Assembly (NCBI GenBank): GCA_963779225.1
Contig: CAVZWW010000001.1
Coordinates: forward strand, 542,921 to 606,920
Direction of reading: 5' to 3'
From: an uncultured Bacteroidota bacterium
Lineage (GTDB): Bacteria; Bacteroidota; Ignavibacteria; UBA10030; UBA6906
Length of the DNA stretch: 64,000 bases
A program made the position numbers and the translations under genes. Within the stretch, counting starts at the first letter, position 1. Each line of letters starts with the position of its first letter. This document shows, in pieces, positions 1 through 64,000 of this stretch. Below the pieces are notes generated by a model, which saw only the letters and a program-made list of their open reading frames with translations, did not search any database and had not been told where the DNA came from.

Positions 1-7
1 AGGAACG

Positions 8-1210
8 ATGCGGTTGCATGACGAGGTTGTACCTGCAAGAACGATAACACCGGTTCTCCGGACGACTGCGCTTGTCCGGGCCGGTAAAATGCGTGTAAAA
101 AAGATACCGCTGGAACTCAGGCGCAAACAACCCGATTTCGCAGGCGAGCGCCGCCGGTTCAAACGCATTGTGTGGCGTCTCAAAGAGGATTCGCAATTCC
201 AGAGAACGGTCGTCCAGGCTGCGTTTGTGCTCCTGTGTATCTGGATCGGGATCGAATTCTTCCTCTTTATGCGCTGGGGGATGTCCGGGGGCCAGGAGAC
301 GTTCTTCCCCCGCCCACCCGGCGTAGAGGGCTTCCTGCCCATCAGTGCGTTGATCAGCGTGAAGTACTGGTTCCATACGGGAATACTCAACAGCATCCAC
401 CCCTCCGGTTTCGTCATCCTCCTCGGGATTGTTGTGGTGAGCGTGGTTCTGAAGAAAGCCTTCTGCAGCTGGCTCTGTCCCGTGGGGACGCTCAGTGAGT
501 CCCTCTGGATGCTGGGCCAACGACTTTTCAAGGGTACGCTTACACTTCCCCGCTGGCTGGACTATCCTCTCCGGTCCCTGAAGTATCTGCTGCTGGTCTT
601 CTTTGTCTGGTCCATCTGGAACATGGACGTCGATGCCCTCCGGGAATTCATCTACAGCCCGTATAACAAGATGGCCGACGTGAAGATGTACCTGTTCTTT
701 GTGCACATTTCCACTTTTGCCCTCGGCACGATCCTCGTCCTTGTCCTTCTGTCAGTGGTGATAAAGAATTTCTGGTGCAGATTTCTCTGCCCGTACGGGG
801 CTTTGCTGGGGATCACGGGCTGGCTGAGCCCGCTCAAGATCACGCGCAACACACAGACGTGTGTGGACTGTGAGTTGTGCACGAAGGCCTGTCCCGCGTC
901 CATCAAGGTCCATAAAGCAAAGCGTGTCTGGAGTGATGAATGCAGCAGTTGTATGGCGTGCGTTGCGGTGTGCCCGGTGAAGGCCACACTTGATGTGCGC
1001 ATCAGCACGCGTGGACCGGCCGTGCCCACGTGGGTGTACGGGACGCTCGTGGCGGGGCTCTTTGTCGCCGTCACGGGTCTGGCGATGCTGAGCGGGTTCT
1101 GGCAGAACGGCATTACCCGTGAAGAATATCAACGGCGATTCCAGACCCTGGATGCACCGGTGTATCAACACTTCCGCGGACAGGTGCCGCAGTATGGTCC
1201 CAATGACTGA
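8..1210 (+). CDS. Membrane-bound 4Fe-4S polyferredoxin (NapH/MauN/RnfB-like)
   Basis: 400-aa ORF with hydrophobic TM stretches interleaved with Cys motifs CSWLCPVGT, CRFLCPYGA, CVDCELCTKACP, CSSCMACVAVCP (two CxxCxxCxxxCP ferredoxin clusters). Start may be upstream of the window or at an internal Met (about 86). Paralogous to the 46719-48296 gene. Confidence 0.6.
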   Translation: MRLHDEVVPARTITPVLRTTALVRAGKMRVKKIPLELRRKQPDFAGERRRFKRIVWRLKEDSQFQRTVVQAAFVLLCIWIGIEFFLFMRWGMSGGQETFFPRPPGVEGFLPISALISVKYWFHTGILNSIHPSGFVILLGIVVVSVVLKKAFCSWLCPVGTLSESLWMLGQRLFKGTLTLPRWLDYPLRSLKYLLLVFFVWSIWNMDVDALREFIYSPYNKMADVKMYLFFVHISTFALGTILVLVLLSVVIKNFWCRFLCPYGALLGITGWLSPLKITRNTQTCVDCELCTKACPASIKVHKAKRVWSDECSSCMACVAVCPVKATLDVRISTRGPAVPTWVYGTLVAGLFVAVTGLAMLSGFWQNGITREEYQRRFQTLDAPVYQHFRGQVPQYGPND

Positions 1211-1964
1211 TACACGGACGGCCGTGGCCGGCTTCTACGACCGGTTGTCTCCTGACTATGATGCAATGACCGGTTTTGAGCAACGGTTCGAGCGGGAACG
1301 GCCGTTCTTCAAGGGGCTGGTGGAGCAGTGGCATATCCGGTCGGCGATTGACGCGGGAACCGGGACGGGGTTCCATGCGCTTCTCCTGGCCCAGCTCGGC
1401 GTGGATGTGACCGCCGTGGATCTTTCTCCGAACATGATTTCCTCTCTCGCAGGGCATGCAAAGGAAATGGGTATTACCCTCCGCACACATGTGGCAGGCT
1501 TTTCCGACCTTCCCCGGTTGATCGAACAACCCGTCGATGCGGTAGTGTCGCTCGGCAATACTCTTGCGCACATTCTAACGCCGGAAGAACTGCATGAAGC
1601 GATGGTTTCCTTCGCCGCGGTGTTGAAGCCCGAAGGCATCCTGTTCGCCCAATTGCTGAACTACCGCAGGATCCTTGCTTCGCGCGAGACTCTGGTGAAC
1701 GTTAAAGAAGTGAACGGCAAACGGTACAGCCGCAGGTATGAATATCCCGCAGGACGTATCAGATTCACGATTACCCGGGAGGATCTCACGGGTCAGTCGG
1801 CAACCGTGTCCGAGAGTGTGGATTTGAATCCGATTATGGATGACGAGCTCGTTGCCGTCCTGCGTGCAGCCGGGTTCGCGCAGATCGGGTTATATGGTGG
1901 TGTGAACATGGACCCCTACATTCCAGAGACCTCAAAGGATCTGGTGATCCTTGCCGGCAGGTGA
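1203..1964 (+). CDS. Class I SAM-dependent methyltransferase
   Basis: Motif I IDAGTGTGFHALLLAQLG followed by the acidic loop VDLSPNM. Chosen start ATG 1203 overlaps the upstream stop (ATGACTGA), implying translational coupling; the ORF track begins at 1119. Confidence 0.6.
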   Translation: MTDTRTAVAGFYDRLSPDYDAMTGFEQRFERERPFFKGLVEQWHIRSAIDAGTGTGFHALLLAQLGVDVTAVDLSPNMISSLAGHAKEMGITLRTHVAGFSDLPRLIEQPVDAVVSLGNTLAHILTPEELHEAMVSFAAVLKPEGILFAQLLNYRRILASRETLVNVKEVNGKRYSRRYEYPAGRIRFTITREDLTGQSATVSESVDLNPIMDDELVAVLRAAGFAQIGLYGGVNMDPYIPETSKDLVILAGR

Positions 1965-2116
1965 TCCACGGGGAGTCAGGAACACCGGAGGAACGCGGGC
2001 TGCCTTCCCTGCGTTCGAAAAGAGGGAAGATCATCAAGGAGCCGGGGTTCGTAGCCATGCTCATCGACATTGAAGGGAACAGGTTTGCGCGCCATTCCAT
2101 GGCATAAGGCGGATCA

Positions 2117-2536
2117 ATGAGCCCGGGGTATGAGATTCTCGAGCACCCGGCGGACGTCGGCATCGAGGCGCGGGGACCGTCCCTGGCGGATGCTTTTGCG
2201 CAAGCGGCAGAAGGGCTGATGTCCGTCATACTTGATCCCACCCATGTGGTTCTGCGGGAATCGCGAAGGATAACGCTCACTGCCTCCGACACAGACCAAT
2301 TGCTCGTACGCTGGCTCTCCGAGATACTGTATCTGTTCGATGGGTGTGGGTTCGCGGGCTCCCGGTTTGATATCGAGATCCCTTCTCCTGCATCGCTCAT
2401 CGCGACCGTGCACGGAGAGATATTCTCCCCGTTGCGCCACACCGTGCGCACGGATGTGAAGGCGGTGACATATCATCTGCTCCATATACAGCAAAGCCCG
2501 GATGAGTGTGTGGTGAGGGTCTATTTGGACATCTAG
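2117..2536 (+). CDS. Archease (RtcB activator/chaperone)
   Basis: 139 aa; the N-terminus YEILEHPADVGIEARGPSLADAFAQAAEGLMSVILD matches the archease family signature (…EHTADIGI…). It lies directly upstream of rtcB. Confidence 0.75.
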   Translation: MSPGYEILEHPADVGIEARGPSLADAFAQAAEGLMSVILDPTHVVLRESRRITLTASDTDQLLVRWLSEILYLFDGCGFAGSRFDIEIPSPASLIATVHGEIFSPLRHTVRTDVKAVTYHLLHIQQSPDECVVRVYLDI

Positions 2537-2586
2537 AGACCGTCGTGCCACCGTCAGCGCACCGACCCCGAAAAGCAAAACCCCAC

Positions 2587-2782
2587 CGAAACGAACATCC
2601 TTGGGATCAACACCTTCAGGACGAGTGTCCCGGGACGAATGCCTTAGGGGGGAACGCCGCTGAAATGACATGTCCGGGGCGAAGACCTCGAGGCAACCAC
2701 TCCGGGAGGAACACCCTCGGGACAAACGGTCCCGAGCCACACCCCCTCCGGACGAACGCCTTCGGTGCGAACACTCCCGAGG
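2587..2782. repeat. About 13 tandem degenerate copies of a 14-15-nt unit (consensus roughly cGAACayCCyyGGGa) in the archease-rtcB spacer
   Basis: Read directly: gaacatccttggga / caacaccttcagga / cgagtgtcccggga / cgaatgccttagggg / tgacatgtccgggg / cgaagacctcgagg / caaccactccgggag / gaacaccctcggga / caaacggtcccgag / gacgaacgccttcggtg / cgaacactcccgagg. Many units hold short palindromes (CCCGGG, CCTCGAGG, CTCCGGGAG) and GGA/GGGA motifs. The ORFs the track places here (2506-2799+, 2616-2822-) show the same periodicity at amino-acid level and are repeat artefacts. Confidence 0.5.
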
Positions 2783-2864
2783 CAGAGACTTGCGAGTGAT
2801 CTTCTGCCCGGCTATCTTGCACTAATGCACAGAAGAACTGTTTCTGTCAGATGAGAGGATCCCC

Positions 2865-4298
2865 ATGTCCGGCTCATTCCGTTCCGTAGACCCATACCGC
2901 CACATCCTCCCGATGACATACAAGTCGGGGATGCGAATTGAGGGTATGGTCTATGCGGATGCCGAGCTGTTGAGACAAATTGAATCGGACCTGACCTGCG
3001 AGCAAATAGCCAACGTTGCCACACTTCCCGGCATGGTCGGCCGCTCGCTGGCAATGCCGGATGCGCACCAGGGGTACGGGTTTTGCATCGGGGGAGTCGC
3101 GGCCGCCGATCTTCAGGACGGCGTAGTGTCCGCCGGGGGTGTGGGCTTTGATATTAACTGCGGTGTCCGCCTTCTTGCTGCTGATGCCGATCCTGGCGAC
3201 GTGCGAGGTAGACTGGAAGAGCTGCTGTCCAGGCTGTTCCGCGACATCCCCTGCGGCACGGGGAAAAAGGGAGTTCTGGACCTCGGAATCAGAGAGTTGG
3301 ACGGGGTACTGCGTGAGGGTGCCCGATGGGCGGTGTCCCGGACGTACGGGCGCGAAGAGGATCTGACACGTATTGAGGAATCCGGATGCTTGCCCGGCGC
3401 AGATCCCGATCTTGTCAGCGCCCGGGCAAAAGAGCGGGGACACACCCAACTGGGAACCCTGGGTTCGGGGAATCACTTCATTGAAATCCAGTATGTGGCG
3501 GAGATCTATGACGGTCCCGTTGCAGCCGCCTTCGGTATCCGCCGGGACCAGATTGTCGTGTTGATACATAGCGGATCGCGGGGGCTTGGCCACCAGGTCT
3601 GCACGGACTATCTGGATCTTATGCACGACGGAATGAAGCGTTACCGGATCTCGGTGCCGGACCGTCAGCTTGCATGCGTGCCCGTGGGATCGAAGGAAGG
3701 GCGACAGTATCTGGCGGCCATGGCGGGAGCGGCCAATTTCGCCTTCGCAAACCGTCAGATGATGACACACTGGATCCGGGAGGTGTTCCGGAAGGTGATT
3801 GGCGATGCCGGTCTCCGGGTGGTCTACGACGTCTGTCACAATATCGCGAAACAGGAGAGCCACCTGGTGGACAAATCCCGCAGATCCGTTCTTGTCCACC
3901 GGAAAGGGGCGACCCGTGCGTTTCCGAAAGGGCATATGGCGCTGCCCCCTGACCTCCGGGAGGTCGGCCAACCGGTGCTGATTCCGGGAAGCATGGGTAC
4001 CGCCTCATACATTCTGGTTGGAACCGAGAGAGCCATGGAGGAAACATTTGGCTCGGCATGCCATGGTGCCGGACGCGCAAAAAGCCGTACCCGTGCAAAA
4101 GCCGGGACGTCGGCGGAAGCGCTCTTCCACGACATGGCACGCCGTGGTGTTCTGGTCCGGGGCCAGAGCAAAGCGGGCCTCACGGAAGAACAACCCGATG
4201 CCTACAAAGACGTTCACCGTGTGGTTGATGTTGTGCATTCGGCGGGCATCGCGCGCAAAGTGGCAAAGCTTGTCCCCCTCGCAGTGATGAAAGGCTGA
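2865..4298 (+). CDS. rtcB: RNA-splicing ligase RtcB (3'-phosphate/5'-OH RNA ligase)
   Basis: 477 aa; RtcB hallmarks GSGNHFIEIQ, HSGSRGLGHQ, CHNIA, LIPGSMGTASYILVG, ACHGAGR (metal-binding His/Cys and the GMP-histidine region). RBS gagagga 8 nt upstream of ATG. Confidence 0.9.
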   Translation: MSGSFRSVDPYRHILPMTYKSGMRIEGMVYADAELLRQIESDLTCEQIANVATLPGMVGRSLAMPDAHQGYGFCIGGVAAADLQDGVVSAGGVGFDINCGVRLLAADADPGDVRGRLEELLSRLFRDIPCGTGKKGVLDLGIRELDGVLREGARWAVSRTYGREEDLTRIEESGCLPGADPDLVSARAKERGHTQLGTLGSGNHFIEIQYVAEIYDGPVAAAFGIRRDQIVVLIHSGSRGLGHQVCTDYLDLMHDGMKRYRISVPDRQLACVPVGSKEGRQYLAAMAGAANFAFANRQMMTHWIREVFRKVIGDAGLRVVYDVCHNIAKQESHLVDKSRRSVLVHRKGATRAFPKGHMALPPDLREVGQPVLIPGSMGTASYILVGTERAMEETFGSACHGAGRAKSRTRAKAGTSAEALFHDMARRGVLVRGQSKAGLTEEQPDAYKDVHRVVDVVHSAGIARKVAKLVPLAVMKG

Positions 4299-4301
4299 TA
4301 T

Positions 4302-4739
4302 ATGAAAGACACCGACCCGAGGATGCACTCGGCCGAACACATCCTCTCGGCAACACTTGTCGCAATGTTCGGTATGGGACGGCCGTTCACCACCCATCTG
4401 GAGAAGAAGAAATCGAAGGCCGACTACCATTTCGGCAGAACGCTGACACCGGGAGAAGCAGGAGAAGTGGAACGCTGCGTCAATGAAGTGATCGACAGGG
4501 ATCTTCCGGTCTCTGAAGAATTCCTGCCGGCTGAAGTCGCGTCTTCGATGTTTGACCTGTCCCGCCTGCCCGGGGAATCGGCCGCCAGCGTGCGGATCGT
4601 GAGAATCGGAACATATGACGCCTGTCCATGTGCGGGAGCACATGTCCGCTCGACGCGGGAGATAGGCCGGTTCCGGCTGATCTCCTGGTCGCATGAGGAA
4701 GGTGCACTGCGGCTCCGGTTCAAACTCGACCAGGGCTGA
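4302..4739 (+). CDS. AlaX-S-like tRNA editing domain protein (threonyl/alanyl-tRNA synthetase second additional domain)
   Basis: 145 aa, starts 3 nt after the rtcB stop. Carries the two Zn-binding motifs of the tRNA_SAD/AlaX editing fold: HSAEHIL (HxxxH) and CPCAGAHV (CxxxH). Confidence 0.55.
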   Translation: MKDTDPRMHSAEHILSATLVAMFGMGRPFTTHLEKKKSKADYHFGRTLTPGEAGEVERCVNEVIDRDLPVSEEFLPAEVASSMFDLSRLPGESAASVRIVRIGTYDACPCAGAHVRSTREIGRFRLISWSHEEGALRLRFKLDQG

Positions 4740-4814
4740 GATGCACTTCCAAAAAAGTCTTCGTATATTGTCCGGTGACAATCGCGCCTGTTTCACTACC
4801 TGCACCGAAAACCA

Positions 4815-5633
4815 GTGAATAGGAAATTTCTGGGATTGCTGACCGCACTGCTCAGCGGCGGAATACTATGCGCTCCCGTAGTACTTTCGCTTCATGCCCT
4901 CGACAGCGTCGAACCCACGCCCGGTTCGATCGTTCTGGCCGATGAAGAGGAATTGACATATGAAGTCACCTGGTCGTTCGTCACGCTGGGTATCGTTCGC
5001 GTGAAAGCGAAACCGGACCTTACCGTTCAGGCATGGATTGACTCCTACGAGGGTCTGCCCTACGTGGATTTGCACTCCATCTACTACTCCAGGATGGATT
5101 CGTCCCTGTATTCGTCCAGTTCCTGGTCTCTGGACAAACAGGAAGACGGAGAGTGGACCGGACTAAACTATATCTATGATCCGCCCAGCAGGCGTCTCGC
5201 CATTGAGGAGGTTCGTCAGAAGGACCCCCACAGCGCGCCGCATCTTCGCAAAATGCGGGATACGCTTGTGTTGACCGAGCCATCGTTTCTGGATGGGATC
5301 TCCATCGCGTTCTTTCCACGAACGCTGGTTCACACCGCCCGGTCTGTCGGCGTGCCAACGGTCCTTCGTGAAAAGCTTGGCATCACGACGTTCTACCTTC
5401 CGGGAGAACGCACAACGGTGGACCTGGATGCCGTGGACTATCCCGTGCGCGCGATTGAGATGGAGGGTACCACAACGGTGGTGGGCGTATTCGGAATGAC
5501 CGGGGATTTCAAAGGATGGTTCAGTGACGACGCATATGCAGTTCCGCTGAAAGGCAAGCTGAAAGTGCTGCTCGGATCGGTCACCATGGAACTTGTGAAG
5601 TGGAAGCGTGGATCGTGGAACCCGCCTCAATGA
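4815..5633 (+). CDS. Hypothetical secreted protein (possibly DUF3108-like)
   Basis: GTG start; N-terminal signal peptide LGLLTALLSGGILCAPVVLSLHA; no catalytic motifs recognised. Confidence 0.35.
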   Translation: MNRKFLGLLTALLSGGILCAPVVLSLHALDSVEPTPGSIVLADEEELTYEVTWSFVTLGIVRVKAKPDLTVQAWIDSYEGLPYVDLHSIYYSRMDSSLYSSSSWSLDKQEDGEWTGLNYIYDPPSRRLAIEEVRQKDPHSAPHLRKMRDTLVLTEPSFLDGISIAFFPRTLVHTARSVGVPTVLREKLGITTFYLPGERTTVDLDAVDYPVRAIEMEGTTTVVGVFGMTGDFKGWFSDDAYAVPLKGKLKVLLGSVTMELVKWKRGSWNPPQ

Positions 5634-5725
5634 CGAAGAAACGGAGTCATGCGCGCGTCAGTGGTGGTCCAGGGGCACCTCACAGTACGATGACGGCGCC
5701 CGGGGCCATCGTAGCCGGCGAAGGG

Positions 5726-7087
5726 ATGAGCGAAAAGAAGCGTATCGCCCTGACTTCGGTCTTTGCTGCAATCTTCATCACGGGGCTCAAACTGGTGGTC
5801 GGCCTGGAGACGAACAGTCTGGGGTTACTCTCCGAGGCGGCACATTCGGGCCTGGATTTTCTGGCCGCGCTCATGACGTATGTTGCGGTTCGGGTCGCCG
5901 ACCGCCCCCCCGACCGGGAACATCAGTACGGGCACGGAAAAATTGAAAACCTCTCGGCTTTCCTTGAGACGCTCCTCCTGTTCATCACCTGCGCCTGGAT
6001 TATCTGGGAGGCGGTCCATCGTCTGGTGACGAAAAGCGCACACGTCGAATCCAGCATCTGGAGTTTTGTCGTCATCGCCATTGCTATCGTTGTGGACATC
6101 AGCCGTTCCCGGGCGCTGTCCCGCGTTGCCAAGAAGTACCGGAGTCAGGCTCTGGAAGCGGATGCCCTGCACTTTTCCAGCGATGTCTGGAGTTCACTCG
6201 TCGTACTGATGGGATTGGTCTGTGTGGCGTTCGGGTATGACTGGGTAGATGCTGTGGCGGCGATCGGAGTGGCTCTTCTGGTCCTCTTTGTGAGTTATCG
6301 CCTTGGACGCCGGACGATCGACGCGTTGATGGACAGGGTTCCCGAGGGGTTGTACGAACAGGTGCTCGAGGCTGTCCGTGGAGTGGACGGCGTTGCGGAG
6401 GTGCGCAGCATCCGCCTCAGGCCGTCAGGGGCCAAGGTGTTCGTGGATACCACCATTGCCATCCGGCGGACCACGCCCTTCCAGCTCGCACATACGATCA
6501 TGGATGACGTGGAACAGGCTATTCACGTTCACTATCGCGACATGGATGTGGTGGTCCATGCCGAACCGTATGAGAGCGACGATGAGACGATTGCCGACAA
6601 GATCCGCATGATCGTCATCGGCAGAGGGCTGCCTCCACCCCACAACCTGGAGGTGCATAATGCGGACGGCCGGTATCACGTGGAGTTTGATGTCGAGTAC
6701 GTGGAGGGGAAGAGCCTTGTCGAGGCGCATGACGTCGCCGACGAAATCGAGCGTGACATCCGCGCCGGACTTGCCTCTGTGGACAACGTGACCATCCACA
6801 TGGAAGAGAGCGGTTCCGATGAAAATCGGGTCAATGCCTCCGCGGGTGACGAGAACCTCCGGTCCGACATCACGGCCTTTGTCCGGAAAGATAAGCGGAT
6901 TGTGGATTGCACGAGTGTCCGGCTCTTCCATATCGGTGACCGGTACAATCTTTCCATCAACTGCTCGTTTGACCGTTCACTCACTCTTGAGGAAGTGCAT
7001 CGTGTTATTTCCCAGCTGGAGACGAAGTTGTACGACCATTTTGCGCATCTCCGGCGGGTGACCATTCACGCCGAGCCCTCGTCGTAG
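5726..7087 (+). CDS. Cation diffusion facilitator (CDF) metal efflux transporter with three tandem C-terminal cytoplasmic domains
   Basis: TM1-TM2 region LTSVFAAIFITGLKLVVGLETNSLGLLSEAAHSGLDFLAALMTYVAVRVADRPPDREHQYGHGKIENLSAF carries the CDF signature. It is followed by three CTD-like repeats, each ending …V(V/T)IH(A/M)EP (HVHYRDMDVVVHAEP; VDNVTIHMEESG; LRRVTIHAEP). Start chosen at MSEKKR (5726); the track ORF begins at 5600. Confidence 0.7.
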   Translation: MSEKKRIALTSVFAAIFITGLKLVVGLETNSLGLLSEAAHSGLDFLAALMTYVAVRVADRPPDREHQYGHGKIENLSAFLETLLLFITCAWIIWEAVHRLVTKSAHVESSIWSFVVIAIAIVVDISRSRALSRVAKKYRSQALEADALHFSSDVWSSLVVLMGLVCVAFGYDWVDAVAAIGVALLVLFVSYRLGRRTIDALMDRVPEGLYEQVLEAVRGVDGVAEVRSIRLRPSGAKVFVDTTIAIRRTTPFQLAHTIMDDVEQAIHVHYRDMDVVVHAEPYESDDETIADKIRMIVIGRGLPPPHNLEVHNADGRYHVEFDVEYVEGKSLVEAHDVADEIERDIRAGLASVDNVTIHMEESGSDENRVNASAGDENLRSDITAFVRKDKRIVDCTSVRLFHIGDRYNLSINCSFDRSLTLEEVHRVISQLETKLYDHFAHLRRVTIHAEPSS

Positions 7088-7194
7088 CCGCTAAGGAGAC
7101 AGTGCCACACCACCCGTGCGGCACCAAAATCCCACCTGAGACTCTGAAACTCCCGTTTACCCCCTTTTCCCCCTCTCTTGTGCGTAACAGATAC

Positions 7195-7209
7195 TGGCAC
7201 ACTGCTTGA
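7195..7209 (+). promoter_or_regulatory. Possible sigma54 (-24/-12) promoter-like element upstream of the cytochrome cluster
   Basis: TGGCAC-actgc-TTGAa against consensus TGGCAC-N5-TTGCA (-12 is GA not GC), 225 nt upstream of the 7435 ATG. A sigma54 activator is encoded elsewhere in the window. Confidence 0.2.
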
Positions 7210-7434
7210 ATGTCTGATGGCATCCAATCAGGATGGCTCATCTCCATCAGAGGTGCAGTCGTGCAGAAACTGTCTCTCCAGGATATCCGTATCCGGCCAA
7301 ACACACCGAGCGGGGAACGAAAAGACCTCCAGCATCGGTTTACATAATAGGGTTAAGCGGCACCCTGACGGCCGGACTTGATTTGATTTCCACGGACTCT
7401 CCACAATACGCCTCATCATCAGCTGGATACTCCG

Positions 7435-7836
7435 ATGACCACCAAGACTCAGATCTCCCTTCTGTTGTCTCTTGCTCTTCTTGCCGGGTGCAAGGATGCA
7501 GGCACCGAGCCGCAATCAGACCCGGTGACTCCACCGCCACCGGGTGCGACGGTTTCGTTTTCCCAGCAGGTGCTGCCCATCCTGACGGCAAAGGGGTGCA
7601 CCGGATGCCATGGTGGTAGCGGTGGGCTGGTTGTCGGCACGGTGGCCGATCTTCTTGCCGGCGGCAACCATGGACCTGCGGTGGTAGCGGGGGACGGGGC
7701 CGGCAGCAACCTGGTGAAGAAACTGATTGCTCCTCCCCCCTTTGGCGAGCGCATGCCTCTGGGCGGTTCGCAATTGCCCGACAGCACAATCACGGTCATA
7801 CGGACATGGATCAATCAGGGGGCGAATAACAACTGA
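7435..7836 (+). CDS. Monoheme c-type cytochrome lipoprotein, PSCyt1 (Planctomycete cytochrome c)-like domain
   Basis: Lipobox LLAGC; single CTGCH heme site followed by the family spacing …GGNHGPAVVAG…LIAPPPFGERMPLGG…VIRTWINQGA. Confidence 0.55.
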   Translation: MTTKTQISLLLSLALLAGCKDAGTEPQSDPVTPPPPGATVSFSQQVLPILTAKGCTGCHGGSGGLVVGTVADLLAGGNHGPAVVAGDGAGSNLVKKLIAPPPFGERMPLGGSQLPDSTITVIRTWINQGANNN

Positions 7837-7986
7837 CCGCTCGTTGTGGAGTTTATCGAGCCGGGAAGGTGAGGGGTAGCCGCAAGGAGTGAAGCGGGAG
7901 TCTCTGCGGGCAGATGAACGGCGTGGTCGTCGTTTGATCTTCCATCAGGATATGCGTATCATCCGGAAAGCCGAGGAAGGTGTAAA

Positions 7987-8457
7987 ATGGGGAAGATTCT
8001 CAAGGTTGGAGGCATAGGCCTCGCCATTTTGCTGATTGCGATACAGTTCTTCAGGCCGGAGCGTTCGAATCCGGCCGTAGATCCCGCAGGTGATATCGCC
8101 GCCCAGATGTCGGTTCCTCCCGCGGTCCGGTCGATACTCGAGCGGTCCTGCTACGATTGTCATTCAACCAAGACGCGATGGCCGTGGTACACCAATGTCG
8201 CTCCGGTTTCATGGCTTGTTGTTCATGATGTGGACGAAGGGCGGGAACACCTCAATTTGTCGGAATGGGGCTCCTACAAACAGGGAAAACGCATATCGCG
8301 GCTGGACATGATGATCAGTGAAGTGGACAAAGGCGAGATGCCTCCGACAACCTACCTTCTCCTGCACGGAGAGGCCGCGCTGACCGAGGCCGACAAGGAT
8401 ATTCTCTGTGCCTGGGCGGAGCAGCTCAGCGACAGTCTTACCGCCGCCGGCAAGTGA
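7987..8457 (+). CDS. Membrane-anchored heme-binding-domain protein (CxxCH; Haem_bd-type)
   Basis: N-terminal TM helix ILKVGGIGLAILLIAIQFF; CYDCHSTKTRWPWYTNVAPVSWLV heme motif; later MPP motif. RBS gaggaagg upstream. Confidence 0.5.
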   Translation: MGKILKVGGIGLAILLIAIQFFRPERSNPAVDPAGDIAAQMSVPPAVRSILERSCYDCHSTKTRWPWYTNVAPVSWLVVHDVDEGREHLNLSEWGSYKQGKRISRLDMMISEVDKGEMPPTTYLLLHGEAALTEADKDILCAWAEQLSDSLTAAGK

Positions 8458-8528
8458 GCCTGACGGTTCAGGGAATAGATCTCCCTGACCGGCCAGCGAG
8501 TGACAATACCAATCACGAGGACAGACGG

Positions 8529-9641
8529 ATGCGAACGAGACAACGTGGCGTGTTCCTGGTGGGAGTGTTGCTCCTTGCCGGCACGTGTGCCTGGTCGCTG
8601 CCCCGCTTCGCGGCACAAACCGGGACCAAATGCCAGTCGTGCCATATCAATCCCTCCGGAGGTTCGATGCGCCAGGCTTTCGGCGCACAATACGGTCGCG
8701 AAGAACTTCCCGTACCGGAGTGGTCGCAGGATTTCGAGGTGGAGGATTTTACCACGCTCCTGACAAACTTTCTCGGCGTCGGAGCGGATTTTCGGACGCT
8801 GTATTATGTGCGTGAGATTCCCGACTCTACTGGAGAGAGCTCACGATCGGAGGACACATTCTGGCAAATGCAGGGAGATCTGTATCTCAATTTCCGTGTC
8901 GCAAAGAAGGTCAATCTCTTCCTCAGGAAGGGTCTGTACAGCGGTTTCGAAGCATTTGGTCTCCTCAATATTCTGCCGGCGAACGGGCATGTGAAAATAG
9001 GCAAGTTTGTTCCCAACTACGGCCTCAAGCTGGATGACCACACGGCGTTTATACGCAAGTATACAGGATTCAGCGCGGAGAGCGGGCGTCCGGAACTGAC
9101 GGGACTCGAAATGGGAGTCTCTCCCGGTCCGGCCAGCATTACCGGGGGGGTGTTCAATGCTGAGGACGGGTTTGGCGGAGGCTCCAGCCAGAAAGCGTTT
9201 CTGGGGCGAGCGGAGGGGATCTTCGCTCTCGGCCAGAAGGTGTTTCTCGGCGCCGGAGCGGACATCTTTCATAAAGGAAATGACGACGGCTCAACGCAGA
9301 CCCTTTACGGGGGTTTTGCGTCGTTCGGTGCCGGACAGTTCACGCTCCTTGGCGAAGGGGACTACATCAATGAGAAGCAATCCGGAGTGACCAGCACCGG
9401 TCTGGTGATTTTCGCCGAGGCGTCATATACGGTAACACCCGGGGTGGATCTGAAGGCGTCGTACGACTTCTATGATCCGGATACGGACTACAAAACCGGC
9501 TCTTCCACGCGATACAGCTTCGGATTCGAGTTTTTCCCCATTGCCGGAGTTGAAATACGACCGATGTACCGCATCCTCGTGGAAGAACCGACCAATGCAA
9601 AGAACAATGAATTTCACTTTCTGTTCCACATCTACCTGTGA
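8529..9641 (+). CDS. Cyc2-like fused monoheme cytochrome-porin (outer-membrane beta-barrel with N-terminal CxxCH)
   Basis: Signal peptide MRTRQRGVFLVGVLLLAGTCAWSLPRFAAQ, then CQSCH within about 10 aa of the mature N-terminus, then roughly 330 aa of alternating-hydrophobic beta-strand-like sequence ending YSFGFEFFPIAGVEIRPMYRIL…FHFLFHIYL. RBS gagga. The track ORF starts at 8454 and overlaps the upstream gene. Confidence 0.45.
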   Translation: MRTRQRGVFLVGVLLLAGTCAWSLPRFAAQTGTKCQSCHINPSGGSMRQAFGAQYGREELPVPEWSQDFEVEDFTTLLTNFLGVGADFRTLYYVREIPDSTGESSRSEDTFWQMQGDLYLNFRVAKKVNLFLRKGLYSGFEAFGLLNILPANGHVKIGKFVPNYGLKLDDHTAFIRKYTGFSAESGRPELTGLEMGVSPGPASITGGVFNAEDGFGGGSSQKAFLGRAEGIFALGQKVFLGAGADIFHKGNDDGSTQTLYGGFASFGAGQFTLLGEGDYINEKQSGVTSTGLVIFAEASYTVTPGVDLKASYDFYDPDTDYKTGSSTRYSFGFEFFPIAGVEIRPMYRILVEEPTNAKNNEFHFLFHIYL

Positions 9642-9649
9642 GTCATCAA

Positions 9650-10081
9650 ATGAAGAAAGCGTACGTGATGGTGGTGTTGATCGGTGTGATCCCGTTACTC
9701 CTGAGCGTGACATTCCCCCGCACCGGCGCCCAGGACACGCCTGTTTCCCGGGACACCGCAGTCTCTTACAAGGAACAGGTTACACCGATACTTCAGAAGT
9801 ATTGTCTGCCCTGCCATGCGGAGGAGAGTAATAATCCGAGTGAACTCTCTCTGGATTCCTATGCCCTGTTGAAGAAGGGGGGGAAACACGGGGCGTCGTT
9901 CATAGAAGGCAAACCGGAGGAGAGTCTCCTGGTACAGAAGCTTGCCGATGCTCCGCCGTTCGGAGACAGGATGCCTATGCAGTCACGGCGCAAGAAGACG
10001 CAGACCCCTCCCAGGACGTTGACGGAAGAAGAAGTGAAGGTGCTTGAGGTGTGGATCGTGCAGGGGGGGAAGGACAACTGA
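9650..10081 (+). CDS. Secreted monoheme c-type cytochrome, PSCyt1-like domain (paralog of 7435)
   Basis: Signal peptide MKKAYVMVVLIGVIPLLLSVTFP; CLPCH followed by …LLKKGGKHGASFIEGKPEESLLVQKLADAPPFGDRMPM…VLEVWIVQGG. Confidence 0.55.
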   Translation: MKKAYVMVVLIGVIPLLLSVTFPRTGAQDTPVSRDTAVSYKEQVTPILQKYCLPCHAEESNNPSELSLDSYALLKKGGKHGASFIEGKPEESLLVQKLADAPPFGDRMPMQSRRKKTQTPPRTLTEEEVKVLEVWIVQGGKDN

Positions 10082-10129
10082 AGTGACAGGCCGGGATGCG
10101 TTCCTCCCGGCCGCAGGATTTCAGGCAAC

Positions 10130-13100
10130 ATGAAAAGCTCCGAAGCACCCGACGTTTCTCTCCGGGAATTTCCCTGTTTTGATCTGGTCAGTGCCTCTGC
10201 CGGCTCCGGCAAGACGCATGCGCTCGCGATGCGGTATATCGCCCTGCTGCTTGCCGACGGTGTACCTGCCAATGCCCTCCCGAACATCCTGGCTATTACC
10301 TTCACCAACAACGCGGCCGGCGAGATGCGGCAGCGGATTCTGCTGTTCCTGAAGAAGATTGCTCTCGGCGATCCGGGACTCCTCGCGCAGGTGACCGGCC
10401 TGACGCGGTTATCGTCCGCTGAAGCCCGCCGGCGCTCACATCTCCTGTTAGACCGCATGTTCGAGCAGTTTGCGGAAATGCAGGTACAGACAATCGACAG
10501 TTTCCTGGCCCGGGTATTCAAGGCTGCGGCGCTGGAACTCGGTTTCTCTCCTGATTTTGAAATCCTGCTTGATGCGCGGCCCCTGGTGGACTACACGTTC
10601 GATCTTTTTGCCCGGGACGTTGCCGAAGGGAGTCCGCAATGCCGTGACCTGCTGCGCCTTGCCGCACTGATAGCCGAGGGAAGGCAGTCGCAATCCTTTC
10701 TCTGGGACCCCTACACGACAATCAGGGATGGTGTGGCGCAGCTTATGCAGGGACAGGCGCATGTGGTTGCTCCTCTCGCGTTTCGTGTTGCCGAGCAGGA
10801 TGTCCGCGCGCTGGAACAGCAGCTCATCGGGAGTGCCCGGCGACTGCAGGAGTTGATCACCGGGTACGACCTCCCGGTGACGGCATTGTTTGCGGCCGAT
10901 CTCGAGATTATTCTCACCGGTGAGTGGCGGAAGATGTTGACGCGGAAGCAGCGAACGGGGAACCTTACGAAGAAGGGTTCCGCGGCGCAGCGGGCGGCCC
11001 TGGCCGAACACTCCGGGACGCTGGAAGACGAGGCATCCGTTCTGTACCGTACGTTCATTGCGCTTCTGGAGGCTGAAGCGCGTTTCTATTTTCACCCGTT
11101 TGTTGAGGCCCACACGGCTATCCGCAAGACGCTGAACGACGCAAAACGGCAGACCGGACAATTACTGTTCGAGGATATCAACCGCCACCTTGTGGAGTAT
11201 CTGGCAACGGGTGCCGTGCCGGACATCTATCTTGCACTGGGTGATCGCATCGCACATTATCTGATCGATGAATTCCAGGATACGTCTCCGCTGCAGTGGG
11301 CGGCATTAAGGCCATTGATCGAAAACGCCCTCTCCACAGCGGGCAGCCTCTTTGTGGTCGGTGACACCAAGCAATCGATTTACGGCTTTCGCGGAGGCGA
11401 CTGGCGGATCATGCGTGACCTTGCCCGCGGGCGGGAAGGGTTTGCCTCCGTCGTCCCCCGCGTGATTCCACTGGATACGAACCGTCGGAGCGATGAAAGC
11501 ATTGTACGGTTTGTCTCGGACGTGTTCGGTGCCGTGGCCGAACGCGGCGATAAGGATGCGGCCGCAGCGGTACGGAGCGGCCTGGATGCGTGCTCCCAGG
11601 ACGTGCTGCCCGAGCACCTGCGGAAAGGACATGTCGAGCTGTTCCGTTTCCCGGCCGGTGATGGTCGCGTCCCCGAGCGCGAGGCGCTCCTCCGTCTGAT
11701 TGAAGACCTTCGGCAGCGGGGTCATACGTTTGAAGATATCGCCGTGCTCACGCGCGGCAACGAAGAGGTGTTGCAGATCAGCGGGTGGCTGAACGGCGCG
11801 GGCATTCCGTTTCTCTCGCACAGCAGTCTGGATATCCGGAGTAGGCCCCTGGTTGGTGAACTGCTGGCTCTTCTCCGGTTTCTCGATTCTCCCATCGATA
11901 CGCTGTCGTTCGCCACGGTTCTCTTCGGAAAGGTATTCCGCGCCGCAGCCGTGGCCGCGGACGGCGGACCATCCGAAGCGCGGCTTCAACTCCTGGCCTC
12001 GGGTTGCCGGGCGCCGGAGGCTCCGCCTCTGTACCGGGCATTGCGCGAGACCTTCCCTGCAGTCTGGGAACGACTGTTCGCATCCTTGTTTGGCGGGGTG
12101 GGTCACCTCCCTCTCTACGATCTCGTCTGTGAAGTCTACAAGACCTTTGCGGTGTTCGATCGGTTTCCCGGAGAAGAAAGCGCGCTGGTGAAACTGCTCG
12201 AAGTGGTCAAAGACTTCGAGCAGGAAGGGGAGAACAGTCTGAAGCGTTTCCTTGATTTTGCCACTGAGCGGCCTGGCGAGAATTCCTCGGGGTGGAATAT
12301 CGATCCTCCGTCGGGAGGAGCCGTGACGTTGATGACCATCCACAAATCCAAAGGGATGCAGTTCCCGGTGGTGCTTCTCGTGCTCTATGATCGCCGGCCG
12401 AAGTCCACCACGCGTTTTGTTGACGGGCATGAGGGAGGCGTCGAACTCGTCCACATCACCAGAGCCCATACACTGTGGAGCCCTTCCCTCGAACAACTCC
12501 GGGGGCTGGTGGAAGGGCGGCAGCTGACCGATGGCATGAACACGTTGTACGTGGCGCTGACCAGGGCGGAGCGGGAGCTGTATCTTTTCTCGGTCTGTGA
12601 TCCGGAAGGGAGACTGTTTCCCGGGCGGGTGCTTCCCGGGGCCTTTGCCGGCGAAAATCCGCGTCCGGCTGCTGCTGCCACACGAGCACCCGGGAACCGC
12701 CCGCGGCTCGTGCCCCTGCACGAGACCTGCAGAGTTGCCCCCGCACCGGTGGCGGCATGGCACATCGGGCATTGGGCGACGAGGCGTGGCGAATATATCC
12801 ATCTCCTTCTGGCGCGGATGCTCTCGATGGACGATCCGGCCGTGACCGTGTCCCGTGCCGTAGCTGCGATACCTGCCCCGCCGCGGGACCGGGAAGAGGT
12901 GTCCGCTGTGCTCACGACCTTTCTCACCGGAAGCGGCATCCTCCCGTATTTTGTCCGGAGGCCGGAACGCCGGATTCTGGTCGAGCAGGAGTGCGTCGGT
13001 CCCGACGGTGCGCTCTGGCGCATGGATCGTCTGGTTGTTGATCCCGCCGAAGTGACCGTCATCGATTTCAAAACCGGCGGCGAAGAACGCGAAGAGGAGT

Positions 13101-13213
13101 ACCGCGAGCAGGTGCGCCGGTACATGCAACTTGCCGGCGATCTTTTTCCGGGTCGCCGGACGCATGGGGTGATTGCCTACGTCGACCTCAACATGCTCAG
13201 GAGGGTAACGTGA
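10130..13213 (+). CDS. addA: AddA/RexA-type ATP-dependent helicase-nuclease subunit (UvrD-like helicase plus C-terminal PD-(D/E)xK nuclease)
   Basis: 1027 aa; Walker A SASAGSGKTHALAMRY, UvrD motifs (DEFQDTSPLQW, VVGDTKQSIYGFRGGD, MTIHKSKGMQFPVV); C-terminal nuclease core VIDFKTGG…YREQVRRY. Confidence 0.8.
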   Translation: MKSSEAPDVSLREFPCFDLVSASAGSGKTHALAMRYIALLLADGVPANALPNILAITFTNNAAGEMRQRILLFLKKIALGDPGLLAQVTGLTRLSSAEARRRSHLLLDRMFEQFAEMQVQTIDSFLARVFKAAALELGFSPDFEILLDARPLVDYTFDLFARDVAEGSPQCRDLLRLAALIAEGRQSQSFLWDPYTTIRDGVAQLMQGQAHVVAPLAFRVAEQDVRALEQQLIGSARRLQELITGYDLPVTALFAADLEIILTGEWRKMLTRKQRTGNLTKKGSAAQRAALAEHSGTLEDEASVLYRTFIALLEAEARFYFHPFVEAHTAIRKTLNDAKRQTGQLLFEDINRHLVEYLATGAVPDIYLALGDRIAHYLIDEFQDTSPLQWAALRPLIENALSTAGSLFVVGDTKQSIYGFRGGDWRIMRDLARGREGFASVVPRVIPLDTNRRSDESIVRFVSDVFGAVAERGDKDAAAAVRSGLDACSQDVLPEHLRKGHVELFRFPAGDGRVPEREALLRLIEDLRQRGHTFEDIAVLTRGNEEVLQISGWLNGAGIPFLSHSSLDIRSRPLVGELLALLRFLDSPIDTLSFATVLFGKVFRAAAVAADGGPSEARLQLLASGCRAPEAPPLYRALRETFPAVWERLFASLFGGVGHLPLYDLVCEVYKTFAVFDRFPGEESALVKLLEVVKDFEQEGENSLKRFLDFATERPGENSSGWNIDPPSGGAVTLMTIHKSKGMQFPVVLLVLYDRRPKSTTRFVDGHEGGVELVHITRAHTLWSPSLEQLRGLVEGRQLTDGMNTLYVALTRAERELYLFSVCDPEGRLFPGRVLPGAFAGENPRPAAAATRAPGNRPRLVPLHETCRVAPAPVAAWHIGHWATRRGEYIHLLLARMLSMDDPAVTVSRAVAAIPAPPRDREEVSAVLTTFLTGSGILPYFVRRPERRILVEQECVGPDGALWRMDRLVVDPAEVTVIDFKTGGEEREEEYREQVRRYMQLAGDLFPGRRTHGVIAYVDLNMLRRVT

Positions 13214-16047
13214 GTCACATCCACGTTCTCTCCCCCGGCGAAGATCTGATCCGGTGTGTACTCGAGAAATTGCCTGTGGATTCTGCGGAGCTCCCACGGA
13301 CGCTCTGCGTGTTTTCCGGTAAACGTCCCGCCTTTTTCCTGCGAAAGGCTCTTGCGGAACGCCTGGGAAGAAGTTTCCTTCCCCCGGCATTCATGACCAT
13401 GGAATCGCTCGTCGATATGATGTACCGCGATGAGCTGGGGCGCAGGGATGTCGAAGTGGGTGAGTTGGACGCGCTGGCACTACTCTTTGCCATGCACCGC
13501 GCCGCGCAGACGCGTTTCGGTGCCGGGCAGCTTGACACCCTTGAGGCTTTTCTGCCGCTCGGCAGGCGGCTCTTTGCGGCGCTCGAAGAACTCCACGTCG
13601 GGGAGATCACCGTTTCCCGTCTCAGGGAAATCAGCGGAAATGTGCAATTCGACAGCGGCGCCATGCTTGCCGGCTTCTACGAGGAGTTCTATGCCCGCCT
13701 GCAGGCGGAGGGTGCATGCACGGCCGCAATGAAACTGAGCATGTGCGCAGCACAGGCTGATGAACTTCATATCCCTTCGGCCTCACGCGTAATCCTGGCC
13801 GGGCTGTACGCCTTCTCCGCGACCGGGCGCGTCATTGTCCGGCGTCTCCTCCGGCTTGACAAAACATATTTCGTGATCCATGACGGACCGGGGGTTTCCG
13901 GGCGTCTCCGGGAGATCGGAATCGACCATGCGCCGTCACCGCCGGTTTCCCGGTCAAGCGCAATCCATCTGTATCGCGCAGCGGACACGCATGGCGAGGT
14001 CCTGGGTCTCGCACGGGTGATCGATACGCTGCGGCGTGATGGAAACGCCCCGGACGAGCGCACGGTACTTGTGCTGCCTTCCGCCGATGCGCTATTTCCG
14101 GTCGTGCAGTGGATCCTGCCGCGGATTCCTGACCACAACATCTCGCTGGGGTATCCTGCAAGGCGAACGCCGGTGTTCGGGTTCCTGACGGGGGTCTTTC
14201 AAGCGATGCGTTCCATGGCGGACGGCAACGTCTACGCGCCGGACTATCTGCGCTGTGTGCTGCATCCGTATGTGAAGAATATCCGGTGGGGGGAGGCGGA
14301 AGGGGCAACGCGGATTCTCTTTCACACCATCGAGGAGTTTCTTGCAGAAGAAGGTGCCTGGACCTTTTTCTCCCTCGACGATCTGGAGTCCTTCCCGGGA
14401 CTTCTGGAACGCTGTGCCGGGGCAGTTCACGCGGCCGGTCTTGATGTCCGTCCGGCGGATATCCGGGCGCATCTGACAGGAATTCACGATGCGATACTCC
14501 GGCGCTTCGCCGGGACGGAAAATCTGGGGGATGCGGCACGTCGCACGATTGATATGCTGATGTTCATCGCCGACACCAGTCCCGCCCACCGTCACGGATT
14601 ATTCCGTCAGTTTGTGGTGGAGATCATTGGCGGGCTTGACCGCATTGCCACGTCGCGCCTGGCGGATGTGCGCGCTGCCGGAGCCGCCGGATACGCCCTG
14701 TTGCTCCGGACGCTGATGGAGGAGACGGTTGTCCCGTTCAGCGGGACGCCGCTGAGCGGCATGCAGATTCTGGGTCCGCTGGAAACCCGGAACCTCCAAT
14801 TCGACCGTGTCTGCATGCTGGATGTAAATGAGGATCTGCTCCCCGGCGGGGGGGATGTGGATCCGCTGCTTCCGCCGCAGGTGAGGACGCTCCTGGGTAT
14901 GCCGGGGCGGCGGGAGCACGAGGAGGAAACAGCGTATCAGTTCTTTACATTGCTGGCGGGGGCACGCGAGGCGCACCTTTTTTACCGGGAAGGGGGAAAG
15001 AAAGAAAAGAGCCGGTTCATCGAACAACTGCTCTGGGAGCGTCAGAGATCCCGGGGGAGTGTTGATGACCAGCAGGATGTGTCCATCGTGGAACTTGCCG
15101 TGGATCTGGCTCCCGGTCTTCCGCACTCCATAGCCAAGACGCCGGAGCTCCAATCGGTGCTGAGGGGGTTGACCTTTAGCGCCACATCACTGGATACCTA
15201 TCTCCGGTGTCCGCTCCGATTCTATTACGGACACGTTCTCGGGCTATCAGAACGGGAAGATGTGGAAGGAGAGATCGACAGGGCTTCCATCGGGATATTT
15301 GTCCATCACGTGCTGGCGGAGTTTTTCCGCGGGACAGAAGGAACACCGTTGACGGAATCGTCGCTGGACGCCGGGCGCCTCGACCGGCTGATTGTCACCC
15401 ATTTTGAACGGTCGTTCGGCAGGGATCAGAGGGGTCCGCGTCTTCTCACCCGCCTGCAGATACAGACGCATCTGAGAGAATTCCTGACGGCGTATCGTCT
15501 GCCGCTGGTTGGTGCCGTGCCTGTTGTGGTGCTGGCAGTGGAGAAGTCGATGAAGGTGGAAATCGGCGGATTCCGTTTCAGGGGGAAGGCTGACCATATC
15601 GAACGGCGGGGCGAGCGGACGTTCATTCTGGATTATAAAACCGGGAGCAAGCCGGAGCGTTACGCGATTCGTTTTGACGCATTGGATCCTTCCGATCGCA
15701 CCACGTGGCCGGGTGCGATCGGTTCGCTGCAGCTTCCGTTGTATGCGTTGCTGTACTCAGGGACGACCGGTGAACCGGCAGACCTTATCCGTCCCGCGTA
15801 TGTGATGTTGGGGACGGACGCCATCTCGTCGGATATTGAGTATCCATTGTTCGGCGACAAGGACGATCCTGTGAAGTGTCTCGCCGCCATAACGTCGGTA
15901 ATCCTCAAGCTCGTGCGGGAGATCGAGGATGCTTCTGTGGATTTTGTCCCCGCTTCAGATCTCCGGAAGGAATGTCCGAACTGCCAGTTTCAGGGATTAT
16001 GTGGAACGATGTGGACCGGCGGGAGGGACAGCGTGAGGGGGGAATAG
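13210..16047 (+). CDS. addB: AddB/RexB-type helicase-nuclease subunit with C-terminal Fe-S-cluster nuclease domain
   Basis: GTG start overlapping the addA stop (GTGA). 945 aa; no canonical Walker A (inactive helicase-like N-terminus, typical of AddB). C-terminal RecB-type nuclease ILDYKTG flanked by four Cys (YLRCPLRF … ECPNCQFQGLC) matching the AddB [4Fe-4S] staple. Confidence 0.75.
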   Translation: MSHIHVLSPGEDLIRCVLEKLPVDSAELPRTLCVFSGKRPAFFLRKALAERLGRSFLPPAFMTMESLVDMMYRDELGRRDVEVGELDALALLFAMHRAAQTRFGAGQLDTLEAFLPLGRRLFAALEELHVGEITVSRLREISGNVQFDSGAMLAGFYEEFYARLQAEGACTAAMKLSMCAAQADELHIPSASRVILAGLYAFSATGRVIVRRLLRLDKTYFVIHDGPGVSGRLREIGIDHAPSPPVSRSSAIHLYRAADTHGEVLGLARVIDTLRRDGNAPDERTVLVLPSADALFPVVQWILPRIPDHNISLGYPARRTPVFGFLTGVFQAMRSMADGNVYAPDYLRCVLHPYVKNIRWGEAEGATRILFHTIEEFLAEEGAWTFFSLDDLESFPGLLERCAGAVHAAGLDVRPADIRAHLTGIHDAILRRFAGTENLGDAARRTIDMLMFIADTSPAHRHGLFRQFVVEIIGGLDRIATSRLADVRAAGAAGYALLLRTLMEETVVPFSGTPLSGMQILGPLETRNLQFDRVCMLDVNEDLLPGGGDVDPLLPPQVRTLLGMPGRREHEEETAYQFFTLLAGAREAHLFYREGGKKEKSRFIEQLLWERQRSRGSVDDQQDVSIVELAVDLAPGLPHSIAKTPELQSVLRGLTFSATSLDTYLRCPLRFYYGHVLGLSEREDVEGEIDRASIGIFVHHVLAEFFRGTEGTPLTESSLDAGRLDRLIVTHFERSFGRDQRGPRLLTRLQIQTHLREFLTAYRLPLVGAVPVVVLAVEKSMKVEIGGFRFRGKADHIERRGERTFILDYKTGSKPERYAIRFDALDPSDRTTWPGAIGSLQLPLYALLYSGTTGEPADLIRPAYVMLGTDAISSDIEYPLFGDKDDPVKCLAAITSVILKLVREIEDASVDFVPASDLRKECPNCQFQGLCGTMWTGGRDSVRGE

Positions 16048-16083
16048 GGTGGGTATGAACTTACAATCCTCAAAAGAAATAAC

Positions 16084-16112
16084 TTGACAATAACCACCCA
16101 TCTCACTATAAT
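16084..16112 (+). promoter_or_regulatory. Perfect sigma70-consensus promoter (TTGACA-17-TATAAT)
   Basis: ttgaca ataaccacccatctcac tataat read directly; 17-nt spacer; immediately overlapped at its 3' end by LacI-type operator O1. Confidence 0.55.
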
Positions 16113-16178
16113 GTAAACGGTTACATAGGATGTTATTGGAGAGTCGATTTTTTTTTCCTTCGGATGTAAGCGTTTACA
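16112..16178 (+). promoter_or_regulatory. Two LacI-family palindromic operators, O1 TGTAAACGGTTACA (16112-16125) and O2 TGTAAGCGTTTACA (16165-16178)
   Basis: Both are 14-bp near-perfect palindromes of half-site TGTAAAC, the classic LacI/CcpA-type CG-centred operator shape, spaced about 53 bp apart, directly upstream of the LacI-family regulator gene. Confidence 0.5.
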
Positions 16179-16357
16179 TTAAATCATTTCCAACTTCGCG
16201 TCCCTTTTTCCGGGTTACCGTTTCAGCGTAGCCTTTCCAAGAGAGCAACTATGAGTCATTCGGTGAGGTTAGCTGTCTCTGCGTTTACCATGTCTGTATT
16301 GATGGTACACCCACGAATCGCACACGCGTGGAACGTCTTTGCGTGTGCAGGTCCGCG

Positions 16358-17374
16358 ATGAGCACCACGATCAAAGAGGTTGCGATCCGTGCCGGCGTTT
16401 CCATTGCCACCGTCTCCCGTGTGTTGAACAACGTGGATCCCGTGGACGAGCGGACACGCAAGCACGTGCAAGAAGTCGCACGGGAGATGCGGTATGTCCC
16501 GAATGCGATGGGGCGCAGTCTCAGTCGACGGAAGACGGAGGGGATCGGGCTGTTGTTGCCTGACCTGTTCGGCGAATTTTTCTCCGAGGTGCTGAGGGGG
16601 TGCGACCAAACCGCCCAGCAGTCCAACTATCATATGGTTGTGTCGAGTTCGCACAACAACAAGAAACAGACGCGTGCGGCTTTGCAGATGATGCGCGGGC
16701 GAGTCGATGGCCTCGTCATCATGTCGCCGCACATTGATGCAGAAACCCTGAATGAGAACCTCCCCCAGTCCCTTCCGGTGGTGCTGCTCAACTGCTACGT
16801 GCAATCGCATGATTTTGACGCGTTGAACATCGACAACTTCGCGGGCGCATTTGCTATGACGCAGCACCTCCTCTCGCACGGGCACAGGCGTATTGCCATT
16901 ATCACGGGGACCGAGCGAAACTTCGACGCCTCCGAGCGGCTCCGGGGATATGTTGACGCGCTTAAGGAACATGGCGTGCCGCTTGATGAACGTCTCCAGG
17001 CGCCGGGGGATTTTTCTGAATCCGGCGGGTATCATGCCGCCCAGCAATTGCTTACCCTCGCACCACGACCGACAGCGATCTTCGGCTGCAACGACTCCAT
17101 GGCGATTGGGGCGTTGAGTGCATTGCGTGATGCCGGCATCCAGGTGCCTGAACAGATGGCCCTCGCCGGCTTCGACGATGTCCCGATTGCGGCGTATCTC
17201 ACGCCGGCGCTCACATCCGTTACGGTAGGGATCCACAGTCTTGGTGTACGGGCGATCGAAACCCTGTTACACGCAGTGCGTCACCAGAACACGCATCACA
17301 AGCAGCAGATCTTGCTCCCGACGTCCCCGAGTCTCCGGGAATCATGTGGTTGTCATCAAGAATCGGGCAGATAG
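16358..17374 (+). CDS. LacI-family transcriptional regulator
   Basis: N-terminal HTH MSTTIKEVAIRAGVSIATVSRVLNN; periplasmic-binding-protein-like sugar-binding core. The track ORF begins at 16328; the antisense 16256-17236 ORF is spurious. Confidence 0.85.
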   Translation: MSTTIKEVAIRAGVSIATVSRVLNNVDPVDERTRKHVQEVAREMRYVPNAMGRSLSRRKTEGIGLLLPDLFGEFFSEVLRGCDQTAQQSNYHMVVSSSHNNKKQTRAALQMMRGRVDGLVIMSPHIDAETLNENLPQSLPVVLLNCYVQSHDFDALNIDNFAGAFAMTQHLLSHGHRRIAIITGTERNFDASERLRGYVDALKEHGVPLDERLQAPGDFSESGGYHAAQQLLTLAPRPTAIFGCNDSMAIGALSALRDAGIQVPEQMALAGFDDVPIAAYLTPALTSVTVGIHSLGVRAIETLLHAVRHQNTHHKQQILLPTSPSLRESCGCHQESGR

Positions 17375-17499
17375 CCCATTACCAACGCGGAGGTGATAAT
17401 TCGGTACTCAAAGTTACAGTGATATCCAACACCCAACATCCAACATCGTTGTATCCTAAACCACCTGTTCCTTCACACATCACCAGCAGAGAGGTGCAT

Positions 17500-19377
17500 A
17501 TGTACACTCGCCGATTTGTTTTGATGGTTCTTCTTCTGTCCGTGGCGTGCGGTGCGTTGTTTGCACAGTTCAACCCACGGGCAGACTACGTCTGGGCCCG
17601 CGATATTTCAGTTGCTGCGAGTCCGACGATTACGCTCGATGGTAATCTGAGCGAAGCGGTCTGGGCCAAGGCCGAATCCGTTATGGTCACCTATGGTACC
17701 CTCGATGGCAACCCGGGTAGTGGCTACAAGATCATGAATGGGTCGGGGACGCCCGGGAATGGTGCAAATGCCGTTATGAAGTTCCTGGTGAACAAAACGA
17801 CAAATATGTTGTATTTTTCCGTCAGCGCGAACGACAGCTCTGTCGGCGGCAACGGGTGGGAAAACGCCGACGGTGTCTTAGGCGGTTTCTACGAGCGCGC
17901 CTCCCGTGAGCCCAACCTGGGGATCACACTGCAAAAGGACTTCTTCATTTCGTTCGTCGATTCTTCCGCTCCCGATGCGGGGATGAATCTGAAGGGTGGC
18001 AATCTTCCGGATCGTGGAGTAATCAAAGCGGCCTTGCATGTTAACGGTACAGCGAATGTCGATACCACCGCTGGTGGTGCGCGTGTGGCCGACCAGGGAT
18101 GGGTGCTGGAAATGTCCGTCTCTCTGGACAGCCTCGGGTACAGCGCCAACAGCGCGACGACCGATGAAGTCCAGATGTCGATAAGCATCTGGGATGGAGA
18201 CTGGACCCACGGCGGCGGGACGTCCATTGCCACGAAAAACTGGTGGGGCAACGAGTGGGGCAACAATGGTGGCGGGATCGCAACACGCGTGCTCGTCCGC
18301 AACGATGTCAATGTTAACACAACATCTGTTCCGGAATATGGCTATGACGGCGTTGTTCCGAATGCGGCGAACTTTGCCGATCCCGTCATCGATGGCGATC
18401 TGAAGGATACGGTGTGGAGCAAAGTGTCATCGTTTACCATTCAGTACGGCAATTCTGCCTTGCGTGCCACGTATCCGACTATTGGCAAAGACCGTAGTGG
18501 CAATTTCAAGGCCAAGGGCACGACGGCCTTTGATGCCGGACAGGCAAAGTTCAAGGCGGTCTTCAAAGGTGACATGCTCTATCTCAGCGCCGATGTCGCC
18601 GACAAGTCACTGAACAGCTTTGTCAGCGATGACTTCTTCGATGGCATCCAGGTCAGCATGAGCGTTCCCGAGGATACGCTTTACGACAAGAATGCGCATG
18701 TGATGGCCGCACGACGCTTCGGAGGAGCCATTGATACCTCGGTGAGCGCCGCTCGCGGACTGTGGGATGTGATAGGGGACAGCCTCTTCATCAAGGCCGT
18801 CAAGTATGGGATGAAACTCAAAGCCGGCTCGACCATCAACGACAACACAGATGTGGATGCGGGATATACGGCGGAGATGTCAATCGATCTGTCCAAGCTC
18901 GGCTACGGTGCAGGTCAGACGAACAAAGTCGTCGCGATTGGGGTCAACTATCATGACTATGATATCGCCACCGATACCGTTGCAACCAGGGCCTGGTGGT
19001 TTAGAGAGTGGCCATGGTCGGCTTCGGCTGCATTCCTCTTGCTTGACAACGGAACCTTGGTCACTGGTGTGGAAGACCAGCCGGTAGGAGTTGCCGGAGA
19101 ATTTCGTTTGATGGGGAATTATCCCAATCCGTTCAACCCGTCGACGAAAATCCAGTTCAGGGTGCCGGAGGCCGGAACGGCGAAGCTTCAGATTGTTGAC
19201 ATTCTCGGTCGCATGGTACGGGAAATTGCTCTCCAGGTGGTGGGCGGGACGTACGAGCAGGCATTTGACGCCACGTCTCTGGCCAGCGGAGTGTACTTCT
19301 ACCGCATCGAGTTCGTCTCGGGGCAGACGGGTGCGCACAACCTGTCTGAAACCAGGAGCATGCTGTTGTTGAAGTAG
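17500..19377 (+). CDS. T9SS-secreted protein with two CBM9/DOMON-like carbohydrate-binding repeats
   Basis: Signal peptide MYTRRFVLMVLLLSVACGALFAQ. Two internal repeats of the pattern TLDGNLSEAVWAKAESV / IDGDLKDTVWSKVSSF. C-terminal T9SS sorting domain MGNYPNPFNPSTKIQFRVPEAG…GVYFYRIEF. RBS gagaggtg. Confidence 0.5.
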   Translation: MYTRRFVLMVLLLSVACGALFAQFNPRADYVWARDISVAASPTITLDGNLSEAVWAKAESVMVTYGTLDGNPGSGYKIMNGSGTPGNGANAVMKFLVNKTTNMLYFSVSANDSSVGGNGWENADGVLGGFYERASREPNLGITLQKDFFISFVDSSAPDAGMNLKGGNLPDRGVIKAALHVNGTANVDTTAGGARVADQGWVLEMSVSLDSLGYSANSATTDEVQMSISIWDGDWTHGGGTSIATKNWWGNEWGNNGGGIATRVLVRNDVNVNTTSVPEYGYDGVVPNAANFADPVIDGDLKDTVWSKVSSFTIQYGNSALRATYPTIGKDRSGNFKAKGTTAFDAGQAKFKAVFKGDMLYLSADVADKSLNSFVSDDFFDGIQVSMSVPEDTLYDKNAHVMAARRFGGAIDTSVSAARGLWDVIGDSLFIKAVKYGMKLKAGSTINDNTDVDAGYTAEMSIDLSKLGYGAGQTNKVVAIGVNYHDYDIATDTVATRAWWFREWPWSASAAFLLLDNGTLVTGVEDQPVGVAGEFRLMGNYPNPFNPSTKIQFRVPEAGTAKLQIVDILGRMVREIALQVVGGTYEQAFDATSLASGVYFYRIEFVSGQTGAHNLSETRSMLLLK

Positions 19378-19479
19378 TTGCGGTATCAGCGTCCTGTTCT
19401 TCCGGCTGTTCCTCTCCCGCAGCTACGCCGGGCGGGAGAGGGGCCGGAAGCGGCTCATCATGAAGGTCGTGTGAATGCC

Positions 19480-22134
19480 ATGAACTCCGCCCGATCACTC
19501 GTTCCGTCCTGCCGGCATGTGTGTGCCATGGTCACGGCTCTGGTGATGCTGACTCACACCATTCTCCTTGCGGATACCAAAGGCAAACTCACCGGACGTG
19601 TTATCGATCTGCGGGGACAGCCGGTACTGGGGGCAAATGTCATTGTGGTTGGTACCACAGTTGGTGGGACGGCAAACGATGAAGGGCAATACAACATCAT
19701 CAATGTGCCGGCTGGTGTGTACGATGTACGAACAAGTGCTGTTGGGTATCAGGGGAAGATCGTTCGCAGTGTGCGTATCAACGCCGGACAGACCACCACG
19801 CTGGAGTTCGTCATCAGCGAGAGCGCGATTGAAGCCGGCGAAGTAGTGACAATTGCTGAACGCCCGTTGGTGGATACCCGGCAAACCAGTGCAGTCTCAA
19901 TCCTGAGCAGGGACGATATCGAGGCCCTGCCTGTGCAGACCCTGAACGATATCGTGAATCTCCAGGCCGGCGTTGTGGATGGTCACTTCCGTGGCGGCCG
20001 TGCGGGCGAGGTGCAGTACCAGGTGGATGGAGTGTCCGTGAACAATCCGTACGATAACTCCTCCGTAATTCAACTGGATCGGTCGGTATTGCAGGAAGTA
20101 CAGGTTATTAGCGGAACATTTGATGCGGAGTATGGGCAGGCGATGAGTGGGGTTGTGAATGCCATCCTCCGCAGCGGATCGGAGGAGCAGTTTGAAGCAA
20201 GCGCCGAACTCTATGGTGGAGCGTACGTTACTGACCAGGAAGTGTTCCCGCACACCGCGGTCTCAAGGTCACCGGCACTTCAAAGCCTGACCATGTCGCT
20301 GAGCGGTCCGGCGGGAATTCCCCGCACCTCGTTTCTTCTGAACATCCGCCGTTTCATCGATGATGGGTATCTCTGGGGGCAGCAGACTTTTCTGCCCACG
20401 GATGCGTCCGATTTTGGCACAAAGCTCTTCACGCCGGGCGGCTCCAACGCTGCCGTGTCGATGGCATGGCACAAGGAATGGTCCGGGCAGCTCAAGATTG
20501 CCAATCGCTCACTGACTGATGTACAATTGAGCTATCAGGCGGTTGGTGTACTGAGCGAAGGAAAAGCATTCGCATTCGGGTATCGAATCAATCCGGACGG
20601 GACGCGAACGCACAACAACTGGTCGCTCGTCCACGGCCTTGATTTCACCCATACCCTCTCAGTGAACGCATTCTATACACTCAGTTTCCGTCAGAACTAT
20701 TTCCATTACACTGACTACGTCTTTTCCTCACTTGACGATCCCGGGTACGCGCTCGCGGGTGCTCCCCGCGGCGATCCCAATTATGAAATGGGGGCGATCA
20801 TCCAAGGATACGATCTGGGGAGGTTTGAACAGAAAACCAACGCATTCTTGCTGAAAGGCTCGTTAACGAGTCAGGTGACGAGCCTGCATCTGATGAAGCT
20901 CGGCTTTGAAGTGCAGGCGACGTCTATTCTCTTTGGTGCTCCCGGGACGCTGGCGTCGCAGATCCTCGGACCGACGCAGTCCACTGTGTACGAAGTTGCA
21001 GATACGCTTGCACAGAATATCCGCACATATTATCCGCGGTCCATGGCGCTCTTTATTCAAGACAGAATGGAAGTGGCCGACTTTCTCATCCGTGCGGGCC
21101 TCCGAGCGGAATTCTATGACGCGAATGCTACCGTTCCGAGCGATCTCGAAAATCCGGCAAACACCATCCAGGGTGCACCCACGTCAGTCCAGACGCCAAC
21201 AACGAGGAAGTTTGCGCTCGCACCCCGGCTGGGCATTTCCTACCCGATAGCCGCGACTGGCGCACTCTACTTTTCCTACGGACATTTCTATCAGATGCCC
21301 GGTATGGGCAATCTCTATGCAAATTCCGATTACTACATTCTGCGCAATCTGCAGTCCGGGAGTACGTCATACGGCGTGATGGGGAATCCCGATATCAAGC
21401 CGGAGTTCACCGTACAATATGAATTTGGATTCAAACAACAGTTCGGGCAATTCCTCGGCGTGGATCTGAGCGTCTTCTACAAAGACATCCGGGATCTGCT
21501 CGGTGTGGAATTCATTGACACGTATGCGGATTCACGATATTCCCGGTTTACAAATGTGGATTTCGGATCGGTCTACGGAATTCGCCTTGCGATCGACCAA
21601 CGCTTCACAGAGGCATTCAGCGTCTCGCTCAACTACACGAATCAGAACGCGATGGGGAATGCCAGCGATCCTCATGAGACGGCGAATCGGGCCGCGGCAG
21701 GCGAGGATCCCCGGCCCCGGCAAGTACCCTTCGACTGGGATCAGCGCCACACCCTGAATGTCGCGGCAATAGTTAACGATCACGACAATTTTCTCGCAAC
21801 CTGCATCGTGCGCTTTGGCAGCGGTAGTCCCTACACTCCTTCGGTTGGATCGGGATTCGGGGCACAACTCGAGAAGAACTCCTCTCCGAAGCCGACCTGG
21901 GTGACGGTTGACCTGCGTGTGGAGAAACCCTTTCACATCGGGACAATCACGCTCAACACGTTTCTGCGCGTGTTCAACCTTTTCGACGCACGCTACGCCA
22001 ATGGATTCGTGTTTTCAACAACGGGCAGCGTATTCTATTCCCTGACTTCCGCAGCAGATCGCACAACGCTGAGTGATCCATCGCGCTACACCACACCGCG
22101 ACGGATTGAACTCGGACTCGGAGTGAGAATCTGA
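19480..22134 (+). CDS. TonB-dependent outer-membrane receptor with N-terminal carboxypeptidase-regulatory-like domain
   Basis: Signal peptide; GRVIDLRGQPVLGANVIVVGTTVGGTANDEGQYNIINVPAGVYDV (CarbopepD_reg); plug region VVTIAERPLVDTRQTSAVSILSRDDIEALPVQTLNDIVNLQAGV; long beta-barrel. No SusD-like gene follows. Confidence 0.75.
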   Translation: MNSARSLVPSCRHVCAMVTALVMLTHTILLADTKGKLTGRVIDLRGQPVLGANVIVVGTTVGGTANDEGQYNIINVPAGVYDVRTSAVGYQGKIVRSVRINAGQTTTLEFVISESAIEAGEVVTIAERPLVDTRQTSAVSILSRDDIEALPVQTLNDIVNLQAGVVDGHFRGGRAGEVQYQVDGVSVNNPYDNSSVIQLDRSVLQEVQVISGTFDAEYGQAMSGVVNAILRSGSEEQFEASAELYGGAYVTDQEVFPHTAVSRSPALQSLTMSLSGPAGIPRTSFLLNIRRFIDDGYLWGQQTFLPTDASDFGTKLFTPGGSNAAVSMAWHKEWSGQLKIANRSLTDVQLSYQAVGVLSEGKAFAFGYRINPDGTRTHNNWSLVHGLDFTHTLSVNAFYTLSFRQNYFHYTDYVFSSLDDPGYALAGAPRGDPNYEMGAIIQGYDLGRFEQKTNAFLLKGSLTSQVTSLHLMKLGFEVQATSILFGAPGTLASQILGPTQSTVYEVADTLAQNIRTYYPRSMALFIQDRMEVADFLIRAGLRAEFYDANATVPSDLENPANTIQGAPTSVQTPTTRKFALAPRLGISYPIAATGALYFSYGHFYQMPGMGNLYANSDYYILRNLQSGSTSYGVMGNPDIKPEFTVQYEFGFKQQFGQFLGVDLSVFYKDIRDLLGVEFIDTYADSRYSRFTNVDFGSVYGIRLAIDQRFTEAFSVSLNYTNQNAMGNASDPHETANRAAAGEDPRPRQVPFDWDQRHTLNVAAIVNDHDNFLATCIVRFGSGSPYTPSVGSGFGAQLEKNSSPKPTWVTVDLRVEKPFHIGTITLNTFLRVFNLFDARYANGFVFSTTGSVFYSLTSAADRTTLSDPSRYTTPRRIELGLGVRI

Positions 22135-22145
22135 AAGGTGTATGT

Positions 22146-25100
22146 ATGAAGAGGCATTACCTCGTCGCTGCATTTCTCATTTTCATATCGGCGTCTCCGG
22201 CGTGGACGCAGACACCGCTCCAGCCGGTTGTCCCGAAAAGTCAACGGGGACGCAACGATGCCGAACGCTCGGGGACACATGATGCAGGGAATATCCGGAC
22301 GGTGTTCTACAACTACGGGATGGTGGGGGACTATCCCGCGGATCCCATCAATGTCGATCTGTCGATTTTTCATTCAGCGGAAGTCCCCAAGGGATCCGGG
22401 GAAAACTATACGGATGGTATTACGCCGTTCGTGCTGGCGAAGATTAAGGATGTGCATGGAACGGATAACTATATCATGGAAACGGGGTTTCGTGAACGTC
22501 AGGAACAGAGTCCTCTCACATCCAAGATTATGCGTTTCGAACCGCGCCCCGGTTATCTCCAGAGCGACCCGACAATCAATGTCGGCAGATCAATCGCTAT
22601 GAGTCATGACTCCCGGACGTGGCCGCCCGCCTGGCCGGACAAAGCAAATGATCCGGACGACCCGGGCTGGGCGGGCAGCTGGAATGGATATTTCGGGAAG
22701 CGTCCCAATGCTGACCAGGAAAGCTACTCTGTGATGGACGATGATTTTTATGATAAATGGGACTACTATCCGGACAACCGGGATCAGACACGCCGGGGTC
22801 TCGGGCTTCGTGTGGAAGTCCGCGGATTTCAGTGGGCCAACCCGCAATCGACCAACGTCATCTTCTGGCACTATGACATCACTAACGAAGCAACGACAGA
22901 CTACCCTGACAATATCATCTTCGGTCTCTATATGGATTCCGGCGTTGGCGGTTCGGCATTTTCGTGCGACGGGGTTGCGGAATCGGATGATGACAACGCC
23001 TATTTTGATCATTCAACAGGGCTGAATCTGGTATACACGTGGGACAAGTTCGGGCACGGTGTTGATCTCCGGAGCAATTGCTCGGCAACAGGCTATCTCG
23101 GATATGCGTATATGGAAACGCCCGGCAATCCCTACAATGGCATCGATGATGATGGTGATGGAATTACCGACGAACGGCGGGATAGTGGCCCCGGACAGCT
23201 GGTTGTAGGGCAGGACAACATCCGCATCTACGTTCTCGCGCACTATGATCTTGCAAAATTCGAATCGTTCTACGGGAAACTGGATACCAGGCCGGCATTC
23301 AAAGCCGGAAGATGGTGGACCGGCGACGAAAACCAGAATTGGGTTGCCGACTATGATGATCTCGGTGCTGATGGTGTGCAAAACACGTATGACACCGGCG
23401 AAGGGGATGGCATCCCGACAGCAGGAGAACCGGATTTCGATCAGACGGACAAAGATGAATCAGATCAGATCGGATTGACCGCGTTCAAGATGAATCGCAT
23501 CAAAGGTCCGTCAAAGGCTGACCCGGTGGATGATATTGTATTCTTCGGCTTGTGGCCGCCCGCCCTTTACCAGCAGTTCACCTCGCCCGTTCCTTCGTCA
23601 CGGTTTGACTCCGCCGTCGTCCTGAACTACAACATCGCCTTCTTGTTTGCATCCGGGACCTTCAAGTTGCCGGCGGGGGCGCATGAGAGATTCAGTCTTG
23701 CCCTGGCCTACGGGGCCGACTTGAATGAGCTCCGGGAACGGGTACGTACAGTTCAGCAAATCTACAATGCCAACTACCAGTTTGCTGTGCCTCCTCCGGC
23801 TCCTCTGGTCAAAGCCGAGTCGGGCGACGGTTTTGTACGGCTTTCGTGGAGCGATTATTCCGAGCGGGCAAGTGACCCCGTCACTCATGAAAACGACTTT
23901 GAAGGATACAAGATTTATCGTTCCACCGATGTTGACTTCCGCGATCCGAAAACAATCTCCAATGCCCGCGGGACCGGACCCTTTGGCAACGGTAAACCCA
24001 TGGCGCAGTTCGATCTGAAGAATGGCATACAAGGGTATTCGAAGCAGCTGATAGACGGCGTCGCGTATTATCTTGGCGACGATACCAACCTCATGCATGC
24101 CTACATCGATACCACCGTGAAGAACGGACAGGAATACTTCTACGCAGTCTGTTCGTTCGATCACGGTTCGGATTCTCTGGGATTCTTCCCGTCGGAGAAT
24201 GCCATTGCGGTCTCACGCACACTGCGGGGTGGCATCATCCTTCCGGTTAATGTTGTGGACACAAGGCCCGAACCGAACGTGCCGGGATTCGTGCCAGCGA
24301 CGGCATCGAACATATACCACAGGGCGGGTGGGGGGAGCGGTTCTGTTACATTGAATATTGTGGATTCCCGCCAGGTTCCTGATGGCCAGACGTATCTTCT
24401 CCGTTTCACGACCGATACACCGAGCCAGATCCATGCAGTGAGATATGCAATGGTGGATAGTACAACGGGGAAAGAAGTCTTTGGTGCGGGAACTGACTTC
24501 CATGGCGAGGGGCGCGGACCCGTTGGTCTTGGAATGCTGCCTGTCGTCGCCACGACGGATGTCACGATGCCGGATACCACGTACACGGGATTTACTGCCA
24601 CCTCCGTCACGAACATGCGATTTGCTGTGGCCAACAAAGACGCCGACTCAATCAATGTGCTCCGGCCCGGATACCCGAATGATTTCACGATTACCTTTTC
24701 GAGCGGCGTTCTTGACACGAGTCTTCTTTCCATTGTCAGCGATGCCATTCCTGTGAAATTCCGGATCGAAGCCTCGACGGCAAGCGGTCCGATGCGGTTG
24801 CGGTTGTATTTCCATGATGCCAATGACGACAGCACCATGAGTACACTCGGCGACTTCATCGATGTTGTTACGTATGTCCCAGGGAGCACGCGTCCGCGCG
24901 TGACGTGGCGTATAACGGTGGATACCGCCGGTCAAGCAGCCCGCGGCAACATTGTGCCTCCCACAACGGGAGATATCTACTCCGTGCGCCTCCTCATCCC
25001 GTACGGTAGTGAGGATGTGTTTACCTTCCGGACAACGGCACAGACGGTCTCCGGCGACAAAGGGCGGCAGCAGTATGGCTCCGGCCCGTACGTCGTGCCA

Positions 25101-25388
25101 AATCCGTATGCCGGAGCGGCGAGTTTCGAGGCGGAACGGTTCGCTGTGACCGGCCGCGGGGAGCGTCGTCTTGAATTCCGCAATCTGCCGGTTGGCGCCA
25201 GCGTTCGAATATTTACGGTGCGTGGCGATCTGGTGCAGTCACTTCATCAAGACGGATCCACGGTGGGTATGGTTCCCTGGAATCTGAGGACCAAAGACAA
25301 CCTGGACGTTGCGCCGGGTCTCTACGTCTATCATGTCGAGGCGCCGGGATTCGACTCCTTCGTTGGCAAGTTTGCGATCATCAAATAG
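22146..25388 (+). CDS. Large secreted protein with Asp-rich Ca-binding (thrombospondin-type-3-like) repeats, probable T9SS cargo
   Basis: Signal peptide MKRHYLVAAFLIFISASPAWTQ; DDDGDGITDERRD and DYDDLGADGVQNTYDTGEGDGIPTAGEPDFDQTDKDESDQ motifs; C-terminal …GLYVYHVEAPGFDSFVGKFAIIK resembles a T9SS CTD. Confidence 0.4.
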   Translation: MKRHYLVAAFLIFISASPAWTQTPLQPVVPKSQRGRNDAERSGTHDAGNIRTVFYNYGMVGDYPADPINVDLSIFHSAEVPKGSGENYTDGITPFVLAKIKDVHGTDNYIMETGFRERQEQSPLTSKIMRFEPRPGYLQSDPTINVGRSIAMSHDSRTWPPAWPDKANDPDDPGWAGSWNGYFGKRPNADQESYSVMDDDFYDKWDYYPDNRDQTRRGLGLRVEVRGFQWANPQSTNVIFWHYDITNEATTDYPDNIIFGLYMDSGVGGSAFSCDGVAESDDDNAYFDHSTGLNLVYTWDKFGHGVDLRSNCSATGYLGYAYMETPGNPYNGIDDDGDGITDERRDSGPGQLVVGQDNIRIYVLAHYDLAKFESFYGKLDTRPAFKAGRWWTGDENQNWVADYDDLGADGVQNTYDTGEGDGIPTAGEPDFDQTDKDESDQIGLTAFKMNRIKGPSKADPVDDIVFFGLWPPALYQQFTSPVPSSRFDSAVVLNYNIAFLFASGTFKLPAGAHERFSLALAYGADLNELRERVRTVQQIYNANYQFAVPPPAPLVKAESGDGFVRLSWSDYSERASDPVTHENDFEGYKIYRSTDVDFRDPKTISNARGTGPFGNGKPMAQFDLKNGIQGYSKQLIDGVAYYLGDDTNLMHAYIDTTVKNGQEYFYAVCSFDHGSDSLGFFPSENAIAVSRTLRGGIILPVNVVDTRPEPNVPGFVPATASNIYHRAGGGSGSVTLNIVDSRQVPDGQTYLLRFTTDTPSQIHAVRYAMVDSTTGKEVFGAGTDFHGEGRGPVGLGMLPVVATTDVTMPDTTYTGFTATSVTNMRFAVANKDADSINVLRPGYPNDFTITFSSGVLDTSLLSIVSDAIPVKFRIEASTASGPMRLRLYFHDANDDSTMSTLGDFIDVVTYVPGSTRPRVTWRITVDTAGQAARGNIVPPTTGDIYSVRLLIPYGSEDVFTFRTTAQTVSGDKGRQQYGSGPYVVPNPYAGAASFEAERFAVTGRGERRLEFRNLPVGASVRIFTVRGDLVQSLHQDGSTVGMVPWNLRTKDNLDVAPGLYVYHVEAPGFDSFVGKFAIIK

Positions 25389-25403
25389 CCGGGGACGTTT
25401 TCC

Positions 25404-26459
25404 ATGAACGGCATCAGTCATTCACCGGGCTCCGTCTCTCGCGCCATTCTGCCGGCGGGCTGCGTCCTCGCGATTCTTGCACTCCTGTTGCCTGCGGGTG
25501 TGATGATCGGACAGTCGAAGACGGGAACCACCATCGGACAATTCACACTGATCGAACCGAGTGCACGCACTGCGGCGATGGGAGGGGCCGGGGGCGCCTT
25601 TGCGGAAGAAGCCTTCGCGGGCTACTACAACCCCGGAGCCATCGGCGCTTTCGATCATTCGGATTTTCAGGTTTCGTACAACAGCTGGTTCGCCGGCATT
25701 TCTCTCAGCTACGCCGCCGGTGTGTTCCATCTCGGCGACCTCGGCACCGCGACCCTGGCGTTGACCAGTCTCAGCTCGGGCGAGATACCGGTCACCACGG
25801 TCGAACAGCCTCTTGGCACAGGCGAACACTACACAGTCGATAACCTCCTCCTCGGCATCGGCTACGGCTTCAGGATCACTGACCGATTCTCCTGTGGACT
25901 TCAGGTGAACTACATCACCGAACGGATCTGGCACAGTTCAGCAACGACCTTCGGGTTTAATGTGGGAACGCTGTACCAGCTCTCATCGGATGGCCTTCGC
26001 ATTGGTGCAAGTCTCATGAATTTCGGCTTTCAATCACATTTCGATGGAACTGACCTGCGTGTCAGGTACGATCTGGACCCCACGCGCTACGGAGACAATA
26101 GCAGTCTCCCCTCCGCGATTCTCACCGACGACTTCTCACTGCCGTTTGTGTTTCGTGTGAGCCTCGGGTACCCTCTGATGATCGATGGATCCAATACTGT
26201 CACATTTGCCGTCGATGCACTTCATCCAAGCGACAATTCGGAATGCGTCAACCTGGGCCTCGAGTGGCAATTCATGAGGGTGCTCTCACTTCGTGCAGGA
26301 TACAATGGTCTCTTTCAGACGGACAACCAATATGGTCTCACTGCAGGAGGTGGTGTTGCGTGGGATGGACTTGGATATCTTCTGCACGTTGACTACGGTT
26401 GGACAGAACAAAAGTACCTGGGTAGCGTTCATCGGCTAACGCTCGGGGTGGGATTGTGA
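25404..26459 (+). CDS. PorV/PorQ-family outer-membrane beta-barrel (T9SS-associated)
   Basis: Signal peptide, then GQFTLIEPSARTAAMGGAGGAFAEEAFAGYYNPGAI matching the family N-terminal motif (…SARAxAMGGAxxA…xxWNPAG); about 350 aa. Confidence 0.5.
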   Translation: MNGISHSPGSVSRAILPAGCVLAILALLLPAGVMIGQSKTGTTIGQFTLIEPSARTAAMGGAGGAFAEEAFAGYYNPGAIGAFDHSDFQVSYNSWFAGISLSYAAGVFHLGDLGTATLALTSLSSGEIPVTTVEQPLGTGEHYTVDNLLLGIGYGFRITDRFSCGLQVNYITERIWHSSATTFGFNVGTLYQLSSDGLRIGASLMNFGFQSHFDGTDLRVRYDLDPTRYGDNSSLPSAILTDDFSLPFVFRVSLGYPLMIDGSNTVTFAVDALHPSDNSECVNLGLEWQFMRVLSLRAGYNGLFQTDNQYGLTAGGGVAWDGLGYLLHVDYGWTEQKYLGSVHRLTLGVGL

Positions 26460-26472
26460 GAAGCAGGACGTA

Positions 26473-28872
26473 ATGAAGAAGCATATCTATGCGACGAAAT
26501 ACGGCGCCTTTTCTGACGACGGAAAGGAATTTGTTATTACCACACCCACGACGCCCCGCCCATGGGTGAATGTCATCAGCAACGGCGACTACGGCGTTGT
26601 CGTTTCACAGACAGGCAGCGGCTATAGCTGGCGCACGCACGCGCAGCTTAATAGACTCACGCGCTGGGATCAAGATCTGATCAAAGACGAGTGGGGAAAG
26701 TACATATATATTCAGGACGATCGGGGCAACGTCTGGTCGGCGGGATGGAAACCCGTCGCCGCCCAACCGGACATATACCGTTGCCGGCACGGCGTGGGGT
26801 ACACGATCATCGAGTCGCGTTACCACGGCATCGAAACGGACCTTCTGATACTCGTTCCGGTGGACGCACCGATGGAACTCTGGCAGCTGACGATCCGGAA
26901 TCGTTCACGATCGAAACGGACACTCCGGTTCACCTCATTTCTGGAATGGGGGCTGGGCCAGGCACCGGACTGGCACCGGGAGTTTCACAAGTCGTTCATT
27001 GAAACCGTTTACGATCCCGAGGCGCAGGCGATTCTCGCAACAAAACGATTGTGGGAGGTTCCTGCCGAGCATGGGCACTGGAACACCGACTGGCCTTTTG
27101 TGGCGTTTCATTCGGCAAATCTCAAACCCTCCTCCTTTGATGCCGACAAGGAATCGTTTCTCGGGATGTACGGCAGCCAGGCGATGCCGGCAGCGCTCAG
27201 AAAAGCCATACTTGCCAAACGGACGGGGAACGGGCTGGATCCGATAGCCAGCCTGCGCCACACGATCACGCTGGCACCCAAACAAGAAACGACCCTCATC
27301 TATTCGCTTGGCTGCGCGGAAAGCCAGACAGAGGCTGTGGAGCTCAGCCGGCGTTATCGCACGGTAGAAGCAGTCTCCGCCGCGCAGGAAGCCGTGAACC
27401 AGCGCTGGGCCGGACTGCTCGGGACAGTGCAGGTGGACACACCTGATGATGCGATGAACCTGATGGAGAATACCTGGCTCAAGTATCAGGCGATCTCAGG
27501 ACGTCTATGGGGGCGGACGGCATACTATCAGACAGGGGGTGCCTACGGGTTCCGCGATCAACTTCAGGACAGCCAGCTCTGGCTCCCGATTGATGCCGGC
27601 CGGACACAACAGCAAATCCGGCTGCACGCGCGGCACCAATTCGCCGACGGCACCGTGTATCACTGGTGGCACCCCATGTCGGAGATCGGCTTACGCAACG
27701 CGATCTCTGACAATCTGCTCTGGCTGCCGTTTGTGATGTTTGCGTACATCCAGGAGACGAGGGATACCGCGATTCTCGATCAATGTGAGCCGTTTGTGGA
27801 CCTGCCCGAGCCTGTTTCGTTGTATGATCATTGCACCCGCGCGGTCGACAAAGCACTCGAGAGGTTCAGCGAACGGGGCTTGCCGTTGATCGGCGATGGG
27901 GACTGGAATGACGGATTGAGTGCGGTTGGTCTGGACAAACACGGTGAATCGGTTTGGCTCGGGCATTTTCTCCACCGCATCCTCCTGGACATGGCCGGTG
28001 TCGCCGAATGGAGGGGAGATGGCACACGTGCCGTATGCTACCGGGAACGGGCGGGAACTCTCCGGGAACGACTGAATACGCTGGCATGGGACGGCAAGTA
28101 CTATTTCGGCGCGACCAAGGATTCCGGCGAACGGTTGGGGAGTCACCTCAACCAGGAAGGGCGTATCTGGTTAAACTCGCAAACATGGTCTATCATCGGG
28201 GGGGTAGCCGATGACCGGCGCGGCAACGAGGTGTTCGACATCGTGGAGCGTGAACTGGAGTTCGACATTGGCCCCCTCTTACTCTATCCCGCGTATTCGA
28301 AACCGGACAAAGAGGTCGGCTATCTCACGCGGTACAGTCCGGGCATGCGGGAAAACGGCGGAGTGTACACGCACGCAGCCACATGGTCGGTGATTGCCGC
28401 CGCAATTCTCGGCCGTGGGGAGAGCGCGTACCGCCTCTACGCGAAGTTGAACCCCATCAACCGCGGTCGGAAACCGGATGTCTACGGTGCGGAACCGTAT
28501 GTCACCGCCGGCAACATCGAAGGACCGGATTCTCCGTTTTTCGGACGTGGTGGCTGGACCTGGTATACGGGTTCGGCAGCCTGGTTGTTCAAGGTCGGGC
28601 TCGAGTGGATCCTCGGTGTCCGGGCGACGTTCGACGGTTTGATGGTGGATCCCTGCATACCACCCGCATGGGACGGGTACACGGTCCGGCGGACATTCCG
28701 GGGAGCCGTCTACAACATTGTCGTGAAAAATCCCCGGCATGTCTCGTGCGGTGTTGCGCAGATACATGTTGATGGAACGGAACAGTGTGCGGCGATGCCT
28801 CCTCGCGGCAAAACGCTTCCGCAATACGCGCCAGGCAGCGAACACAAGGTCGTGGTAGTATTGGGGAAATGA
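26473..28872 (+). CDS. GH94 glycoside phosphorylase (cellobiose/cellodextrin/chitobiose/laminaribiose-phosphorylase family)
   Basis: 799 aa, no signal peptide. N-terminus YGAFSDDGKEFVITTPTTPRPWVNVISNGDYGVVVSQTGSGYSW…RLTRWDQD closely parallels the cellobiose phosphorylase N-terminus (…YVITTPHTPYPWINYL…RLTRY…); the size matches GH94. Confidence 0.75.
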   Translation: MKKHIYATKYGAFSDDGKEFVITTPTTPRPWVNVISNGDYGVVVSQTGSGYSWRTHAQLNRLTRWDQDLIKDEWGKYIYIQDDRGNVWSAGWKPVAAQPDIYRCRHGVGYTIIESRYHGIETDLLILVPVDAPMELWQLTIRNRSRSKRTLRFTSFLEWGLGQAPDWHREFHKSFIETVYDPEAQAILATKRLWEVPAEHGHWNTDWPFVAFHSANLKPSSFDADKESFLGMYGSQAMPAALRKAILAKRTGNGLDPIASLRHTITLAPKQETTLIYSLGCAESQTEAVELSRRYRTVEAVSAAQEAVNQRWAGLLGTVQVDTPDDAMNLMENTWLKYQAISGRLWGRTAYYQTGGAYGFRDQLQDSQLWLPIDAGRTQQQIRLHARHQFADGTVYHWWHPMSEIGLRNAISDNLLWLPFVMFAYIQETRDTAILDQCEPFVDLPEPVSLYDHCTRAVDKALERFSERGLPLIGDGDWNDGLSAVGLDKHGESVWLGHFLHRILLDMAGVAEWRGDGTRAVCYRERAGTLRERLNTLAWDGKYYFGATKDSGERLGSHLNQEGRIWLNSQTWSIIGGVADDRRGNEVFDIVERELEFDIGPLLLYPAYSKPDKEVGYLTRYSPGMRENGGVYTHAATWSVIAAAILGRGESAYRLYAKLNPINRGRKPDVYGAEPYVTAGNIEGPDSPFFGRGGWTWYTGSAAWLFKVGLEWILGVRATFDGLMVDPCIPPAWDGYTVRRTFRGAVYNIVVKNPRHVSCGVAQIHVDGTEQCAAMPPRGKTLPQYAPGSEHKVVVVLGK

Positions 28873-31346
28873 TGAAGTCGAGCATGAGCGAATTGCCTGG
28901 TACCCTCTTCCTGCGCAGCGCAGCGTGGTCGGTTTTTGCTCTGCTGATCCCCGTCTCGGTCATCGGCCAGCCTCAGCCCTCTCTTGTGATCTTCGATGAG
29001 GACGATCCGGTCGGGACAGGATACTATGATGCGTCGTGGGCCTTTGCCTCCGGGGGGAGTTCGTTGGCGGTTGGGGCAGGGTCACACGACAAAATGCTCA
29101 TTGAAAACGCACACGCCTATAGTGGTTCACAGAGCGGACTGCTCCAGTGGACGTCTGCTGCGGGTGGTGCGTGGAAGATCTTTGTTGCGAGTCCGTCATG
29201 GGCAACCCGGGATGCCAGCTCGTTCGATTCTCTTGAAATGTACGTCAATGCCCCCGCCGCAATTGGTTCTTCGGATCTCCCGCTTGTTGCCCTCGAAAGC
29301 AGCACGAATGTGGCGACACCCGCCGTCTCCATGGGTTCGTATCTCTCCTCAGGCGTTGATGCAGATAGTAACACATGGCAACGTGTCATCATTCCGCTCT
29401 CTTCATTCCAGCCCTTCGGCTCCTTCTCGCTCGGCCAGTTCAAGGACGTTAATTTCGGACAGGGAACGGCAGACAACGTACCGCACAGGCTCTGGTTTGA
29501 CTACGTCCGGCTGACTGGAAGAAGCGACACAACACGTCCGGCGTCTCCCACCAACGTCGTAACACGCGTGGGAGACCGGTGTGTGATTCTGCACTGGGAC
29601 GTATCACCAGCCACACCGCTCACGGGCTGCAATATCTACCGGTCGGTCTCACCAACGGGACCATCGGTCAAGCTGAATTCCTCGCCGGTTGTACCCCGGG
29701 CGTATATTGACCTGACGGTGAACAACGGAAGCACCTATACCTACTCCGTGACTGCCGTAAGCGCGATCTCCATTGAAGGTTCGCCTTCCGATACTGTGCA
29801 GGCCACTCCCCATGTCTTTGCGAATGACGAACAGTTTCTGGATTTCATCGAACAAACGGCGGTGGACTATTTCTGGTATGAAGCCAATCCGACCAATGGG
29901 CTGATCAAAGACCGGAGTGCTGTCTGGTCACCCTGCAGCATCGCATCGACGGGATTTGGCCTCACGGCCCTGTGCATTGGGGTCGACCGCGGATGGATCG
30001 CCCGGGCTGACGCACGTGATCGCACGCTTACCGCGCTCAATACCTTCTGGACGAAGCCGCAAGGAATGGCGGCGTCAGGTACGATCGGTCACAACGGTTT
30101 CTTCTACCACTTCCTCGATATGTCATCAGCCACCCGGACCTGGAATTGTGAACTCTCTTCCGGGGATACCGGCGATCTCATAGCCGGCATTCTGTTCTCA
30201 AAGCAATACTTCAACGGTACCGATTCGTTGGAGTCGCGAATTCGTGCTCTGGCCGATTCGATTGCCGACCGGGTCGACTGGACCTGGATGATGAACGGAG
30301 AATCCAGACTTGCGATGGCGTGGTATCCCGAACGGGGATTTGACCCGTATCGCTACGAAGGCTATAACGAAGCGATGATCTTCTACATCATCGGGCTGGG
30401 GGCCAATGTGCATCCGATGCCGGTCGGTGCATGGTCCGCATGGACGAGCTCATACTTATGGCAAACTCACTACACCTATTCATTTGTGGTGTTCCCCCCC
30501 CTCTTCGGTCACCAAGCCTCCCATGCATGGATCGATTTCCGGTATGTGCAGGACGCGTATATGAAGGCGAAGGGCTCAACGTATTTCGAGAATTCACGAC
30601 GCGCTACCCTTGCACAGCGTGAATATTGTATTGCCAATCCGCCGGGTTTTCCGGGATATGGCTCGAACATATGGGGCTTGACGGCATCAGACGAACCCGC
30701 GGTATTCGGCAACGGCGGATATCGTGCCCACGGGGCGCCACCCTCATACAATGATAACGGGACGCTGGCTCCCACAGCACCGGCCAGTTCGATGCCTTTC
30801 ACGCCGGAGGTTTCGATTGCTGCGCTTCGCGCGATGTATGATCAATACCGTCTGACAATCTTCACCCCGTACGGTTTTTGCGATGCCTTTAATCTCAAAG
30901 AGAACTGGTGGGATCCGGATGTTATCGGTTTCGACCAGGGGACAGCGGCATTGATGATCGAGAACTATCGGACCGGATCTGTCTGGGCGCGCTTCATGCA
31001 GAATGCCATCATACAGCAGGGGATGCAGCGTGCGGGGTTCGAACCCGTCTCATCTGTCGTCTCCGAGTCTCCTGTTGTGCCGGAGCAACTCGCTCTTCAC
31101 CAGAACTATCCTAATCCATTCAACAGCGCTACGCACATACAGTTTGAACTTCCCGCCGCCGGCCCCACACGCATCACCGTGGTAGATATACTCGGACGTG
31201 TAGTGATGACGCCTGTCGATGGCCGGCTCGATGCCGGGGTGCACAGTGTCACCATCGATGCCAAAGTATTCGCAAGTGGAGTCTATATCTACTATCTTCA
31301 ACACGGGGGCGTGTCACGTGCGCGTACTTTCACCCTATTGCGATAG
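28869..31346 (+). CDS. T9SS-secreted six-hairpin (alpha/alpha)6 glycosidase-like protein (glucoamylase-like/DUF3131, GH144-like) with N-terminal beta-sandwich/FN3 modules
   Basis: Signal peptide; catalytic-like core …DYFWYEANPTNGLIKDRS…GHNGFFYHFLDMSSATRTWNCELSSGDTGDLIAGILFSKQYFNG…; C-terminal T9SS CTD LALHQNYPNPFNSATHIQFELPAAG…GVYIYYLQH. Start overlaps the GH94 stop. Confidence 0.45.
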   Translation: MMKSSMSELPGTLFLRSAAWSVFALLIPVSVIGQPQPSLVIFDEDDPVGTGYYDASWAFASGGSSLAVGAGSHDKMLIENAHAYSGSQSGLLQWTSAAGGAWKIFVASPSWATRDASSFDSLEMYVNAPAAIGSSDLPLVALESSTNVATPAVSMGSYLSSGVDADSNTWQRVIIPLSSFQPFGSFSLGQFKDVNFGQGTADNVPHRLWFDYVRLTGRSDTTRPASPTNVVTRVGDRCVILHWDVSPATPLTGCNIYRSVSPTGPSVKLNSSPVVPRAYIDLTVNNGSTYTYSVTAVSAISIEGSPSDTVQATPHVFANDEQFLDFIEQTAVDYFWYEANPTNGLIKDRSAVWSPCSIASTGFGLTALCIGVDRGWIARADARDRTLTALNTFWTKPQGMAASGTIGHNGFFYHFLDMSSATRTWNCELSSGDTGDLIAGILFSKQYFNGTDSLESRIRALADSIADRVDWTWMMNGESRLAMAWYPERGFDPYRYEGYNEAMIFYIIGLGANVHPMPVGAWSAWTSSYLWQTHYTYSFVVFPPLFGHQASHAWIDFRYVQDAYMKAKGSTYFENSRRATLAQREYCIANPPGFPGYGSNIWGLTASDEPAVFGNGGYRAHGAPPSYNDNGTLAPTAPASSMPFTPEVSIAALRAMYDQYRLTIFTPYGFCDAFNLKENWWDPDVIGFDQGTAALMIENYRTGSVWARFMQNAIIQQGMQRAGFEPVSSVVSESPVVPEQLALHQNYPNPFNSATHIQFELPAAGPTRITVVDILGRVVMTPVDGRLDAGVHSVTIDAKVFASGVYIYYLQHGGVSRARTFTLLR

Positions 31347-31352
31347 TCCTTC

Positions 31353-32744
31353 ATGATCTCTCCTGTACCTATTCTCCTTAACCTGCTTCTGGGATTCTAT
31401 GTTCTGATTCCCGACGGTGCTGCGGGAGCGTCACCCCGGAGTTCAGCACGGTGGGACCCTTTTCTGGACTCTCTCCAGCGCGGGACGATTCACTGGTTCC
31501 TCACGGCAACCCCGGAGAAGACCGGATTGACCCCTGATCGGTGGCCGTCTCCATCGCCCATCAGTATCGGTGCGGCAGGATTCGGTTTGACAACCGTGCC
31601 GATCGCGGTTGAACGCCGCCTCCTCACTCGCCGCCAGGCAGTGGCACGGACACTTCGCGCCTTCCGTTTCCTCCTCGCAATTCCACAGAGTGATCATCCC
31701 ACCGCCAGTGGCGGCTACCACGGATTCTTTTACCACTTCCTGGACGCGCAAACCGGTTTGCGTACGTGGAACTGCGAGCTCTCAACTGTTGATACCGGCC
31801 TGCTGATGATGGGCGTTCTGTTCTGCCAATCGTATTTTAACCGCACCAACTGCGATGAGCGCAAGCTCCGCCGTCTCGCGGACTCTCTCTACAGACAAGT
31901 TGACTGGATCTGGGCGATGGATGGCAGAGAGGGGATCACGCTCGGATGGTCACCGGAGCGGGCCTTTCATGAGATGACGTGGCGTGGGTACAATGAGGCT
32001 CAGTTCATCTATTTTCTTGCCCTGGGGTCGCCAACGCATCCCGTGCCGGCGTCAGCATATTCACACTGGCTTTCCGGTTACCGGTGGTTGTCATTCGAGG
32101 GGAAGGAATTCATCAGCTTCGCCCCTCTCTTTGGACATCAGTATACGGCGTGCTGGCTGGATATGCGCGGGATACAGGACCGATACGTACGGGAAAAGGG
32201 GATCGACTATTTTGAGAATTCACGACGGGCGACCTATTCTCACCAATCGTATGGGAAACATAATCCTGCACAGTGGCGGGACTATTCAGAGAAGGTCTGG
32301 GGTTGGACTGCGTGTGATGGTCCGGCCGACACCACATTGTGGATTGATGGTGTTCCCCGCATTTTTCAGACCTACAATGCACGCGGTCCTTCTGCAGACT
32401 GGACAAATGATGATGGTACTCTCGCTCCGACCGCTGTCGGCGGCTCGCTTCCGTTCGCACCGGAAATTTGCGTTCCGGCGCTGAAAGCGATGCGCCAAAC
32501 CTACGGTGACCGACTGTACACCGACTACGGTTTCCGGGATGCATTTAACCCGTCATTCATCACAGCAGAAACTCCTCGTGGATGGTTCGACAAAGATTTT
32601 CTCGGCATCGATCAGGGCCCCATCGCTATCATGATTGAGAACCTCCGGAGTGGTTTTGTCTGGAAGGTGATGAAAAAGAACCCGCATATCGTGCGTGGCT
32701 TGCGACGTGCCGGTTTTTCCGGCGGGTGGTTGGGACAACCGTGA
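31353..32744 (+). CDS. Paralogous six-hairpin glycosidase-like protein (DUF3131/GH144-like) without CTD
   Basis: 463 aa; core …YHGFFYHFLDAQTGLRTWNCELSTVDTGLLMMGVLFCQSYFN…YFENSRRATYSHQSY… is clearly paralogous to the core of the 28869 gene. N-terminal hydrophobic segment suggests secretion or a periplasmic location. Confidence 0.45.
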   Translation: MISPVPILLNLLLGFYVLIPDGAAGASPRSSARWDPFLDSLQRGTIHWFLTATPEKTGLTPDRWPSPSPISIGAAGFGLTTVPIAVERRLLTRRQAVARTLRAFRFLLAIPQSDHPTASGGYHGFFYHFLDAQTGLRTWNCELSTVDTGLLMMGVLFCQSYFNRTNCDERKLRRLADSLYRQVDWIWAMDGREGITLGWSPERAFHEMTWRGYNEAQFIYFLALGSPTHPVPASAYSHWLSGYRWLSFEGKEFISFAPLFGHQYTACWLDMRGIQDRYVREKGIDYFENSRRATYSHQSYGKHNPAQWRDYSEKVWGWTACDGPADTTLWIDGVPRIFQTYNARGPSADWTNDDGTLAPTAVGGSLPFAPEICVPALKAMRQTYGDRLYTDYGFRDAFNPSFITAETPRGWFDKDFLGIDQGPIAIMIENLRSGFVWKVMKKNPHIVRGLRRAGFSGGWLGQP

Positions 32745-35700
32745 GTTGCCACTCCTCGACGGCCCGGCGGTTCTCCATCTGCCAGTTGTTCCTGCTGTGC
32801 GCGATGCACCTCCTCCTGCCCTCTGCGTACTCCCAGCCCCGGCTTCTCGACGACTTTGAGACCCTGACCGGCTGGAAAGAAATCGTCTCCGAAGGGGCCA
32901 AACTGCATCTGATACAGGCAGGGGGGACCGCGGGCCGTTCGATGGGTATGGTCTTCGATCTGAGGGGGGTGTCCGGATACGTTATTGCGCAGAAGGAGTT
33001 TACGCTCGATCTCCCCACGAACTACCAGTTCACGTTTGACATGCGAGCGGAAGCTCCCGTCAACAACTTCGAATTCAAGTTGATCGACGATCAGGAAAAC
33101 GTGTTCTGGATCAAAAAGATGAGTTTCACCTACCCCGGCGAGTGGACGCGGCAACGTATCAAGAAACGGCATCTGACGTTCGCGTGGGGTCCCACCCGCG
33201 GCGGCGAAATCCGCAAGGTGCGCAAGATCGAGTTCGTCGTGTCGGTCAGCACGGGCGGAGCGGGCACGGTCTATCTGGACAATTTCCGTTTTGAACCGAT
33301 CGATGAACATGCGGGAAAAACCGCACGTGCCGAAGTTGAGGGTTCTTCAAATGCGTCCGGCCGGCTCCCCTCGATAGACGCCCAGGCCTCACTCCTCTCC
33401 GATTGGCACAGCTCAGGCGGACGCGAGCAAGAATGGCTGATCGTACGGTTCCACCAGCTCAAGGAAGTGGGGGGACTGGTGATTGATTGGGACAGCGTCG
33501 ATTTTGCCACGCATTATCAGGTCCTTCTTTCGGATGACAGCGTCGCATGGACAAGAGCGTACGCCGTGACAAACGGGAACGGAGGACGGGACTATGTCCC
33601 ATTGACGGAAGGGGAGGGGCGGTTTCTGAAACTCCTTCTTTTAAAGAGCGGAGGAAACCGAAGATTCGGAATCCGCCGGATGACCTTCAAACCCCCACAA
33701 TTCTCCGGATCACCGAACGAGTTCTTTCGTGCAGTGGCCGCGGATGCACCAGCGGGTCACTTTCCAAAGTTCTTTCAGAACCAGCAGTCGTACTGGACCG
33801 TCATCGGGGTGAACGGCGATAGCCAGGAAGCGCTGATGAACGAACAGGGGCAGATTGAAGTGGACAAACTCCTCTTCTCGTTGGAGCCTTTTCTGTACGT
33901 TGACAATCACCTGGTGACCTGGAATGATGTTGCGACAAGCCCGGCCCTTCTGGACGGCTATCTGCCGATTCCCTCGGTGACCTGGCGCTATAAGGACGAA
34001 TGGGTGCTCACGATCGAGGCGGTTGCCGGAGGCGTGGCGGGGAATTCGCTCCTGGGTATCCGGTATACCGTGCACCGGCTGAAGTCCGGAGATCCTGCAA
34101 AGCTGTTTGTTGCAGTGTGCCCCTTCCAGGTGAATCCCCCATGGCAGTTCCTGAATGTCGAAGGCGGGGCGACACGGATAGAAAGCATCGCGTACCATGA
34201 AGGATTTGTGCGCGTGGATGGCCGGGAGATCATCCCGATGACCCCGCCCTCACGCTTCGGGGCGGCGGAATTCGATCAGGGACATATTACGGAGTATCTG
34301 GCGCAGGGGACTGTTCCGCCGGAGCAAAATATCCATGATCATACGGGCTACGCCTCTGCTGCACTGGAATACGATCTGTCTCTGTCGGCGGGCGAAGTGA
34401 AGGAAATCTGCCTTGCTGTACCGTTCCACGGATGGCATGGAAGCCCTACACCCAACATGCAACAGTACGGCGACCGGATCTACTTCAACATGATGCTTTC
34501 ACAGACGGTGAATTTCTGGCGCGGCAAACTGGACAGGATCCGGATCACGCTCCCCCCATCCGCCCAGGATGTGGTGAATACGTTGAAGTCCAACCTCGCA
34601 TATATTCTCATCAACCGCGATGGTCCGGGCATACAGCCGGGCTCGCGCAACTATGAGCGTTCCTGGATACGCGACGGGTCACTGACCTGCTCGGCTCTGT
34701 TGCGCACGGGGAACATGGCCGAGGTGCGGGAATTTATCGACTGGTATGCAAAGGGGCAGTTCCCGAACGGCAAAATCCCGTGTGTCATTGATGCACGGGG
34801 GCCTGATGCGGTACCTGAACACGATAGCCATGGGGAATTCATCTATGCGGTGCTGCAGTACTTCCTGTTTACGAAAGACACCCTCTGGCTCCGCGGTAAG
34901 TTTGATAATATTGTGAAGACCGTCCGGTACATCCAGGCTTTGCGTGCAGAACGGAAGACGGATCTCTACAAAAGCGGCACACCACAGCAGCGGGCATTGT
35001 ACGGACTGCTGCCTGAATCGATCAGTCACGAAGGGTACTCGGATGTTCCCCGTCACTCGTACTGGGATGACTTTTTCGCCCTGCGCGGCCTCAAGGATGC
35101 CACCACCATCGCCCGGGTCCTTCGAGAAAAGGAATATGCGGCGGAGTTCGCCACTGAGCGGGACGATTTCCGCAAGGATCTGTACGCTTCCATGCGTCTG
35201 GCCATGAAGAACACCGGGGTAGACTACATACCCGGTTGCGCGGAGCTGGGAGATTTTGATGCCACATCCACAACCATCGGCGTGGTGCCCGGGGGAGAAC
35301 TCGGAAATATCCCCGAACCGCAGCTGCACAATACGTTTGACAGGTATTATCGCTATTTTGTCGGGAGGAAGACGAAAGAAGACGTCGTGAACTACACCCC
35401 CTATGAAACGCGTGTGATCGGGACGTTTGTCCATCTTGGTCAAAAACAGCGTGCGGAGGAAGCCCTTGCCTTCTTCATGAACGATCGGCGTCCGCCGGCC
35501 TGGAATCACTGGGCCGAAGTCGTCTGGCGCGATCCGTTGACCCCGAAATTCATCGGCGACATGCCGCACACATGGGTGGGATCCGATTTCATGCGGTCGG
35601 TGTTCAGCATGTTCATCTACGAAAGGGCACGGGATAGTGCTGTGGTTCTCGGGGCGGGGATCCCCGACCGGTGGGTGAATGATCCGGCCGGCGTGACCGT

Positions 35701-35935
35701 AAGAGATCTGCCGACCTATGACGGCAGCGTGAGCTATTCGATAAAGAGAAGCGGTGCGTCGGTACAGGTGGCTATTTCCGGCACCGTTCCGGTTCCGCGT
35801 ACAAAGCTTGTGCTTACATCCCCGCTGACGCAGGCGCCGCGGTCGGTCCGGCTGAATGGCAAGCGTATTCCGTCTCCGCAGACGAGGGAGATCGTGCTCA
35901 CCGCACTTCCCGCAAAAGTCGAGTTCAGGTATTAA
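32741..35935 (+). CDS. Large secreted glycoside-hydrolase-like protein (N-terminal carbohydrate-binding/discoidin-like module plus (alpha/alpha)6-like C-terminal region)
   Basis: GTG start in GTGA overlap with the upstream stop; signal peptide …ICQLFLLCAMHLLLPSAYSQ; about 1065 aa; C-terminal segment DGSLTCSALLRTGNMAEVREFIDWYAKGQFPNGKIPCVID reminiscent of six-hairpin glycosidases. Family not assignable by eye. Confidence 0.35.
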   Translation: MSCHSSTARRFSICQLFLLCAMHLLLPSAYSQPRLLDDFETLTGWKEIVSEGAKLHLIQAGGTAGRSMGMVFDLRGVSGYVIAQKEFTLDLPTNYQFTFDMRAEAPVNNFEFKLIDDQENVFWIKKMSFTYPGEWTRQRIKKRHLTFAWGPTRGGEIRKVRKIEFVVSVSTGGAGTVYLDNFRFEPIDEHAGKTARAEVEGSSNASGRLPSIDAQASLLSDWHSSGGREQEWLIVRFHQLKEVGGLVIDWDSVDFATHYQVLLSDDSVAWTRAYAVTNGNGGRDYVPLTEGEGRFLKLLLLKSGGNRRFGIRRMTFKPPQFSGSPNEFFRAVAADAPAGHFPKFFQNQQSYWTVIGVNGDSQEALMNEQGQIEVDKLLFSLEPFLYVDNHLVTWNDVATSPALLDGYLPIPSVTWRYKDEWVLTIEAVAGGVAGNSLLGIRYTVHRLKSGDPAKLFVAVCPFQVNPPWQFLNVEGGATRIESIAYHEGFVRVDGREIIPMTPPSRFGAAEFDQGHITEYLAQGTVPPEQNIHDHTGYASAALEYDLSLSAGEVKEICLAVPFHGWHGSPTPNMQQYGDRIYFNMMLSQTVNFWRGKLDRIRITLPPSAQDVVNTLKSNLAYILINRDGPGIQPGSRNYERSWIRDGSLTCSALLRTGNMAEVREFIDWYAKGQFPNGKIPCVIDARGPDAVPEHDSHGEFIYAVLQYFLFTKDTLWLRGKFDNIVKTVRYIQALRAERKTDLYKSGTPQQRALYGLLPESISHEGYSDVPRHSYWDDFFALRGLKDATTIARVLREKEYAAEFATERDDFRKDLYASMRLAMKNTGVDYIPGCAELGDFDATSTTIGVVPGGELGNIPEPQLHNTFDRYYRYFVGRKTKEDVVNYTPYETRVIGTFVHLGQKQRAEEALAFFMNDRRPPAWNHWAEVVWRDPLTPKFIGDMPHTWVGSDFMRSVFSMFIYERARDSAVVLGAGIPDRWVNDPAGVTVRDLPTYDGSVSYSIKRSGASVQVAISGTVPVPRTKLVLTSPLTQAPRSVRLNGKRIPSPQTREIVLTALPAKVEFRY

Positions 35936-38637
35936 TGGATTCCCCGCTGATCGACAATTCGCCGTTGCAGGCGTCGCCAAAGCCGGGGCAACCCAGACTC
36001 CAGATCCGGCTTAACGGACAATGGGATGCGCAGCCGGCCCCGGATTCGCTGATCCCACAGGAATGGCATCACACGGTACAGGTGCCCGGACTGGTTGACG
36101 GTGCCGAGCCGGCGTATGAAGTGCAGGCGTACGATTTCCACTGGTACCGCACATCGTTCGATTTGCCGCCGGAGAGCATCCGCCCGACCGCGCGGTTGGT
36201 GCTCGAGCAGGCGATGTTCGGCACGGAGGTGTGGCTGAACGGGCGCCGCCTGGGAGGTGATATCGCCTGCTACACATCTCAGGTCTACGATATTCCGGAC
36301 CGCGTTCTTCGTGACCGGGAGAATGTCCTGGTCGTCTGCGTGGGAAGCAGGCGGACACTTTCGAGTGAAGGCGCGGTCGGCAAAGACCAGGAACGGGAGA
36401 CGTTCATTCCGGGTATCTGGGGCGACGTCTCTGTGATTCTTGCCGGTACCGTACACATCACGCATGTTCAGGTTGTGCCACACATTGAGGGTGCATCAGC
36501 GGAGGTGCGTGTGACGGTGCGGAATCTGCTTGCGGCTGAACGTGACGTTTGCATCAGCACGCGGATCTCCGAGAAGCGTTCCGGCATGCATGCGAGCGGG
36601 GAAATCGAAATGCAGGCGACGGTCTCGCCGGGGGGAGAAACCGTCATCACGTTCCATCATGGAATTCGGGACATGAAGCTCTGGTCACCGGAGTCTCCGT
36701 TTCTCTACGAAGTGATTACCGGTGTGCGCGTGGAAGCCGAGCCGGAAGATCTGGTGCGAACCACGTTCGGAATGCGTTCATTTACTATCCAGAACGGTCA
36801 TTTCCTTCTGAACGGACAGCGCATATTCCTGCGCGGCGGGAATATCGCCTTTCACCGTTTTCTGTCGGATGCGGAACGGGGCACACTCCCCTGGGATCCG
36901 GCATGGATCAAACGCGTGCTGATCGATATCCCCAAATCCCACAACTTCAACTTCTTCCGGAATCATCTCGGACAGATGTACAACAGGTGGTACGACATCG
37001 CCGATGAATACGGCATGCTGCTGCAGAACGAGTGGCAGTTCTGGACGGCCACCGGAACGCGCGATCAGATTCTCCGGGAATTCGGCCGCTGGGTGGCCGA
37101 CAATGTGAATCATCCGAGTATCGTTATCTGGGATGCCCTGAATGAGTCTTCCGATGCAGTCGTTCAGCAGGAAGTTGTTCCGGCGATGAAGAGGCTGGAT
37201 CCCACCCGCCCATGGGAGTCGGTGGATTTCGTGGAAGACCATCCCTATATTTATTCGCTCGGTCCGGTGTTGAATGACCGGAAGTTCGGGTTTGCCAGAT
37301 CGCTGGAAGAAATCGCGCACTCGCCGGAACCCACGGTGGTGAATGAATTTCTCTGGTGGTGGCTCGACCGCGACGGCAACCCGGCTCCGCTTACACACGA
37401 AGTAGTGGAACGGTGGCTGGGGCGCGAATACACGCAGGAGGAGTTGCAGGAGCACCAGTCTTTCCTTGCGCGCGAGCTTGTGGAGCTGTTCCGGCGGATG
37501 CGGGTGGATGCCGTGCAGCCGTTTGTGTATCTGAGCAACAGTGCCGGACCGACGGGACACTGGTTCTCGGGTCCCATTGCTGAACTGCGCCCCAAACCGA
37601 TCCTGAGTGCGCTGAAGGAGAGTTTCGCGCCATTCGGTCTGAGCATAGAACTGTGGGACAGGCATTTTTCTCCCGGCGAGCACCGGACCATGCAGCTTTT
37701 CGTTTTCAACGATACTCCCGTGCCGGCAAAGGGAACCATCTGCTACGGTGTGCAGGGCGACGGCGGGCGCTGGATCATGTCCCGGACAATGGAGGTTGCC
37801 GTCGATGCGTCGGGGGTGAGGGGCGTTCCTGTCGTTGTGGGGCTTCCCGGTGCAGACGGGCGGTACCATATCCGGGCGGAGCTCATGGTTCCCGGCGAGG
37901 AACGGCCTGTTGCGGTCAGTCAGAAGCCCGCGTTTGTCGTCTCCGCAACCGCCCCCCCTCCGGCTCTGCTTCAGAGCGGAGTTGTCGTGGCCGACGGGAC
38001 GGGTGAAGTGAGTTCCTTCCTGGGTCAGGCGGGAATCCCGAGCACCGGGCTGGAGCAGGTTGATCTGAGCCGTACGTGGCCGGTGATCGTTGTGGAAGAA
38101 ATGATCCGGTCCGCAGCGTACCGGTCGAAAATGACCGATCTGAGTCTGATGGTTGCCGCGGGTGGAACACTGGTCCTGCTCGAACCGGAGAAGGGGGTCA
38201 CCGGGGCGGTCACCATTCCGCTCCTTACCGATGTGGATCTGTACATCCGTCGGCGCGCGGATACGGACAGGGGAGGATATGATTCCTATGTCTTTGCGGA
38301 CGATCACGGTCACCCCCTTTGGCGTGGGATCACGCGGGACCATCTCAAGATGTTCAACGGGGCATTCGGGGGGGAAGTGGTATCGCAGCACGACGTCATT
38401 CCCGGTCGCGCGGTGCATGTTCTGGCGCGGTGTGGTTTGAAGTTGAAGGTCGTCGTCGTAATGGAGATGCAGTATGGCAAAGGCAGGATAATCGTGTCGC
38501 GGATCCAGACCCGGGGCCGCCTGGTTGGCGGTGTGGATCCCGCTCCCCTGTATGCGCGTCGAAAGGATCCTGTCGTCCAGCGGTATTTCTTCAATCTGCT
38601 TTCGTGGGCTGCGGTGCCGCGGGGAGGGAAGCCTTGA
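35935..38637 (+). CDS. GH2-family glycoside hydrolase (beta-mannosidase/beta-galactosidase-like), cytoplasmic
   Basis: GH2 N-terminal sugar-binding jelly-roll (YDFHWYRTSFDLPP…LVLEQAMFGTEVWLNGRRLG…YDIPDRVLRDRENVLVVCV), TIM-barrel entry FTIQNGHFLLNGQRIFLRGGN, acid/base-like VIWDALNESS. No signal peptide. Confidence 0.6.
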   Translation: MDSPLIDNSPLQASPKPGQPRLQIRLNGQWDAQPAPDSLIPQEWHHTVQVPGLVDGAEPAYEVQAYDFHWYRTSFDLPPESIRPTARLVLEQAMFGTEVWLNGRRLGGDIACYTSQVYDIPDRVLRDRENVLVVCVGSRRTLSSEGAVGKDQERETFIPGIWGDVSVILAGTVHITHVQVVPHIEGASAEVRVTVRNLLAAERDVCISTRISEKRSGMHASGEIEMQATVSPGGETVITFHHGIRDMKLWSPESPFLYEVITGVRVEAEPEDLVRTTFGMRSFTIQNGHFLLNGQRIFLRGGNIAFHRFLSDAERGTLPWDPAWIKRVLIDIPKSHNFNFFRNHLGQMYNRWYDIADEYGMLLQNEWQFWTATGTRDQILREFGRWVADNVNHPSIVIWDALNESSDAVVQQEVVPAMKRLDPTRPWESVDFVEDHPYIYSLGPVLNDRKFGFARSLEEIAHSPEPTVVNEFLWWWLDRDGNPAPLTHEVVERWLGREYTQEELQEHQSFLARELVELFRRMRVDAVQPFVYLSNSAGPTGHWFSGPIAELRPKPILSALKESFAPFGLSIELWDRHFSPGEHRTMQLFVFNDTPVPAKGTICYGVQGDGGRWIMSRTMEVAVDASGVRGVPVVVGLPGADGRYHIRAELMVPGEERPVAVSQKPAFVVSATAPPPALLQSGVVVADGTGEVSSFLGQAGIPSTGLEQVDLSRTWPVIVVEEMIRSAAYRSKMTDLSLMVAAGGTLVLLEPEKGVTGAVTIPLLTDVDLYIRRRADTDRGGYDSYVFADDHGHPLWRGITRDHLKMFNGAFGGEVVSQHDVIPGRAVHVLARCGLKLKVVVVMEMQYGKGRIIVSRIQTRGRLVGGVDPAPLYARRKDPVVQRYFFNLLSWAAVPRGGKP

Positions 38638-39926
38638 TCAATCGATTGGACACCATTGCGCCGGGCGTGCGCCGTGTGTACATCGGACTCCTGGTCATTC
38701 TGGCCGGCGGTTGCGGTGGAGCGGGGCGCGAGCCGGTGGAAATCCGTTTCTGGGCCATGGGTGCGGAAGGGGAGAACGTCCAGCAACTGCTTCCGGAATT
38801 TGAGCGCAGAAATCCTGAAATCCGTGTCCGTTTGCAGATCATCCCGTGGACAGCAGCACATGAAAAGCTGCTGACCGCCTATGCGGGGAACGCCACTCCG
38901 GATGTCTGTCAGCTCGGGAACACCTGGATTCCTGAGTTCATCGTCCTCAACGCTCTTGAACCGCTCGATCAGCGGCTGCGTTCTTCGGCGGGCATCACGG
39001 ATTCCAGCTATTTTCCTGGTATCCTGGAGACCAACATCGTCGAAGGCAGACAGTACGGGGTTCCGTGGTACGTGGATACCCGCGTGCTGTTCTACAGGAA
39101 GGACATCCTCGCACGGGCCGGTTATTCCCATCCACCCCGGACATGGGAAGAGTGGCATGATGTCTGTCAACGCATTGTGGAAACCGGCCCTGCGACGGAG
39201 CATTACGCAATGTTACTGCCCACCACAGAGTGGATACCGCCGGTGATTCTCGGCATGCAATGCGGATCGCGATTTCTACGCGACGGTGATACGTACGGCG
39301 ATTTCTCGGGGCCGGCTTTTTCGCGCGCGTTCACATTCTATATCGACTTCTTCAGCCGGCACTACGCGCCCGTCGGGCTCATGGCGGTCACCAATATTTA
39401 CCAGAGTTTTGCCGAAGGGTACTTTGCGATGTATATCACGGGTCCCTGGAACATCGGCGAGTTCCGTCGCCGCCTGCCGCCGGCATTGCAGGATGCCTGG
39501 ACGACTGCGCCGCTCCCGGGGCCGGATATCCACACGCCCGGGATGTCCCTTGCGGGAGGATCCAGTCTTGTGATGTTCTCCGCCTCGACGAAGAAAAATG
39601 AGGTGTGGAAGCTGATCGAATATCTCTCCGAACCGGAACAACAGGTAGTGTTTTACCGGATCACGGGTGACCTTCCCGCGCGCACCGAGGCGTGGCGGGA
39701 CTCGTCACTCACGGAGAACCCGTATGCCCGTGCCTTTCTTACACAACTCGCGCACGTGGGACCCACACCGAAGATTCCCCAGTGGGAGCAAATTGCGATG
39801 AAGGTGCAGGACTATGCGGAGATTGCCGCCCGCAAAACCAAAACCGTGCAGCAGAGTCTCGAAGCACTCGACCGCGAAGTGGACCTCATTCTCGAAAAAC
39901 GCCGCTGGATGATCAATGCGCGCTGA
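38634..39926 (+). CDS. ABC transporter sugar-binding lipoprotein (family 1 extracellular solute-binding protein)
   Basis: Probable TTG start overlapping the GH2 stop; lipobox LLVILAGGCGG; SBP_bac_1-like sequence EIRFWAMGAEGENVQQLLPEFERRNPEIRVRLQIIPWTAAHEKLLTAYAGNATPDVCQLGNTWIPEF. The track ORF starts at 38319. Confidence 0.7.
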   Translation: MINRLDTIAPGVRRVYIGLLVILAGGCGGAGREPVEIRFWAMGAEGENVQQLLPEFERRNPEIRVRLQIIPWTAAHEKLLTAYAGNATPDVCQLGNTWIPEFIVLNALEPLDQRLRSSAGITDSSYFPGILETNIVEGRQYGVPWYVDTRVLFYRKDILARAGYSHPPRTWEEWHDVCQRIVETGPATEHYAMLLPTTEWIPPVILGMQCGSRFLRDGDTYGDFSGPAFSRAFTFYIDFFSRHYAPVGLMAVTNIYQSFAEGYFAMYITGPWNIGEFRRRLPPALQDAWTTAPLPGPDIHTPGMSLAGGSSLVMFSASTKKNEVWKLIEYLSEPEQQVVFYRITGDLPARTEAWRDSSLTENPYARAFLTQLAHVGPTPKIPQWEQIAMKVQDYAEIAARKTKTVQQSLEALDREVDLILEKRRWMINAR

Positions 39927-40800
39927 ACACTCACGGGCGGCGCTGGTGGTATTCCTCGGACCGGCATTGGCGGCCATCGGCGTCTTCTTTTTCCTTCCCG
40001 TTCTCGCTGCCTTCATGATGAGTTTCACCGACTTTGACATCTATTCGCTCGGCAACCTGGAGTTCGTACGCTTCGTCGGTCTCCGGAATTACCTGCAGCT
40101 CTTTCAGGACCCCCTGTTCTGGAAAGCTCTGAAGAATACGCTCTATTTTCTCCTTGTCGGCGGGCCGCTGTCCATCGGTGTCTCGCTGGGCGCCGCCCTT
40201 CTCCTGCAGTCGCGGTTGGTGCGTTTTCAGAGCTTCTTCCGGTTTGCCTACTTTGCGCCTGTTGTCACCACTCTGGTTGCCGTGGCGGTCGTCTGGCGCT
40301 ATATTTACCACCCCCGGTTCGGCGTCCTGAATTTCCTCCTCGGACTGGTCGGGATCAACCCCGTCGACTGGCTCGGGGATCCGGCGTGGGCAATGCCGGC
40401 GATTATTCTGATGGCTGTCTGGAAGAACTTCGGTTACAATATGATCATCTTCATTGCGGGTTTGCAGAACATCTCCCAGTCGCTGTACGAAGCGGCGAGC
40501 ATTGACGGGGCCGGGCCCGTCCAACGCTTTGTGACCATCACCCTGCCCTTGCTTGCCCCGACGACGCTCTTCATCAGCATCATCACCCTGATAGGCTATT
40601 TTCAGCTCTTCGCCGAGCCGTACATTATGACGCAGGGCGGACCCTTGAACAGTACGCTCAGTCTTGTGCTTCTGATGTACCAGCAGGGGTTTCGGTGGTG
40701 GAACATGGGCTATTCGGCGGCGCTGGCGTTTGTGCTGTTTGCGTTTATTCTTGCGGCTTCGGTCATCCAGACGCGTCTGCAACGAAAGAGAGGAGAATAA
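39916..40800 (+). CDS. ABC sugar transporter permease (MalF/UgpA-type)
   Basis: Six TM segments and the EAA-like loop of binding-protein-dependent permeases (…YEAASIDGAGPVQRFVTITLPLLAP…). Confidence 0.8.
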   Translation: MRAEHSRAALVVFLGPALAAIGVFFFLPVLAAFMMSFTDFDIYSLGNLEFVRFVGLRNYLQLFQDPLFWKALKNTLYFLLVGGPLSIGVSLGAALLLQSRLVRFQSFFRFAYFAPVVTTLVAVAVVWRYIYHPRFGVLNFLLGLVGINPVDWLGDPAWAMPAIILMAVWKNFGYNMIIFIAGLQNISQSLYEAASIDGAGPVQRFVTITLPLLAPTTLFISIITLIGYFQLFAEPYIMTQGGPLNSTLSLVLLMYQQGFRWWNMGYSAALAFVLFAFILAASVIQTRLQRKRGE

Positions 40801-40803
40801 CGC

Positions 40804-41622
40804 ATGCGGCGGTTGCAACAAAGCGGGTTGATGCTGGTGGTCCTGATGCTGGCGTGCGCGACGTTCGCCCCGCTGGTCTGGATGGTATCCGCGTCATTTA
40901 TGCCTTCCGGTCAGGCCGCCACATTTCCGCCACCGTTCTTTCCGCGTCAGATGACTCTCGATCAGTATGTGAATCTCTTCACACGCCTCCATCTGGGGCG
41001 CTCACTCTTCAACAGCGTTGTCCTCTCGGTGGCCGTGACAATGGTGTCGCTGCTGGTCAATTCCATGGCCGGCTACGCCTTTGCCAAGTACCGGTTTCGC
41101 GGACGTGCACCGCTCTTCAAACTGCTCATTGCCTCGATGATCATTCCGGCGCAGGTCACCATGCTTCCACTGTTTCTGTTGCTGAACAAGATGGGATTGA
41201 TCAACACCTACTTCGGGGTCATCATTCCAGGTATGGCAAGCATATTCGGCATCTTCCTGATCCGGCAATTTGCCCTGTCAATCCCGGACAGTCTCCTTGA
41301 AGCGGCCCGGATGGACGGGGCGGGCGATTTCCGCATTTACTGGTCGTTGATCCTGCCCCTCTGTAAACCGATTCTCATCACGCTGGCGATATTCACGTTC
41401 ATGGGTACGTGGAACGATTTCCTCTGGCCTCTGATCGTCATGACAGATGAGAGCATGTACACACTCCCGGTGGCGCTCGCCAGTCTCTCGGGAGAGCACA
41501 TGCAGGACACCGAGCTGATGATGGCGGGCTCGGTGATGACCATTCTACCGGTTCTTCTCGTTTTCGCTGCGGTGCAGAAGTACTACATTGCTGGGATCAT
41601 GGCAGGGAGTGTGAAGGAGTAG
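40804..41622 (+). CDS. ABC sugar transporter permease (MalG/UgpE-type)
   Basis: TM segments plus the EAA motif LEAARMDGAGDFRIYWSLILPLCKP. Confidence 0.8.
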   Translation: MRRLQQSGLMLVVLMLACATFAPLVWMVSASFMPSGQAATFPPPFFPRQMTLDQYVNLFTRLHLGRSLFNSVVLSVAVTMVSLLVNSMAGYAFAKYRFRGRAPLFKLLIASMIIPAQVTMLPLFLLLNKMGLINTYFGVIIPGMASIFGIFLIRQFALSIPDSLLEAARMDGAGDFRIYWSLILPLCKPILITLAIFTFMGTWNDFLWPLIVMTDESMYTLPVALASLSGEHMQDTELMMAGSVMTILPVLLVFAAVQKYYIAGIMAGSVKE

Positions 41623-41673
41623 TCTGAATGGCCCGTCGTGCTAACAGGTTTAGCTGTAACTCTTTCTTCCGAT

Positions 41674-41698
41674 CGGCCGGCCCGTTTGACAGGCGGGC
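41674..41698. terminator. GC-rich hairpin between convergent genes (possible bidirectional terminator)
   Basis: ccggcccg tttgacagg cgggccgg inverted repeat between the permease stop (41622, +) and the GT39 stop (41744, -); no clear U-tract. Confidence 0.25.
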
Positions 41699-41743
41699 CG
41701 GGGCACGATGCCCCTCCTGGATGTCCGGGCCCGGTTGTTAAGC

Positions 41744-43315
41744 CTAGTTGAAATGTTTCATGCCACTCCATAGTTCAGGTAACGGCCTCCGGAGTCCACG
41801 GCAGAGGAAGATCTTCAGGTTGTTCTCATAAGGCATGCAGTAAGGGCTTGACACCGACCCGATGATCTCTACCTGCGCAAAGCGCTCCTGTTTGTCCCGC
41901 AGTTCCCCTCCCAGAATCAACATGAGATCGCCTGTATACTCCCGCGGACCCCAGATCCAGTAGTTATTGTGTTTGCCTATGGACTTCGGAAGTCCGTAGT
42001 GCCTTCCGTAGTAATCCAGCGCTCCACAGCGGCCGTAGTTGTCTGCGAAGACGGCACAGCGGACCCTTTCCTCCGGTGTGAGCCGGTGGAACGCGGCCGC
42101 GACGGCAGCCGCCTTTTCCGGCCAACCGTGCATGTCGGCGTAAAACTGCGGAAGTTTTTCGAGCGTCTTTCCTTCGGGGGTGCCCGGACTGATTCCGAGC
42201 CTTCCGGTGTACGATATGTATCCTTCCACCGGAAGAATGGGAAGGGCAAGCGGTGCGAGTGCCGACCCGGATACGAGGAGCAGGCCTGCGTAGACCGGAC
42301 GGAACCAGCGCCGTGTGCGTTTTAGCGTGAAGCGTTCAAACAGCGTCGCTCCTGCGGCAAAGAGCACCGGATAGGCGGGCGCCAGATACTCCGCCTTGCT
42401 GTGCTGATTGACAAGAAGAATTGCCACCACCGCGAGATAGGCAATCCCCAGTGTGCGAAAGCTTTTTGCATGGGAGGAAAACAGAAGAAACAGGAGACCC
42501 GAGAACCAGAGCGGAAAAGTGACGGGATTGTTGATACCGAATTGTCCTGTAAGAAATGTCAGTGCCGATAGACCGGAGTACTTGCCTGCCGTGGCGTTTC
42601 TGATGAACTCCACATGCGCAAAGTCGTGCGAGATGTTCCAGAGAATGAAGGGCATAAAGAGCAGAACGATGAGCGTGCCTGCGACATAGGGCCAGCGGGT
42701 GAGGAACCAGGTCCGGAAGTGCGTGAGTGCAAAGCCGGCTGTGAGGCCCGCCGCATACCAGAGGATGCTGATCTTATTCAATGCCCCCAGGCCGAGGACG
42801 AGCCCGAGTCCGAGCCAGTAGCGGGGATCCTCGGTTTTCAAAAGGCGGATTGTGAGGTAGGCCGAAAGTGACCAGAAAAGCAGGTCGATGGCGTTCATCG
42901 AATATATCGAAGAGACGGCGAGGAAAACCGGGGAGACAATCGCGCAGAGCGCGGCCAGCACCTGAGCGACACGCCCCCCGCCGAGTTCCCTTGCCATCAC
43001 GCCAGTGATGAATACAACAGCCGCACCGGCGAAAGCGGGGAGAAGCCGGATGGCGAAAAGGGAGTCTCCGAAGAGCAGGCGGCTGACGGCGAGAAGATAG
43101 ATAGAGAGGGGGGGCTGATCGACGTAGCCGAGGTCCAGATGATCCGCGCACGCGAGGTAGTAGAGTTCGTCCCGGAAGATCCCGTAACCGCCGAGAGCGT
43201 TTGTTGCGAGGTGGATAAGGAGTTTTGCCAGCGCAAGCGAGAGAAGAATAGCGGTGTTTCCGGAAACCACAGAACGCCAGGAAAATGGTGAAGCAGGCTC
43301 TACCGTAGCCCTCAT
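41744..43315 (-). CDS. GT39/GT83-family membrane glycosyltransferase (PMT/ArnT-like, lipid-linked sugar donor dependent)
   Basis: 523 aa, polytopic; N-terminal region LALAKLLIHLATNALGGYGIFRDELYYLACADHLDLGYVDQPPLSIYLLAVS with the DE motif in loop 1, typical of ArnT/PMT. Confidence 0.65.
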   Translation of the reverse strand: MRATVEPASPFSWRSVVSGNTAILLSLALAKLLIHLATNALGGYGIFRDELYYLACADHLDLGYVDQPPLSIYLLAVSRLLFGDSLFAIRLLPAFAGAAVVFITGVMARELGGGRVAQVLAALCAIVSPVFLAVSSIYSMNAIDLLFWSLSAYLTIRLLKTEDPRYWLGLGLVLGLGALNKISILWYAAGLTAGFALTHFRTWFLTRWPYVAGTLIVLLFMPFILWNISHDFAHVEFIRNATAGKYSGLSALTFLTGQFGINNPVTFPLWFSGLLFLLFSSHAKSFRTLGIAYLAVVAILLVNQHSKAEYLAPAYPVLFAAGATLFERFTLKRTRRWFRPVYAGLLLVSGSALAPLALPILPVEGYISYTGRLGISPGTPEGKTLEKLPQFYADMHGWPEKAAAVAAAFHRLTPEERVRCAVFADNYGRCGALDYYGRHYGLPKSIGKHNNYWIWGPREYTGDLMLILGGELRDKQERFAQVEIIGSVSSPYCMPYENNLKIFLCRGLRRPLPELWSGMKHFN

Positions 43316-43442
43316 CCGTTCCTCCCGATTTACTGGATACGCAGAGCACTATGCGGAACAGGCTGACGGGGGCTCAGATCCGCCCTTGCCTATGATATAC
43401 GATTGCCGCGGCGGGGTGTTGCGGGGGGAGGGGGGAGTGGCA

Positions 43443-43472
43443 GGAAAAAGGGGGGATCCGGGAGATCCCCCC
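43443..43472 (-). terminator. Rho-independent terminator of trpB2
   Basis: On the minus strand GGGGGGATCtcccggGATCCCCCC is followed by TTTTT, about 80 nt after the trpB2 stop. Confidence 0.5.
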
Positions 43473-43548
43473 ACAGGGAATTCCGCGTAGCCAGAGCCCG
43501 GTCGAAAACCCTCCGGACCCCGCTCTCTTTAAGAAGGAAAGGAATGTG

Positions 43549-44913
43549 TCAGGCCGCCGGCACGGGGAACTCCTTCAATTCTGCGAGCGATGTACGGATT
43601 TCTTCTGTTGTAAGTTCGATGTTTTCCAGCCGCCCGGCAAAGTACGCGTCGTACGCGCTCATGTCAAAATGGCCGTGCCCGCTCAGGTTGAAGAGAATCA
43701 CGGGTTTTGTCCCCTCCTCACGCGCGCGGCGGGCCTCGTCGATCGCGGCTTTGATTGCATGGGAGGATTCTGGAGCCGGAATAATTCCCTCGGTGCGTGC
43801 GAACAACACACCCGACTCGAAGACTTCGTTCTGCATGTATGACCGGGCCTCAATCAGCCCGCTCAGGAGCAAACGGCTCAGGATGGGCGCCATACCATGG
43901 TAGCGCAGTCCGCCCGCATGGATCGAAGGCGGGATAAAATTGTGGCCGAGGGTATGCATGGCTAGGAGCGGCGTCATCATGGCGGTGTCGCCGAAGTCAT
44001 ACCGGAATTCACCCCGTGTCAGCGTCGGGCACGAGGCGGGCTCGACAGCGATGGAACGGACCTTCTTCCCGTGTATCCGCTCGCGCACGAAGGGAATGGC
44101 AATCCCGCCGAAATTCGATCCGCCCCCCACGCATCCGATCACGATGTCCGGAAATCGGTCGATCTTCTCCATCTGTGTGATACACTCAAGACCGATAATT
44201 GTCTGGTGCAGGAGTACATGATTCAAGACGCTGCCCAGGGAGTAGTTCGTATCGTCACGCCCCGCGGCGTCCTCCACCGCCTCGCTGATCGCCATGCCGA
44301 GGCTCCCGGGAGAATCGGGGTGCAGGGCCAGGACGTTGCGCCCGGCGTTGGTGTCCTGACTTGGACTGGCTACCACCTCGGCGCCCCATGCGCGTATCAT
44401 GGAACGGCGGTATGGTTTCTGATCATAACTCACACGGACCATGTAGACCTTGCATTCCAAACCGAAGAGCCCGCACGCAAAGCTTAACGCACTCCCCCAC
44501 TGGCCGGCCCCTGTTTCGGTTGTCAGACGCTTGATGCCGGCCTGCTTATTGTAATAGGCCTGTGGGATGGCCGTGTTGGGTTTGTGGCTGCCGGCCGGGC
44601 TGACACCTTCGTACTTGTAATAGATCTCCGCGGGCGTGTCCAGCACCCGTTCGAGGTTGAGTGCCCGGATCAACGGCGTCGGACGGTATATGCGGTAGAT
44701 TCGCTGAACTTCCTCAGGGATCGGAATGTATCGCTCGGGGCTCATCTCCTGCTTTATCAACTCCATCGGGAAGATGGCCGACAGGTCAGCGGGGCCGATC
44801 GGCTTTCCGGTGCCGGGGTGAAGGGGGGGCGCAAGCTTATCGGGCATATCAGCCAGAATGTTGTAGTAGGCCGTGGGCATTTCCCGTTCTTCGAGGTAGA
44901 TCTTTTGTTGCAT
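43549..44913 (-). CDS. trpB2: Tryptophan synthase beta-like PLP enzyme, TrpB2 family (stand-alone)
   Basis: [33 protein letters not shown]…[15 protein letters not shown]…[47 protein letters not shown] shows TrpB2-type N-terminal extension and the PLP-lysine region (SHK). SD GGAG 9 nt upstream of ATG. Confidence 0.8.
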
Positions 44914-44950
44914 GTGTCGCTCCGGATGGTTGGACTGTACAGTGACAGAA

Positions 44951-45172
44951 AATGAAAAATCGTGGGTGGATGCGCCCACGATTCTTGTTGAAGAGGCAAC
45001 AAAAAAGGTGGGAACACTCCGAGCGGCGTTCCCACCTTCATGACGTTACAGCAAAGATCAGAGGGGTGGGGACACCGTCGGGCGCCACCACCACCGGTTA
45101 AGCAGCCGAATCGGCAGAGTATGGATCTGTCTCATCATGATGAAGAATAGTGAAGTTGGCGGACATTGTCAA
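44951..45172 (-). promoter_or_regulatory. Ribosome-mediated Trp attenuator: promoter, 26-aa leader peptide with WWW (45058-45138), antiterminator/terminator hairpins
   Basis: Minus strand read directly: TTGACA-17-TATTCT; then ATGATGAGACAGATCCATACTCTGCCGATTCGGCTGCTTAACCGGTGGTGGTGGCGCCCGACGGTGTCCCCACCCCTCTGA encodes MMRQIHTLPIRLLNRWWWRPTVSPPL*. 20 nt later GGTGGGAACgccgctcggagtGTTCCCACC+TTTTTTG is an intrinsic terminator (forward 44995-45036). The leader segment GTGTCCCCACC duplicates the terminator 3' arm and can pair with GGTGGGAAC as an antiterminator; the Trp codons (GGTGG) can pair with it in turn. A second hairpin AATCGTGGGcgcatccaCCCACGATTTTTC sits 30 nt before the trpB2 ATG. Confidence 0.7.
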
Positions 45173-45298
45173 GAAAAAAGGGAAGCGTCCTGTTGCTTCA
45201 ACTGAAAATCAAGTCAATGAGGATTATGTCAAACGCTGACGTTTGCGCATAGGCTTTCCCCGGCGTATATTCATCTAACCCACTTCGAAGGAACACGC

Positions 45299-46762
45299 AT
45301 GAGCCCCCGTCGTCCTGCACATGTTCTCATACCCGCTTTTATGTCGCTGCTGTTCTTCCTCGTTGCCGGTTGCGCATCTCCAGGTGAAGAACAGATCACC
45401 ACGTGGATCAACAACGGAGAATTCGCCAAAGCGGAACGGGCGATCGGGACCATGCTTCAACGCGACACGTCGATGTCCGTCCAGCGGCGGCTCTTCTGGG
45501 AATTCGAAATCGAACGGATGCGCCGGATCAGACTTGATTTCACGAAGACCGAGTCGGATGTTCATGCATTCGTTACCCGGTACATCCCTCAGATGGATCA
45601 TGGCACGTACAGGCGCCTGGAAGAATCCCATGCGCTGGAAGTCATGACCATCGACGGCGAAAAACGGTATTTCCACTCTGCGGCCCGAAACCTGTTTCGT
45701 CTGGATCCCGAAGCCAGGCTGGTCTGGAAGGAAAGGTTCAAGGACGCGCCGCCGGACTCCGGCCTAGCGGGCGAAGAGGGACTCGATGCGCATCTGCGTG
45801 AAGTGATAGAAGCTGCAGTCAAGGGCGGGAAACCGTTCGTGAAACCCGTCCGGCTGCATATCATTCATACCATCGACATCAAACCGGATGCCGTGCCTGA
45901 AGGTGAGACCATCAGGTGCTGGATCCCGTTTCCGAGGGAGATCCCCGGTCGCCAGGAGGTTCTGACCATTCTCACCACGGACCCGCCGCAGTACGTTCTG
46001 GCCGGCAACCCGGTACATCTGCAGCGCACAATCTATTTTGAGAAGCGATCCCTGGGAAGGTCCAAAACACGATTTAGCGTGGAATACGAGTACACTTCAA
46101 AGGGGGTCTTTGTGCCCGTGGATCCTGCAAGGGTAAAACCCGCTGCCATCACTCCGGAGCTCGCCCCCTTTGTGAAAGAAGAGCCGCCGCACATCGTGTT
46201 CACACCCGAACTTAAGGATCTTTCCCGGAAGATCGTGGGAAGCGAGACCAATCCGTACCTGATTGCCCGGCGGCTTTTTGCGTGGGCTGACACCAACGTC
46301 ACATGGGCGACGGCGAGAGAATACTCCACCGTCCCGAATCTCAGTATGTATCCGTTCATCAACCGCCATGGCGACTGCGGCATGCAGACGATGCTGTTCA
46401 TCACGCTCTGCCGTATGAATGGCATCCCCGCCCGCTGGCAGTCGGGGTGGGAGTTCCGTCCGCCGGACAACAGCATGCATGACTGGGGAATGGTCTACTA
46501 TGAGCCTTACGGGTGGGTTCCCATGGATGTCACGTACGGCATGCGGAAGACGGCGGACGACCGGCTCAAGTTCTTCTACCTGAACGGCATGGACAGCTAC
46601 CGGTTGATCTTTAACGATGCCACCTCGACACCTTTCTATCCGGCTAAAATGTTCCCCCGTTCTGAAACGGTGGATTCGCAGCGCGGCGAAGTGGAGTGGC
46701 GGGGAGGAAATCTCTACTTCAACATGTGGGAGTGGGATCTTGAGTGGAAGGTCGTGAGGTGA
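45299..46762 (+). CDS. Transglutaminase-like (Cys-His-Asp) domain lipoprotein
   Basis: Lipobox FFLVAGC; catalytic triad context HGDCGMQTMLFITLCRMNGIPARW … HDWGMVYYEPYGWVPMD. Confidence 0.65.
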   Translation: MSPRRPAHVLIPAFMSLLFFLVAGCASPGEEQITTWINNGEFAKAERAIGTMLQRDTSMSVQRRLFWEFEIERMRRIRLDFTKTESDVHAFVTRYIPQMDHGTYRRLEESHALEVMTIDGEKRYFHSAARNLFRLDPEARLVWKERFKDAPPDSGLAGEEGLDAHLREVIEAAVKGGKPFVKPVRLHIIHTIDIKPDAVPEGETIRCWIPFPREIPGRQEVLTILTTDPPQYVLAGNPVHLQRTIYFEKRSLGRSKTRFSVEYEYTSKGVFVPVDPARVKPAAITPELAPFVKEEPPHIVFTPELKDLSRKIVGSETNPYLIARRLFAWADTNVTWATAREYSTVPNLSMYPFINRHGDCGMQTMLFITLCRMNGIPARWQSGWEFRPPDNSMHDWGMVYYEPYGWVPMDVTYGMRKTADDRLKFFYLNGMDSYRLIFNDATSTPFYPAKMFPRSETVDSQRGEVEWRGGNLYFNMWEWDLEWKVVR

Positions 46763-48296
46763 GGAGGCCGCCGCGTTTCTGATTTTCCGTCGTCACAAAT
46801 ATGCCCGCCTGCCCCGGCAGCGGGCATTTTGTTTCGCAGATCCCGCACCCGATACACAGATCACGAATCACATATGGATACTTGACCATGCGTTTGACTC
46901 CGTTCGGGAGAAGGGCTTCCTTGATCTCGAATTTGATGGCCTTGTCCGGAGTCGGGCAGTGCTCTTCACATACGATGCAATCGCTGTTCTGTGCAAAAGG
47001 AATACAGAGATTCTTGTCAAAATGCGCCAGCCCCATAGGCAGGTGTTGTTTTTCCTGCAGCGTCATGGGGAGGATGGCCTCCGTGGGGCAGACCATGCCG
47101 CAGAGATTGCAGTTGTATTCGCAGTATCCCTCCCGCATTGCCGCGACCGGCAGCCAGAGTTCGAGTAGGGATGAGTGAATCCGGTCGGGCTGCAGGCAGC
47201 CCCCGTTGGATTTGCAGATGCGCACGCACTCCAGGCACCGTATACACCGGTCGGCGAACTGTTCTTCCGGGAGCGCTCCCGGGGGCCGTATCTGGCGGGT
47301 CTGCGTATCCTTCGCGGGCAGGCCGATCTGCAGCAGGCCCAGCGCGGCAACGCTCCCTGCGGACGTCTGGAGCACCTGCCGGCGTGTCATGTCCACCGGA
47401 GTGTGATACGGACTCCAGCGCCACCTGTAGGTGATCGCCTTCACTTTGGGCGGGCACACCTTTCCGCAATTGAAACAGTCAATACACTCCACCTTGCTCG
47501 TGTGCTTCACATCCCCGCCGGGGATGGCGTTCATCTTGCATTCGGTCTGGCACTTGTTGCAGATCGGGCATGCCTCTCCGACGATCCGTTCGAACATCCG
47601 GAATTGGGAAAGGAAACCCAGCCAGGCTCCGGCAGGGCAGAGGTTCCGGCACCAGAAACGGCGGGACAGTCGTTCCAGACCCAGGATCCCGCCGATGAAG
47701 AGCGCGATCCAAAACAGCCCCTGATGATGTGCCTGGGTTTCGGGCATGATCAGGCTCTTGTACGCGTCATACACGGACATCGCCGGATCCTCCAGGAACG
47801 GGATCCTTCCTGCCGCCAGAAGCGTCTGATCTACGAATAATGTGCCTAGAGGATAGAACACAACCGTCAGCGCGCGGTTAAATATGGACAGCGGATCCAG
47901 ATACCCCCAGACATTGACCGAAAACAGGGCGAGAAGAACACACCCAAGCAGGATGCCGAACTTGAGCCAACGCAGTTTCTCCCATTTCTGCGAAAGCCGG
48001 TTCGAGGGGGATTTGACCACCTTCCCGGCTGCGTCGATCGCCGTTCCGAGCGGACAGAGCCAGCCGCAGAAAAACCGGCCGAGGAACGGTGTCAGCGCCA
48101 GGATGACCAGCGCGGGCCAGAAGAGTGTAGAAACACGGAGGTGCTGGATGAAGTCGAACAGGGGGATAAGCGGACTGAAGCGGAGGAAGATGTCCGCCTC
48201 GGTATGCTCTGTGTACGGGTAACGTGCCAGAAGAAACAGGACGACGAAGAACCCGAGCGCGAGCAGTTGAACGACCTTGCGGATGTTCGCGGTCAT
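46719..48296 (-). CDS. Membrane-bound multi-cluster 4Fe-4S polyferredoxin (NapH/MauN-like)
   Basis: 525 aa; N-terminal TM helices with CGWLCPLGT; multiple CxxCxxCxxxCP motifs (CPICNKCQTEC, CIDCFNCGKVCP, CIRCLECVRIC, CNLCGMVCP, CIVCEEHCP, CIGCGICETKCP); an internal RRQVLQTSAGSVAALGL twin-Arg-like segment. Start overlaps the stop of the upstream DUF362 gene. Confidence 0.65.
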   Translation of the reverse strand: MTANIRKVVQLLALGFFVVLFLLARYPYTEHTEADIFLRFSPLIPLFDFIQHLRVSTLFWPALVILALTPFLGRFFCGWLCPLGTAIDAAGKVVKSPSNRLSQKWEKLRWLKFGILLGCVLLALFSVNVWGYLDPLSIFNRALTVVFYPLGTLFVDQTLLAAGRIPFLEDPAMSVYDAYKSLIMPETQAHHQGLFWIALFIGGILGLERLSRRFWCRNLCPAGAWLGFLSQFRMFERIVGEACPICNKCQTECKMNAIPGGDVKHTSKVECIDCFNCGKVCPPKVKAITYRWRWSPYHTPVDMTRRQVLQTSAGSVAALGLLQIGLPAKDTQTRQIRPPGALPEEQFADRCIRCLECVRICKSNGGCLQPDRIHSSLLELWLPVAAMREGYCEYNCNLCGMVCPTEAILPMTLQEKQHLPMGLAHFDKNLCIPFAQNSDCIVCEEHCPTPDKAIKFEIKEALLPNGVKRMVKYPYVIRDLCIGCGICETKCPLPGQAGIFVTTENQKRGGLLTSRPSTQDPTPTC

Positions 48297-49192
48297 GCGA
48301 GCCGCACCCGCCGCAGATTCAGTTTTTTGACATCATAGGTGTTCAGGCCGCGCTTGATTGCTTCGCCGACGAATCCGGCATCGCCTGCACCGAGCCCGAA
48401 GAGCTCCAGGGCAACATAGTCAGCGGTCACCAGACAGGGGCTCATGATCAAGGTGCGGGTCTGCTTCACGTGGGCGAGGTTGCCTCCGACCGGTCCGTTG
48501 GCGGTGAGAATACGGTAGGCATCGATGATGGTGAGTGTCGGCAGGATGGTTCTGTCTATGTCCACCAGCTTCTGGGCAAAATTGTTGTGAATGTCACCCC
48601 GGTTTCCACCCATCACGCCCATCAGATTCTTCATTCCGAGCGTGACGCCGGACAGGGAATGGTGTTTTGCGATCGGGAGATTTATGACTTTGTCCGCTTC
48701 CAGGTAGTCCTTATAGATGGGCCATTCCTTGACCAGTTCCCCGTTGATCGCCTTGTTGACGAAACGGCTCTCACGCACCTGTGAAACATCGGCCCCCGCG
48801 TTCTTTGCCTTTTCTTCGATCTGGGAATTGGTGTAGCATCGGAGCGGGTTGTTGCACGTGCGGTCAAACACCTTCACGGTCTTCGCGCCGGCACCGAGGC
48901 ATGCCGTGACCACCGCGGCAACGAGCTCGGGATTCGTGTTTGCGGCATATTGCGGGGCACGGTCCCATCCCATGTTCGGCTTGACCACCACCACGTCGCC
49001 CCGGCTGATGAAGTGGGAGATGCCGCCCATCTCTTTGAGTGCTGCGGCAAGGAGCTGAGCCGGTTCTCCGTTTTCCACCCAGACGGCATGGGGCATCTGC
49101 GTCTGTGCAAGAAGCCGGTCCCATGCAGGGGACAGCAGGGAAGCCCCCAGGACGCCGGCGCCCGTGGTAACCAGAAAATCACGTCTGTTCAT
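48293..49192 (-). CDS. TAT-signal DUF362-family protein
   Basis: Twin-arginine signal MNRRDFLVTTGAGVLGASLLSPAW; body VVKPNMGWDRAPQYAANTNPELVAAVVTACLGAGAKTVKVFDRTCNNP matches the DUF362 pattern (…VxIKPN…). The track ORF extends to 49540, but the RR-motif Met at 49192 is the plausible start. Confidence 0.5.
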   Translation of the reverse strand: MNRRDFLVTTGAGVLGASLLSPAWDRLLAQTQMPHAVWVENGEPAQLLAAALKEMGGISHFISRGDVVVVKPNMGWDRAPQYAANTNPELVAAVVTACLGAGAKTVKVFDRTCNNPLRCYTNSQIEEKAKNAGADVSQVRESRFVNKAINGELVKEWPIYKDYLEADKVINLPIAKHHSLSGVTLGMKNLMGVMGGNRGDIHNNFAQKLVDIDRTILPTLTIIDAYRILTANGPVGGNLAHVKQTRTLIMSPCLVTADYVALELFGLGAGDAGFVGEAIKRGLNTYDVKKLNLRRVRLA

Positions 49193-49333
49193 AGAGTATC
49201 TCCCAAAGTGGCCCATTCTCCCATGCTCCATTGAGTATAGAAAAAAAATTACATAAAATACACCCGTTCTCCTCCCGGACCACACATCGCCACGAACGGA
49301 GATCCGATGAATCGTCCAAATCGCACACCAGAA

Positions 49334-50488
49334 ATGAATCGCCGCGAATTCTGCGCTCTGGTTGCCGGCGCAGGAGCAACGGCAGCCCTGGGCATTCAAT
49401 CGTTGCGCGCCGCACAGGAGCAGGTGCGGCCCCCTGAAAAACCTGGCACCAACCGGGCTGATGCGCTCAAGCACCCCCGGAAGCAGATCTCCATGCCGGG
49501 GAAGTATCCCGGCCGTGTCGCCCGTTCGGTGCATGAACACGCTCTTGTGAACAACACTCCGGACCCGGCCATCGCCGATGCATTGGTATCACACGCGCTT
49601 CTCGCTCTTACGGGTGCAGCGAATATCAACGAGGCCTGGCGCGAGTTCGTCTCTCCCGAAGACATTATCGGTCTGAAAGTGAACCCCGTGGCCGGCAAAC
49701 TCCTCAGCACGAGCCCGGAAATTGTGGCCGCCATTATCGGTCAGCTCGTGAAGGCAGGGATCCCGCGGAACCATCTGGTGATCTGGGATCGCCGGGAATT
49801 CGAGCTCCAGGAAACCGGATACACCGCGGAACGATTCCCGGGTATCAGGATCACGGGCACGGAACGGAAGGATGCCGCCGGATCGTTCACGGATGCGAAA
49901 GGGAAACTGTACGGGGAGGCGATGATCGACCGTGACTGGTACTACTGGGCGGATGTGGAAGAACAGTATGATGCGGAAACGATGCCGTATATGATCAATA
50001 GCGGGAAGTTTTCCTACTTCAGCCGCATTGTCACACAGGACGTGACGAAGATCGTCAATATTCCCATTCTCAAGAACGCCGGGGCATCGATTACGTTATG
50101 TCTCAAGAATCTTGCGTACGGCGCCATCAGCAACACCCAGCGGCTCCACAAACACCTCTGGTCGGAGACCACCGCGGAAGTGCCGGCGTTTCCGCCGCTG
50201 CGCGACAAGGTGGTGTTGAACATCGTGGACGGCATACGGGGGTGCTTCAACGGCGGGCCCGGAGCGAACCCGCAATTCTTCACCGACTACAACACCGTCC
50301 TTGCCGGCACCGACCCCGTTGCTGTCGACCGGATCGGGTATGATATTGTGCTGAAGAAGCGACTTGAAGAGAAAGTGCAGAAAGAAGAATCGCCGCGCGG
50401 GCGCCTTTTCCTTGACCTTGCTGCCGCCATGGGACTGGGTGAGGCGGATATTTTGCGGATACAGCTCACCACGGAAATCCTCTCATGA
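49334..50488 (+). CDS. TAT-signal DUF362-family protein (divergent paralog)
   Basis: MNRREFCALVAGAGATAALGIQSLRAAQ twin-Arg signal; IGLKVNPVAGKLLSTSPEIVAAIIGQLVKAGIPRNHLVIWDRREFE core paralogous to the 48293 gene. Confidence 0.5.
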   Translation: MNRREFCALVAGAGATAALGIQSLRAAQEQVRPPEKPGTNRADALKHPRKQISMPGKYPGRVARSVHEHALVNNTPDPAIADALVSHALLALTGAANINEAWREFVSPEDIIGLKVNPVAGKLLSTSPEIVAAIIGQLVKAGIPRNHLVIWDRREFELQETGYTAERFPGIRITGTERKDAAGSFTDAKGKLYGEAMIDRDWYYWADVEEQYDAETMPYMINSGKFSYFSRIVTQDVTKIVNIPILKNAGASITLCLKNLAYGAISNTQRLHKHLWSETTAEVPAFPPLRDKVVLNIVDGIRGCFNGGPGANPQFFTDYNTVLAGTDPVAVDRIGYDIVLKKRLEEKVQKEESPRGRLFLDLAAAMGLGEADILRIQLTTEILS

Positions 50489-51351
50489 TGAGATCGCTTG
50501 CGCTGCTGTTCATGGCTGTTTTTCAGCAGGGGGCCGATCCGGACCGGGTCAGCCTGCGCAGCGGTGATATCCCCGGATTGGATGTCACTCAGACGCAACG
50601 TTATGAAGGCGTGTCGCTGACGGGGCATATCAACGGCGGCGCCGAGCTGTACCGCGAGTACGGGTTTCGAACGCTCACGGTGCAGGAAGTAACTATTCGC
50701 GGCGGCGAAGAACTCACGATCGAATCGTACCGGATGACCGATCCGGCGGCGGCATTCGGCATTTTTTCGATCTCCCGTTCCGGCTGCGGGCCGGCCGACA
50801 CCGCATTCCTGGCGAGCTGCGGTTCGCCGTTTCAACTTCAGCTGGTGGCACACGACCTGTATGTGCGGATTCAAAACGGCAGCGGAACACCGGTCATGCA
50901 GGAGTCCAGCCGTATTCTTGCGCGCTGGATCGTTGGTCGCGCCGGACAGGATCTTCCCGTGTTGCCGCCCCGGTTCACCCACCCTCTTCTCCTGCCGTTT
51001 GTCCCCGGGGTTAAACGCATGGCAGGTCCTCTCGGCCTCCAGAACGGACTTCCGGACTGGGCTGAACCCTGCGAGGGTTTGCGGGCTTTTTCGGTGTTTG
51101 CGCTGCCGGCAGTCTTCGAAGGGCGGGAACTGTCGGTCCTGGTCTGGCGGTTTGGATCACCGGAGGATTGCGGGGTATTCCTGGGACGGATCGGGGCAGA
51201 GGAGCAGGGGGCAGATTTGATGGCGATACGGCGGGGAGGTGGGACCCTCTGGGTGAAACGTCAGGGTCCGGTGGAGTGCATCCTTGTGGAAACTGGTGAG
51301 GGAGGCCTTGAACCCGCGCTGCGGGAGGTTATCTTCGGACCGGAAAAGTAA
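50485..51351 (+). CDS. Hypothetical secreted protein translationally coupled to DUF362
   Basis: ATGA overlap with the upstream stop; N-terminal hydrophobic signal MMRSLALLFMAVFQQG; no known motifs. Confidence 0.35.
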   Translation: MMRSLALLFMAVFQQGADPDRVSLRSGDIPGLDVTQTQRYEGVSLTGHINGGAELYREYGFRTLTVQEVTIRGGEELTIESYRMTDPAAAFGIFSISRSGCGPADTAFLASCGSPFQLQLVAHDLYVRIQNGSGTPVMQESSRILARWIVGRAGQDLPVLPPRFTHPLLLPFVPGVKRMAGPLGLQNGLPDWAEPCEGLRAFSVFALPAVFEGRELSVLVWRFGSPEDCGVFLGRIGAEEQGADLMAIRRGGGTLWVKRQGPVECILVETGEGGLEPALREVIFGPEK

Positions 51352-52711
51352 TACCGTACTGTTTCATTTTGGCGAACAGCTGCCGGCGATGGATCTTGAG
51401 GAGTTCCGCGGCCCGGCTCCGGTTCCCGCCTGTTTGCTGCAATGCCCGAAGGATCAACTGTTTTTCCACGTCCTCGACGATGCCCTTCATCGGCATCCCC
51501 TCCTGCCAGAGAATGTTGCGCGGCAGCAGATCCCCCCCGGTGCGCAGCGTGAGAGGCAGACTGTCAAGCGTGATGACCTCCCCTCTGGCCATGACAATGG
51601 CGCGTTGAACAACATTCTCCAGTTCACGGACATTTCCCGGCCAGGAGTATTCCCGGAATTTCTGCATCACTTCATGGGATACCACCACCATCCGCCCGGG
51701 GGCATATTTGTACAGGAAGTGATCGACGAACACCGGGATATCTTCCGGATGCTCCCGAAGCGGCGGAACGTTGATATGAAGGATATTGAGCCGGTAGTAG
51801 AGATCTTCCCGGAAACGCCCTGCCCGTACTTCTCCTTCAAGGTCCTTGTTTGTTGCGGCTATCACGCGTACATCCACGACCAGAGTTGTCTTCCCGCCGA
51901 CCCGTTCCAGGGTCTTCTGCTGGAGGACCCGCAGGAGCTTGACCTGGAGGGAGGGGGTCATGGCATTCACTTCATCCAGAAACAATGTGCCCCCATCGGC
52001 CAATTCAAAACGGCCCTGCCGTTGTCCTACGGCTCCGGTGAAGGCGCCCCGCTCGTGTCCGAACATCTCGCTCTCCAGGAGAGTCTCGGGTAACGCACCA
52101 CAGTTGACTTTGATGAAGGGCCGGTCCTGGCGGAGGGAGTGGCGCTGCAGTGCATCGGCTATCAATTCCTTGCCCGTTCCGCTCTCCCCCTGGATGAGCA
52201 CCGTGGTGTCCGTCGGTGCCACCCGTCCGATGAGCTTGAAAATCTCTTGCATCTGACCGCTGCTGCCGATGATGCTCTTGTCCGGTGCTTCCTGGTTCTT
52301 CTGTGTGACCTGTGACCGCAGTTGTCTGACTTCCCCGAGCAGATCGTGGTACTGCAGGGAGCGGCGGATGATGAGCAGGAATTCGTCGAGTTCAAAAGGT
52401 TTCTCCAGATAATCATATGCCCCCGCCTTCATCGCTTCAATGGCGCGTTCGCTGGTGCCGTACGCCGTAAAGACGATCACCACTGTATCGGGGATTGACC
52501 GTTTGATTTCGCGCAACGCGGCGAGCCCGTCGAGTCCCGGGAGATTAATGTCCATCAGGACTACGGCGGGACGATGGTTCCGGGTAAGAGCCACTGCTGT
52601 CTCGCCGTCAGCCGCTTCGAGCATCGTGTATCCCTCCTCCCGAAGGAGCTCGAGGAGACTCTTGCGCATCGAAGGTTCATCGTCGGCAATAAGGATGGTA
52701 TGATGGTTCAT
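51329..52711 (-). CDS. Sigma54-dependent response regulator (NtrC family: REC-AAA+-HTH)
   Basis: REC domain ILIADDEPSMRKSL…; AAA+ sigma54-interaction domain GESGTGKELIADALQ, GAFTGA, ESEMFGHERGAF; C-terminal Fis-type HTH RSRAAELLKIHRRQLFAKMKQYGI. Confidence 0.9.
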   Translation of the reverse strand: MNHHTILIADDEPSMRKSLLELLREEGYTMLEAADGETAVALTRNHRPAVVLMDINLPGLDGLAALREIKRSIPDTVVIVFTAYGTSERAIEAMKAGAYDYLEKPFELDEFLLIIRRSLQYHDLLGEVRQLRSQVTQKNQEAPDKSIIGSSGQMQEIFKLIGRVAPTDTTVLIQGESGTGKELIADALQRHSLRQDRPFIKVNCGALPETLLESEMFGHERGAFTGAVGQRQGRFELADGGTLFLDEVNAMTPSLQVKLLRVLQQKTLERVGGKTTLVVDVRVIAATNKDLEGEVRAGRFREDLYYRLNILHINVPPLREHPEDIPVFVDHFLYKYAPGRMVVVSHEVMQKFREYSWPGNVRELENVVQRAIVMARGEVITLDSLPLTLRTGGDLLPRNILWQEGMPMKGIVEDVEKQLILRALQQTGGNRSRAAELLKIHRRQLFAKMKQYGITFPVRR

Positions 52712-54258
52712 GATGTACCGCGCATTTCCGGACCGATGGTGGGGATGTGAATGTGGCAGACTGTCCCCCGGCCGTCACGCGGGAGGAACTCTATTCTGCC
52801 GCCGTGTGTGCGGATAATTTCGTATGAAATGGAAAGTCCGAGACCTGCTCCGTGGGCTTTCGTGGAAAAGAACGGCTCGAAGATCCGGGGAAGTACTTCC
52901 GGTGGAATCCCGGTCCCGTCGTCCTCGATGGAAACGACCACCAGCTGGCGCTCCGCCTCAAATGCCGTGGCCACGGCAAGATGACCGCCCCCCGGCATCG
53001 CATCCAGCGCATTGGTGCAGATATTCAAGAAAACCTGTTCCATTGCCTGGGGATCCAGCGGGATGAGGGGTGCTTCAGGGGCGAAGGCGGTTTGCACGCG
53101 CACGCGTCGTGCCCGCGCCACGGGCTCCACAACCGTCAGTGTCCGCCGGAGAACGTGATGGACATCGGAGGGAATGGGGATGGTCGCTACCGGTTTTGAG
53201 AACGTCAGGAGCCGCTTCACGAGTTCCGACAGGCGGTCGATCTCGCCCACCACCACGGCCATGGCGTCCTCTGATACGACACTGCCTTTGTCTGCGGTGC
53301 CGGGTCTCTTGAGTTTCCGTTGCCACATCTGGATACGGGTCTTGATGACCGCCAGGGGGGTTTTTACTTCATGAGCCACACGCGCGATCAGTTTGCCGAG
53401 CGAGGCCATCTTGTCCTGCTGGTGGAGCTCCTGCTCAAGCTGTTCCCGTAAGTGTTGGTCTTCAGTCCGTGCCGCAACCATGTCATTGATTGCCAGCATG
53501 ATTACGCCGAAGACTCCACGCCGCTGCGGGAAGCGAAATGCCGTGTCTCGTCGCAGCGCGTCCAGACCGATGCGTATTTCTTCTGTCCGCTCCCGCAATC
53601 TCCAAGCAATCGCAATGACCACAATGAACCCGATAAGCGAAACAATAGCAGCGACAATGAGGACGCTCGTCAACCGCACGGTGGGGAGCAGACGTTCGAT
53701 GTGCACCCGTGCCCAGACGGCTCCCACGATCCGGCCACGAACCTCGATCGGGTCCGTCACCAGCGGAAAGGTGGCAGGATCAAACTGATGCATCTGAATG
53801 ATCTTTTGCTGCCGGGCGATCGACTGCCGTACCTGTTCGCGAATGATGTGAAAAGAGCGTGGAGGGGGACCGAAAGCCGGCTGGGGCGGGGGTGATGTGG
53901 GGAAGGCGTATCCGAGAAACTGATCCGCGTCGGCAATGTAAAATCCACCCTCCGTCCCCTGAAACAACATCAGTTCCCGGGTGGCAACGGCGGACAGCAG
54001 GGCATCCGCCCGCTTCTCCTCTTCCCGCGTCCAGGAGGTTCGCTGCAGGAATGTTGAGTGCCACAGACTGTCCATGAGTGCCCGTGCAGCCGTGTTGATT
54101 TCCGCCACCGCCGCTTCCGTCATGATCCGGTTGGAGGCAATCACTTCGTCAGCGGAACGCTGCAGCGTGGCATAGAAATAGACGGCGCACCCTGCAATAA
54201 CGACGGCAAATGCGGATGCCAGCATGAGCGCCTTGAATCGAAGACTGAGACGGTGCAT
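52708..54258 (-). CDS. Membrane sensor histidine kinase
   Basis: Two TM helices flanking a periplasmic region of about 230 aa; H-box ARVAHEVKTPLAVIKT; N/G boxes (ICTNALDAM, DDGTGIPPEVLPRIFEPFFSTK…GLGLSIS). Start 54258 chosen at MHRLSLRF. Confidence 0.8.
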   Translation of the reverse strand: MHRLSLRFKALMLASAFAVVIAGCAVYFYATLQRSADEVIASNRIMTEAAVAEINTAARALMDSLWHSTFLQRTSWTREEEKRADALLSAVATRELMLFQGTEGGFYIADADQFLGYAFPTSPPPQPAFGPPPRSFHIIREQVRQSIARQQKIIQMHQFDPATFPLVTDPIEVRGRIVGAVWARVHIERLLPTVRLTSVLIVAAIVSLIGFIVVIAIAWRLRERTEEIRIGLDALRRDTAFRFPQRRGVFGVIMLAINDMVAARTEDQHLREQLEQELHQQDKMASLGKLIARVAHEVKTPLAVIKTRIQMWQRKLKRPGTADKGSVVSEDAMAVVVGEIDRLSELVKRLLTFSKPVATIPIPSDVHHVLRRTLTVVEPVARARRVRVQTAFAPEAPLIPLDPQAMEQVFLNICTNALDAMPGGGHLAVATAFEAERQLVVVSIEDDGTGIPPEVLPRIFEPFFSTKAHGAGLGLSISYEIIRTHGGRIEFLPRDGRGTVCHIHIPTIGPEMRGTS

Positions 54259-54416
54259 GATGTAAGATACGGTGGGAGAGAGGACTAGTGCAAGTGGGCG
54301 GTGTTCGAAGAGCAACCTCAGTGAGGCAGCAGGGCGTGCGGATGCTGCACAGGCCCGGTGTTGTAAATGGAACATGATGCGCGTATATTTGTCTACACAT
54401 TGACGGGGCACATTGC

Positions 54417-56291
54417 ATGCAGGCGCTTCCTGAGATCGTCAGGTTCTTAAGCGGCATTGAACTGTTCACGGATCTGGAAGAGAACGAACAGAGTCAGCTG
54501 GCGGGTCTTGTACACGAACAGCACCTGCCGGCCGGGGCACTGGTCTTCGCGGAAAACACTCCCCGGCAGGGTCTGATCCTGATTCAGACCGGGGAGATCG
54601 AACTCTTCAAGCGGACGCCGTTCGGCGAAGAAAAACGTCTGGCCTACTTCCGCCAGGGAGATTTTCTCGGCGAAGGGGCACTGATGGATGAGGATCCTCA
54701 TTCCACATCGGCACGGGCACTCCATCCCGCAGTCATCCTTCTGATCAGCAGCGGGGACTTCTCGGCCCTGGCGCGCCGTAGCCCCACCCTTGGTGCGAAG
54801 GTGCTCTCCCGCATCGCCCGCGTCATCGTCCGGCGCATGCGCTCGACCACATCCAGAGTGATTGACGAAACCGCACAATATGTTTCCGGCCGGACTCGCA
54901 GGGAGCATGACCTCCTCGGTGACCGTGACGTGCCCCACGAGTTTTATTACGGCATACAAACACTCCGGGCAATCGAAAACTTTCCTATCAGCGGCATCAC
55001 GCTGGAGCTCTATCCGGCGCTGATTGCCGGGCTGGCGATCGTGAAAATGGCCGCAGCGCGCGCCAATGTGGATCTCGGGCTGATCACACCACCTGTCGGA
55101 GACGCCATCGGCAGGGCGTGCGGTGAAATCCTCCAGGGAAAGCTGCACAACCAGTTCGTGGTGGATATGATTCAGGGGGGAGCCGGGACTTCCACCAACA
55201 TGAATGCCAATGAAGTCATTGCCAACCGGGCGCTCGAATTGCTGGGGCACGAGAGAGGGGAGTACCGGTTCTGCCACCCGAACAATGACGTCAACTGCTC
55301 GCAGTCCACGAACGACGCCTATCCCACGGCATTGAAGATTGCGATTATCATGAGTAACGGGAAGCTCATTGAAGGACTCGAACAATTGATCGACTCGTTC
55401 CGTGTCAAGGCCCGGGAGTTTGCCCATGTCATAAAGATGGGGCGGACCCAGCTGCAGGATGCCGTGCCGATGACGCTGGGCCAGAGTTTTGAGGCGTATG
55501 CCGCAACCCTTGCCGAAGAAGTGGAACGGCTTGAACAGAACGCACGGCTCTTCCTCGAGGTTAATCTGGGCGGAACGGCGATCGGCACCGGCATTAACGC
55601 CGATCCTCTCTACAGCGAAAAGGCGGTCGGGCACCTGCGGTCGATTTCCGGGTTGGACGTGGTGCTCGCCCCGAACCTGGTGGAGGCGACGCAGGACACA
55701 GGCGCATTCGTCATCTATTCTTCGGCAGTGAAACGACTCGCGGTAAAGCTCTCGAAGATTTGCAACGACCTCAGGCTGCTTTCCTCCGGACCGCGTGCCG
55801 GTCTTTTTGAGATCAACCTTCCACCGATGCAGCCCGGTTCCTCCATCATGCCCGGGAAAGTCAACCCTGTTATCCCCGAAGTCATCAACCAGATCGCGTT
55901 CAAGGTGATCGGCAATGACCTGACGGTGACACTCGGCGCGGAAGCGGGCCAGCTGGAATTGAACGTGATGGAGCCGGTGATCGCGGAGTGCATATTTGAG
56001 TCGATCGAGATGCTCAAGAACGGCATGGCCACGCTCAAACACCGGTGCATCGACGGGATCACGGCAAACGAGAAACGGTGCCGTCTGATGGTGGAGAGGA
56101 GCATCGGCCTGGTGACGGCCCTGAACCCCGTGCTGGGTTATGAAACATGTACCGCGCTCGCCAGGGATGCGCTGGATCAGGAGAGAAGCGTATATGAGCT
56201 GGTGCTTGAACGCAACCTGCTCACACAGGAGGAGCTGGATCGTCTGATGGCGCCGGAATCCATGATCGCTCCCCAGCGGGCAAAACGCTAG
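54417..56291 (+). CDS. Cyclic-nucleotide-binding (CAP-effector) domain fused to aspartate ammonia-lyase (class II fumarase/aspartase family)
   Basis: Residues about 10-150: cNMP-binding fold with FRQGDFLGEGALMDEDPHSTSARAL (G-E…R-A phosphate-binding cassette). Residues about 165-624: aspartase, with EHDLLGDRDVPHEFYYGIQTLRAIENF, QGGAGTSTNMNANEVIANRALELLG, CSQSTNDAYPTALKIA, and the lyase signature GSSIMPGKVNPV. Confidence 0.8.
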   Translation: MQALPEIVRFLSGIELFTDLEENEQSQLAGLVHEQHLPAGALVFAENTPRQGLILIQTGEIELFKRTPFGEEKRLAYFRQGDFLGEGALMDEDPHSTSARALHPAVILLISSGDFSALARRSPTLGAKVLSRIARVIVRRMRSTTSRVIDETAQYVSGRTRREHDLLGDRDVPHEFYYGIQTLRAIENFPISGITLELYPALIAGLAIVKMAAARANVDLGLITPPVGDAIGRACGEILQGKLHNQFVVDMIQGGAGTSTNMNANEVIANRALELLGHERGEYRFCHPNNDVNCSQSTNDAYPTALKIAIIMSNGKLIEGLEQLIDSFRVKAREFAHVIKMGRTQLQDAVPMTLGQSFEAYAATLAEEVERLEQNARLFLEVNLGGTAIGTGINADPLYSEKAVGHLRSISGLDVVLAPNLVEATQDTGAFVIYSSAVKRLAVKLSKICNDLRLLSSGPRAGLFEINLPPMQPGSSIMPGKVNPVIPEVINQIAFKVIGNDLTVTLGAEAGQLELNVMEPVIAECIFESIEMLKNGMATLKHRCIDGITANEKRCRLMVERSIGLVTALNPVLGYETCTALARDALDQERSVYELVLERNLLTQEELDRLMAPESMIAPQRAKR

Positions 56292-56360
56292 AGCTGTTCC
56301 AGCCGGATCGGTGAATACCGGATAGATAACGAAACCTTGTACACGTACAGAAGGTTGAAG

Positions 56361-57848
56361 ATGCGGCAACATACGGCTACTCTCCTCCTTGCTTTTGCCT
56401 TCTCCTCCAACGTCCTTGTAGCGCAGCTCTCCACACCGCTTGAAGTCAAGGACTTCGTCAGGGCGACGGAACACGCGGAGATGCTGGAGTTCCTGCGGGC
56501 GGCTGACGGGGTTTCGGACAGAATCTCGCTGGAGACGGCAGGGAAATCGGCGTTGGGGCGGGAGATCCCTCTGGTCATCCTGCGCCACCCGTCAGATACA
56601 AACGGATCCCCGCGGCTGCGCGTGCTGCTTTTCTGCCAGCAGCACGGCAACGAGCCCTCGGGGAAGGAAGCGGCGTTGATGTTGATAGCCCGCGCGGCAT
56701 CCGGAATGCTGGACACGCTCCTGGCGCGGATGGACCTGTTGGTGATTCCTTCCGTCAATCCGGACGGAAATGAAGCGGGCAAACGTCAGAATGGAAACGG
56801 TGCCGACCTCAACCGTGACCACCTGCTCCTCTCACAGCCCGAGACACAGGTCGTTCATGCGGTATTCAACCGGTGGAAACCTGAAGTGACCCTCGATGTG
56901 CATGAGTTCGGGGCCCTCGGAAGGGAATGGATGGAAGCCGGGTATGTTCGGGCCATGGATGAACAGTTCGGCACCCCCACGAATCCGAACGTTCCCCAAT
57001 CTCTTGTCCGGTTCGGTCTCGAGCAGATGTTCCCCGTTCTGGATGCGGAGCTTCGGGAACAGGGAGTGCGGTTTTTCAATTATATCATCATCGACGGGCC
57101 GCGGGATAACCCGCGTCATAGCACCACCGCCATCAATGACGGCCGGCAGAGCTTCGCAATTCTGAACACGTTTTCGTTTATTCTTGAAGGGCGGAACGGC
57201 AGGACCATGCACGAGGATCTGGCCCGTCGCACGAAGGGACAGGCCGTCGCGATCACGGCATTTCTCAGATTCGTGGCGAGCCGGGCCGGGGAAATCCGCG
57301 TCCTGGTCCGGGAAGAACGCTTCAAGAATCTTGCCCGGAAGGACTCCGTTGCGCTGGTGATGGATCACGTACATGACGGATCGGTGATCGCCATCCCCGT
57401 GAGAACAGTCCCCGGTGGCAATGACTCGACGGTGTCCGTGCCTTACCGGCCGGTCGTGAAGACCTTTGTGAAGGTTGGACGTCCGCAAGGGTATGTGCTC
57501 CCGCAAACGTTGACAGGCGTGCTGGAGATCCTGGAGCGTCACGGGGTTGAATTCCGGATGTTGCAGCGCGACACCACACTGGAAGTGGAAACCACCGTTA
57601 TTACGCGGGTGGATACGGTGGAGCGCGAAGGAATGAATACTCTCCTTCCTTGGTACACGGTCCGGAAAGCACAACGGCAGTTCCAGATCGGGGATGTTTT
57701 TGTTCCCCTTGCACAGCTCCATTCCACGATGCTGGTGATCGCCCTTGAACCGGCCTCTATGTGGGGTCTGGTCCAGGAAAGCCTGTTCACGCCGTGGCGT
57801 GCTGCAGGCCTTGAATATCCGGTGTACCGTCTGCCGTTGCAGGAGTAA
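56361..57848 (+). CDS. Secreted M14-family zinc carboxypeptidase
   Basis: Signal peptide MRQHTATLLLAFAFSSNVLVAQ; Zn-binding motif LLFCQQHGNEPSG (HxxE). Confidence 0.7.
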   Translation: MRQHTATLLLAFAFSSNVLVAQLSTPLEVKDFVRATEHAEMLEFLRAADGVSDRISLETAGKSALGREIPLVILRHPSDTNGSPRLRVLLFCQQHGNEPSGKEAALMLIARAASGMLDTLLARMDLLVIPSVNPDGNEAGKRQNGNGADLNRDHLLLSQPETQVVHAVFNRWKPEVTLDVHEFGALGREWMEAGYVRAMDEQFGTPTNPNVPQSLVRFGLEQMFPVLDAELREQGVRFFNYIIIDGPRDNPRHSTTAINDGRQSFAILNTFSFILEGRNGRTMHEDLARRTKGQAVAITAFLRFVASRAGEIRVLVREERFKNLARKDSVALVMDHVHDGSVIAIPVRTVPGGNDSTVSVPYRPVVKTFVKVGRPQGYVLPQTLTGVLEILERHGVEFRMLQRDTTLEVETTVITRVDTVEREGMNTLLPWYTVRKAQRQFQIGDVFVPLAQLHSTMLVIALEPASMWGLVQESLFTPWRAAGLEYPVYRLPLQE

Positions 57849-58008
57849 GCCGCATCGCGTTCCCGTACTAGTCGTACGCCTCCCGTTGTCGCCGGGTGGG
57901 CGGGGCCTGATGCAATCGAGCTTCCTCTACGACTCATGGAAGCCGGGACGCCCGGTTGTCCGGGCCGGCGGATCAGTTAATTCTTCTTTCCCTCTCTCTG
58001 GAGATCAC

Positions 58009-59238
58009 ATGCGCGTTCCTGTGCTGGTTATCATCATGTATATCTTCGTTGTATCACAGAGTATTGCCTGTACATCGGCGGTCATCTCCGGCAAAGCGAC
58101 AAAGGACGGGCGTCCTTTGCTCTGGAAGCAGCGCGACACAGGTACCCTGGAAAACAAGCTGGTGTCTTCCCGCGGAGAGCGGTACCGGTTTCTTGGTGTT
58201 CATGATCTGACCGATTCCGCGAACGCAGAGTGTTTCATGGGGAGCAATGAAGTCGGGTTCAGCATCATCAACACCGCCTCGTACAACCTCTCGTATGAAA
58301 AGTATCAGGGGAAGATGGACGAAGAAGGTGTGCTGATGAAGCAGGCCCTGGGGACGTGCAGGACCCTGGCGGATTTTGAGCAATTGCTGATTGATACACG
58401 TGGCAAACGGGGCGTCGAAGCGAACTTCGGTGTGATTGACGCGGCAGGGGGGGCGGCATATTACGAAACGGACCCGTACGCGTTCAAGAAGTTTGATGCC
58501 AATGATCCTGTTGCCGCCCCGCGCGGATATCTGCTGCGCACGAATTTCTCCGCATCCGGAGCTCCTGAACACGGCCAGGGATATATCCGTTTTCAGACCG
58601 CAACCGATCTCTTCCAGTGGGCATATCTCGGAGAGGGATTGTCCGTGGATTTTCTCCTGCTCGAGGGAACAGTCTGTTTCACGCACTCGCTTGTCGGGAC
58701 CAATCTGGCGAAGGACAATCTTCCGGAGTCGGAGGACGTTCGCACAATGGTGAATTTTGCCGATTTCATCCCGCGGTATTCGACGTCCGCGTCTATGGTT
58801 ATTCAGGGAGTGAAGCCTGATGAGGATGTTGCGCTAACCACGTTATGGATCGTTCTCGGCTCACCGCTGACGACGCCTGTCGTTCCGGTGTGGGTGAAGT
58901 ACGCGGAAGCGGTCCCCTCAATCTGGATTGCCAGGGGAGCCGAGCCGGCGCAGGTCAACGATGTGTCCCTCAAGATCAAAGCGCGTTGCTTTCCCCTGAA
59001 AACCTCTGAAGGAAAGTACTACCTCGACCTGGCGAAGGTGCTGAACAGGCAGGGAACGGGAACGGTCCAGCAGCTGCGCGACACGGACGAGAAGATCCTC
59101 GGGCTCGGCCATCAGGCGGTCGAATCCTTCCGCAAGAAGATGCCGTCCGTGTCTGATGTGCGGGTGCTGTATGCGGGCGTGGAGAAACTGGTGGTGGCCT
59201 ATTTCAGCCGGTTCGGATATCCGGTGGTACATCCATAG
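58009..59238 (+). CDS. Secreted N-terminal-nucleophile (Ntn) hydrolase with catalytic Cys after signal cleavage (C69/C45-like peptidase/acylase)
   Basis: Signal peptide MRVPVLVIIMYIFVVSQSIA | CTSAVISGKATKDGRPLLWKQRD. Cys1 then basic residues and Asp is characteristic of Ntn cysteine hydrolases. Confidence 0.45.
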   Translation: MRVPVLVIIMYIFVVSQSIACTSAVISGKATKDGRPLLWKQRDTGTLENKLVSSRGERYRFLGVHDLTDSANAECFMGSNEVGFSIINTASYNLSYEKYQGKMDEEGVLMKQALGTCRTLADFEQLLIDTRGKRGVEANFGVIDAAGGAAYYETDPYAFKKFDANDPVAAPRGYLLRTNFSASGAPEHGQGYIRFQTATDLFQWAYLGEGLSVDFLLLEGTVCFTHSLVGTNLAKDNLPESEDVRTMVNFADFIPRYSTSASMVIQGVKPDEDVALTTLWIVLGSPLTTPVVPVWVKYAEAVPSIWIARGAEPAQVNDVSLKIKARCFPLKTSEGKYYLDLAKVLNRQGTGTVQQLRDTDEKILGLGHQAVESFRKKMPSVSDVRVLYAGVEKLVVAYFSRFGYPVVHP

Positions 59239-59288
59239 CCGGCCGGCGGGCGGGCATGTGATCCTGCGTGAGGTCGCCGAAGCGCGGA

Positions 59289-61922
59289 TTATTCCCGTTC
59301 AGCACCGCTGGCGGGCGGACGTATGATCTGGCCGAAAAAGACCGCGTTGAGAAGGATTTTTTCCGAGCCGAGCCAGAATCCCCTGAAGGAAGGGTTGTCG
59401 GTGATTTGTACGACGCGTCCGGAGCCGAGCCCGCTTACCACCACAGCCGCACTGTTCCCCAGGGCCTTCTGATGCTCCTTTGCCATGTACCCGCTGACTA
59501 GCAGTGAGCCGGTGTATACCACCGGTGTCGCATAGGGATCGCGGGAAGGTTCCAGCGCAAGTGTGTTCACACGGCAGAGGTGAAGCCGGTCACCCTCAAT
59601 ACCGTAGCAGATCGGATGTGTTGAATCGAAGGATGCCTCCACAATGGCCCCGTTGATCTGCTGCGCGGCTTCTGCGTCTCTTCTGCTTTCGAAGGGGCGC
59701 CGGGCAACGCCGCTATCCATGCGCGCCTCCGCGGCCGGCCGGAATCGCAACGTGGCGAGATTCTTCCGGGCAAGCCACTCACCCGCGTTCTCCAGGCTCA
59801 CAACCGTCCCGCCTTTCTCCAGCCAGATCCGTATGGCGGCCACTCCGGAAGAATCCACCTGTGTGTAGTTGCCGCCGGGCATGATAATCACCGAATATCT
59901 GTCGAGGGCTGTCCGGTTCAATTGTGCCGGCTCGACCAGTGTCACCGTCATACCGATGCGCTGATCCAGCAGGTGCCACACCTCGCCGGCATCGTTGCTC
60001 CGTACACCGGGCCCTGCTACCAGAAGGACGCGGGGTAGCGCAACGGGCCGCATCGCATCACTTCCGAGATCAACTCCCTCCTCGGCCTGACCTGTGCCGA
60101 GGCCGTACGTCATGATACCTTCGGCGCGGATTGCACGCTCGACAATTGTGCGAATGGTATCACTCTTCTGCGGCTGGATGCCGAGGGGAATGATGATGGT
60201 GCCGAAACCGAAGCGGACCGGCGCCGGGATTCCCTCGACCTTCGCCAAAAACCCCCGTGAAGCGCTCCGCGCGCGAACACCTGCAGCAAGAAGTTGGTGC
60301 AGGAGGCGTGGTGCGTTCTGCTGTGACCAGGGGAATGCATACGCAACCGGATCCGCGGGCCCCCGGTAGAATCCCGTTGCCGGAAGTTGGCGGGACACCT
60401 CCTTGCCGCGGATCTCTGCCGGGATGGCGTTCAGTCCGGCATAGGGAACACCGTATGCAAGGGGGAGGGTCCATGAGGAAATGTCGTAGAATACACTGTC
60501 TGTGAATTGCGTGCGTTTCTCGAACAATGACGTCAGGAGTCGATACTGCGGCTGGACCGCGTCGAGAACAAAAGCCGAACCGGGGAGATAGCGTGTCCCG
60601 GCGGCGTCATACGGTAGGGCGAGTTCATGGACGATGATGTGATGCCTGCGGAGGAGGTCAACCAGGAGGCGGCCGCGCACCGGGTCAACGGCAGAGCCGA
60701 AGACATATCCGCGGATGGAGGCGCGCGACGCTTCATGGACGGCCTCCCGGAAAAACTCCTGCTGGTAGGTAAGGAAATCGATACGATGCCCGGACACCGC
60801 ATCCAGCGCTGTCAGCGCGGACGTCACGTGATTACGGATTGCATCGGGGAATTCGAGCACACCATCCGTCTGTTCCTGTCGATGTCCTCTGACGCTGGCC
60901 TGTTCAAAGAGGATGCCGACCGAACCGGTGACATCGGTGTAGGAAGATCCTTTGCCTATGAAAAAGTCGTCGAAAATTTCCCTGGAAAAATACAGCGATC
61001 CGATTCTGTCCAGTGCCGCCGCAAAATACCGGCTCAGGAGAGCGGTGAGCTTCTGGTTGCCAGCGGTGATCTGAGGGTGGATGGCAGAGGGTTTCCCCGG
61101 CTGGAAGAAGTAGGTTGAGTTGGTCCCCATTTCATGGAAGTCGAGCAGGAGGTTGGGCATCCAGCGGTAATACTGCTCAAGCCGGGCGCGGGATTCCGGA
61201 TGCACCAGCGGAAAATAGTCTCTGTTGAGATCAAACCAGTAATGATTGGTACGGCCGGAGGGCCAGGGTTCCTGATGCTCCCGCGTGGCCGGGTCAGCCA
61301 CCGGTTGTGCCCCCCGGTTGCCGTTCACCCAGGTGACGAACCGGTCGTAGCCGTCCGGATTGATGCACGGGTCGATCAGGATGACGGTGTTCCGGAGTTG
61401 TTCTTCTATGGCCGGCCCCTGGGCTGCTGCAAGGAAGTACGCCACCAGAGGGGTGGCATTTGCCCCGCTTGCTTCGTTGCCATGGACGCTGAATCCCATC
61501 CAGAGAACAGCTGGCAGCACAGCGGGATCGGTCTTCTGTCCTGCCGCGGGGTTACCGAGGGCGAGATGTTGAGTCCGGATCTTCTCGAGCTGTAGGTGAT
61601 TATCCGGATGCGTGACGGTCAGGAGTACCAGCGCACGCTGCTCATAAGTCCGTCCGTATTCCTGCAACGTCAAACGGTCGGACGCAGCATCCAGCGCCTT
61701 CAGATATTCCAGCAACTGATCATGCCGGATGTGCCAGTCGCCCACCGGGAAACCAAAAAACGATTCCGGCGTCGGAATCACAGGATCATATTGTATCCCC
61801 GCGGGCAGACCCCGGGGGGGCAGCTCTTGAGGAATCGACCCCGGAGGCTGATTCTGAGCGGAAACAGGGTATGCGGCGATCAGAAGAGCCGGAATCAGAA
61901 ACAGAAGGCGAGATGCGTGCAT
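59289..61922 (-). CDS. Large secreted M14-like peptidase
   Basis: Signal peptide MHASRLLFLIPALLIAAYPVSAQ; Zn site VLWMGFSVHGNEASGANATPLVAYF (HxxE); about 875 aa, typical of Bacteroidota-type multi-domain M14 proteins. Confidence 0.6.
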   Translation of the reverse strand: MHASRLLFLIPALLIAAYPVSAQNQPPGSIPQELPPRGLPAGIQYDPVIPTPESFFGFPVGDWHIRHDQLLEYLKALDAASDRLTLQEYGRTYEQRALVLLTVTHPDNHLQLEKIRTQHLALGNPAAGQKTDPAVLPAVLWMGFSVHGNEASGANATPLVAYFLAAAQGPAIEEQLRNTVILIDPCINPDGYDRFVTWVNGNRGAQPVADPATREHQEPWPSGRTNHYWFDLNRDYFPLVHPESRARLEQYYRWMPNLLLDFHEMGTNSTYFFQPGKPSAIHPQITAGNQKLTALLSRYFAAALDRIGSLYFSREIFDDFFIGKGSSYTDVTGSVGILFEQASVRGHRQEQTDGVLEFPDAIRNHVTSALTALDAVSGHRIDFLTYQQEFFREAVHEASRASIRGYVFGSAVDPVRGRLLVDLLRRHHIIVHELALPYDAAGTRYLPGSAFVLDAVQPQYRLLTSLFEKRTQFTDSVFYDISSWTLPLAYGVPYAGLNAIPAEIRGKEVSRQLPATGFYRGPADPVAYAFPWSQQNAPRLLHQLLAAGVRARSASRGFLAKVEGIPAPVRFGFGTIIIPLGIQPQKSDTIRTIVERAIRAEGIMTYGLGTGQAEEGVDLGSDAMRPVALPRVLLVAGPGVRSNDAGEVWHLLDQRIGMTVTLVEPAQLNRTALDRYSVIIMPGGNYTQVDSSGVAAIRIWLEKGGTVVSLENAGEWLARKNLATLRFRPAAEARMDSGVARRPFESRRDAEAAQQINGAIVEASFDSTHPICYGIEGDRLHLCRVNTLALEPSRDPYATPVVYTGSLLVSGYMAKEHQKALGNSAAVVVSGLGSGRVVQITDNPSFRGFWLGSEKILLNAVFFGQIIRPPASGAERE

Positions 61923-61975
61923 GGTGGGGAGACCCGGGTCAGTGTGTGGTCGGTTGGATCCGCTAAGGAGTTCCG

Positions 61976-63274
61976 TCATCTGGCGAGCAGCAACGGGTGT
62001 GTGACGATCCGGCCGTCTGCCGCGAGGCGGCAGTAATAGACGCCGCTGGGTTGTCTCTCCGCGTGCCAGACGACCTCATGTATCCCGGGTGATTGAAGGC
62101 CCGAAACCAGCACTGCTACCTCCTGGCCGAGGAGATTATAGATCGTGATGTGTGTTGAGGTAGTGCGGTCGAGTTCAAAACGAATCGTCGTTGCGGGATT
62201 AAACGGATTTGGATAGTTCTGGAACAGCCGGAAATGGAAGTCCTGTGCAGGTTGAACCGTGGTAGGAGTTTCGGGGAATGTGAGACCGACGGCGGTGGCC
62301 AGAATTCCCCAATGCTCTTTGGTGTCCCGCAGTCCAAGATACTTCTGTTCGAGGTGCAGGAAGCGTCCATTGGCGCTCGTTGCGGAGATTCCGCATGGAG
62401 AGGAGCTGCCATTGATGAGCCGTCCCTGAGTGCTGGTTGTCGCGATCAGGCGTGTCCAGTCGGTATCCACATGGGCAACCTTGAATTTCAGCGATGGATC
62501 TACGAGAAGGAGATTGTCACGCAGCGCGAGGAGATCGTCGCCGCCGGGCGGCGGTGCTTTTTGCGTACCGTTGCTCATGATGATGTCGGGGTCCCCCTGC
62601 AGCTGCGCAAAGCCGTGAGGCTGGAGGAAGACACAGCTGTCGATGCACGTCAAAGCGGCCTCGGTAGATTTCTGGAACGTACCGTCCACGACGTGTGCCT
62701 GATCGGATTGTCGATACGGGTCATTGCTGGTGCCGCAAGCGGTAGTTGTGCCGCTGCACGGGGACGGGAGGGCGTTGTTGCACCGGTGGGTGCCGCTGAG
62801 AAAAAAGGCCCGGGCTTGCACGGTGAAAAAGACATACCATCCCTGATATCCGGTCTTTGAGTCGTAAAGCGGATGCGGGACCTGTATGATCAGCCGTGGC
62901 CTGACGGGAGAGACGGCAAAGACATATGTGCCCCAGTGGTTGCCGGAAGATGGGCTCTTTTCCAGGACGTAGTATTTTCGTTCAATCAGTGTGGAGGTGT
63001 CGGTGTAGTCCAGAAGGAGATAGCCGAGGGGGGGGGCCTGTGCCGCTGCCAGTGAAATGTCCCCCTGCAGGATTGTCTCCACCATGGTTCGCCACTGGGA
63101 TTGCTGGGTTGTTCCGGGTGGTTGATACTGTCCGGTTCCGGACCCCGCGGGTATGGCGGCGATGAGGCTGTCCACATGTGAGGTGAGGTCCCCGCGAACG
63201 GTGGTCTGCGCATTTGTCGCAGAGGCGCAGAGGAGGATAGTGAGGAGGAGGCGATAGGTCATTGTGAGATTCAT
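61976..63274 (-). CDS. T9SS-secreted protein of unknown function
   Basis: Signal peptide MNLTMTYRLLLTILLCASATNAQ; C-terminal sorting domain FRLFQNYPNPFNPATTIRFELD…GVYYCRLAADGRIV. Confidence 0.45.
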   Translation of the reverse strand: MNLTMTYRLLLTILLCASATNAQTTVRGDLTSHVDSLIAAIPAGSGTGQYQPPGTTQQSQWRTMVETILQGDISLAAAQAPPLGYLLLDYTDTSTLIERKYYVLEKSPSSGNHWGTYVFAVSPVRPRLIIQVPHPLYDSKTGYQGWYVFFTVQARAFFLSGTHRCNNALPSPCSGTTTACGTSNDPYRQSDQAHVVDGTFQKSTEAALTCIDSCVFLQPHGFAQLQGDPDIIMSNGTQKAPPPGGDDLLALRDNLLLVDPSLKFKVAHVDTDWTRLIATTSTQGRLINGSSSPCGISATSANGRFLHLEQKYLGLRDTKEHWGILATAVGLTFPETPTTVQPAQDFHFRLFQNYPNPFNPATTIRFELDRTTSTHITIYNLLGQEVAVLVSGLQSPGIHEVVWHAERQPSGVYYCRLAADGRIVTHPLLLAR

Positions 63275-63623
63275 GATACGATCTCCGGCTGCGAATATCA
63301 AATCAGGTTCAGAACTCAGGCTGAGCCACAGGCTGAGCCTCAGGGTGAGGCACACGTGCATCACGTGCATTTTGTCTCACGTTGAGTTTCTATGTGGGAA
63401 AACTGCACATTAAAGTGTGCGGAATCTGCACATTGTCCGATCTCCGATGGCAAAAATGGATGAAAAAGTGTATTATCCATATGGTACACTGTTTGAATCT
63501 TGTTATGTCGCGATTTTCCTCACCCGGCAACTGCAGAGCCGGGAAACACTCCCATCATGGATCTTTGCGCATCTCCCGTAGATGTCGCCGGCTTATTTCT
63601 CACCAACCTTCAAGGAGCCAAAC

Positions 63624-64000
63624 ATGAGGACCCTTGTTTTTGCATTGCTTTTCCTGGCGTATTGCGCATCTGGTGTGGCGCAGGACGTTTCTGTGGTGCA
63701 GGATAATTTGGGGAACAGTGCCCCAGTCTACTATTTCCATCAACGGAAGGTGGCCCGGACACCCGGTGGACTTCTACTGGCGACCTGGACTGACAAGAAT
63801 GCCACGGGAGGGCAGGTGGTGTATGCAACATATGATGATGCATTCCAGTCCTGGTCACCTGCAACAGCGATGTCCAATGCAGCGGATCGTGCCCTCCAAT
63901 CAGCGCTGGCGGCCGACGAATCGGGCAACATCCACGCTGTCTGGATTCAACGAGCCGCATCCAGTGCCCGATACCAGGTGTTCTATGCGAAATTCAACGG
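63624..64000 (+). CDS. Secreted protein, 5' partial (runs off the window end)
   Basis: RBS aaggag 8 nt upstream of ATG; signal peptide MRTLVFALLFLAYCASGVAQ; open to position 64000. Confidence 0.4.
   Translation, partial: MRTLVFALLFLAYCASGVAQDVSVVQDNLGNSAPVYYFHQRKVARTPGGLLLATWTDKNATGGQVVYATYDDAFQSWSPATAMSNAADRALQSALAADESGNIHAVWIQRAASSARYQVFYAKFN

Follow-up and report, generated by a model that had tools for sequence, protein, structure and literature searches.

The trpB2 locus and its leader region

The DNA analysed here (the window) is a stretch of 64,000 nucleotides from an uncultured Bacteroidota bacterium, and the leader and trpB2 gene described below are located on its minus strand. The trpB2 gene (43549..44913) encodes a TrpB-like PLP enzyme of 454 amino acids plus a stop codon (Pfam PALP), whose closest solved structures are 6hul_B, 4qys_B and 6hte_B. 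The protein scores 742.9 bits with the TrpB2 model NF009057 (cut-off 366) and 653.1 with the TrpB2 model TIGR01415 (cut-off 518.85), and stays below the cut-off of the TrpB1 model TIGR00263 (151.2 versus 392.45); the product is a true TrpB2 and not a TrpB1. An intrinsic terminator of 10 pairs (7 of them G-C) followed by U5 is positioned right after the gene (43450..43472), which makes trpB2 monocistronic, and the next gene past this terminator encodes a PMT_2 glycosyltransferase. The gene stands alone here and in the relatives examined, in agreement with the original prediction, which had placed an attenuator in front of a lone trpB2. A trp operon headed by trpB2 was considered for one relative (L006), in which a chorismate-binding gene follows, and was rejected: a class IV aminotransferase gene comes next, so that the pair looks like pabB/pabC.

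Upstream of trpB2, a scan identified a sigma-70-type promoter (45144..45172) composed of a -35 hexamer TTGACA (45172-45167), a 17-nt spacer and a -10 hexamer TATTCT (45149-45144). It is followed by a leader ORF (45058..45138 including the stop) of 26 codons and UGA, which translates into the peptide MMRQIHTLPIRLLNRWWWRPTVSPPL, running …NRWWWRPTVSPPL, and contains three consecutive Trp codons UGG UGG UGG (UGGUGGUGG, 45085..45093), the proposed sensing site. The motif TGGTGGTGG is found in seven copies in the window, of which this one is the only intergenic copy. A short 5' ORF thus carries a cluster of codons (WWW) for the amino acid to whose metabolism the regulated gene, trpB2, belongs. The leader AUG is located 5 nt past the -10 hexamer and a second AUG 8 nt past it, leaving no room for a Shine-Dalgarno sequence, so that the mRNA probably has no untranslated leader, or hardly any. 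Judging from the promoter spacing, transcription would start at the leader AUG or a few bases before it, and translation of the leader would plausibly begin on a leaderless mRNA or one with a 2-3-nt leader.

The transcript can be divided into six segments able to pair in alternative ways. Segment 1 (45081..45095) overlaps the Trp codons and pairs in the minimum-free-energy fold with segment 2 (CGGUGUCCCCACCCC, 45063..45077), forming the anti-antiterminator 1:2; segment 2 can alternatively pair with segment 3 as the antiterminator 2:3. The last Trp codon is located 7 nt 5' of segment 2, and the leader stop codon 2 nt 3' of it. Terminator 1 (45004..45039) is of the intrinsic type and is located between the leader ORF and trpB2; segment 3 (45039-45024) forms its 14-pair stem together with segment 4 (45020-45004), and its U-tract is U6 (45006-45001); GUGUCCCCACC at 45075-45065 is identical at 10 of 11 positions to GUGUUCCCACC in its 3' arm. 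The promoter, the 26-codon WWW ORF, the U6 terminator and the near-duplicate segment were thus each found where the original prediction had put them.

Further downstream, hairpin 2, or terminator 2 (44955..44986), consists of segment 5 (AAGAAUCGUGGG), an 8-nt loop (CGCAUCCA) and segment 6 (CCCACGAUUUUU), with 12 pairs followed by U5. A terminator-like stem before the ATG had been noticed from the outset, and it is present; the distance from its 3' end to the trpB2 ATG (44913) is 41 nt and not 30 nt, and the hairpin, whose role had initially been left open, probably belongs to the switch itself instead of being an independent element. A bidirectional terminator serving a convergent gene was discarded, the neighbouring transglutaminase-like gene being divergent. 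An alternative long hairpin 4:5 (44968..45020) can be drawn in which GGAGUGUUCCCAC, the U-tract and GUUG pair with CAACAAGAA and UCGUGGGCGCAUCC. The Shine-Dalgarno sequence of trpB2 is GGAG (44920..44923); in relatives, the CUCC within segment 5 is complementary to this region. Since promoter-like sites (1 seen versus 1.3 expected from shuffles) and terminator-like sites (4 versus 2.7) in 3 kb of this single sequence do not exceed the shuffles, the case for more than chance rests on conservation.

Conservation and covariation among relatives

The comparison set comprised 22 readable trpB2 loci labelled Ignavibacteria/Bacteroidota, with TrpB2 proteins 73-97% identical; two further loci were left out, one having its leader masked with N (L003) and one ending 81 nt upstream (L005). 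Absence of the WWW leader from relatives would have spoken against the original prediction; instead, an ATG-started, Trp-rich ORF in the Trp frame was found at the same place in all 22. The homologous leader ORFs have 22 to 31 codons; their N-terminal part drifts, as expected for a leader peptide, and the Trp run and the position of the stop are conserved, the GGTGG core being invariant, its flanking columns near-invariant (alignment A2) and the stop codon located 2-6 nt past segment 2 in every relative. The promoter layout TTGAC[A/T]-17-TAnnnT is kept in 20 to 22 of the 22. In a broader collection, Trp-rich short ORFs were present in 23 of 153 usable trpB2 upstream regions, compared with 2 of 153 reverse-complement controls.

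The helices themselves are well preserved among the 22 sequences. The 1:2 helix has 96.5% of its cells paired and terminator 1 (3:4) 89.5%, with five pairs changed on both sides, while the 2:3 antiterminator has 79.7% paired and compensatory changes at seven pairs (column 119-180, for instance, is GC in 13 sequences, CG in 5 and AU in 2). For 5:6, 79.7% of cells are paired and five pairs changed on both sides, as in column 229-251 (UA in 8 sequences, CG in 7); for 4:5, the values are 88.9% and three pairs. When the 3' partner was slid by 1-3 columns as a control, only 38-56% of cells were paired. The 1:2 / 2:3 / 3:4 logic of the E. coli trp leader, which had been read from one sequence, therefore holds across the relatives, with compensatory changes in both the antiterminator and the terminator. 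Partners were also swapped between sequences, using a permutation of mean duplex energies over the 22 sequences that replaced counts of cognate wins on 11. Swapping weakened 1:2, 2:3 and 3:4, with none of 5000 permutations as strong (the figures take no account of shared ancestry and should not be read as true probabilities); with the same disregard of ancestry, the values were 0.0008 for 4:5, 0.0024 for 5:6 and 0.0028 for the pairing of segment 5 with the Shine-Dalgarno region (5:SD), and four control pairings were unresponsive (0.10-0.87).

The downstream half of the leader is the more variable one in its architecture. A U-tract follows 3:4 in 20 of the 22 relatives, and the other two (L162 and L163) have terminator 2 instead. 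Of the 22, 8 have a strong hairpin 2 followed by a U-tract, 3 have a weaker one and 11 have none, and segment 5 is conserved even in these 11 loci. The terminator 1 loop contains a conserved CGGAG that is complementary to the CUCC of segment 5, and a G-to-A change in column 187 is matched by a C-to-U change in column 243 in two relatives (L008 and L006). Segment 5 is also complementary to the Shine-Dalgarno region of trpB2, for example GGUACCUCCU:AGGAGGUACC in L162 and GAACCUCCG:CGGAGGUUC in L082; this pairing was scored as per-sequence duplexes, and column-based counts were dropped, as the alignment does not keep the Shine-Dalgarno regions in register.

Folding energetics and the predicted two-checkpoint switch

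The minimum-free-energy fold of the leader comprises 1:2, 3:4 and hairpin 2 (-86.6 kcal/mol, z = -4.5 versus shuffles). Folded alone, 2:3 reaches -23.4 kcal/mol, and 3:4 wins (-28.9) when segment 4 is present; the folding check suggested at the outset thus yielded two mutually exclusive structures, 1:2 + 3:4 and 2:3, which share segment 3. With segment 3 unavailable (fold of 44950-45023), 4:5 forms at -23.8 kcal/mol (z = -4.9) and leaves segment 6 unpaired, compared with -16.2 kcal/mol for hairpin 2 alone. In the first set of 11 sequences, the 4:5 state was stabler than 5:6 without exception; in the larger set this was so for 20 of the 22, 5:6 being slightly stabler in the two exceptions (L164 and L163). 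When the sequences were refolded with the Trp codons blocked, the optimum retained 3:4 in several relatives as well as in the window, so that the switch would have to be kinetic, as in E. coli; we take this as the familiar gap between thermodynamic and kinetic folding and not as an argument against the switch. With 2:3 forced, the optimum retained 5:6, without 4:5, in 4 of 11 sequences (L002, L083, L007 and L004).

In structure, the antiterminator 2:3 excludes terminator 1, and segment 2 would be free when the ribosome stalls and masked when it is at the stop codon. From these elements, their conservation and covariation and their relative stabilities, we infer the following course of stalling, folding and response to Trp. 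When Trp is ample, the ribosome would pass UGG-UGG-UGG and reach the UGA; because of the 2 nt that separate this codon from segment 2, the latter would be covered, or would pair with segment 1 after ribosome release, whereupon segment 3 would pair with segment 4 and the polymerase would halt at the U-tract of terminator 1. In transcripts that escape, segment 5 would be free and 5:6 (terminator 2) would stop the polymerase again. When charged tRNA-Trp is scarce, a ribosome stalled on the Trp codons would mask segment 1, and segment 2 would capture segment 3 as it emerges; segment 4 and the U-tract, left single-stranded, would in turn bind segment 5 and the A-rich tract, both terminators would fail to form, and trpB2 would be transcribed. 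The OFF state would accordingly consist of 1:2 and 3:4, then 5:6 or 5:SD, and the ON state of 2:3 and 4:5. In relatives without terminator 2, segment 5 would in the OFF state pair with the trpB2 Shine-Dalgarno region instead. Serving either terminator 2 or this pairing, segment 5 may be regarded as a hub that hands the decision to a transcriptional or a translational second checkpoint. In L162 and L163, which combine a terminator 1 devoid of a U-tract with a perfect terminator 2, regulation would proceed only through the choice between 4:5 and 5:6.

One alternative is a Trp attenuator with a single terminator, where regulation is confined to 1:2 / 2:3 / 3:4. Hairpin 2 would then act on its own, for example as a back-up terminator that is always active, as a pause site or as a stem that stabilises the RNA, and its complementarity to segment 4 would stem from its being a diverged copy of terminator 1. 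Segment 5 (CGUGGG…) does resemble segment 3 (GGUGGG…), and segment 6 resembles segment 4 (CCCACCUUUUUU), so that the match between segments 4 and 5 could in part be a side effect of terminator duplication; the 4:5 helix is backed mainly by conservation, with only three both-side changes, and four sequences hold on to 5:6 when 2:3 is forced. A duplication, however, would not set the CUCC of the hairpin 2 loop opposite the conserved CGGAG of the terminator 1 loop, and the greater stability of 4:5 over 5:6 in most sequences and the persistence of segment 5 in loci devoid of hairpin 2 also speak against independence. The retention of 3:4 and terminator 2 in L162 and L163 together with the loss of U-tract 1 would be pointless unless 4:5 controls 5:6, and a constitutive terminator just before the sole gene would merely cut its expression. 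We consider this alternative unlikely.

A second stage that is purely translational, the window included, appears less likely still. Segment 5 would here act as an anti-Shine-Dalgarno sequence that segment 4 sets free, with hairpin 2 serving to present or store it and not to terminate transcription. The long duplexes that segment 5 can form with the spacer and the Shine-Dalgarno region in six relatives (L162, L169, L166, L082, L167 and L083; -16 to -20 kcal/mol), the joint changes of spacer and segment 5, the occurrence of this pairing in the OFF-state optimum folds of L008, L082, L006, L085 and L001, and the weakening of the 5:SD duplex upon partner swap all suit such a scheme. In the window, however, the corresponding duplex is modest (-11.9) and requires a bulge, and segment 5 is locked in the OFF state into a hairpin of 12 pairs that has U5 behind it and so looks like an intrinsic terminator; in L007, terminator 2 is present and CUCC is absent. 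The remaining possibility, a switch without a ribosome in which the leader RNA is the target of a protein, free Trp or tRNA, the Trp-rich ORF being incidental, could draw on the T-boxes that precede trpB2 in other lineages and on the missing Shine-Dalgarno sequence of the leader AUG. It is very improbable in view of the ATG, in-frame Trp run and fixed stop that are kept in all 22 relatives while other codons drift, of the unrelated leaders of other phyla that have the Trp run alone in common, of a window without a T-box or other Rfam match, and of an alignment in which no conserved unpaired motif remains as a binding site.

The preferred reading is that of a ribosome-mediated, Trp-tRNA-sensing transcription attenuator controlling the monocistronic trpB2, which we regard as likely with the relay included. 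Its core, the 1:2 / 2:3 / 3:4 attenuator, is very likely, and the relay through 4:5 to a second checkpoint is favoured by a small margin of confidence. A more far-reaching view is offered tentatively, as possible rather than probable: one leader peptide would govern two checkpoints through the segment 5 hub, the second being a terminator or a sequestered ribosome-binding site depending on the lineage and neutralised by the freed 3' arm of terminator 1; the stall would have to outlast both checkpoints, so that Trp starvation would in effect be proof-read kinetically; the mRNA would be leaderless; and stand-alone TrpB2 would be marked across several phyla as a starvation-induced Trp-forming enzyme.

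Relation to known attenuators and to trpB2 control in other lineages

The leader very probably turns on the lone trpB2 when Trp is in short supply. The mechanism as such is textbook knowledge, but it is met here in Ignavibacteria-type bacteria, in a leader family that appears to be new, and with a predicted second checkpoint. Searches of Rfam, at gathering score for the window and at E values up to 10 for the locus, returned only chance-level hits to CC3552 (18.6 bits) and bxd_4, and nothing was found on the leader-type relatives. In the searchable literature, nothing relevant was encountered on leader-peptide attenuators of trpB2, Ignavibacteria or Bacteroidetes. The original prediction took such attenuators to be essentially undocumented in the FCB group; Vitreschak et al. 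reportedly described candidate attenuators in some Bacteroidetes/Chlorobi in 2004. The findings extend leader-peptide attenuation to a lineage without an Rfam family or an entry in that literature. Among the relatives, the switch occurs with terminator 1 alone, with both terminators, with terminator 2 alone, or with sequestration of the ribosome-binding site. This natural series shows the rewiring of one switch and may provide compact parts for Trp-responsive synthetic control.

Trp-rich leaders with terminators that are unrelated to the present family were also found before trpB2 at loci labelled Neomarinimicrobiota, Caldithrix, Thermodesulfobacteriota and Proteobacteria and on unlabelled metagenome contigs, and six further trpB2 genes (L054, L011, L021, L066, L160 and L117) are preceded by a T-box (RF00230 model). 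T-box leaders have the gene trpB2 and the signal, uncharged tRNA-Trp, in common with the leader described here, but in a T-box the RNA senses the tRNA directly and there is no ORF; the same model, although it detects T-boxes at those other loci, has no match in the window. Lone trpB2 genes have therefore repeatedly come under a control that appears to respond to Trp-tRNA. The genes for stand-alone TrpB2 (trpB2_o) are not part of trp operons and mostly occur in addition to a trpB1 that is located in an operon, and the enzyme may serve a different function (Merkl 2007, PMC1854888); its physiological role is debated. The location of lone trpB2 genes behind Trp leaders, of the Ignavibacteria type and others, and behind T-boxes indicates that they are induced specifically at low charged tRNA-Trp, and a Trp-supplying role (indole salvage or back-up synthase) fits TrpB2 better than an unrelated one.

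The closest functional parallel is the trpL leader of E. coli and Salmonella (RF00513, Trp_leader), whose control responds to charged tRNA-Trp. Both have tandem Trp codons in segment 1, a stop beside segment 2, the pairings 1:2, 2:3 and 3:4 and an intrinsic terminator. Unlike trpL, with its two Trp codons and the trpEDCBA operon, the present leader has three Trp codons, controls a lone trpB2, has an AUG without Shine-Dalgarno sequence located 5-8 nt from the -10 hexamer, and contains the extra 4:5 / 5:6 stage. The covariance model of RF00513 has no match in the window at gathering score nor in 44800-45350 at E values up to 10; the element is analogous, not homologous, to the enterobacterial trpL family. 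Outside the Proteobacteria, classical attenuators have been predicted in Actinobacteria for trp operons, trpS and leuS (Seliverstov et al. 2005, PMC1262725), the 'trpB2A' of that study being a second trpBA operon of C. diphtheriae. These likewise combine Trp-codon leader peptides with terminator and antiterminator, also before single genes such as trpS (PMC1262725), but belong to another phylum and are unrelated in sequence. For mycobacteria, polycysteine short ORFs on leaderless transcripts are described as Cys-responsive attenuators (bioRxiv 10.1101/834739). They resemble the present case in having a regulatory short ORF on a leaderless transcript, here deduced from promoter spacing, and differ in amino acid and phylum.

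The trp leader of B. subtilis combines termination with a second effect in read-through transcripts, where the RNA refolds over a long range and the Shine-Dalgarno sequence of the first gene becomes sequestered. It is under the control of TRAP, as Du & Babitzke are said to have reported in 1998. The likeness resides in two control levels driven by one sensing event, whereas the sensor is here a translating ribosome and GAG/UAG repeats are absent. In architecture, the relay is best compared with the his leader of Salmonella and E. coli, in which A:B, C:D and E:F alternate with B:C and D:E. The leader described here presents in structure the same staggered chain, 1:2, 3:4 and 5:6 versus 2:3 and 4:5, where for 4:5 we infer the function, and L162 and L163, with a U-tract on 5:6 only, are formally identical to the his scheme. 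The ilvBNC attenuator of Corynebacterium glutamicum, with three hairpins, is also a chain of alternative hairpins (PMC11857589). Unlike in the his and ilvBNC leaders, the middle hairpin 3:4 is in the window and most relatives a full terminator, placing two terminators in series, and in other relatives the last element of the chain is a ribosome-binding site instead of a terminator.

The trpB2 gene and its leader

The 454-codon gene on the minus strand of the window (44913 to 43549) encodes TrpB2: its product exceeds the cut-offs of NF009057 (743 bits) and TIGR01415 (653 bits), stays at 151 bits under the cut-off of 392 of the TrpB1 model TIGR00263, and has TrpB2-type chains (6hul_B, 4qys_B and 6hte_B) as its closest solved structures. 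The gene is followed by its own terminator (43472-43450, minus strand) and counts as stand-alone, flanked as it is by a divergent transglutaminase-like gene and, downstream, a PMT_2 glycosyltransferase. This order of transglutaminase-like lipoprotein, trpB2 and PMT_2 (41744-46762) is kept in the retrieved loci L001 and L162-L166, with a beta-lactamase-family gene sitting between trpB2 and PMT_2 in L162. In an Ignavibacteriales MAG (L006:4379-5942), two pabB/pabC-like genes, for a chorismate-binding enzyme and for a class IV aminotransferase, come after trpB2 on its strand, and there the Trp leader might influence folate-branch genes as well.

The leader, also on the minus strand, comprises a promoter located by scanning (TTGACA at 45172-45167, a 17-nt spacer and TATTCT at 45149-45144), the leader ORF MMRQIHTLPIRLLNRWWWRPTVSPPL with its stop codon (45138-45058) and three Trp codons (45093-45085), a first hairpin with a G+C-rich stem followed by U6 (45039-45004), a second hairpin followed by U5 (44986-44955), and a GGAG ahead of trpB2 (44923-44920). 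Numbering the successive RNA stretches 1 to 6, structure prediction folds the free leader RNA into 1:2 (anti-antiterminator), 3:4 (terminator 1) and 5:6 (hairpin 2, or terminator 2) at -86.6 kcal/mol (z = -4.5). The re-located features and this fold agree with what the original prediction described, apart from the spacing of hairpin 2, which ends 41 nt and not 30 nt before the trpB2 ATG.

Taken individually, the single-sequence signals are not unusual, the scan of 3 kb giving one promoter-like site against 1.3 expected and four terminator-like sites against 2.7 expected. The window contains seven copies of TGGTGGTGG, where shuffles predict 0.76; the six outside the leader (35100, 37354, 48985, 51682, 53247 and 59189) all lie within long ORFs. 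Abutting the -35 hexamer is a weak GAAGC…GCUUC hairpin followed by CCCUUUUUU (45182-45199, minus strand), which may serve as a T-rich UP-like element or shield the promoter from transcription coming from upstream; no obvious conservation of this hairpin was seen in the compared locus L161.

Conservation of the probable core switch

Loci carrying trpB2 were retrieved from genome and metagenome collections, together with contigs encoding close homologues. The TrpB2 proteins of the closest relatives are 73-97% identical, the named ones being labelled Ignavibacteriales, Ignavibacteriota or Bacteroidota, and conservation was counted over all 22 loci with readable upstream DNA. The promoter displays TTGAC[A/T] in 20/22, a 17-nt spacer in 21/22 and TAnnnT in 22/22. 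In the Trp frame, every locus has an ORF that starts with ATG and spans 22-31 codons, with a run of WWW or WWWW in 19 and WWRW, WRWRW or WAWRWPW in the remaining three, and in all 22 its stop codon occupies one shared alignment position directly past segment 2. The peptide varies in its N-terminal half, free variation of this kind being typical of leader peptides. Short ORFs with at least three Trp in six residues were found in 23 of 153 usable upstream regions, compared with 2 of 153 reverse-complement controls. As judged from the sequences, it is this comparative part that is decisive for a leader beyond chance. In locus L003, roughly 100 nt between about 270 and 170 nt upstream of trpB2, where the leader ORF and Trp codons are expected, are masked as N in the collection; its -35 element is intact, as is the sequence from segment 2 on.

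Across the 22 loci the -10 hexamer precedes the leader AUG by 5-18 nt (median 9-10; the window has 5 and 8 nt). If the usual start distance holds, the 5' untranslated region would be 0-3 nt in most loci, so that a Shine-Dalgarno sequence cannot fit ahead of the AUG; with a start site placed in this way, the leader ORF is likely leaderless or near-leaderless. Unlike the leader ORF, trpB2 itself is always preceded by GGAG(G).

In the alignment of the 22 loci, 1:2 pairing is kept in 96.5% of cells, 3:4 in 89.5% with changes on both sides at five pairs, and the antiterminator 2:3 in 79.7% with such changes at seven pairs, for instance columns 119-180 (GC 13, CG 5, AU 2) and 121-178 (CG 11, UG 6, UA 5); in a control with the 3' partners displaced by 1-3 columns, pairing falls to 38-56%. 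The covarying 2:3 bases also form the top of the terminator 1 stem and its loop, which is what would be expected of a real antiterminator. In the window the 2:3 fold reaches -23.4 kcal/mol, and once segment 4 is added 3:4 prevails at -28.9 kcal/mol. Segment 2 begins 7 nt after the last Trp codon and ends 2 nt before UGA, a geometry that fits the switch: segment 2 would stay free when a ribosome stalls at either of the first two UGG codons and would be covered by a ribosome that has reached the stop codon. Because blocking the Trp region alone did not make 2:3 the optimum when the window RNA was refolded, we infer that the choice between 2:3 and 3:4 is made during transcription, as in E. coli. 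A core attenuator in front of trpB2 is very probably real.

Segment 5 and a proposed second checkpoint

In the mechanism we propose, sufficient Trp would let 1:2 and 3:4 form, and transcripts escaping terminator 1 would meet either terminator 2 or pairing of segment 5 with the trpB2 Shine-Dalgarno region (5:SD). A ribosome stalled on UGG would instead favour 2:3 and then a long hairpin of segments 4 and 5 (4:5), so that segment 6 and the ribosome-binding site stay free. We expect the window to have two serial terminators governed by one sensor, an arrangement that would multiply repression in the OFF state and may make a sustained stall necessary for expression.

The main rival holds that hairpin 2 is an independent element and that its complementarity to segment 4 stems from a duplicated terminator. 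It is weakened by the complementarity of segment 5 to segment 4, which includes the conserved CGGAG of the terminator 1 loop, whose conservation has no other obvious reason. It is also countered by the persistence of segment 5 where hairpin 2 is missing: a strong 5:6 hairpin with a U-tract occurs in eight loci including the window and a weaker hairpin in three more, terminator 2 is absent from 11, and the block AAUCGUGGGNNC-CUCC is kept in almost every one of the 22 sequences, whether or not its downstream partner is present. The loci L162:1233-1503 and L163:1242-1503 also speak against it, having lost the U-tract after 3:4 (CUGAGCCG and CGAUCCGG) and retained a perfect terminator 2; their middle hairpin is in effect a pure anti-antiterminator, a layout that is pointless unless 4:5 competes against 5:6.

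We lean, with some reserve, towards a relay through 4:5 to a second checkpoint. In the window, the leader RNA past segment 3 (45023-44950) folds into a single long hairpin, 4:5, with an energy of -23.8 kcal/mol (z = -4.9); here the terminator 1 U-tract pairs with an A-rich tract ahead of segment 5 and segment 6 and its U-tract are single-stranded, while hairpin 2 by itself reaches only -16.2 kcal/mol. In 11/11 sequences of a first set and 20/22 of the larger one, the 4:5 state equals or exceeds the 5:6 state in stability; 4:5 pairing is kept in 88.9% of cells, and in both L008 and L006 a G-to-A change in column 187 is accompanied by C-to-U in column 243. Many loci, some lacking terminator 2, allow long duplexes of segment 5 with the trpB2 Shine-Dalgarno region and spacer, such as GGUACCUCCU:AGGAGGUACC in L162, GAACCUCCG:CGGAGGUUC in L082 and ACUCCAGU:ACUGGAGU in L001; these reach -20 kcal/mol and are also seen in free-RNA optimum folds. 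When partners are exchanged among the 22 sequences, the duplexes 4:5 (0.0008), 5:6 (0.0024) and 5:SD (0.0028) become weaker; these figures ignore shared ancestry and are indicative only, and four control combinations did not respond (0.10-0.87).

Other lineages and known systems

In several other lineages, lone trpB2 genes follow Trp-rich leaders that are unrelated in sequence and all include a terminator: NWWW(W)QI… in the lineage of L034 (labelled Neomarinimicrobiota) and in metagenome contigs L101, L118 and L142, WRWWW in a Caldithrix MAG (L030), RWWWRWQPPGRGPS in MAGs labelled Thermodesulfobacteriota and Proteobacteria (L073 and L027), and a further one in L115. T-box leaders (RF00230, 99-120 bits, Rfam gathering score) precede stand-alone trpB2 in L054, L011, L021, L066, L160 and L117, labelled Fervidicola, Thermoanaerobacterium, Chloroflexi and Desulfovibrionaceae or, for two metagenome contigs, unlabelled; the T-box sequence motif occurs in a further nine loci. 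In a Neomarinimicrobiota MAG (L040:2584-2963; also L141 and L103), trpB2 is directly preceded by a 30-codon WWIW ORF, which shares an ATGA overlap with the Trp-repressor-family gene (PF01371, E = 2.5e-22) ahead of it; no terminator was found in this leader, only a hairpin adjoining the Shine-Dalgarno sequence, and the arrangement may combine TrpR with a translational leader. Regulation of lone trpB2 genes through Trp or Trp-tRNA has arisen repeatedly, which argues that its product serves Trp supply.

On comparative grounds, the trpB2 leader is a real, conserved regulatory element. Its mechanism is of a known kind, the leaders forming a new family with a distinctive putative second stage; we found no description of the family in the searchable literature. 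Vitreschak and colleagues reportedly listed, in 2004, some candidate attenuators in Bacteroidetes/Chlorobi, and the original prediction's view of such leaders as undocumented in the FCB group was probably too strong. Comparable attenuators have been predicted in Actinobacteria (PMC1262725). The start of the family is probably leaderless, and leaderless regulatory ORFs are described for mycobacteria (bioRxiv 10.1101/834739).

The leader overturns nothing. It offers a testable handle on what stand-alone TrpB2 does, and its family a natural series of rewired attenuators. It would work in the same way as E. coli trpL, of whose family it is not a member (no RF00513 match, even at E up to 10). The his attenuator has a three-hairpin layout; the proposed relay is alike, and L162 and L163, with terminator 2 only, have exactly this scheme. 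The relay also resembles the three-hairpin ilvBNC leader (PMC11857589), and the two-level output is similar to TRAP control of trpE (Du & Babitzke 1998, cited in PMC4347634).

Follow-up and report, generated by a model that had tools for sequence, protein, structure and literature searches.

The CNB–aspartase fusion is a real and widely conserved bacterial gene, in which a CRP-type effector (CNB) domain is joined directly to a complete class-II aspartase, and on balance its product is probably a ligand-gated aspartase. In the window, by which we mean the whole 64,000-nucleotide stretch of DNA that was analysed, the complete fusion gene occupies positions 54417..56291 on the forward strand, which also carries the parts of the gene and the candidate promoter described below. 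Open reading frame, domain and homologue evidence agree on one ATG-started frame of 624 amino acids plus stop, without internal stop or frameshift. The initial annotation had read it as a cyclic-nucleotide-binding domain fused to aspartase, and this is borne out by the single frame together with its domain matches: a Pfam search of the window protein returned cNMP_binding, Lyase_1 and FumaraseC_C in this order, each above its curated cutoff, and all motifs quoted in that annotation are present.

Proteins of about 620 amino acids with the same three domains were found in at least 189 species-level genomes. The hosts include Ignavibacteriota, Bacteroidales, Zixibacteria, Calditrichota, Kapabacteria and others, and the fusion is frequent among Bacteroidales MAGs. 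Database entries label the family members plainly as ‘aspartate ammonia-lyase’, and no close unfused relatives of the N-terminal module were found. The arrangement had been thought unusual and uncharacterised. We likewise found no publication describing a CNB–aspartase fusion in the searchable literature, but the number of host genomes makes this a large family and not a rarity.

Residues 161–624 (54897..56288) constitute the aspartate ammonia-lyase module, identified by the TIGR00839 model, solved structures and catalytic motifs. Judged by these motifs, it is a complete, normal class-II aspartate ammonia-lyase that is predicted to be catalytically intact. The TIGR00839 aspA equivalog model matched residues 161–622 with 708.5 bits (cutoff 681.2) and NF008909 scored 740 bits against 510, while the fumC_II model remained below its own cutoff. 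In Pfam, Lyase_1 covers residues 170–499 (E 2.3e-95) and FumaraseC_C residues 565–617 (E 2.5e-19). The best solved match was the AspA 6wng (E 3e-194), followed by 1jsw and 1j3u; with E-values of 3e-194 to 2e-153 for AspA structures and of about 1e-107 to 1e-111 for FumC, the module is closer to aspartase. The SS loop, G474-SSIMPGKVNPV485 (55836..55871), a loop that is mobile and catalytic in the fumarase/aspartase superfamily, is invariant in the alignment, and a motif count located GSSxMPxKxNP, GT-S-T-NMN, SQSTND and GRTQLQDA in the window protein. Catalytic and substrate motifs occur in 71–80 of 81 family members, and the shortfalls are contig-truncated reading frames. The description of this part as a typical AspA is therefore upheld by both the TIGR00839 score and the motifs.

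The lyase module aligns end to end with AspA/AspB from E. coli (1JSW), Bacillus YM55-1 (1J3U) and the Bacteroidota type (6WNG). Solved AspAs are about 470 amino acids long and start at the ‘(I/R)-E-x-D-L-L-G’ strand, whereas the fusion adds a CRP-type sensor of 160 residues before this strand. His164 (in E-H-D) is invariant and specific to the fusion; its counterpart is S or Q in 6wng and 3oce, and E or K in the E. coli and Bacillus enzymes. The allostery of E. coli AspA, which responds to L-Asp and Mg2+, is not known to involve a CRP-type domain.

The N-module, residues 1–147 (54417..54857), was recognised as a CRP-type effector domain by PF00027, AlphaFold (AF2), Foldseek and hhalign. Pfam cNMP_binding (PF00027) matches residues 35–121 at 64.7 bits (E 7.8e-18), above the model's gathering score of 27.5. 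The AF2 model (pLDDT 87.9, pTM 0.80) shows canonical CNB topology, with helix A, an 8-stranded β-roll, a cassette helix, helix B and a long helix C. Its best Foldseek matches are CNB domains of the CRP family and of PKG (rmsd 1.8–3 Å, probability 1.00), and its nearest structural neighbours are cAMP-bound CRP-family structures. Members of that family (E. coli CRP, T. thermophilus CAP 4EV0, M. tuberculosis CRP, GlxR and Clr) share the fold at an rmsd of 1.8–2.3 Å.

The likeness to CRP extends beyond the β-roll. In hhalign, the N-module matched E. coli CRP with 97.7% probability over 137 columns, through the C-helix into the hinge. The amphipathic C-helix, residues 123–147 (54783..54857), is supported by hhalign, AF2 and family conservation, and amphipathic periodicity spans residues 125–155. 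R139-R140, each invariant (81/81), align with CRP R122-R123, and T144-T145 with T127-S128. A helix-turn-helix DNA-binding domain was not detected with the Pfam and NCBI models, which assign residues 161–624 to the lyase. Because the CRP match runs through the C-helix into the hinge, the aspartase takes the place of the CRP DNA-binding domain. Common to both proteins are the G-E pair, the Ser after the clamp, the C-helix R-R, the T127/S128 polar pair and the similarity at the hinge. The fusion differs from CRP in carrying an enzyme instead of a helix-turn-helix, His95 for Arg82, and Arg50 where canonical binders have Gly. Weaker sequence relatives of the N-module, the EAL phosphodiesterase Bd1971 (6HQ3) and a CNB–diguanylate cyclase (5H5O), are also CNB–enzyme fusions; their partners are signalling enzymes of c-di-GMP turnover, whereas the partner here is a lyase of central metabolism.

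Much of the ligand pocket follows the CRP pattern. The phosphate-binding-cassette equivalent, F83-LGEGALMDEDP-H95-STSA-R100 (54663..54716), was placed by alignments, hhalign and family conservation. Its Gly-Glu pair (G85 in 77/81 and E86 in 81/81 sequences), of the kind that binds the ribose 2'-OH, aligns with CRP G71 and E72. Five or six of the seven cAMP-contact positions of CRP are kept (G85, E86, S96, R140 and the polar pair 144–146), the position equivalent to PKA Ala202 (position 88) is A, S, V or T across the family, and G87 (79/81), P94 (80/81) and T97 (77/81) are strongly conserved. Apart from the clamp residue, the cNMP-type signature F-x-G-E-G-A...P-x-S-T-x-A is complete.

The phosphate clamp itself has been rebuilt. 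The His95 codon (CAT, 54699..54701) lies at the position of CRP Arg82 and PKA Arg209, and all PDB alignments, as well as hhalign, pair His95 with the clamping Arg. The residue is His in 79 of the 81 sequences, Gln in the remaining two and Arg in none; divergent fragments have Tyr, Gln or His, and never Arg. The initial annotation had called the cassette canonical, a description that does not survive the replacement of the phosphate-clamping Arg by a near-invariant His. On the β2–β3 loop, E46-N47-x-P-R50 (54552..54566), alignments place Arg50 at the position of PKA Gly169. It is Arg in 76/81 sequences and E, Q or N in a Bacteroidales subclade. Two features of canonical receptors, the cassette Arg and the β2–β3 Gly, are hence both missing from the window protein, and the pocket is surrounded by numerous conserved basic residues (R50, R100, R139 and R140). 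Canonical cAMP/cGMP receptors follow the cassette motif FGE[LIV]AL..[PV]R[ANQV], and among canonical binders PKA Gly169 and the Arg of the cassette have evolved together (PMC2246266). The key contact to the phosphate is made by Arg209, which is more diagnostic of cNMP binding than any other residue, and CNB families without it in general have ligands of another kind, or no ligand (PMC2246266).

The two modules meet in the junction A153-Q-Y-x-S-G-R-T-R-x-E-H-D165 (54873..54911), defined by conservation and by hhalign to the CRP hinge. It is the most conserved stretch of the N-terminal region: Q154, Y155, S157, G158, T160, R161, E163, H164 and D165 are each conserved in 80–81 of 81 sequences. 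The junction aligns with the CRP hinge and runs straight into the first aspartase β-strand, and aspartase alignments begin at RREHDLLG. In the full-length AlphaFold model (pLDDT 64, pTM 0.48, residues 141–193 below 50), the modules were not placed relative to each other, which is why transmission through the junction is purely something we infer.

The order of parts, from β-roll pocket to dimerising C-helix, hinge and first aspartase β-strand, without a flexible linker, suggests how a ligand-gated aspartase might work. A small molecule would bind in the β-roll pocket and, as happens in CRP, shift helices B and C; this shift would pass via the Q-Y-x-S-G-x-T-R-x-E-H-D junction into the aspartase N-terminal domain, and the activity of the tetramer would change, for example by SS-loop closure or altered subunit packing. 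In such a tetramer, the N-modules would be expected to pair by their C-helices into two CRP-like dimers, one at either end of the aspartase. The net effect would be to set the flux from Asp to fumarate and NH4+ during peptide and amino-acid catabolism. Control of the enzyme by a second messenger at the protein level had been proposed in the initial annotation; direct control is the most reasonable reading, but cAMP/cGMP is only one candidate for the ligand, because the clamping Arg is His95.

CNB control of an enzyme has a precedent in the mycobacterial acetyltransferases Rv0998 and MSMEG_5458, whose cassette is canonical and binds cAMP. Like the fusion, these proteins combine an N-terminal CNB domain with a catalytic domain, and cAMP activates them via the CNB domain (PMC5861322). 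They differ in their GNAT catalytic fold and oligomeric state, and the comparison made here is at the level of the CNB fold. Several observations speak against a ligand-gated aspartase. The most diagnostic cNMP residue, the clamping Arg, is absent, Arg50 is not universal, as the Bacteroidales subclade shows, and no signalling gene is a conserved neighbour. In addition, Bacteroides is reported to be without endogenous cAMP (PMC12078602), and Bacteroidales MAGs often carry the fusion.

The ligand of such an enzyme is probably nucleotide-like, as the ribose Glu, the Ser after the clamp, the small residue at the Ala202 position and the T127/S128-type pair are all kept in the sequence. Classical 3',5'-cAMP or cGMP, with a protonated His95, Arg50 or both as the phosphate contact, is a possible ligand at most, and one that we consider somewhat improbable, because the clamp has been rebuilt with His95 for Arg and, usually, Arg50 on the β2–β3 loop. 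The retained cAMP-contact positions and the cAMP-bound CRPs as nearest structures argue for it, as does the small residue at position 88: in the regulatory subunit of trypanosomatid PKA, a Glu at the Ala202 position excludes the phosphate (PMC10959531), whereas the A, S, V or T of the fusion could still let it fit. Against it, Arg was never seen at the clamp position in the 81 sequences or the divergent fragments, the Tyr or Gln of divergent members cannot be positively charged, and families that lack this key phosphate contact mostly bind different ligands, if any (PMC2246266). The fusion gene has no linked cyclase, and the reported lack of endogenous cAMP in Bacteroides (PMC12078602) counts against this ligand too. 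Gating by cAMP or cGMP is a special case of a ligand-gated aspartase, and was the specific version put forward in the initial annotation.

More tentatively, and with some doubt, the N-module may represent a new subclass of CNB receptor, with His95 and a relocated Arg, which binds a ligand other than cAMP or cGMP and directly gates the aspartase. If so, the aspartate-to-fumarate/ammonia branch of anaerobic peptide catabolism in FCB-group lineages would be under a previously unrecognised metabolite or messenger control.

A pocket adapted to something other than a cyclic nucleotide is unlikely; candidates would be a nucleoside or non-cyclic nucleotide (such as AMP, IMP or adenosine), a dicarboxylate or amino acid connected with the reaction (2-oxoglutarate, fumarate or aspartate) or, least likely, heme. 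Known relatives and the conserved basic residues near the pocket favour this view. CooA, a CRP/FNR-family protein that serves as a heme/CO sensor, has a His in the structural place of Arg209, as the fusion has His95, and this His of CooA is a heme ligand; in CprK, Asn92 is the residue that binds chlorophenolacetate, and NtcA responds to nitrogen (PMC2246266). The trypanosomatid PKA regulatory subunit is a CNB receptor that also lacks the cassette Arg; polar residues take its place, Ala202 has become Glu, and the cassette binds nucleoside ribose, with nanomolar affinity for inosine, guanosine and adenosine (PMC10959531). The fusion nevertheless keeps the rest of the cNMP-type signature, unlike CooA and FNR-type cassettes, and lacks the Glu that marks the trypanosomatid nucleoside site. 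The CooA cassette is otherwise degenerate and has a second axial ligand. In the fusion, neither Cys nor a second axial ligand lies near His95, and Gln replaces the His in some members, both of which speak against heme.

Two specific site types were considered in this connection. A nucleoside site of the trypanosomatid type is ruled out by the absence of the diagnostic Ala202-to-Glu change. A CooA-like heme site is unlikely, given a cassette that is otherwise canonical and a His that is Gln or Tyr in some members.

Selection on the two modules bears on a further reading, in which the N-module works without any ligand and survives as a relic for oligomerisation, stability or localisation only, a ‘pseudo-receptor’ like the CNB homology domains of KCNH channels and PDZ-GEF. 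We regard this as quite improbable. Loss of the key Arg would fit it, as would PDZ-GEF, in which this position is Met or His and the cassette is distorted, and whose structure was obtained ligand-free (PMC2246266). The N-module also evolves faster, with a median identity to the window protein of 46%, compared with 75% for the lyase. However, both modules are under purifying selection: measured against a 94%-identical relative, dN/dS was 0.094 in the N-module and 0.059 in the lyase module. Moreover, the near-invariant residues go beyond the hydrophobic core; they line the pocket (E86, G87, P94, H95 and T97) or form the C-helix Arg pair, and the replacement residue is itself a conserved His, which would not be expected of a dead site.

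An artefact, in which a frameshift, a mis-assembly or an internal start had turned a separate CNB protein and an ordinary aspartase into an apparent fusion, is effectively refuted already and vanishingly improbable: one related locus (L064) has a frame that stops right at the junction and a few database fragments of the family appear chimeric, but the frame in the window is continuous, one and the same architecture recurs in each of the 120 best database matches and in some 80 independent assemblies that cover several phyla, and the residues of the junction are nearly invariant. Virtually every complete related locus has a single frame of about 613–721 amino acids. An internal start yielding two proteins is ruled out by this continuity, by the absence of a Met at the start of the lyase module and by the poor conservation of the nearest internal Met, M141, which lies within the C-helix and is Ile or Leu in 7/81 homologues. 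A long antisense frame of 713 amino acids had no Pfam match.

Aspartases are homotetramers that reversibly deaminate L-aspartate to fumarate and ammonia. The enzyme stands at a junction of carbon and nitrogen metabolism: its fumarate enters anaerobic respiration and the TCA cycle, and its reaction frees ammonia from amino acids. Most of what is known of aspartase regulation comes from E. coli, at the level of transcription and of Asp/Mg2+ allostery, and the fusion family would be a hard-wired receptor–enzyme form of aspartase control. Of the host groups, Ignavibacteriota, Bacteroidales, Zixibacteria and Calditrichota are abundant in sediments, digesters and guts, and their small-molecule signalling is poorly known. 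Fumarate absorbance would offer a simple read-out for de-orphaning a CNB domain without the canonical Arg, with a bearing on the wider question of what non-canonical CNB domains sense. Aspartases are in industrial use, and a ligand-switchable one could serve biocatalysis.

The gene neighbourhood was compared across 80 related loci. A divergent sigma-54 NtrC-type pair next to the gene had been taken as a sign of a nitrogen-linked role, an argument that loses its footing here: this HK/RR pair is absent beside the fusion in 80/80 related loci, even in that of the 94%-identical relative, and in one locus (L001) a TrpB-like gene lies at its position. Sigma-54 control was rejected for the gene itself, since the sole TGGCAC-N5-TTGCW-like site nearby (54406–54421) has two mismatches and overlaps the ATG; such sites occur at chance frequency (24 found, 28.9 expected). 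De novo clustering of flanking reading frames gave no cluster present in more than 12 of the 80 loci and hence no conserved operon partner such as a cyclase, phosphodiesterase or transporter, and no cyclase, phosphodiesterase or other signalling gene was a conserved neighbour among these loci. For a riboswitch or other upstream RNA element, no Rfam or tRNA matches were obtained in the window.

A weak candidate for a housekeeping promoter, TTGTAA-17 nt-TATATT (54361..54391; 9/12 match), lies 26 nt upstream of the ATG, and its pattern was found twice, with 0.8 expected. A well-placed copy of TAnnTTTG at 54384–54391 overlaps it; this Bacteroidetes-type motif is no more frequent in the window than chance would give (8 found, 10.4 expected), and the site was kept as a candidate only. 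Peptidase genes recur near the fusion, with Trypsin_2 in 9 loci, S8 in 7 and S46 in 5, and the window itself contains two M14 genes and one C45-like gene.

At 54417..56291 (+) the window encodes one uninterrupted ORF, which begins with ATG and is 624 aa long. Pfam matches place cNMP_binding (PF00027; residues 35–121; E = 7.8e-18; 64.7 bits, gathering score 27.5) ahead of Lyase_1 (PF00206; residues 170–499; E = 2.3e-95) and FumaraseC_C (PF10415; residues 565–617). Residues 161–622 score 708.5 bits with TIGR00839, the NCBIfam aspA equivalog (cutoff 681.2), and the NCBIfam fumarase C models stay far under their cutoffs. The initial annotation had read this protein as a cyclic-nucleotide-binding (CNB) domain fused to aspartase, and the domain search bears this out. 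No frameshift splits the gene; the lyase module starts without a Met, and at the closest internal one, M141, 7 of 81 sequences (the window protein and its relatives at 80 loci) have Ile or Leu instead. Compared with the nearest locus, L001, from an Ignavibacteriota MAG (94% identity), dN/dS is 0.094 for residues 1–158 and 0.059 for residues 159–624 (dS ~0.36). A 713-aa antisense ORF (54447–56588, minus strand) spans essentially the entire gene and exceeds its length; because it has no Pfam match and the plus frame is under strong purifying selection, it is probably a GC-rich shadow ORF, which could mislead gene callers.

The CNB-aspartase is a genuine fusion that recurs in other genomes. All three Pfam domains are present in each of the 120 best hits from a collection of 5.8 billion proteins (69–100% identity, about 616–646 aa), and a scan with the N-terminal module, at one genome per species, found relatives encoded in at least 189 genomes, from which 80 loci were kept for comparison. 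These come from Ignavibacteriota (including MAGs assigned to Melioribacter and Ignavibacterium), Bacteroidales and other Bacteroidota, Zixibacteria, Calditrichota, Kapabacteria and Rhodothermaceae, with a few from MAGs labelled Acidobacteriota or Bacillota. Where the source gives a name, the relatives are called just ‘aspartate ammonia-lyase’. Searches with the N-module returned no close unfused relatives: the hits are pieces of this fusion, after which identity falls to ~27%, in stand-alone or multi-CNB proteins. At one locus (L064:9623–10666) the ORF ends exactly at the domain junction (‘...SGRTRWS*’); the gene may be naturally split there, it may be a pseudogene, or the assembly may be wrong.

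Aspartase is a textbook enzyme, and the lyase module is, judged by its motifs and matches, an ordinary, intact one, in line with the ‘otherwise typical AspA’ first described. Among solved structures it matches 6wng best, an unfused AspA of 475 aa (E = 3e-194), followed by the E. coli (1jsw, 3.5e-160) and Bacillus (1j3u, 2e-153) enzymes; fumarase structures match more weakly (about 1e-107 to 1e-111). No variation is seen in the SS loop GSSIMPGKVNPV or in the other signature motifs.

Modelled alone (pLDDT 87.9, pTM 0.80), the N-module has a bona fide CNB fold, with helix A, eight strands, the cassette helix (86–89), helix B (112–121) and helix C (123–147) in canonical order. The nearest solved structures are cAMP-binding effector domains of the CRP family, among them Thermus thermophilus CAP (r.m.s.d. 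1.8 Å, 29–30% identity), Mycobacterium tuberculosis CRP, GlxR and Clr; the CNB domains of PKG rank high too. Profile alignment with hhalign to E. coli CRP gave a probability of 97.7% over 137 columns. It pairs G85 and E86 with G71 and E72 of CRP, H95 with R82, S96 with S83, R100 with R87, R139-R140 with R122-R123 and T144-T145 with T127-S128. The segment A153-Q-Y-V-S-G-R-T falls on the CRP hinge, A135-F-L-D-V-T-G-R-I, and the aspartase alignments start directly after it, at R-R-E-H-D-L-L-G. In architectural terms, the alignments place the aspartase where CRP has its winged-helix DNA-binding domain, joined at the hinge.

Within the N-terminal region, conservation peaks at the junction: Q154, Y155, S157, G158, T160, R161, E163, H164 and D165 are each kept in 80–81 of 81 sequences. 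It is preceded by an amphipathic C-helix, hydrophobic at 129/130, 133, 136/137, 141, 148/149 and 155. His164 sets the family apart from solved aspartases, with Ser aligned in 6wng and Gln in 3oce; the E. coli and Bacillus enzymes have Glu and Lys there. Conservation of this kind is expected if the junction couples the two domains rigidly, and not if it only tethers them. Inter-domain geometry is not resolved in the AlphaFold full-length model (pLDDT 64, pTM 0.48, residues 141–193 below 50), probably owing to a shallow alignment and an obligate tetramer.

The canonical CNB cassette reads FGE[LIV]AL[LIMV]X[PV]R209[ANQV], where Arg209 coordinates the cyclic phosphate and co-evolves with Gly169 of the β2–β3 loop (Kannan et al., 2007; PMC2246266). 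The initial annotation called the N-terminal cassette canonical and CAP-type; the fold and most signature residues agree, but both of these positions differ. All printed HMMER alignments with solved CNB domains set His95 against the cassette Arg (‘pRsas’, ‘pRtat’), in agreement with hhalign, and position 95 is His in 79 and Gln in 2 of the 81 sequences, never Arg. In fragments of more distant fusions the residue is His, Tyr or Gln, and unfused CNB proteins from the same search keep the canonical P-R-S-A. The Gly169 position is Arg50 in 76/81, inside the motif E-N-x-P-R. The remaining cassette is well kept (F83 80/81, G85 77/81, E86 81/81, G87 79/81, P94 80/81, S96 67/81, T97 77/81, A99 77/81, R100 74/81), and the residue at 88, the counterpart of PKA Ala202, is small throughout (A, S, V or T). 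In trypanosomatid PKA-R, Arg loss together with an Ala202-to-Glu change, which would clash with phosphate, produced a nucleoside-binding ‘ribose-binding cassette’ (PMC10959531); the second change is missing from the fusion family. Since the rest of the signature is also conserved, the pocket looks like a nucleotide pocket with a rebuilt phosphate clamp, not a dead or wholly re-purposed one, and Arg50 may swing into the phosphate position as a ‘relocated arginine’. In a Bacteroidales subclade (L035, L040, L053, L055, L059), residue 50 is E, Q or N and Lys51 follows; a second subclade, L066 and L071, from MAGs labelled Bacillota and Syntrophomonadaceae, combines Gln95 with Asn85. Both may represent natural variation in specificity. 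Two divergent fusion fragments, P0210 and P0227, carry Tyr at 95, one also with Asp for Glu86, which suggests a second, more distant subfamily.

In CRP, ligand binding re-orients the B and C helices. We consider it reasonably probable that the CNB module confers ligand-gated allostery on the aspartase: the architecture and its conservation, the conserved pocket and junction and the intact catalytic module are shown, and the individual steps are inferred. A small ligand would occupy the β-roll pocket and re-orient helices B and C in a dimer paired through its C-helices; the junction would pass this movement on to the aspartase N-terminal domain, tuning the activity of the tetramer. Within this ligand-gated reading, cAMP or cGMP is a tentative candidate, and the reported lack of endogenous cAMP in Bacteroides (PMC12078602) cautions against assuming cAMP family-wide. 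Somewhat less likely is a different ligand, such as a nucleoside, a mononucleotide or a dicarboxylate; heme is very improbable. A ligand-independent structural role for the N-module we regard as unlikely. That the fusion is an artefact is barely credible; related loci encode it as one ORF of about 613–721 aa wherever the contig is complete.

Other CNB–enzyme fusions are known, for example the cAMP-activated acetyltransferases Rv0998 and MSMEG_5458 (PMC5861322) and CNB-linked c-di-GMP enzymes found among the PDB hits of the N-module. A lyase partner goes unmentioned in a 30-family census of 7,696 CNB proteins (Kannan et al., PMC2246266), and full-text searches of the openly accessible literature, pairing aspartase or aspartate ammonia-lyase with CNB, cNMP or Ignavibacteria, found no description of a CNB–aspartase fusion. 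The arrangement, visible in databases with its unusual His/Arg50 cassette, is thus uncharacterised, as first supposed. Though not revolutionary, this receptor-enzyme is widespread and lends itself to clean tests, and its ligand could point to signalling that has gone unrecognised in the FCB group.

The fusion gene neighbourhood is not conserved, the most widespread neighbour family reaching 12 of 80 loci. Upstream and divergent lie an NtrC-type sigma-54 activator (response regulator) and a histidine kinase (listed at 52708–54411, minus strand), whose GTG start is 5 nt from the fusion ATG; its first 51 codons do not look like part of a gene, and translation probably starts at the Met near 54258. 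The two genes overlap by 4 nt (52708–52711) and hence form an operon. This pair had suggested a nitrogen-linked role, which gene order does not sustain: it adjoins the fusion in none of the related loci. A sigma-54-like match overlaps the fusion start codon at chance frequency, and sigma-54 control was rejected. A promoter candidate, sigma-70-like or TAnnTTTG, at 54361–54391 has weak statistical support. The pair belongs to a ~9 kb block (45299–54258), with DUF6599, two DUF362, multi-[4Fe-4S] and transglutaminase-like proteins further upstream, between the fusion and a TrpB-like PLP enzyme gene (43549–44979). Because the TrpB-like gene lies immediately upstream of the fusion in L001, the block seems to have been inserted or rearranged.

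Past the 3′ end of the fusion gene, and on its strand, come an M14 carboxypeptidase (56337–57848), with no terminator-like site found in between, and a ~411-aa protein (58003–59238) with a hydrophobic leader and then ‘C-T-S-A-V-I-S-G-K’, like the start of a Cys N-terminal-nucleophile hydrolase. The latter has no Pfam or PDB match, its sole hit being a sub-threshold C45_proenzyme (28.9 bits, cutoff 85); L001, L002 and L004 keep the gene just 3′ of their fusion genes. A second M14 and a T9SS-sorted protein follow on the minus strand. Together, the two M14 proteins and the two with C-terminal T9SS sorting domains (56337–57848 (+), 59289–61979 (−), 61976–63370 (−), 17344–19377 (+)) suggest a lifestyle based on secreted peptidases, as is typical of the FCB group. 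The T9SS-sorted proteins and the 94% identity to L001 assign the window to an FCB-group bacterium, most likely one of the Ignavibacteriota. Peptidases recur beside the fusion in subsets of loci (Trypsin_2 in 9, S8 in 7, S46 in 5; M14 and the C45-like gene in the window and close relatives), which is weakly consistent with the fusion acting in the breakdown of peptides and amino acids. The 64-kb window holds no tRNA genes or Rfam families at gathering threshold. Unrelated to the fusion, it also carries an AddAB/AdnAB-like pair of UvrD-like helicase and PD-(D/E)XK nuclease genes (10130–16047 (+)) and an RtcB RNA ligase gene (2865–4298 (+)).
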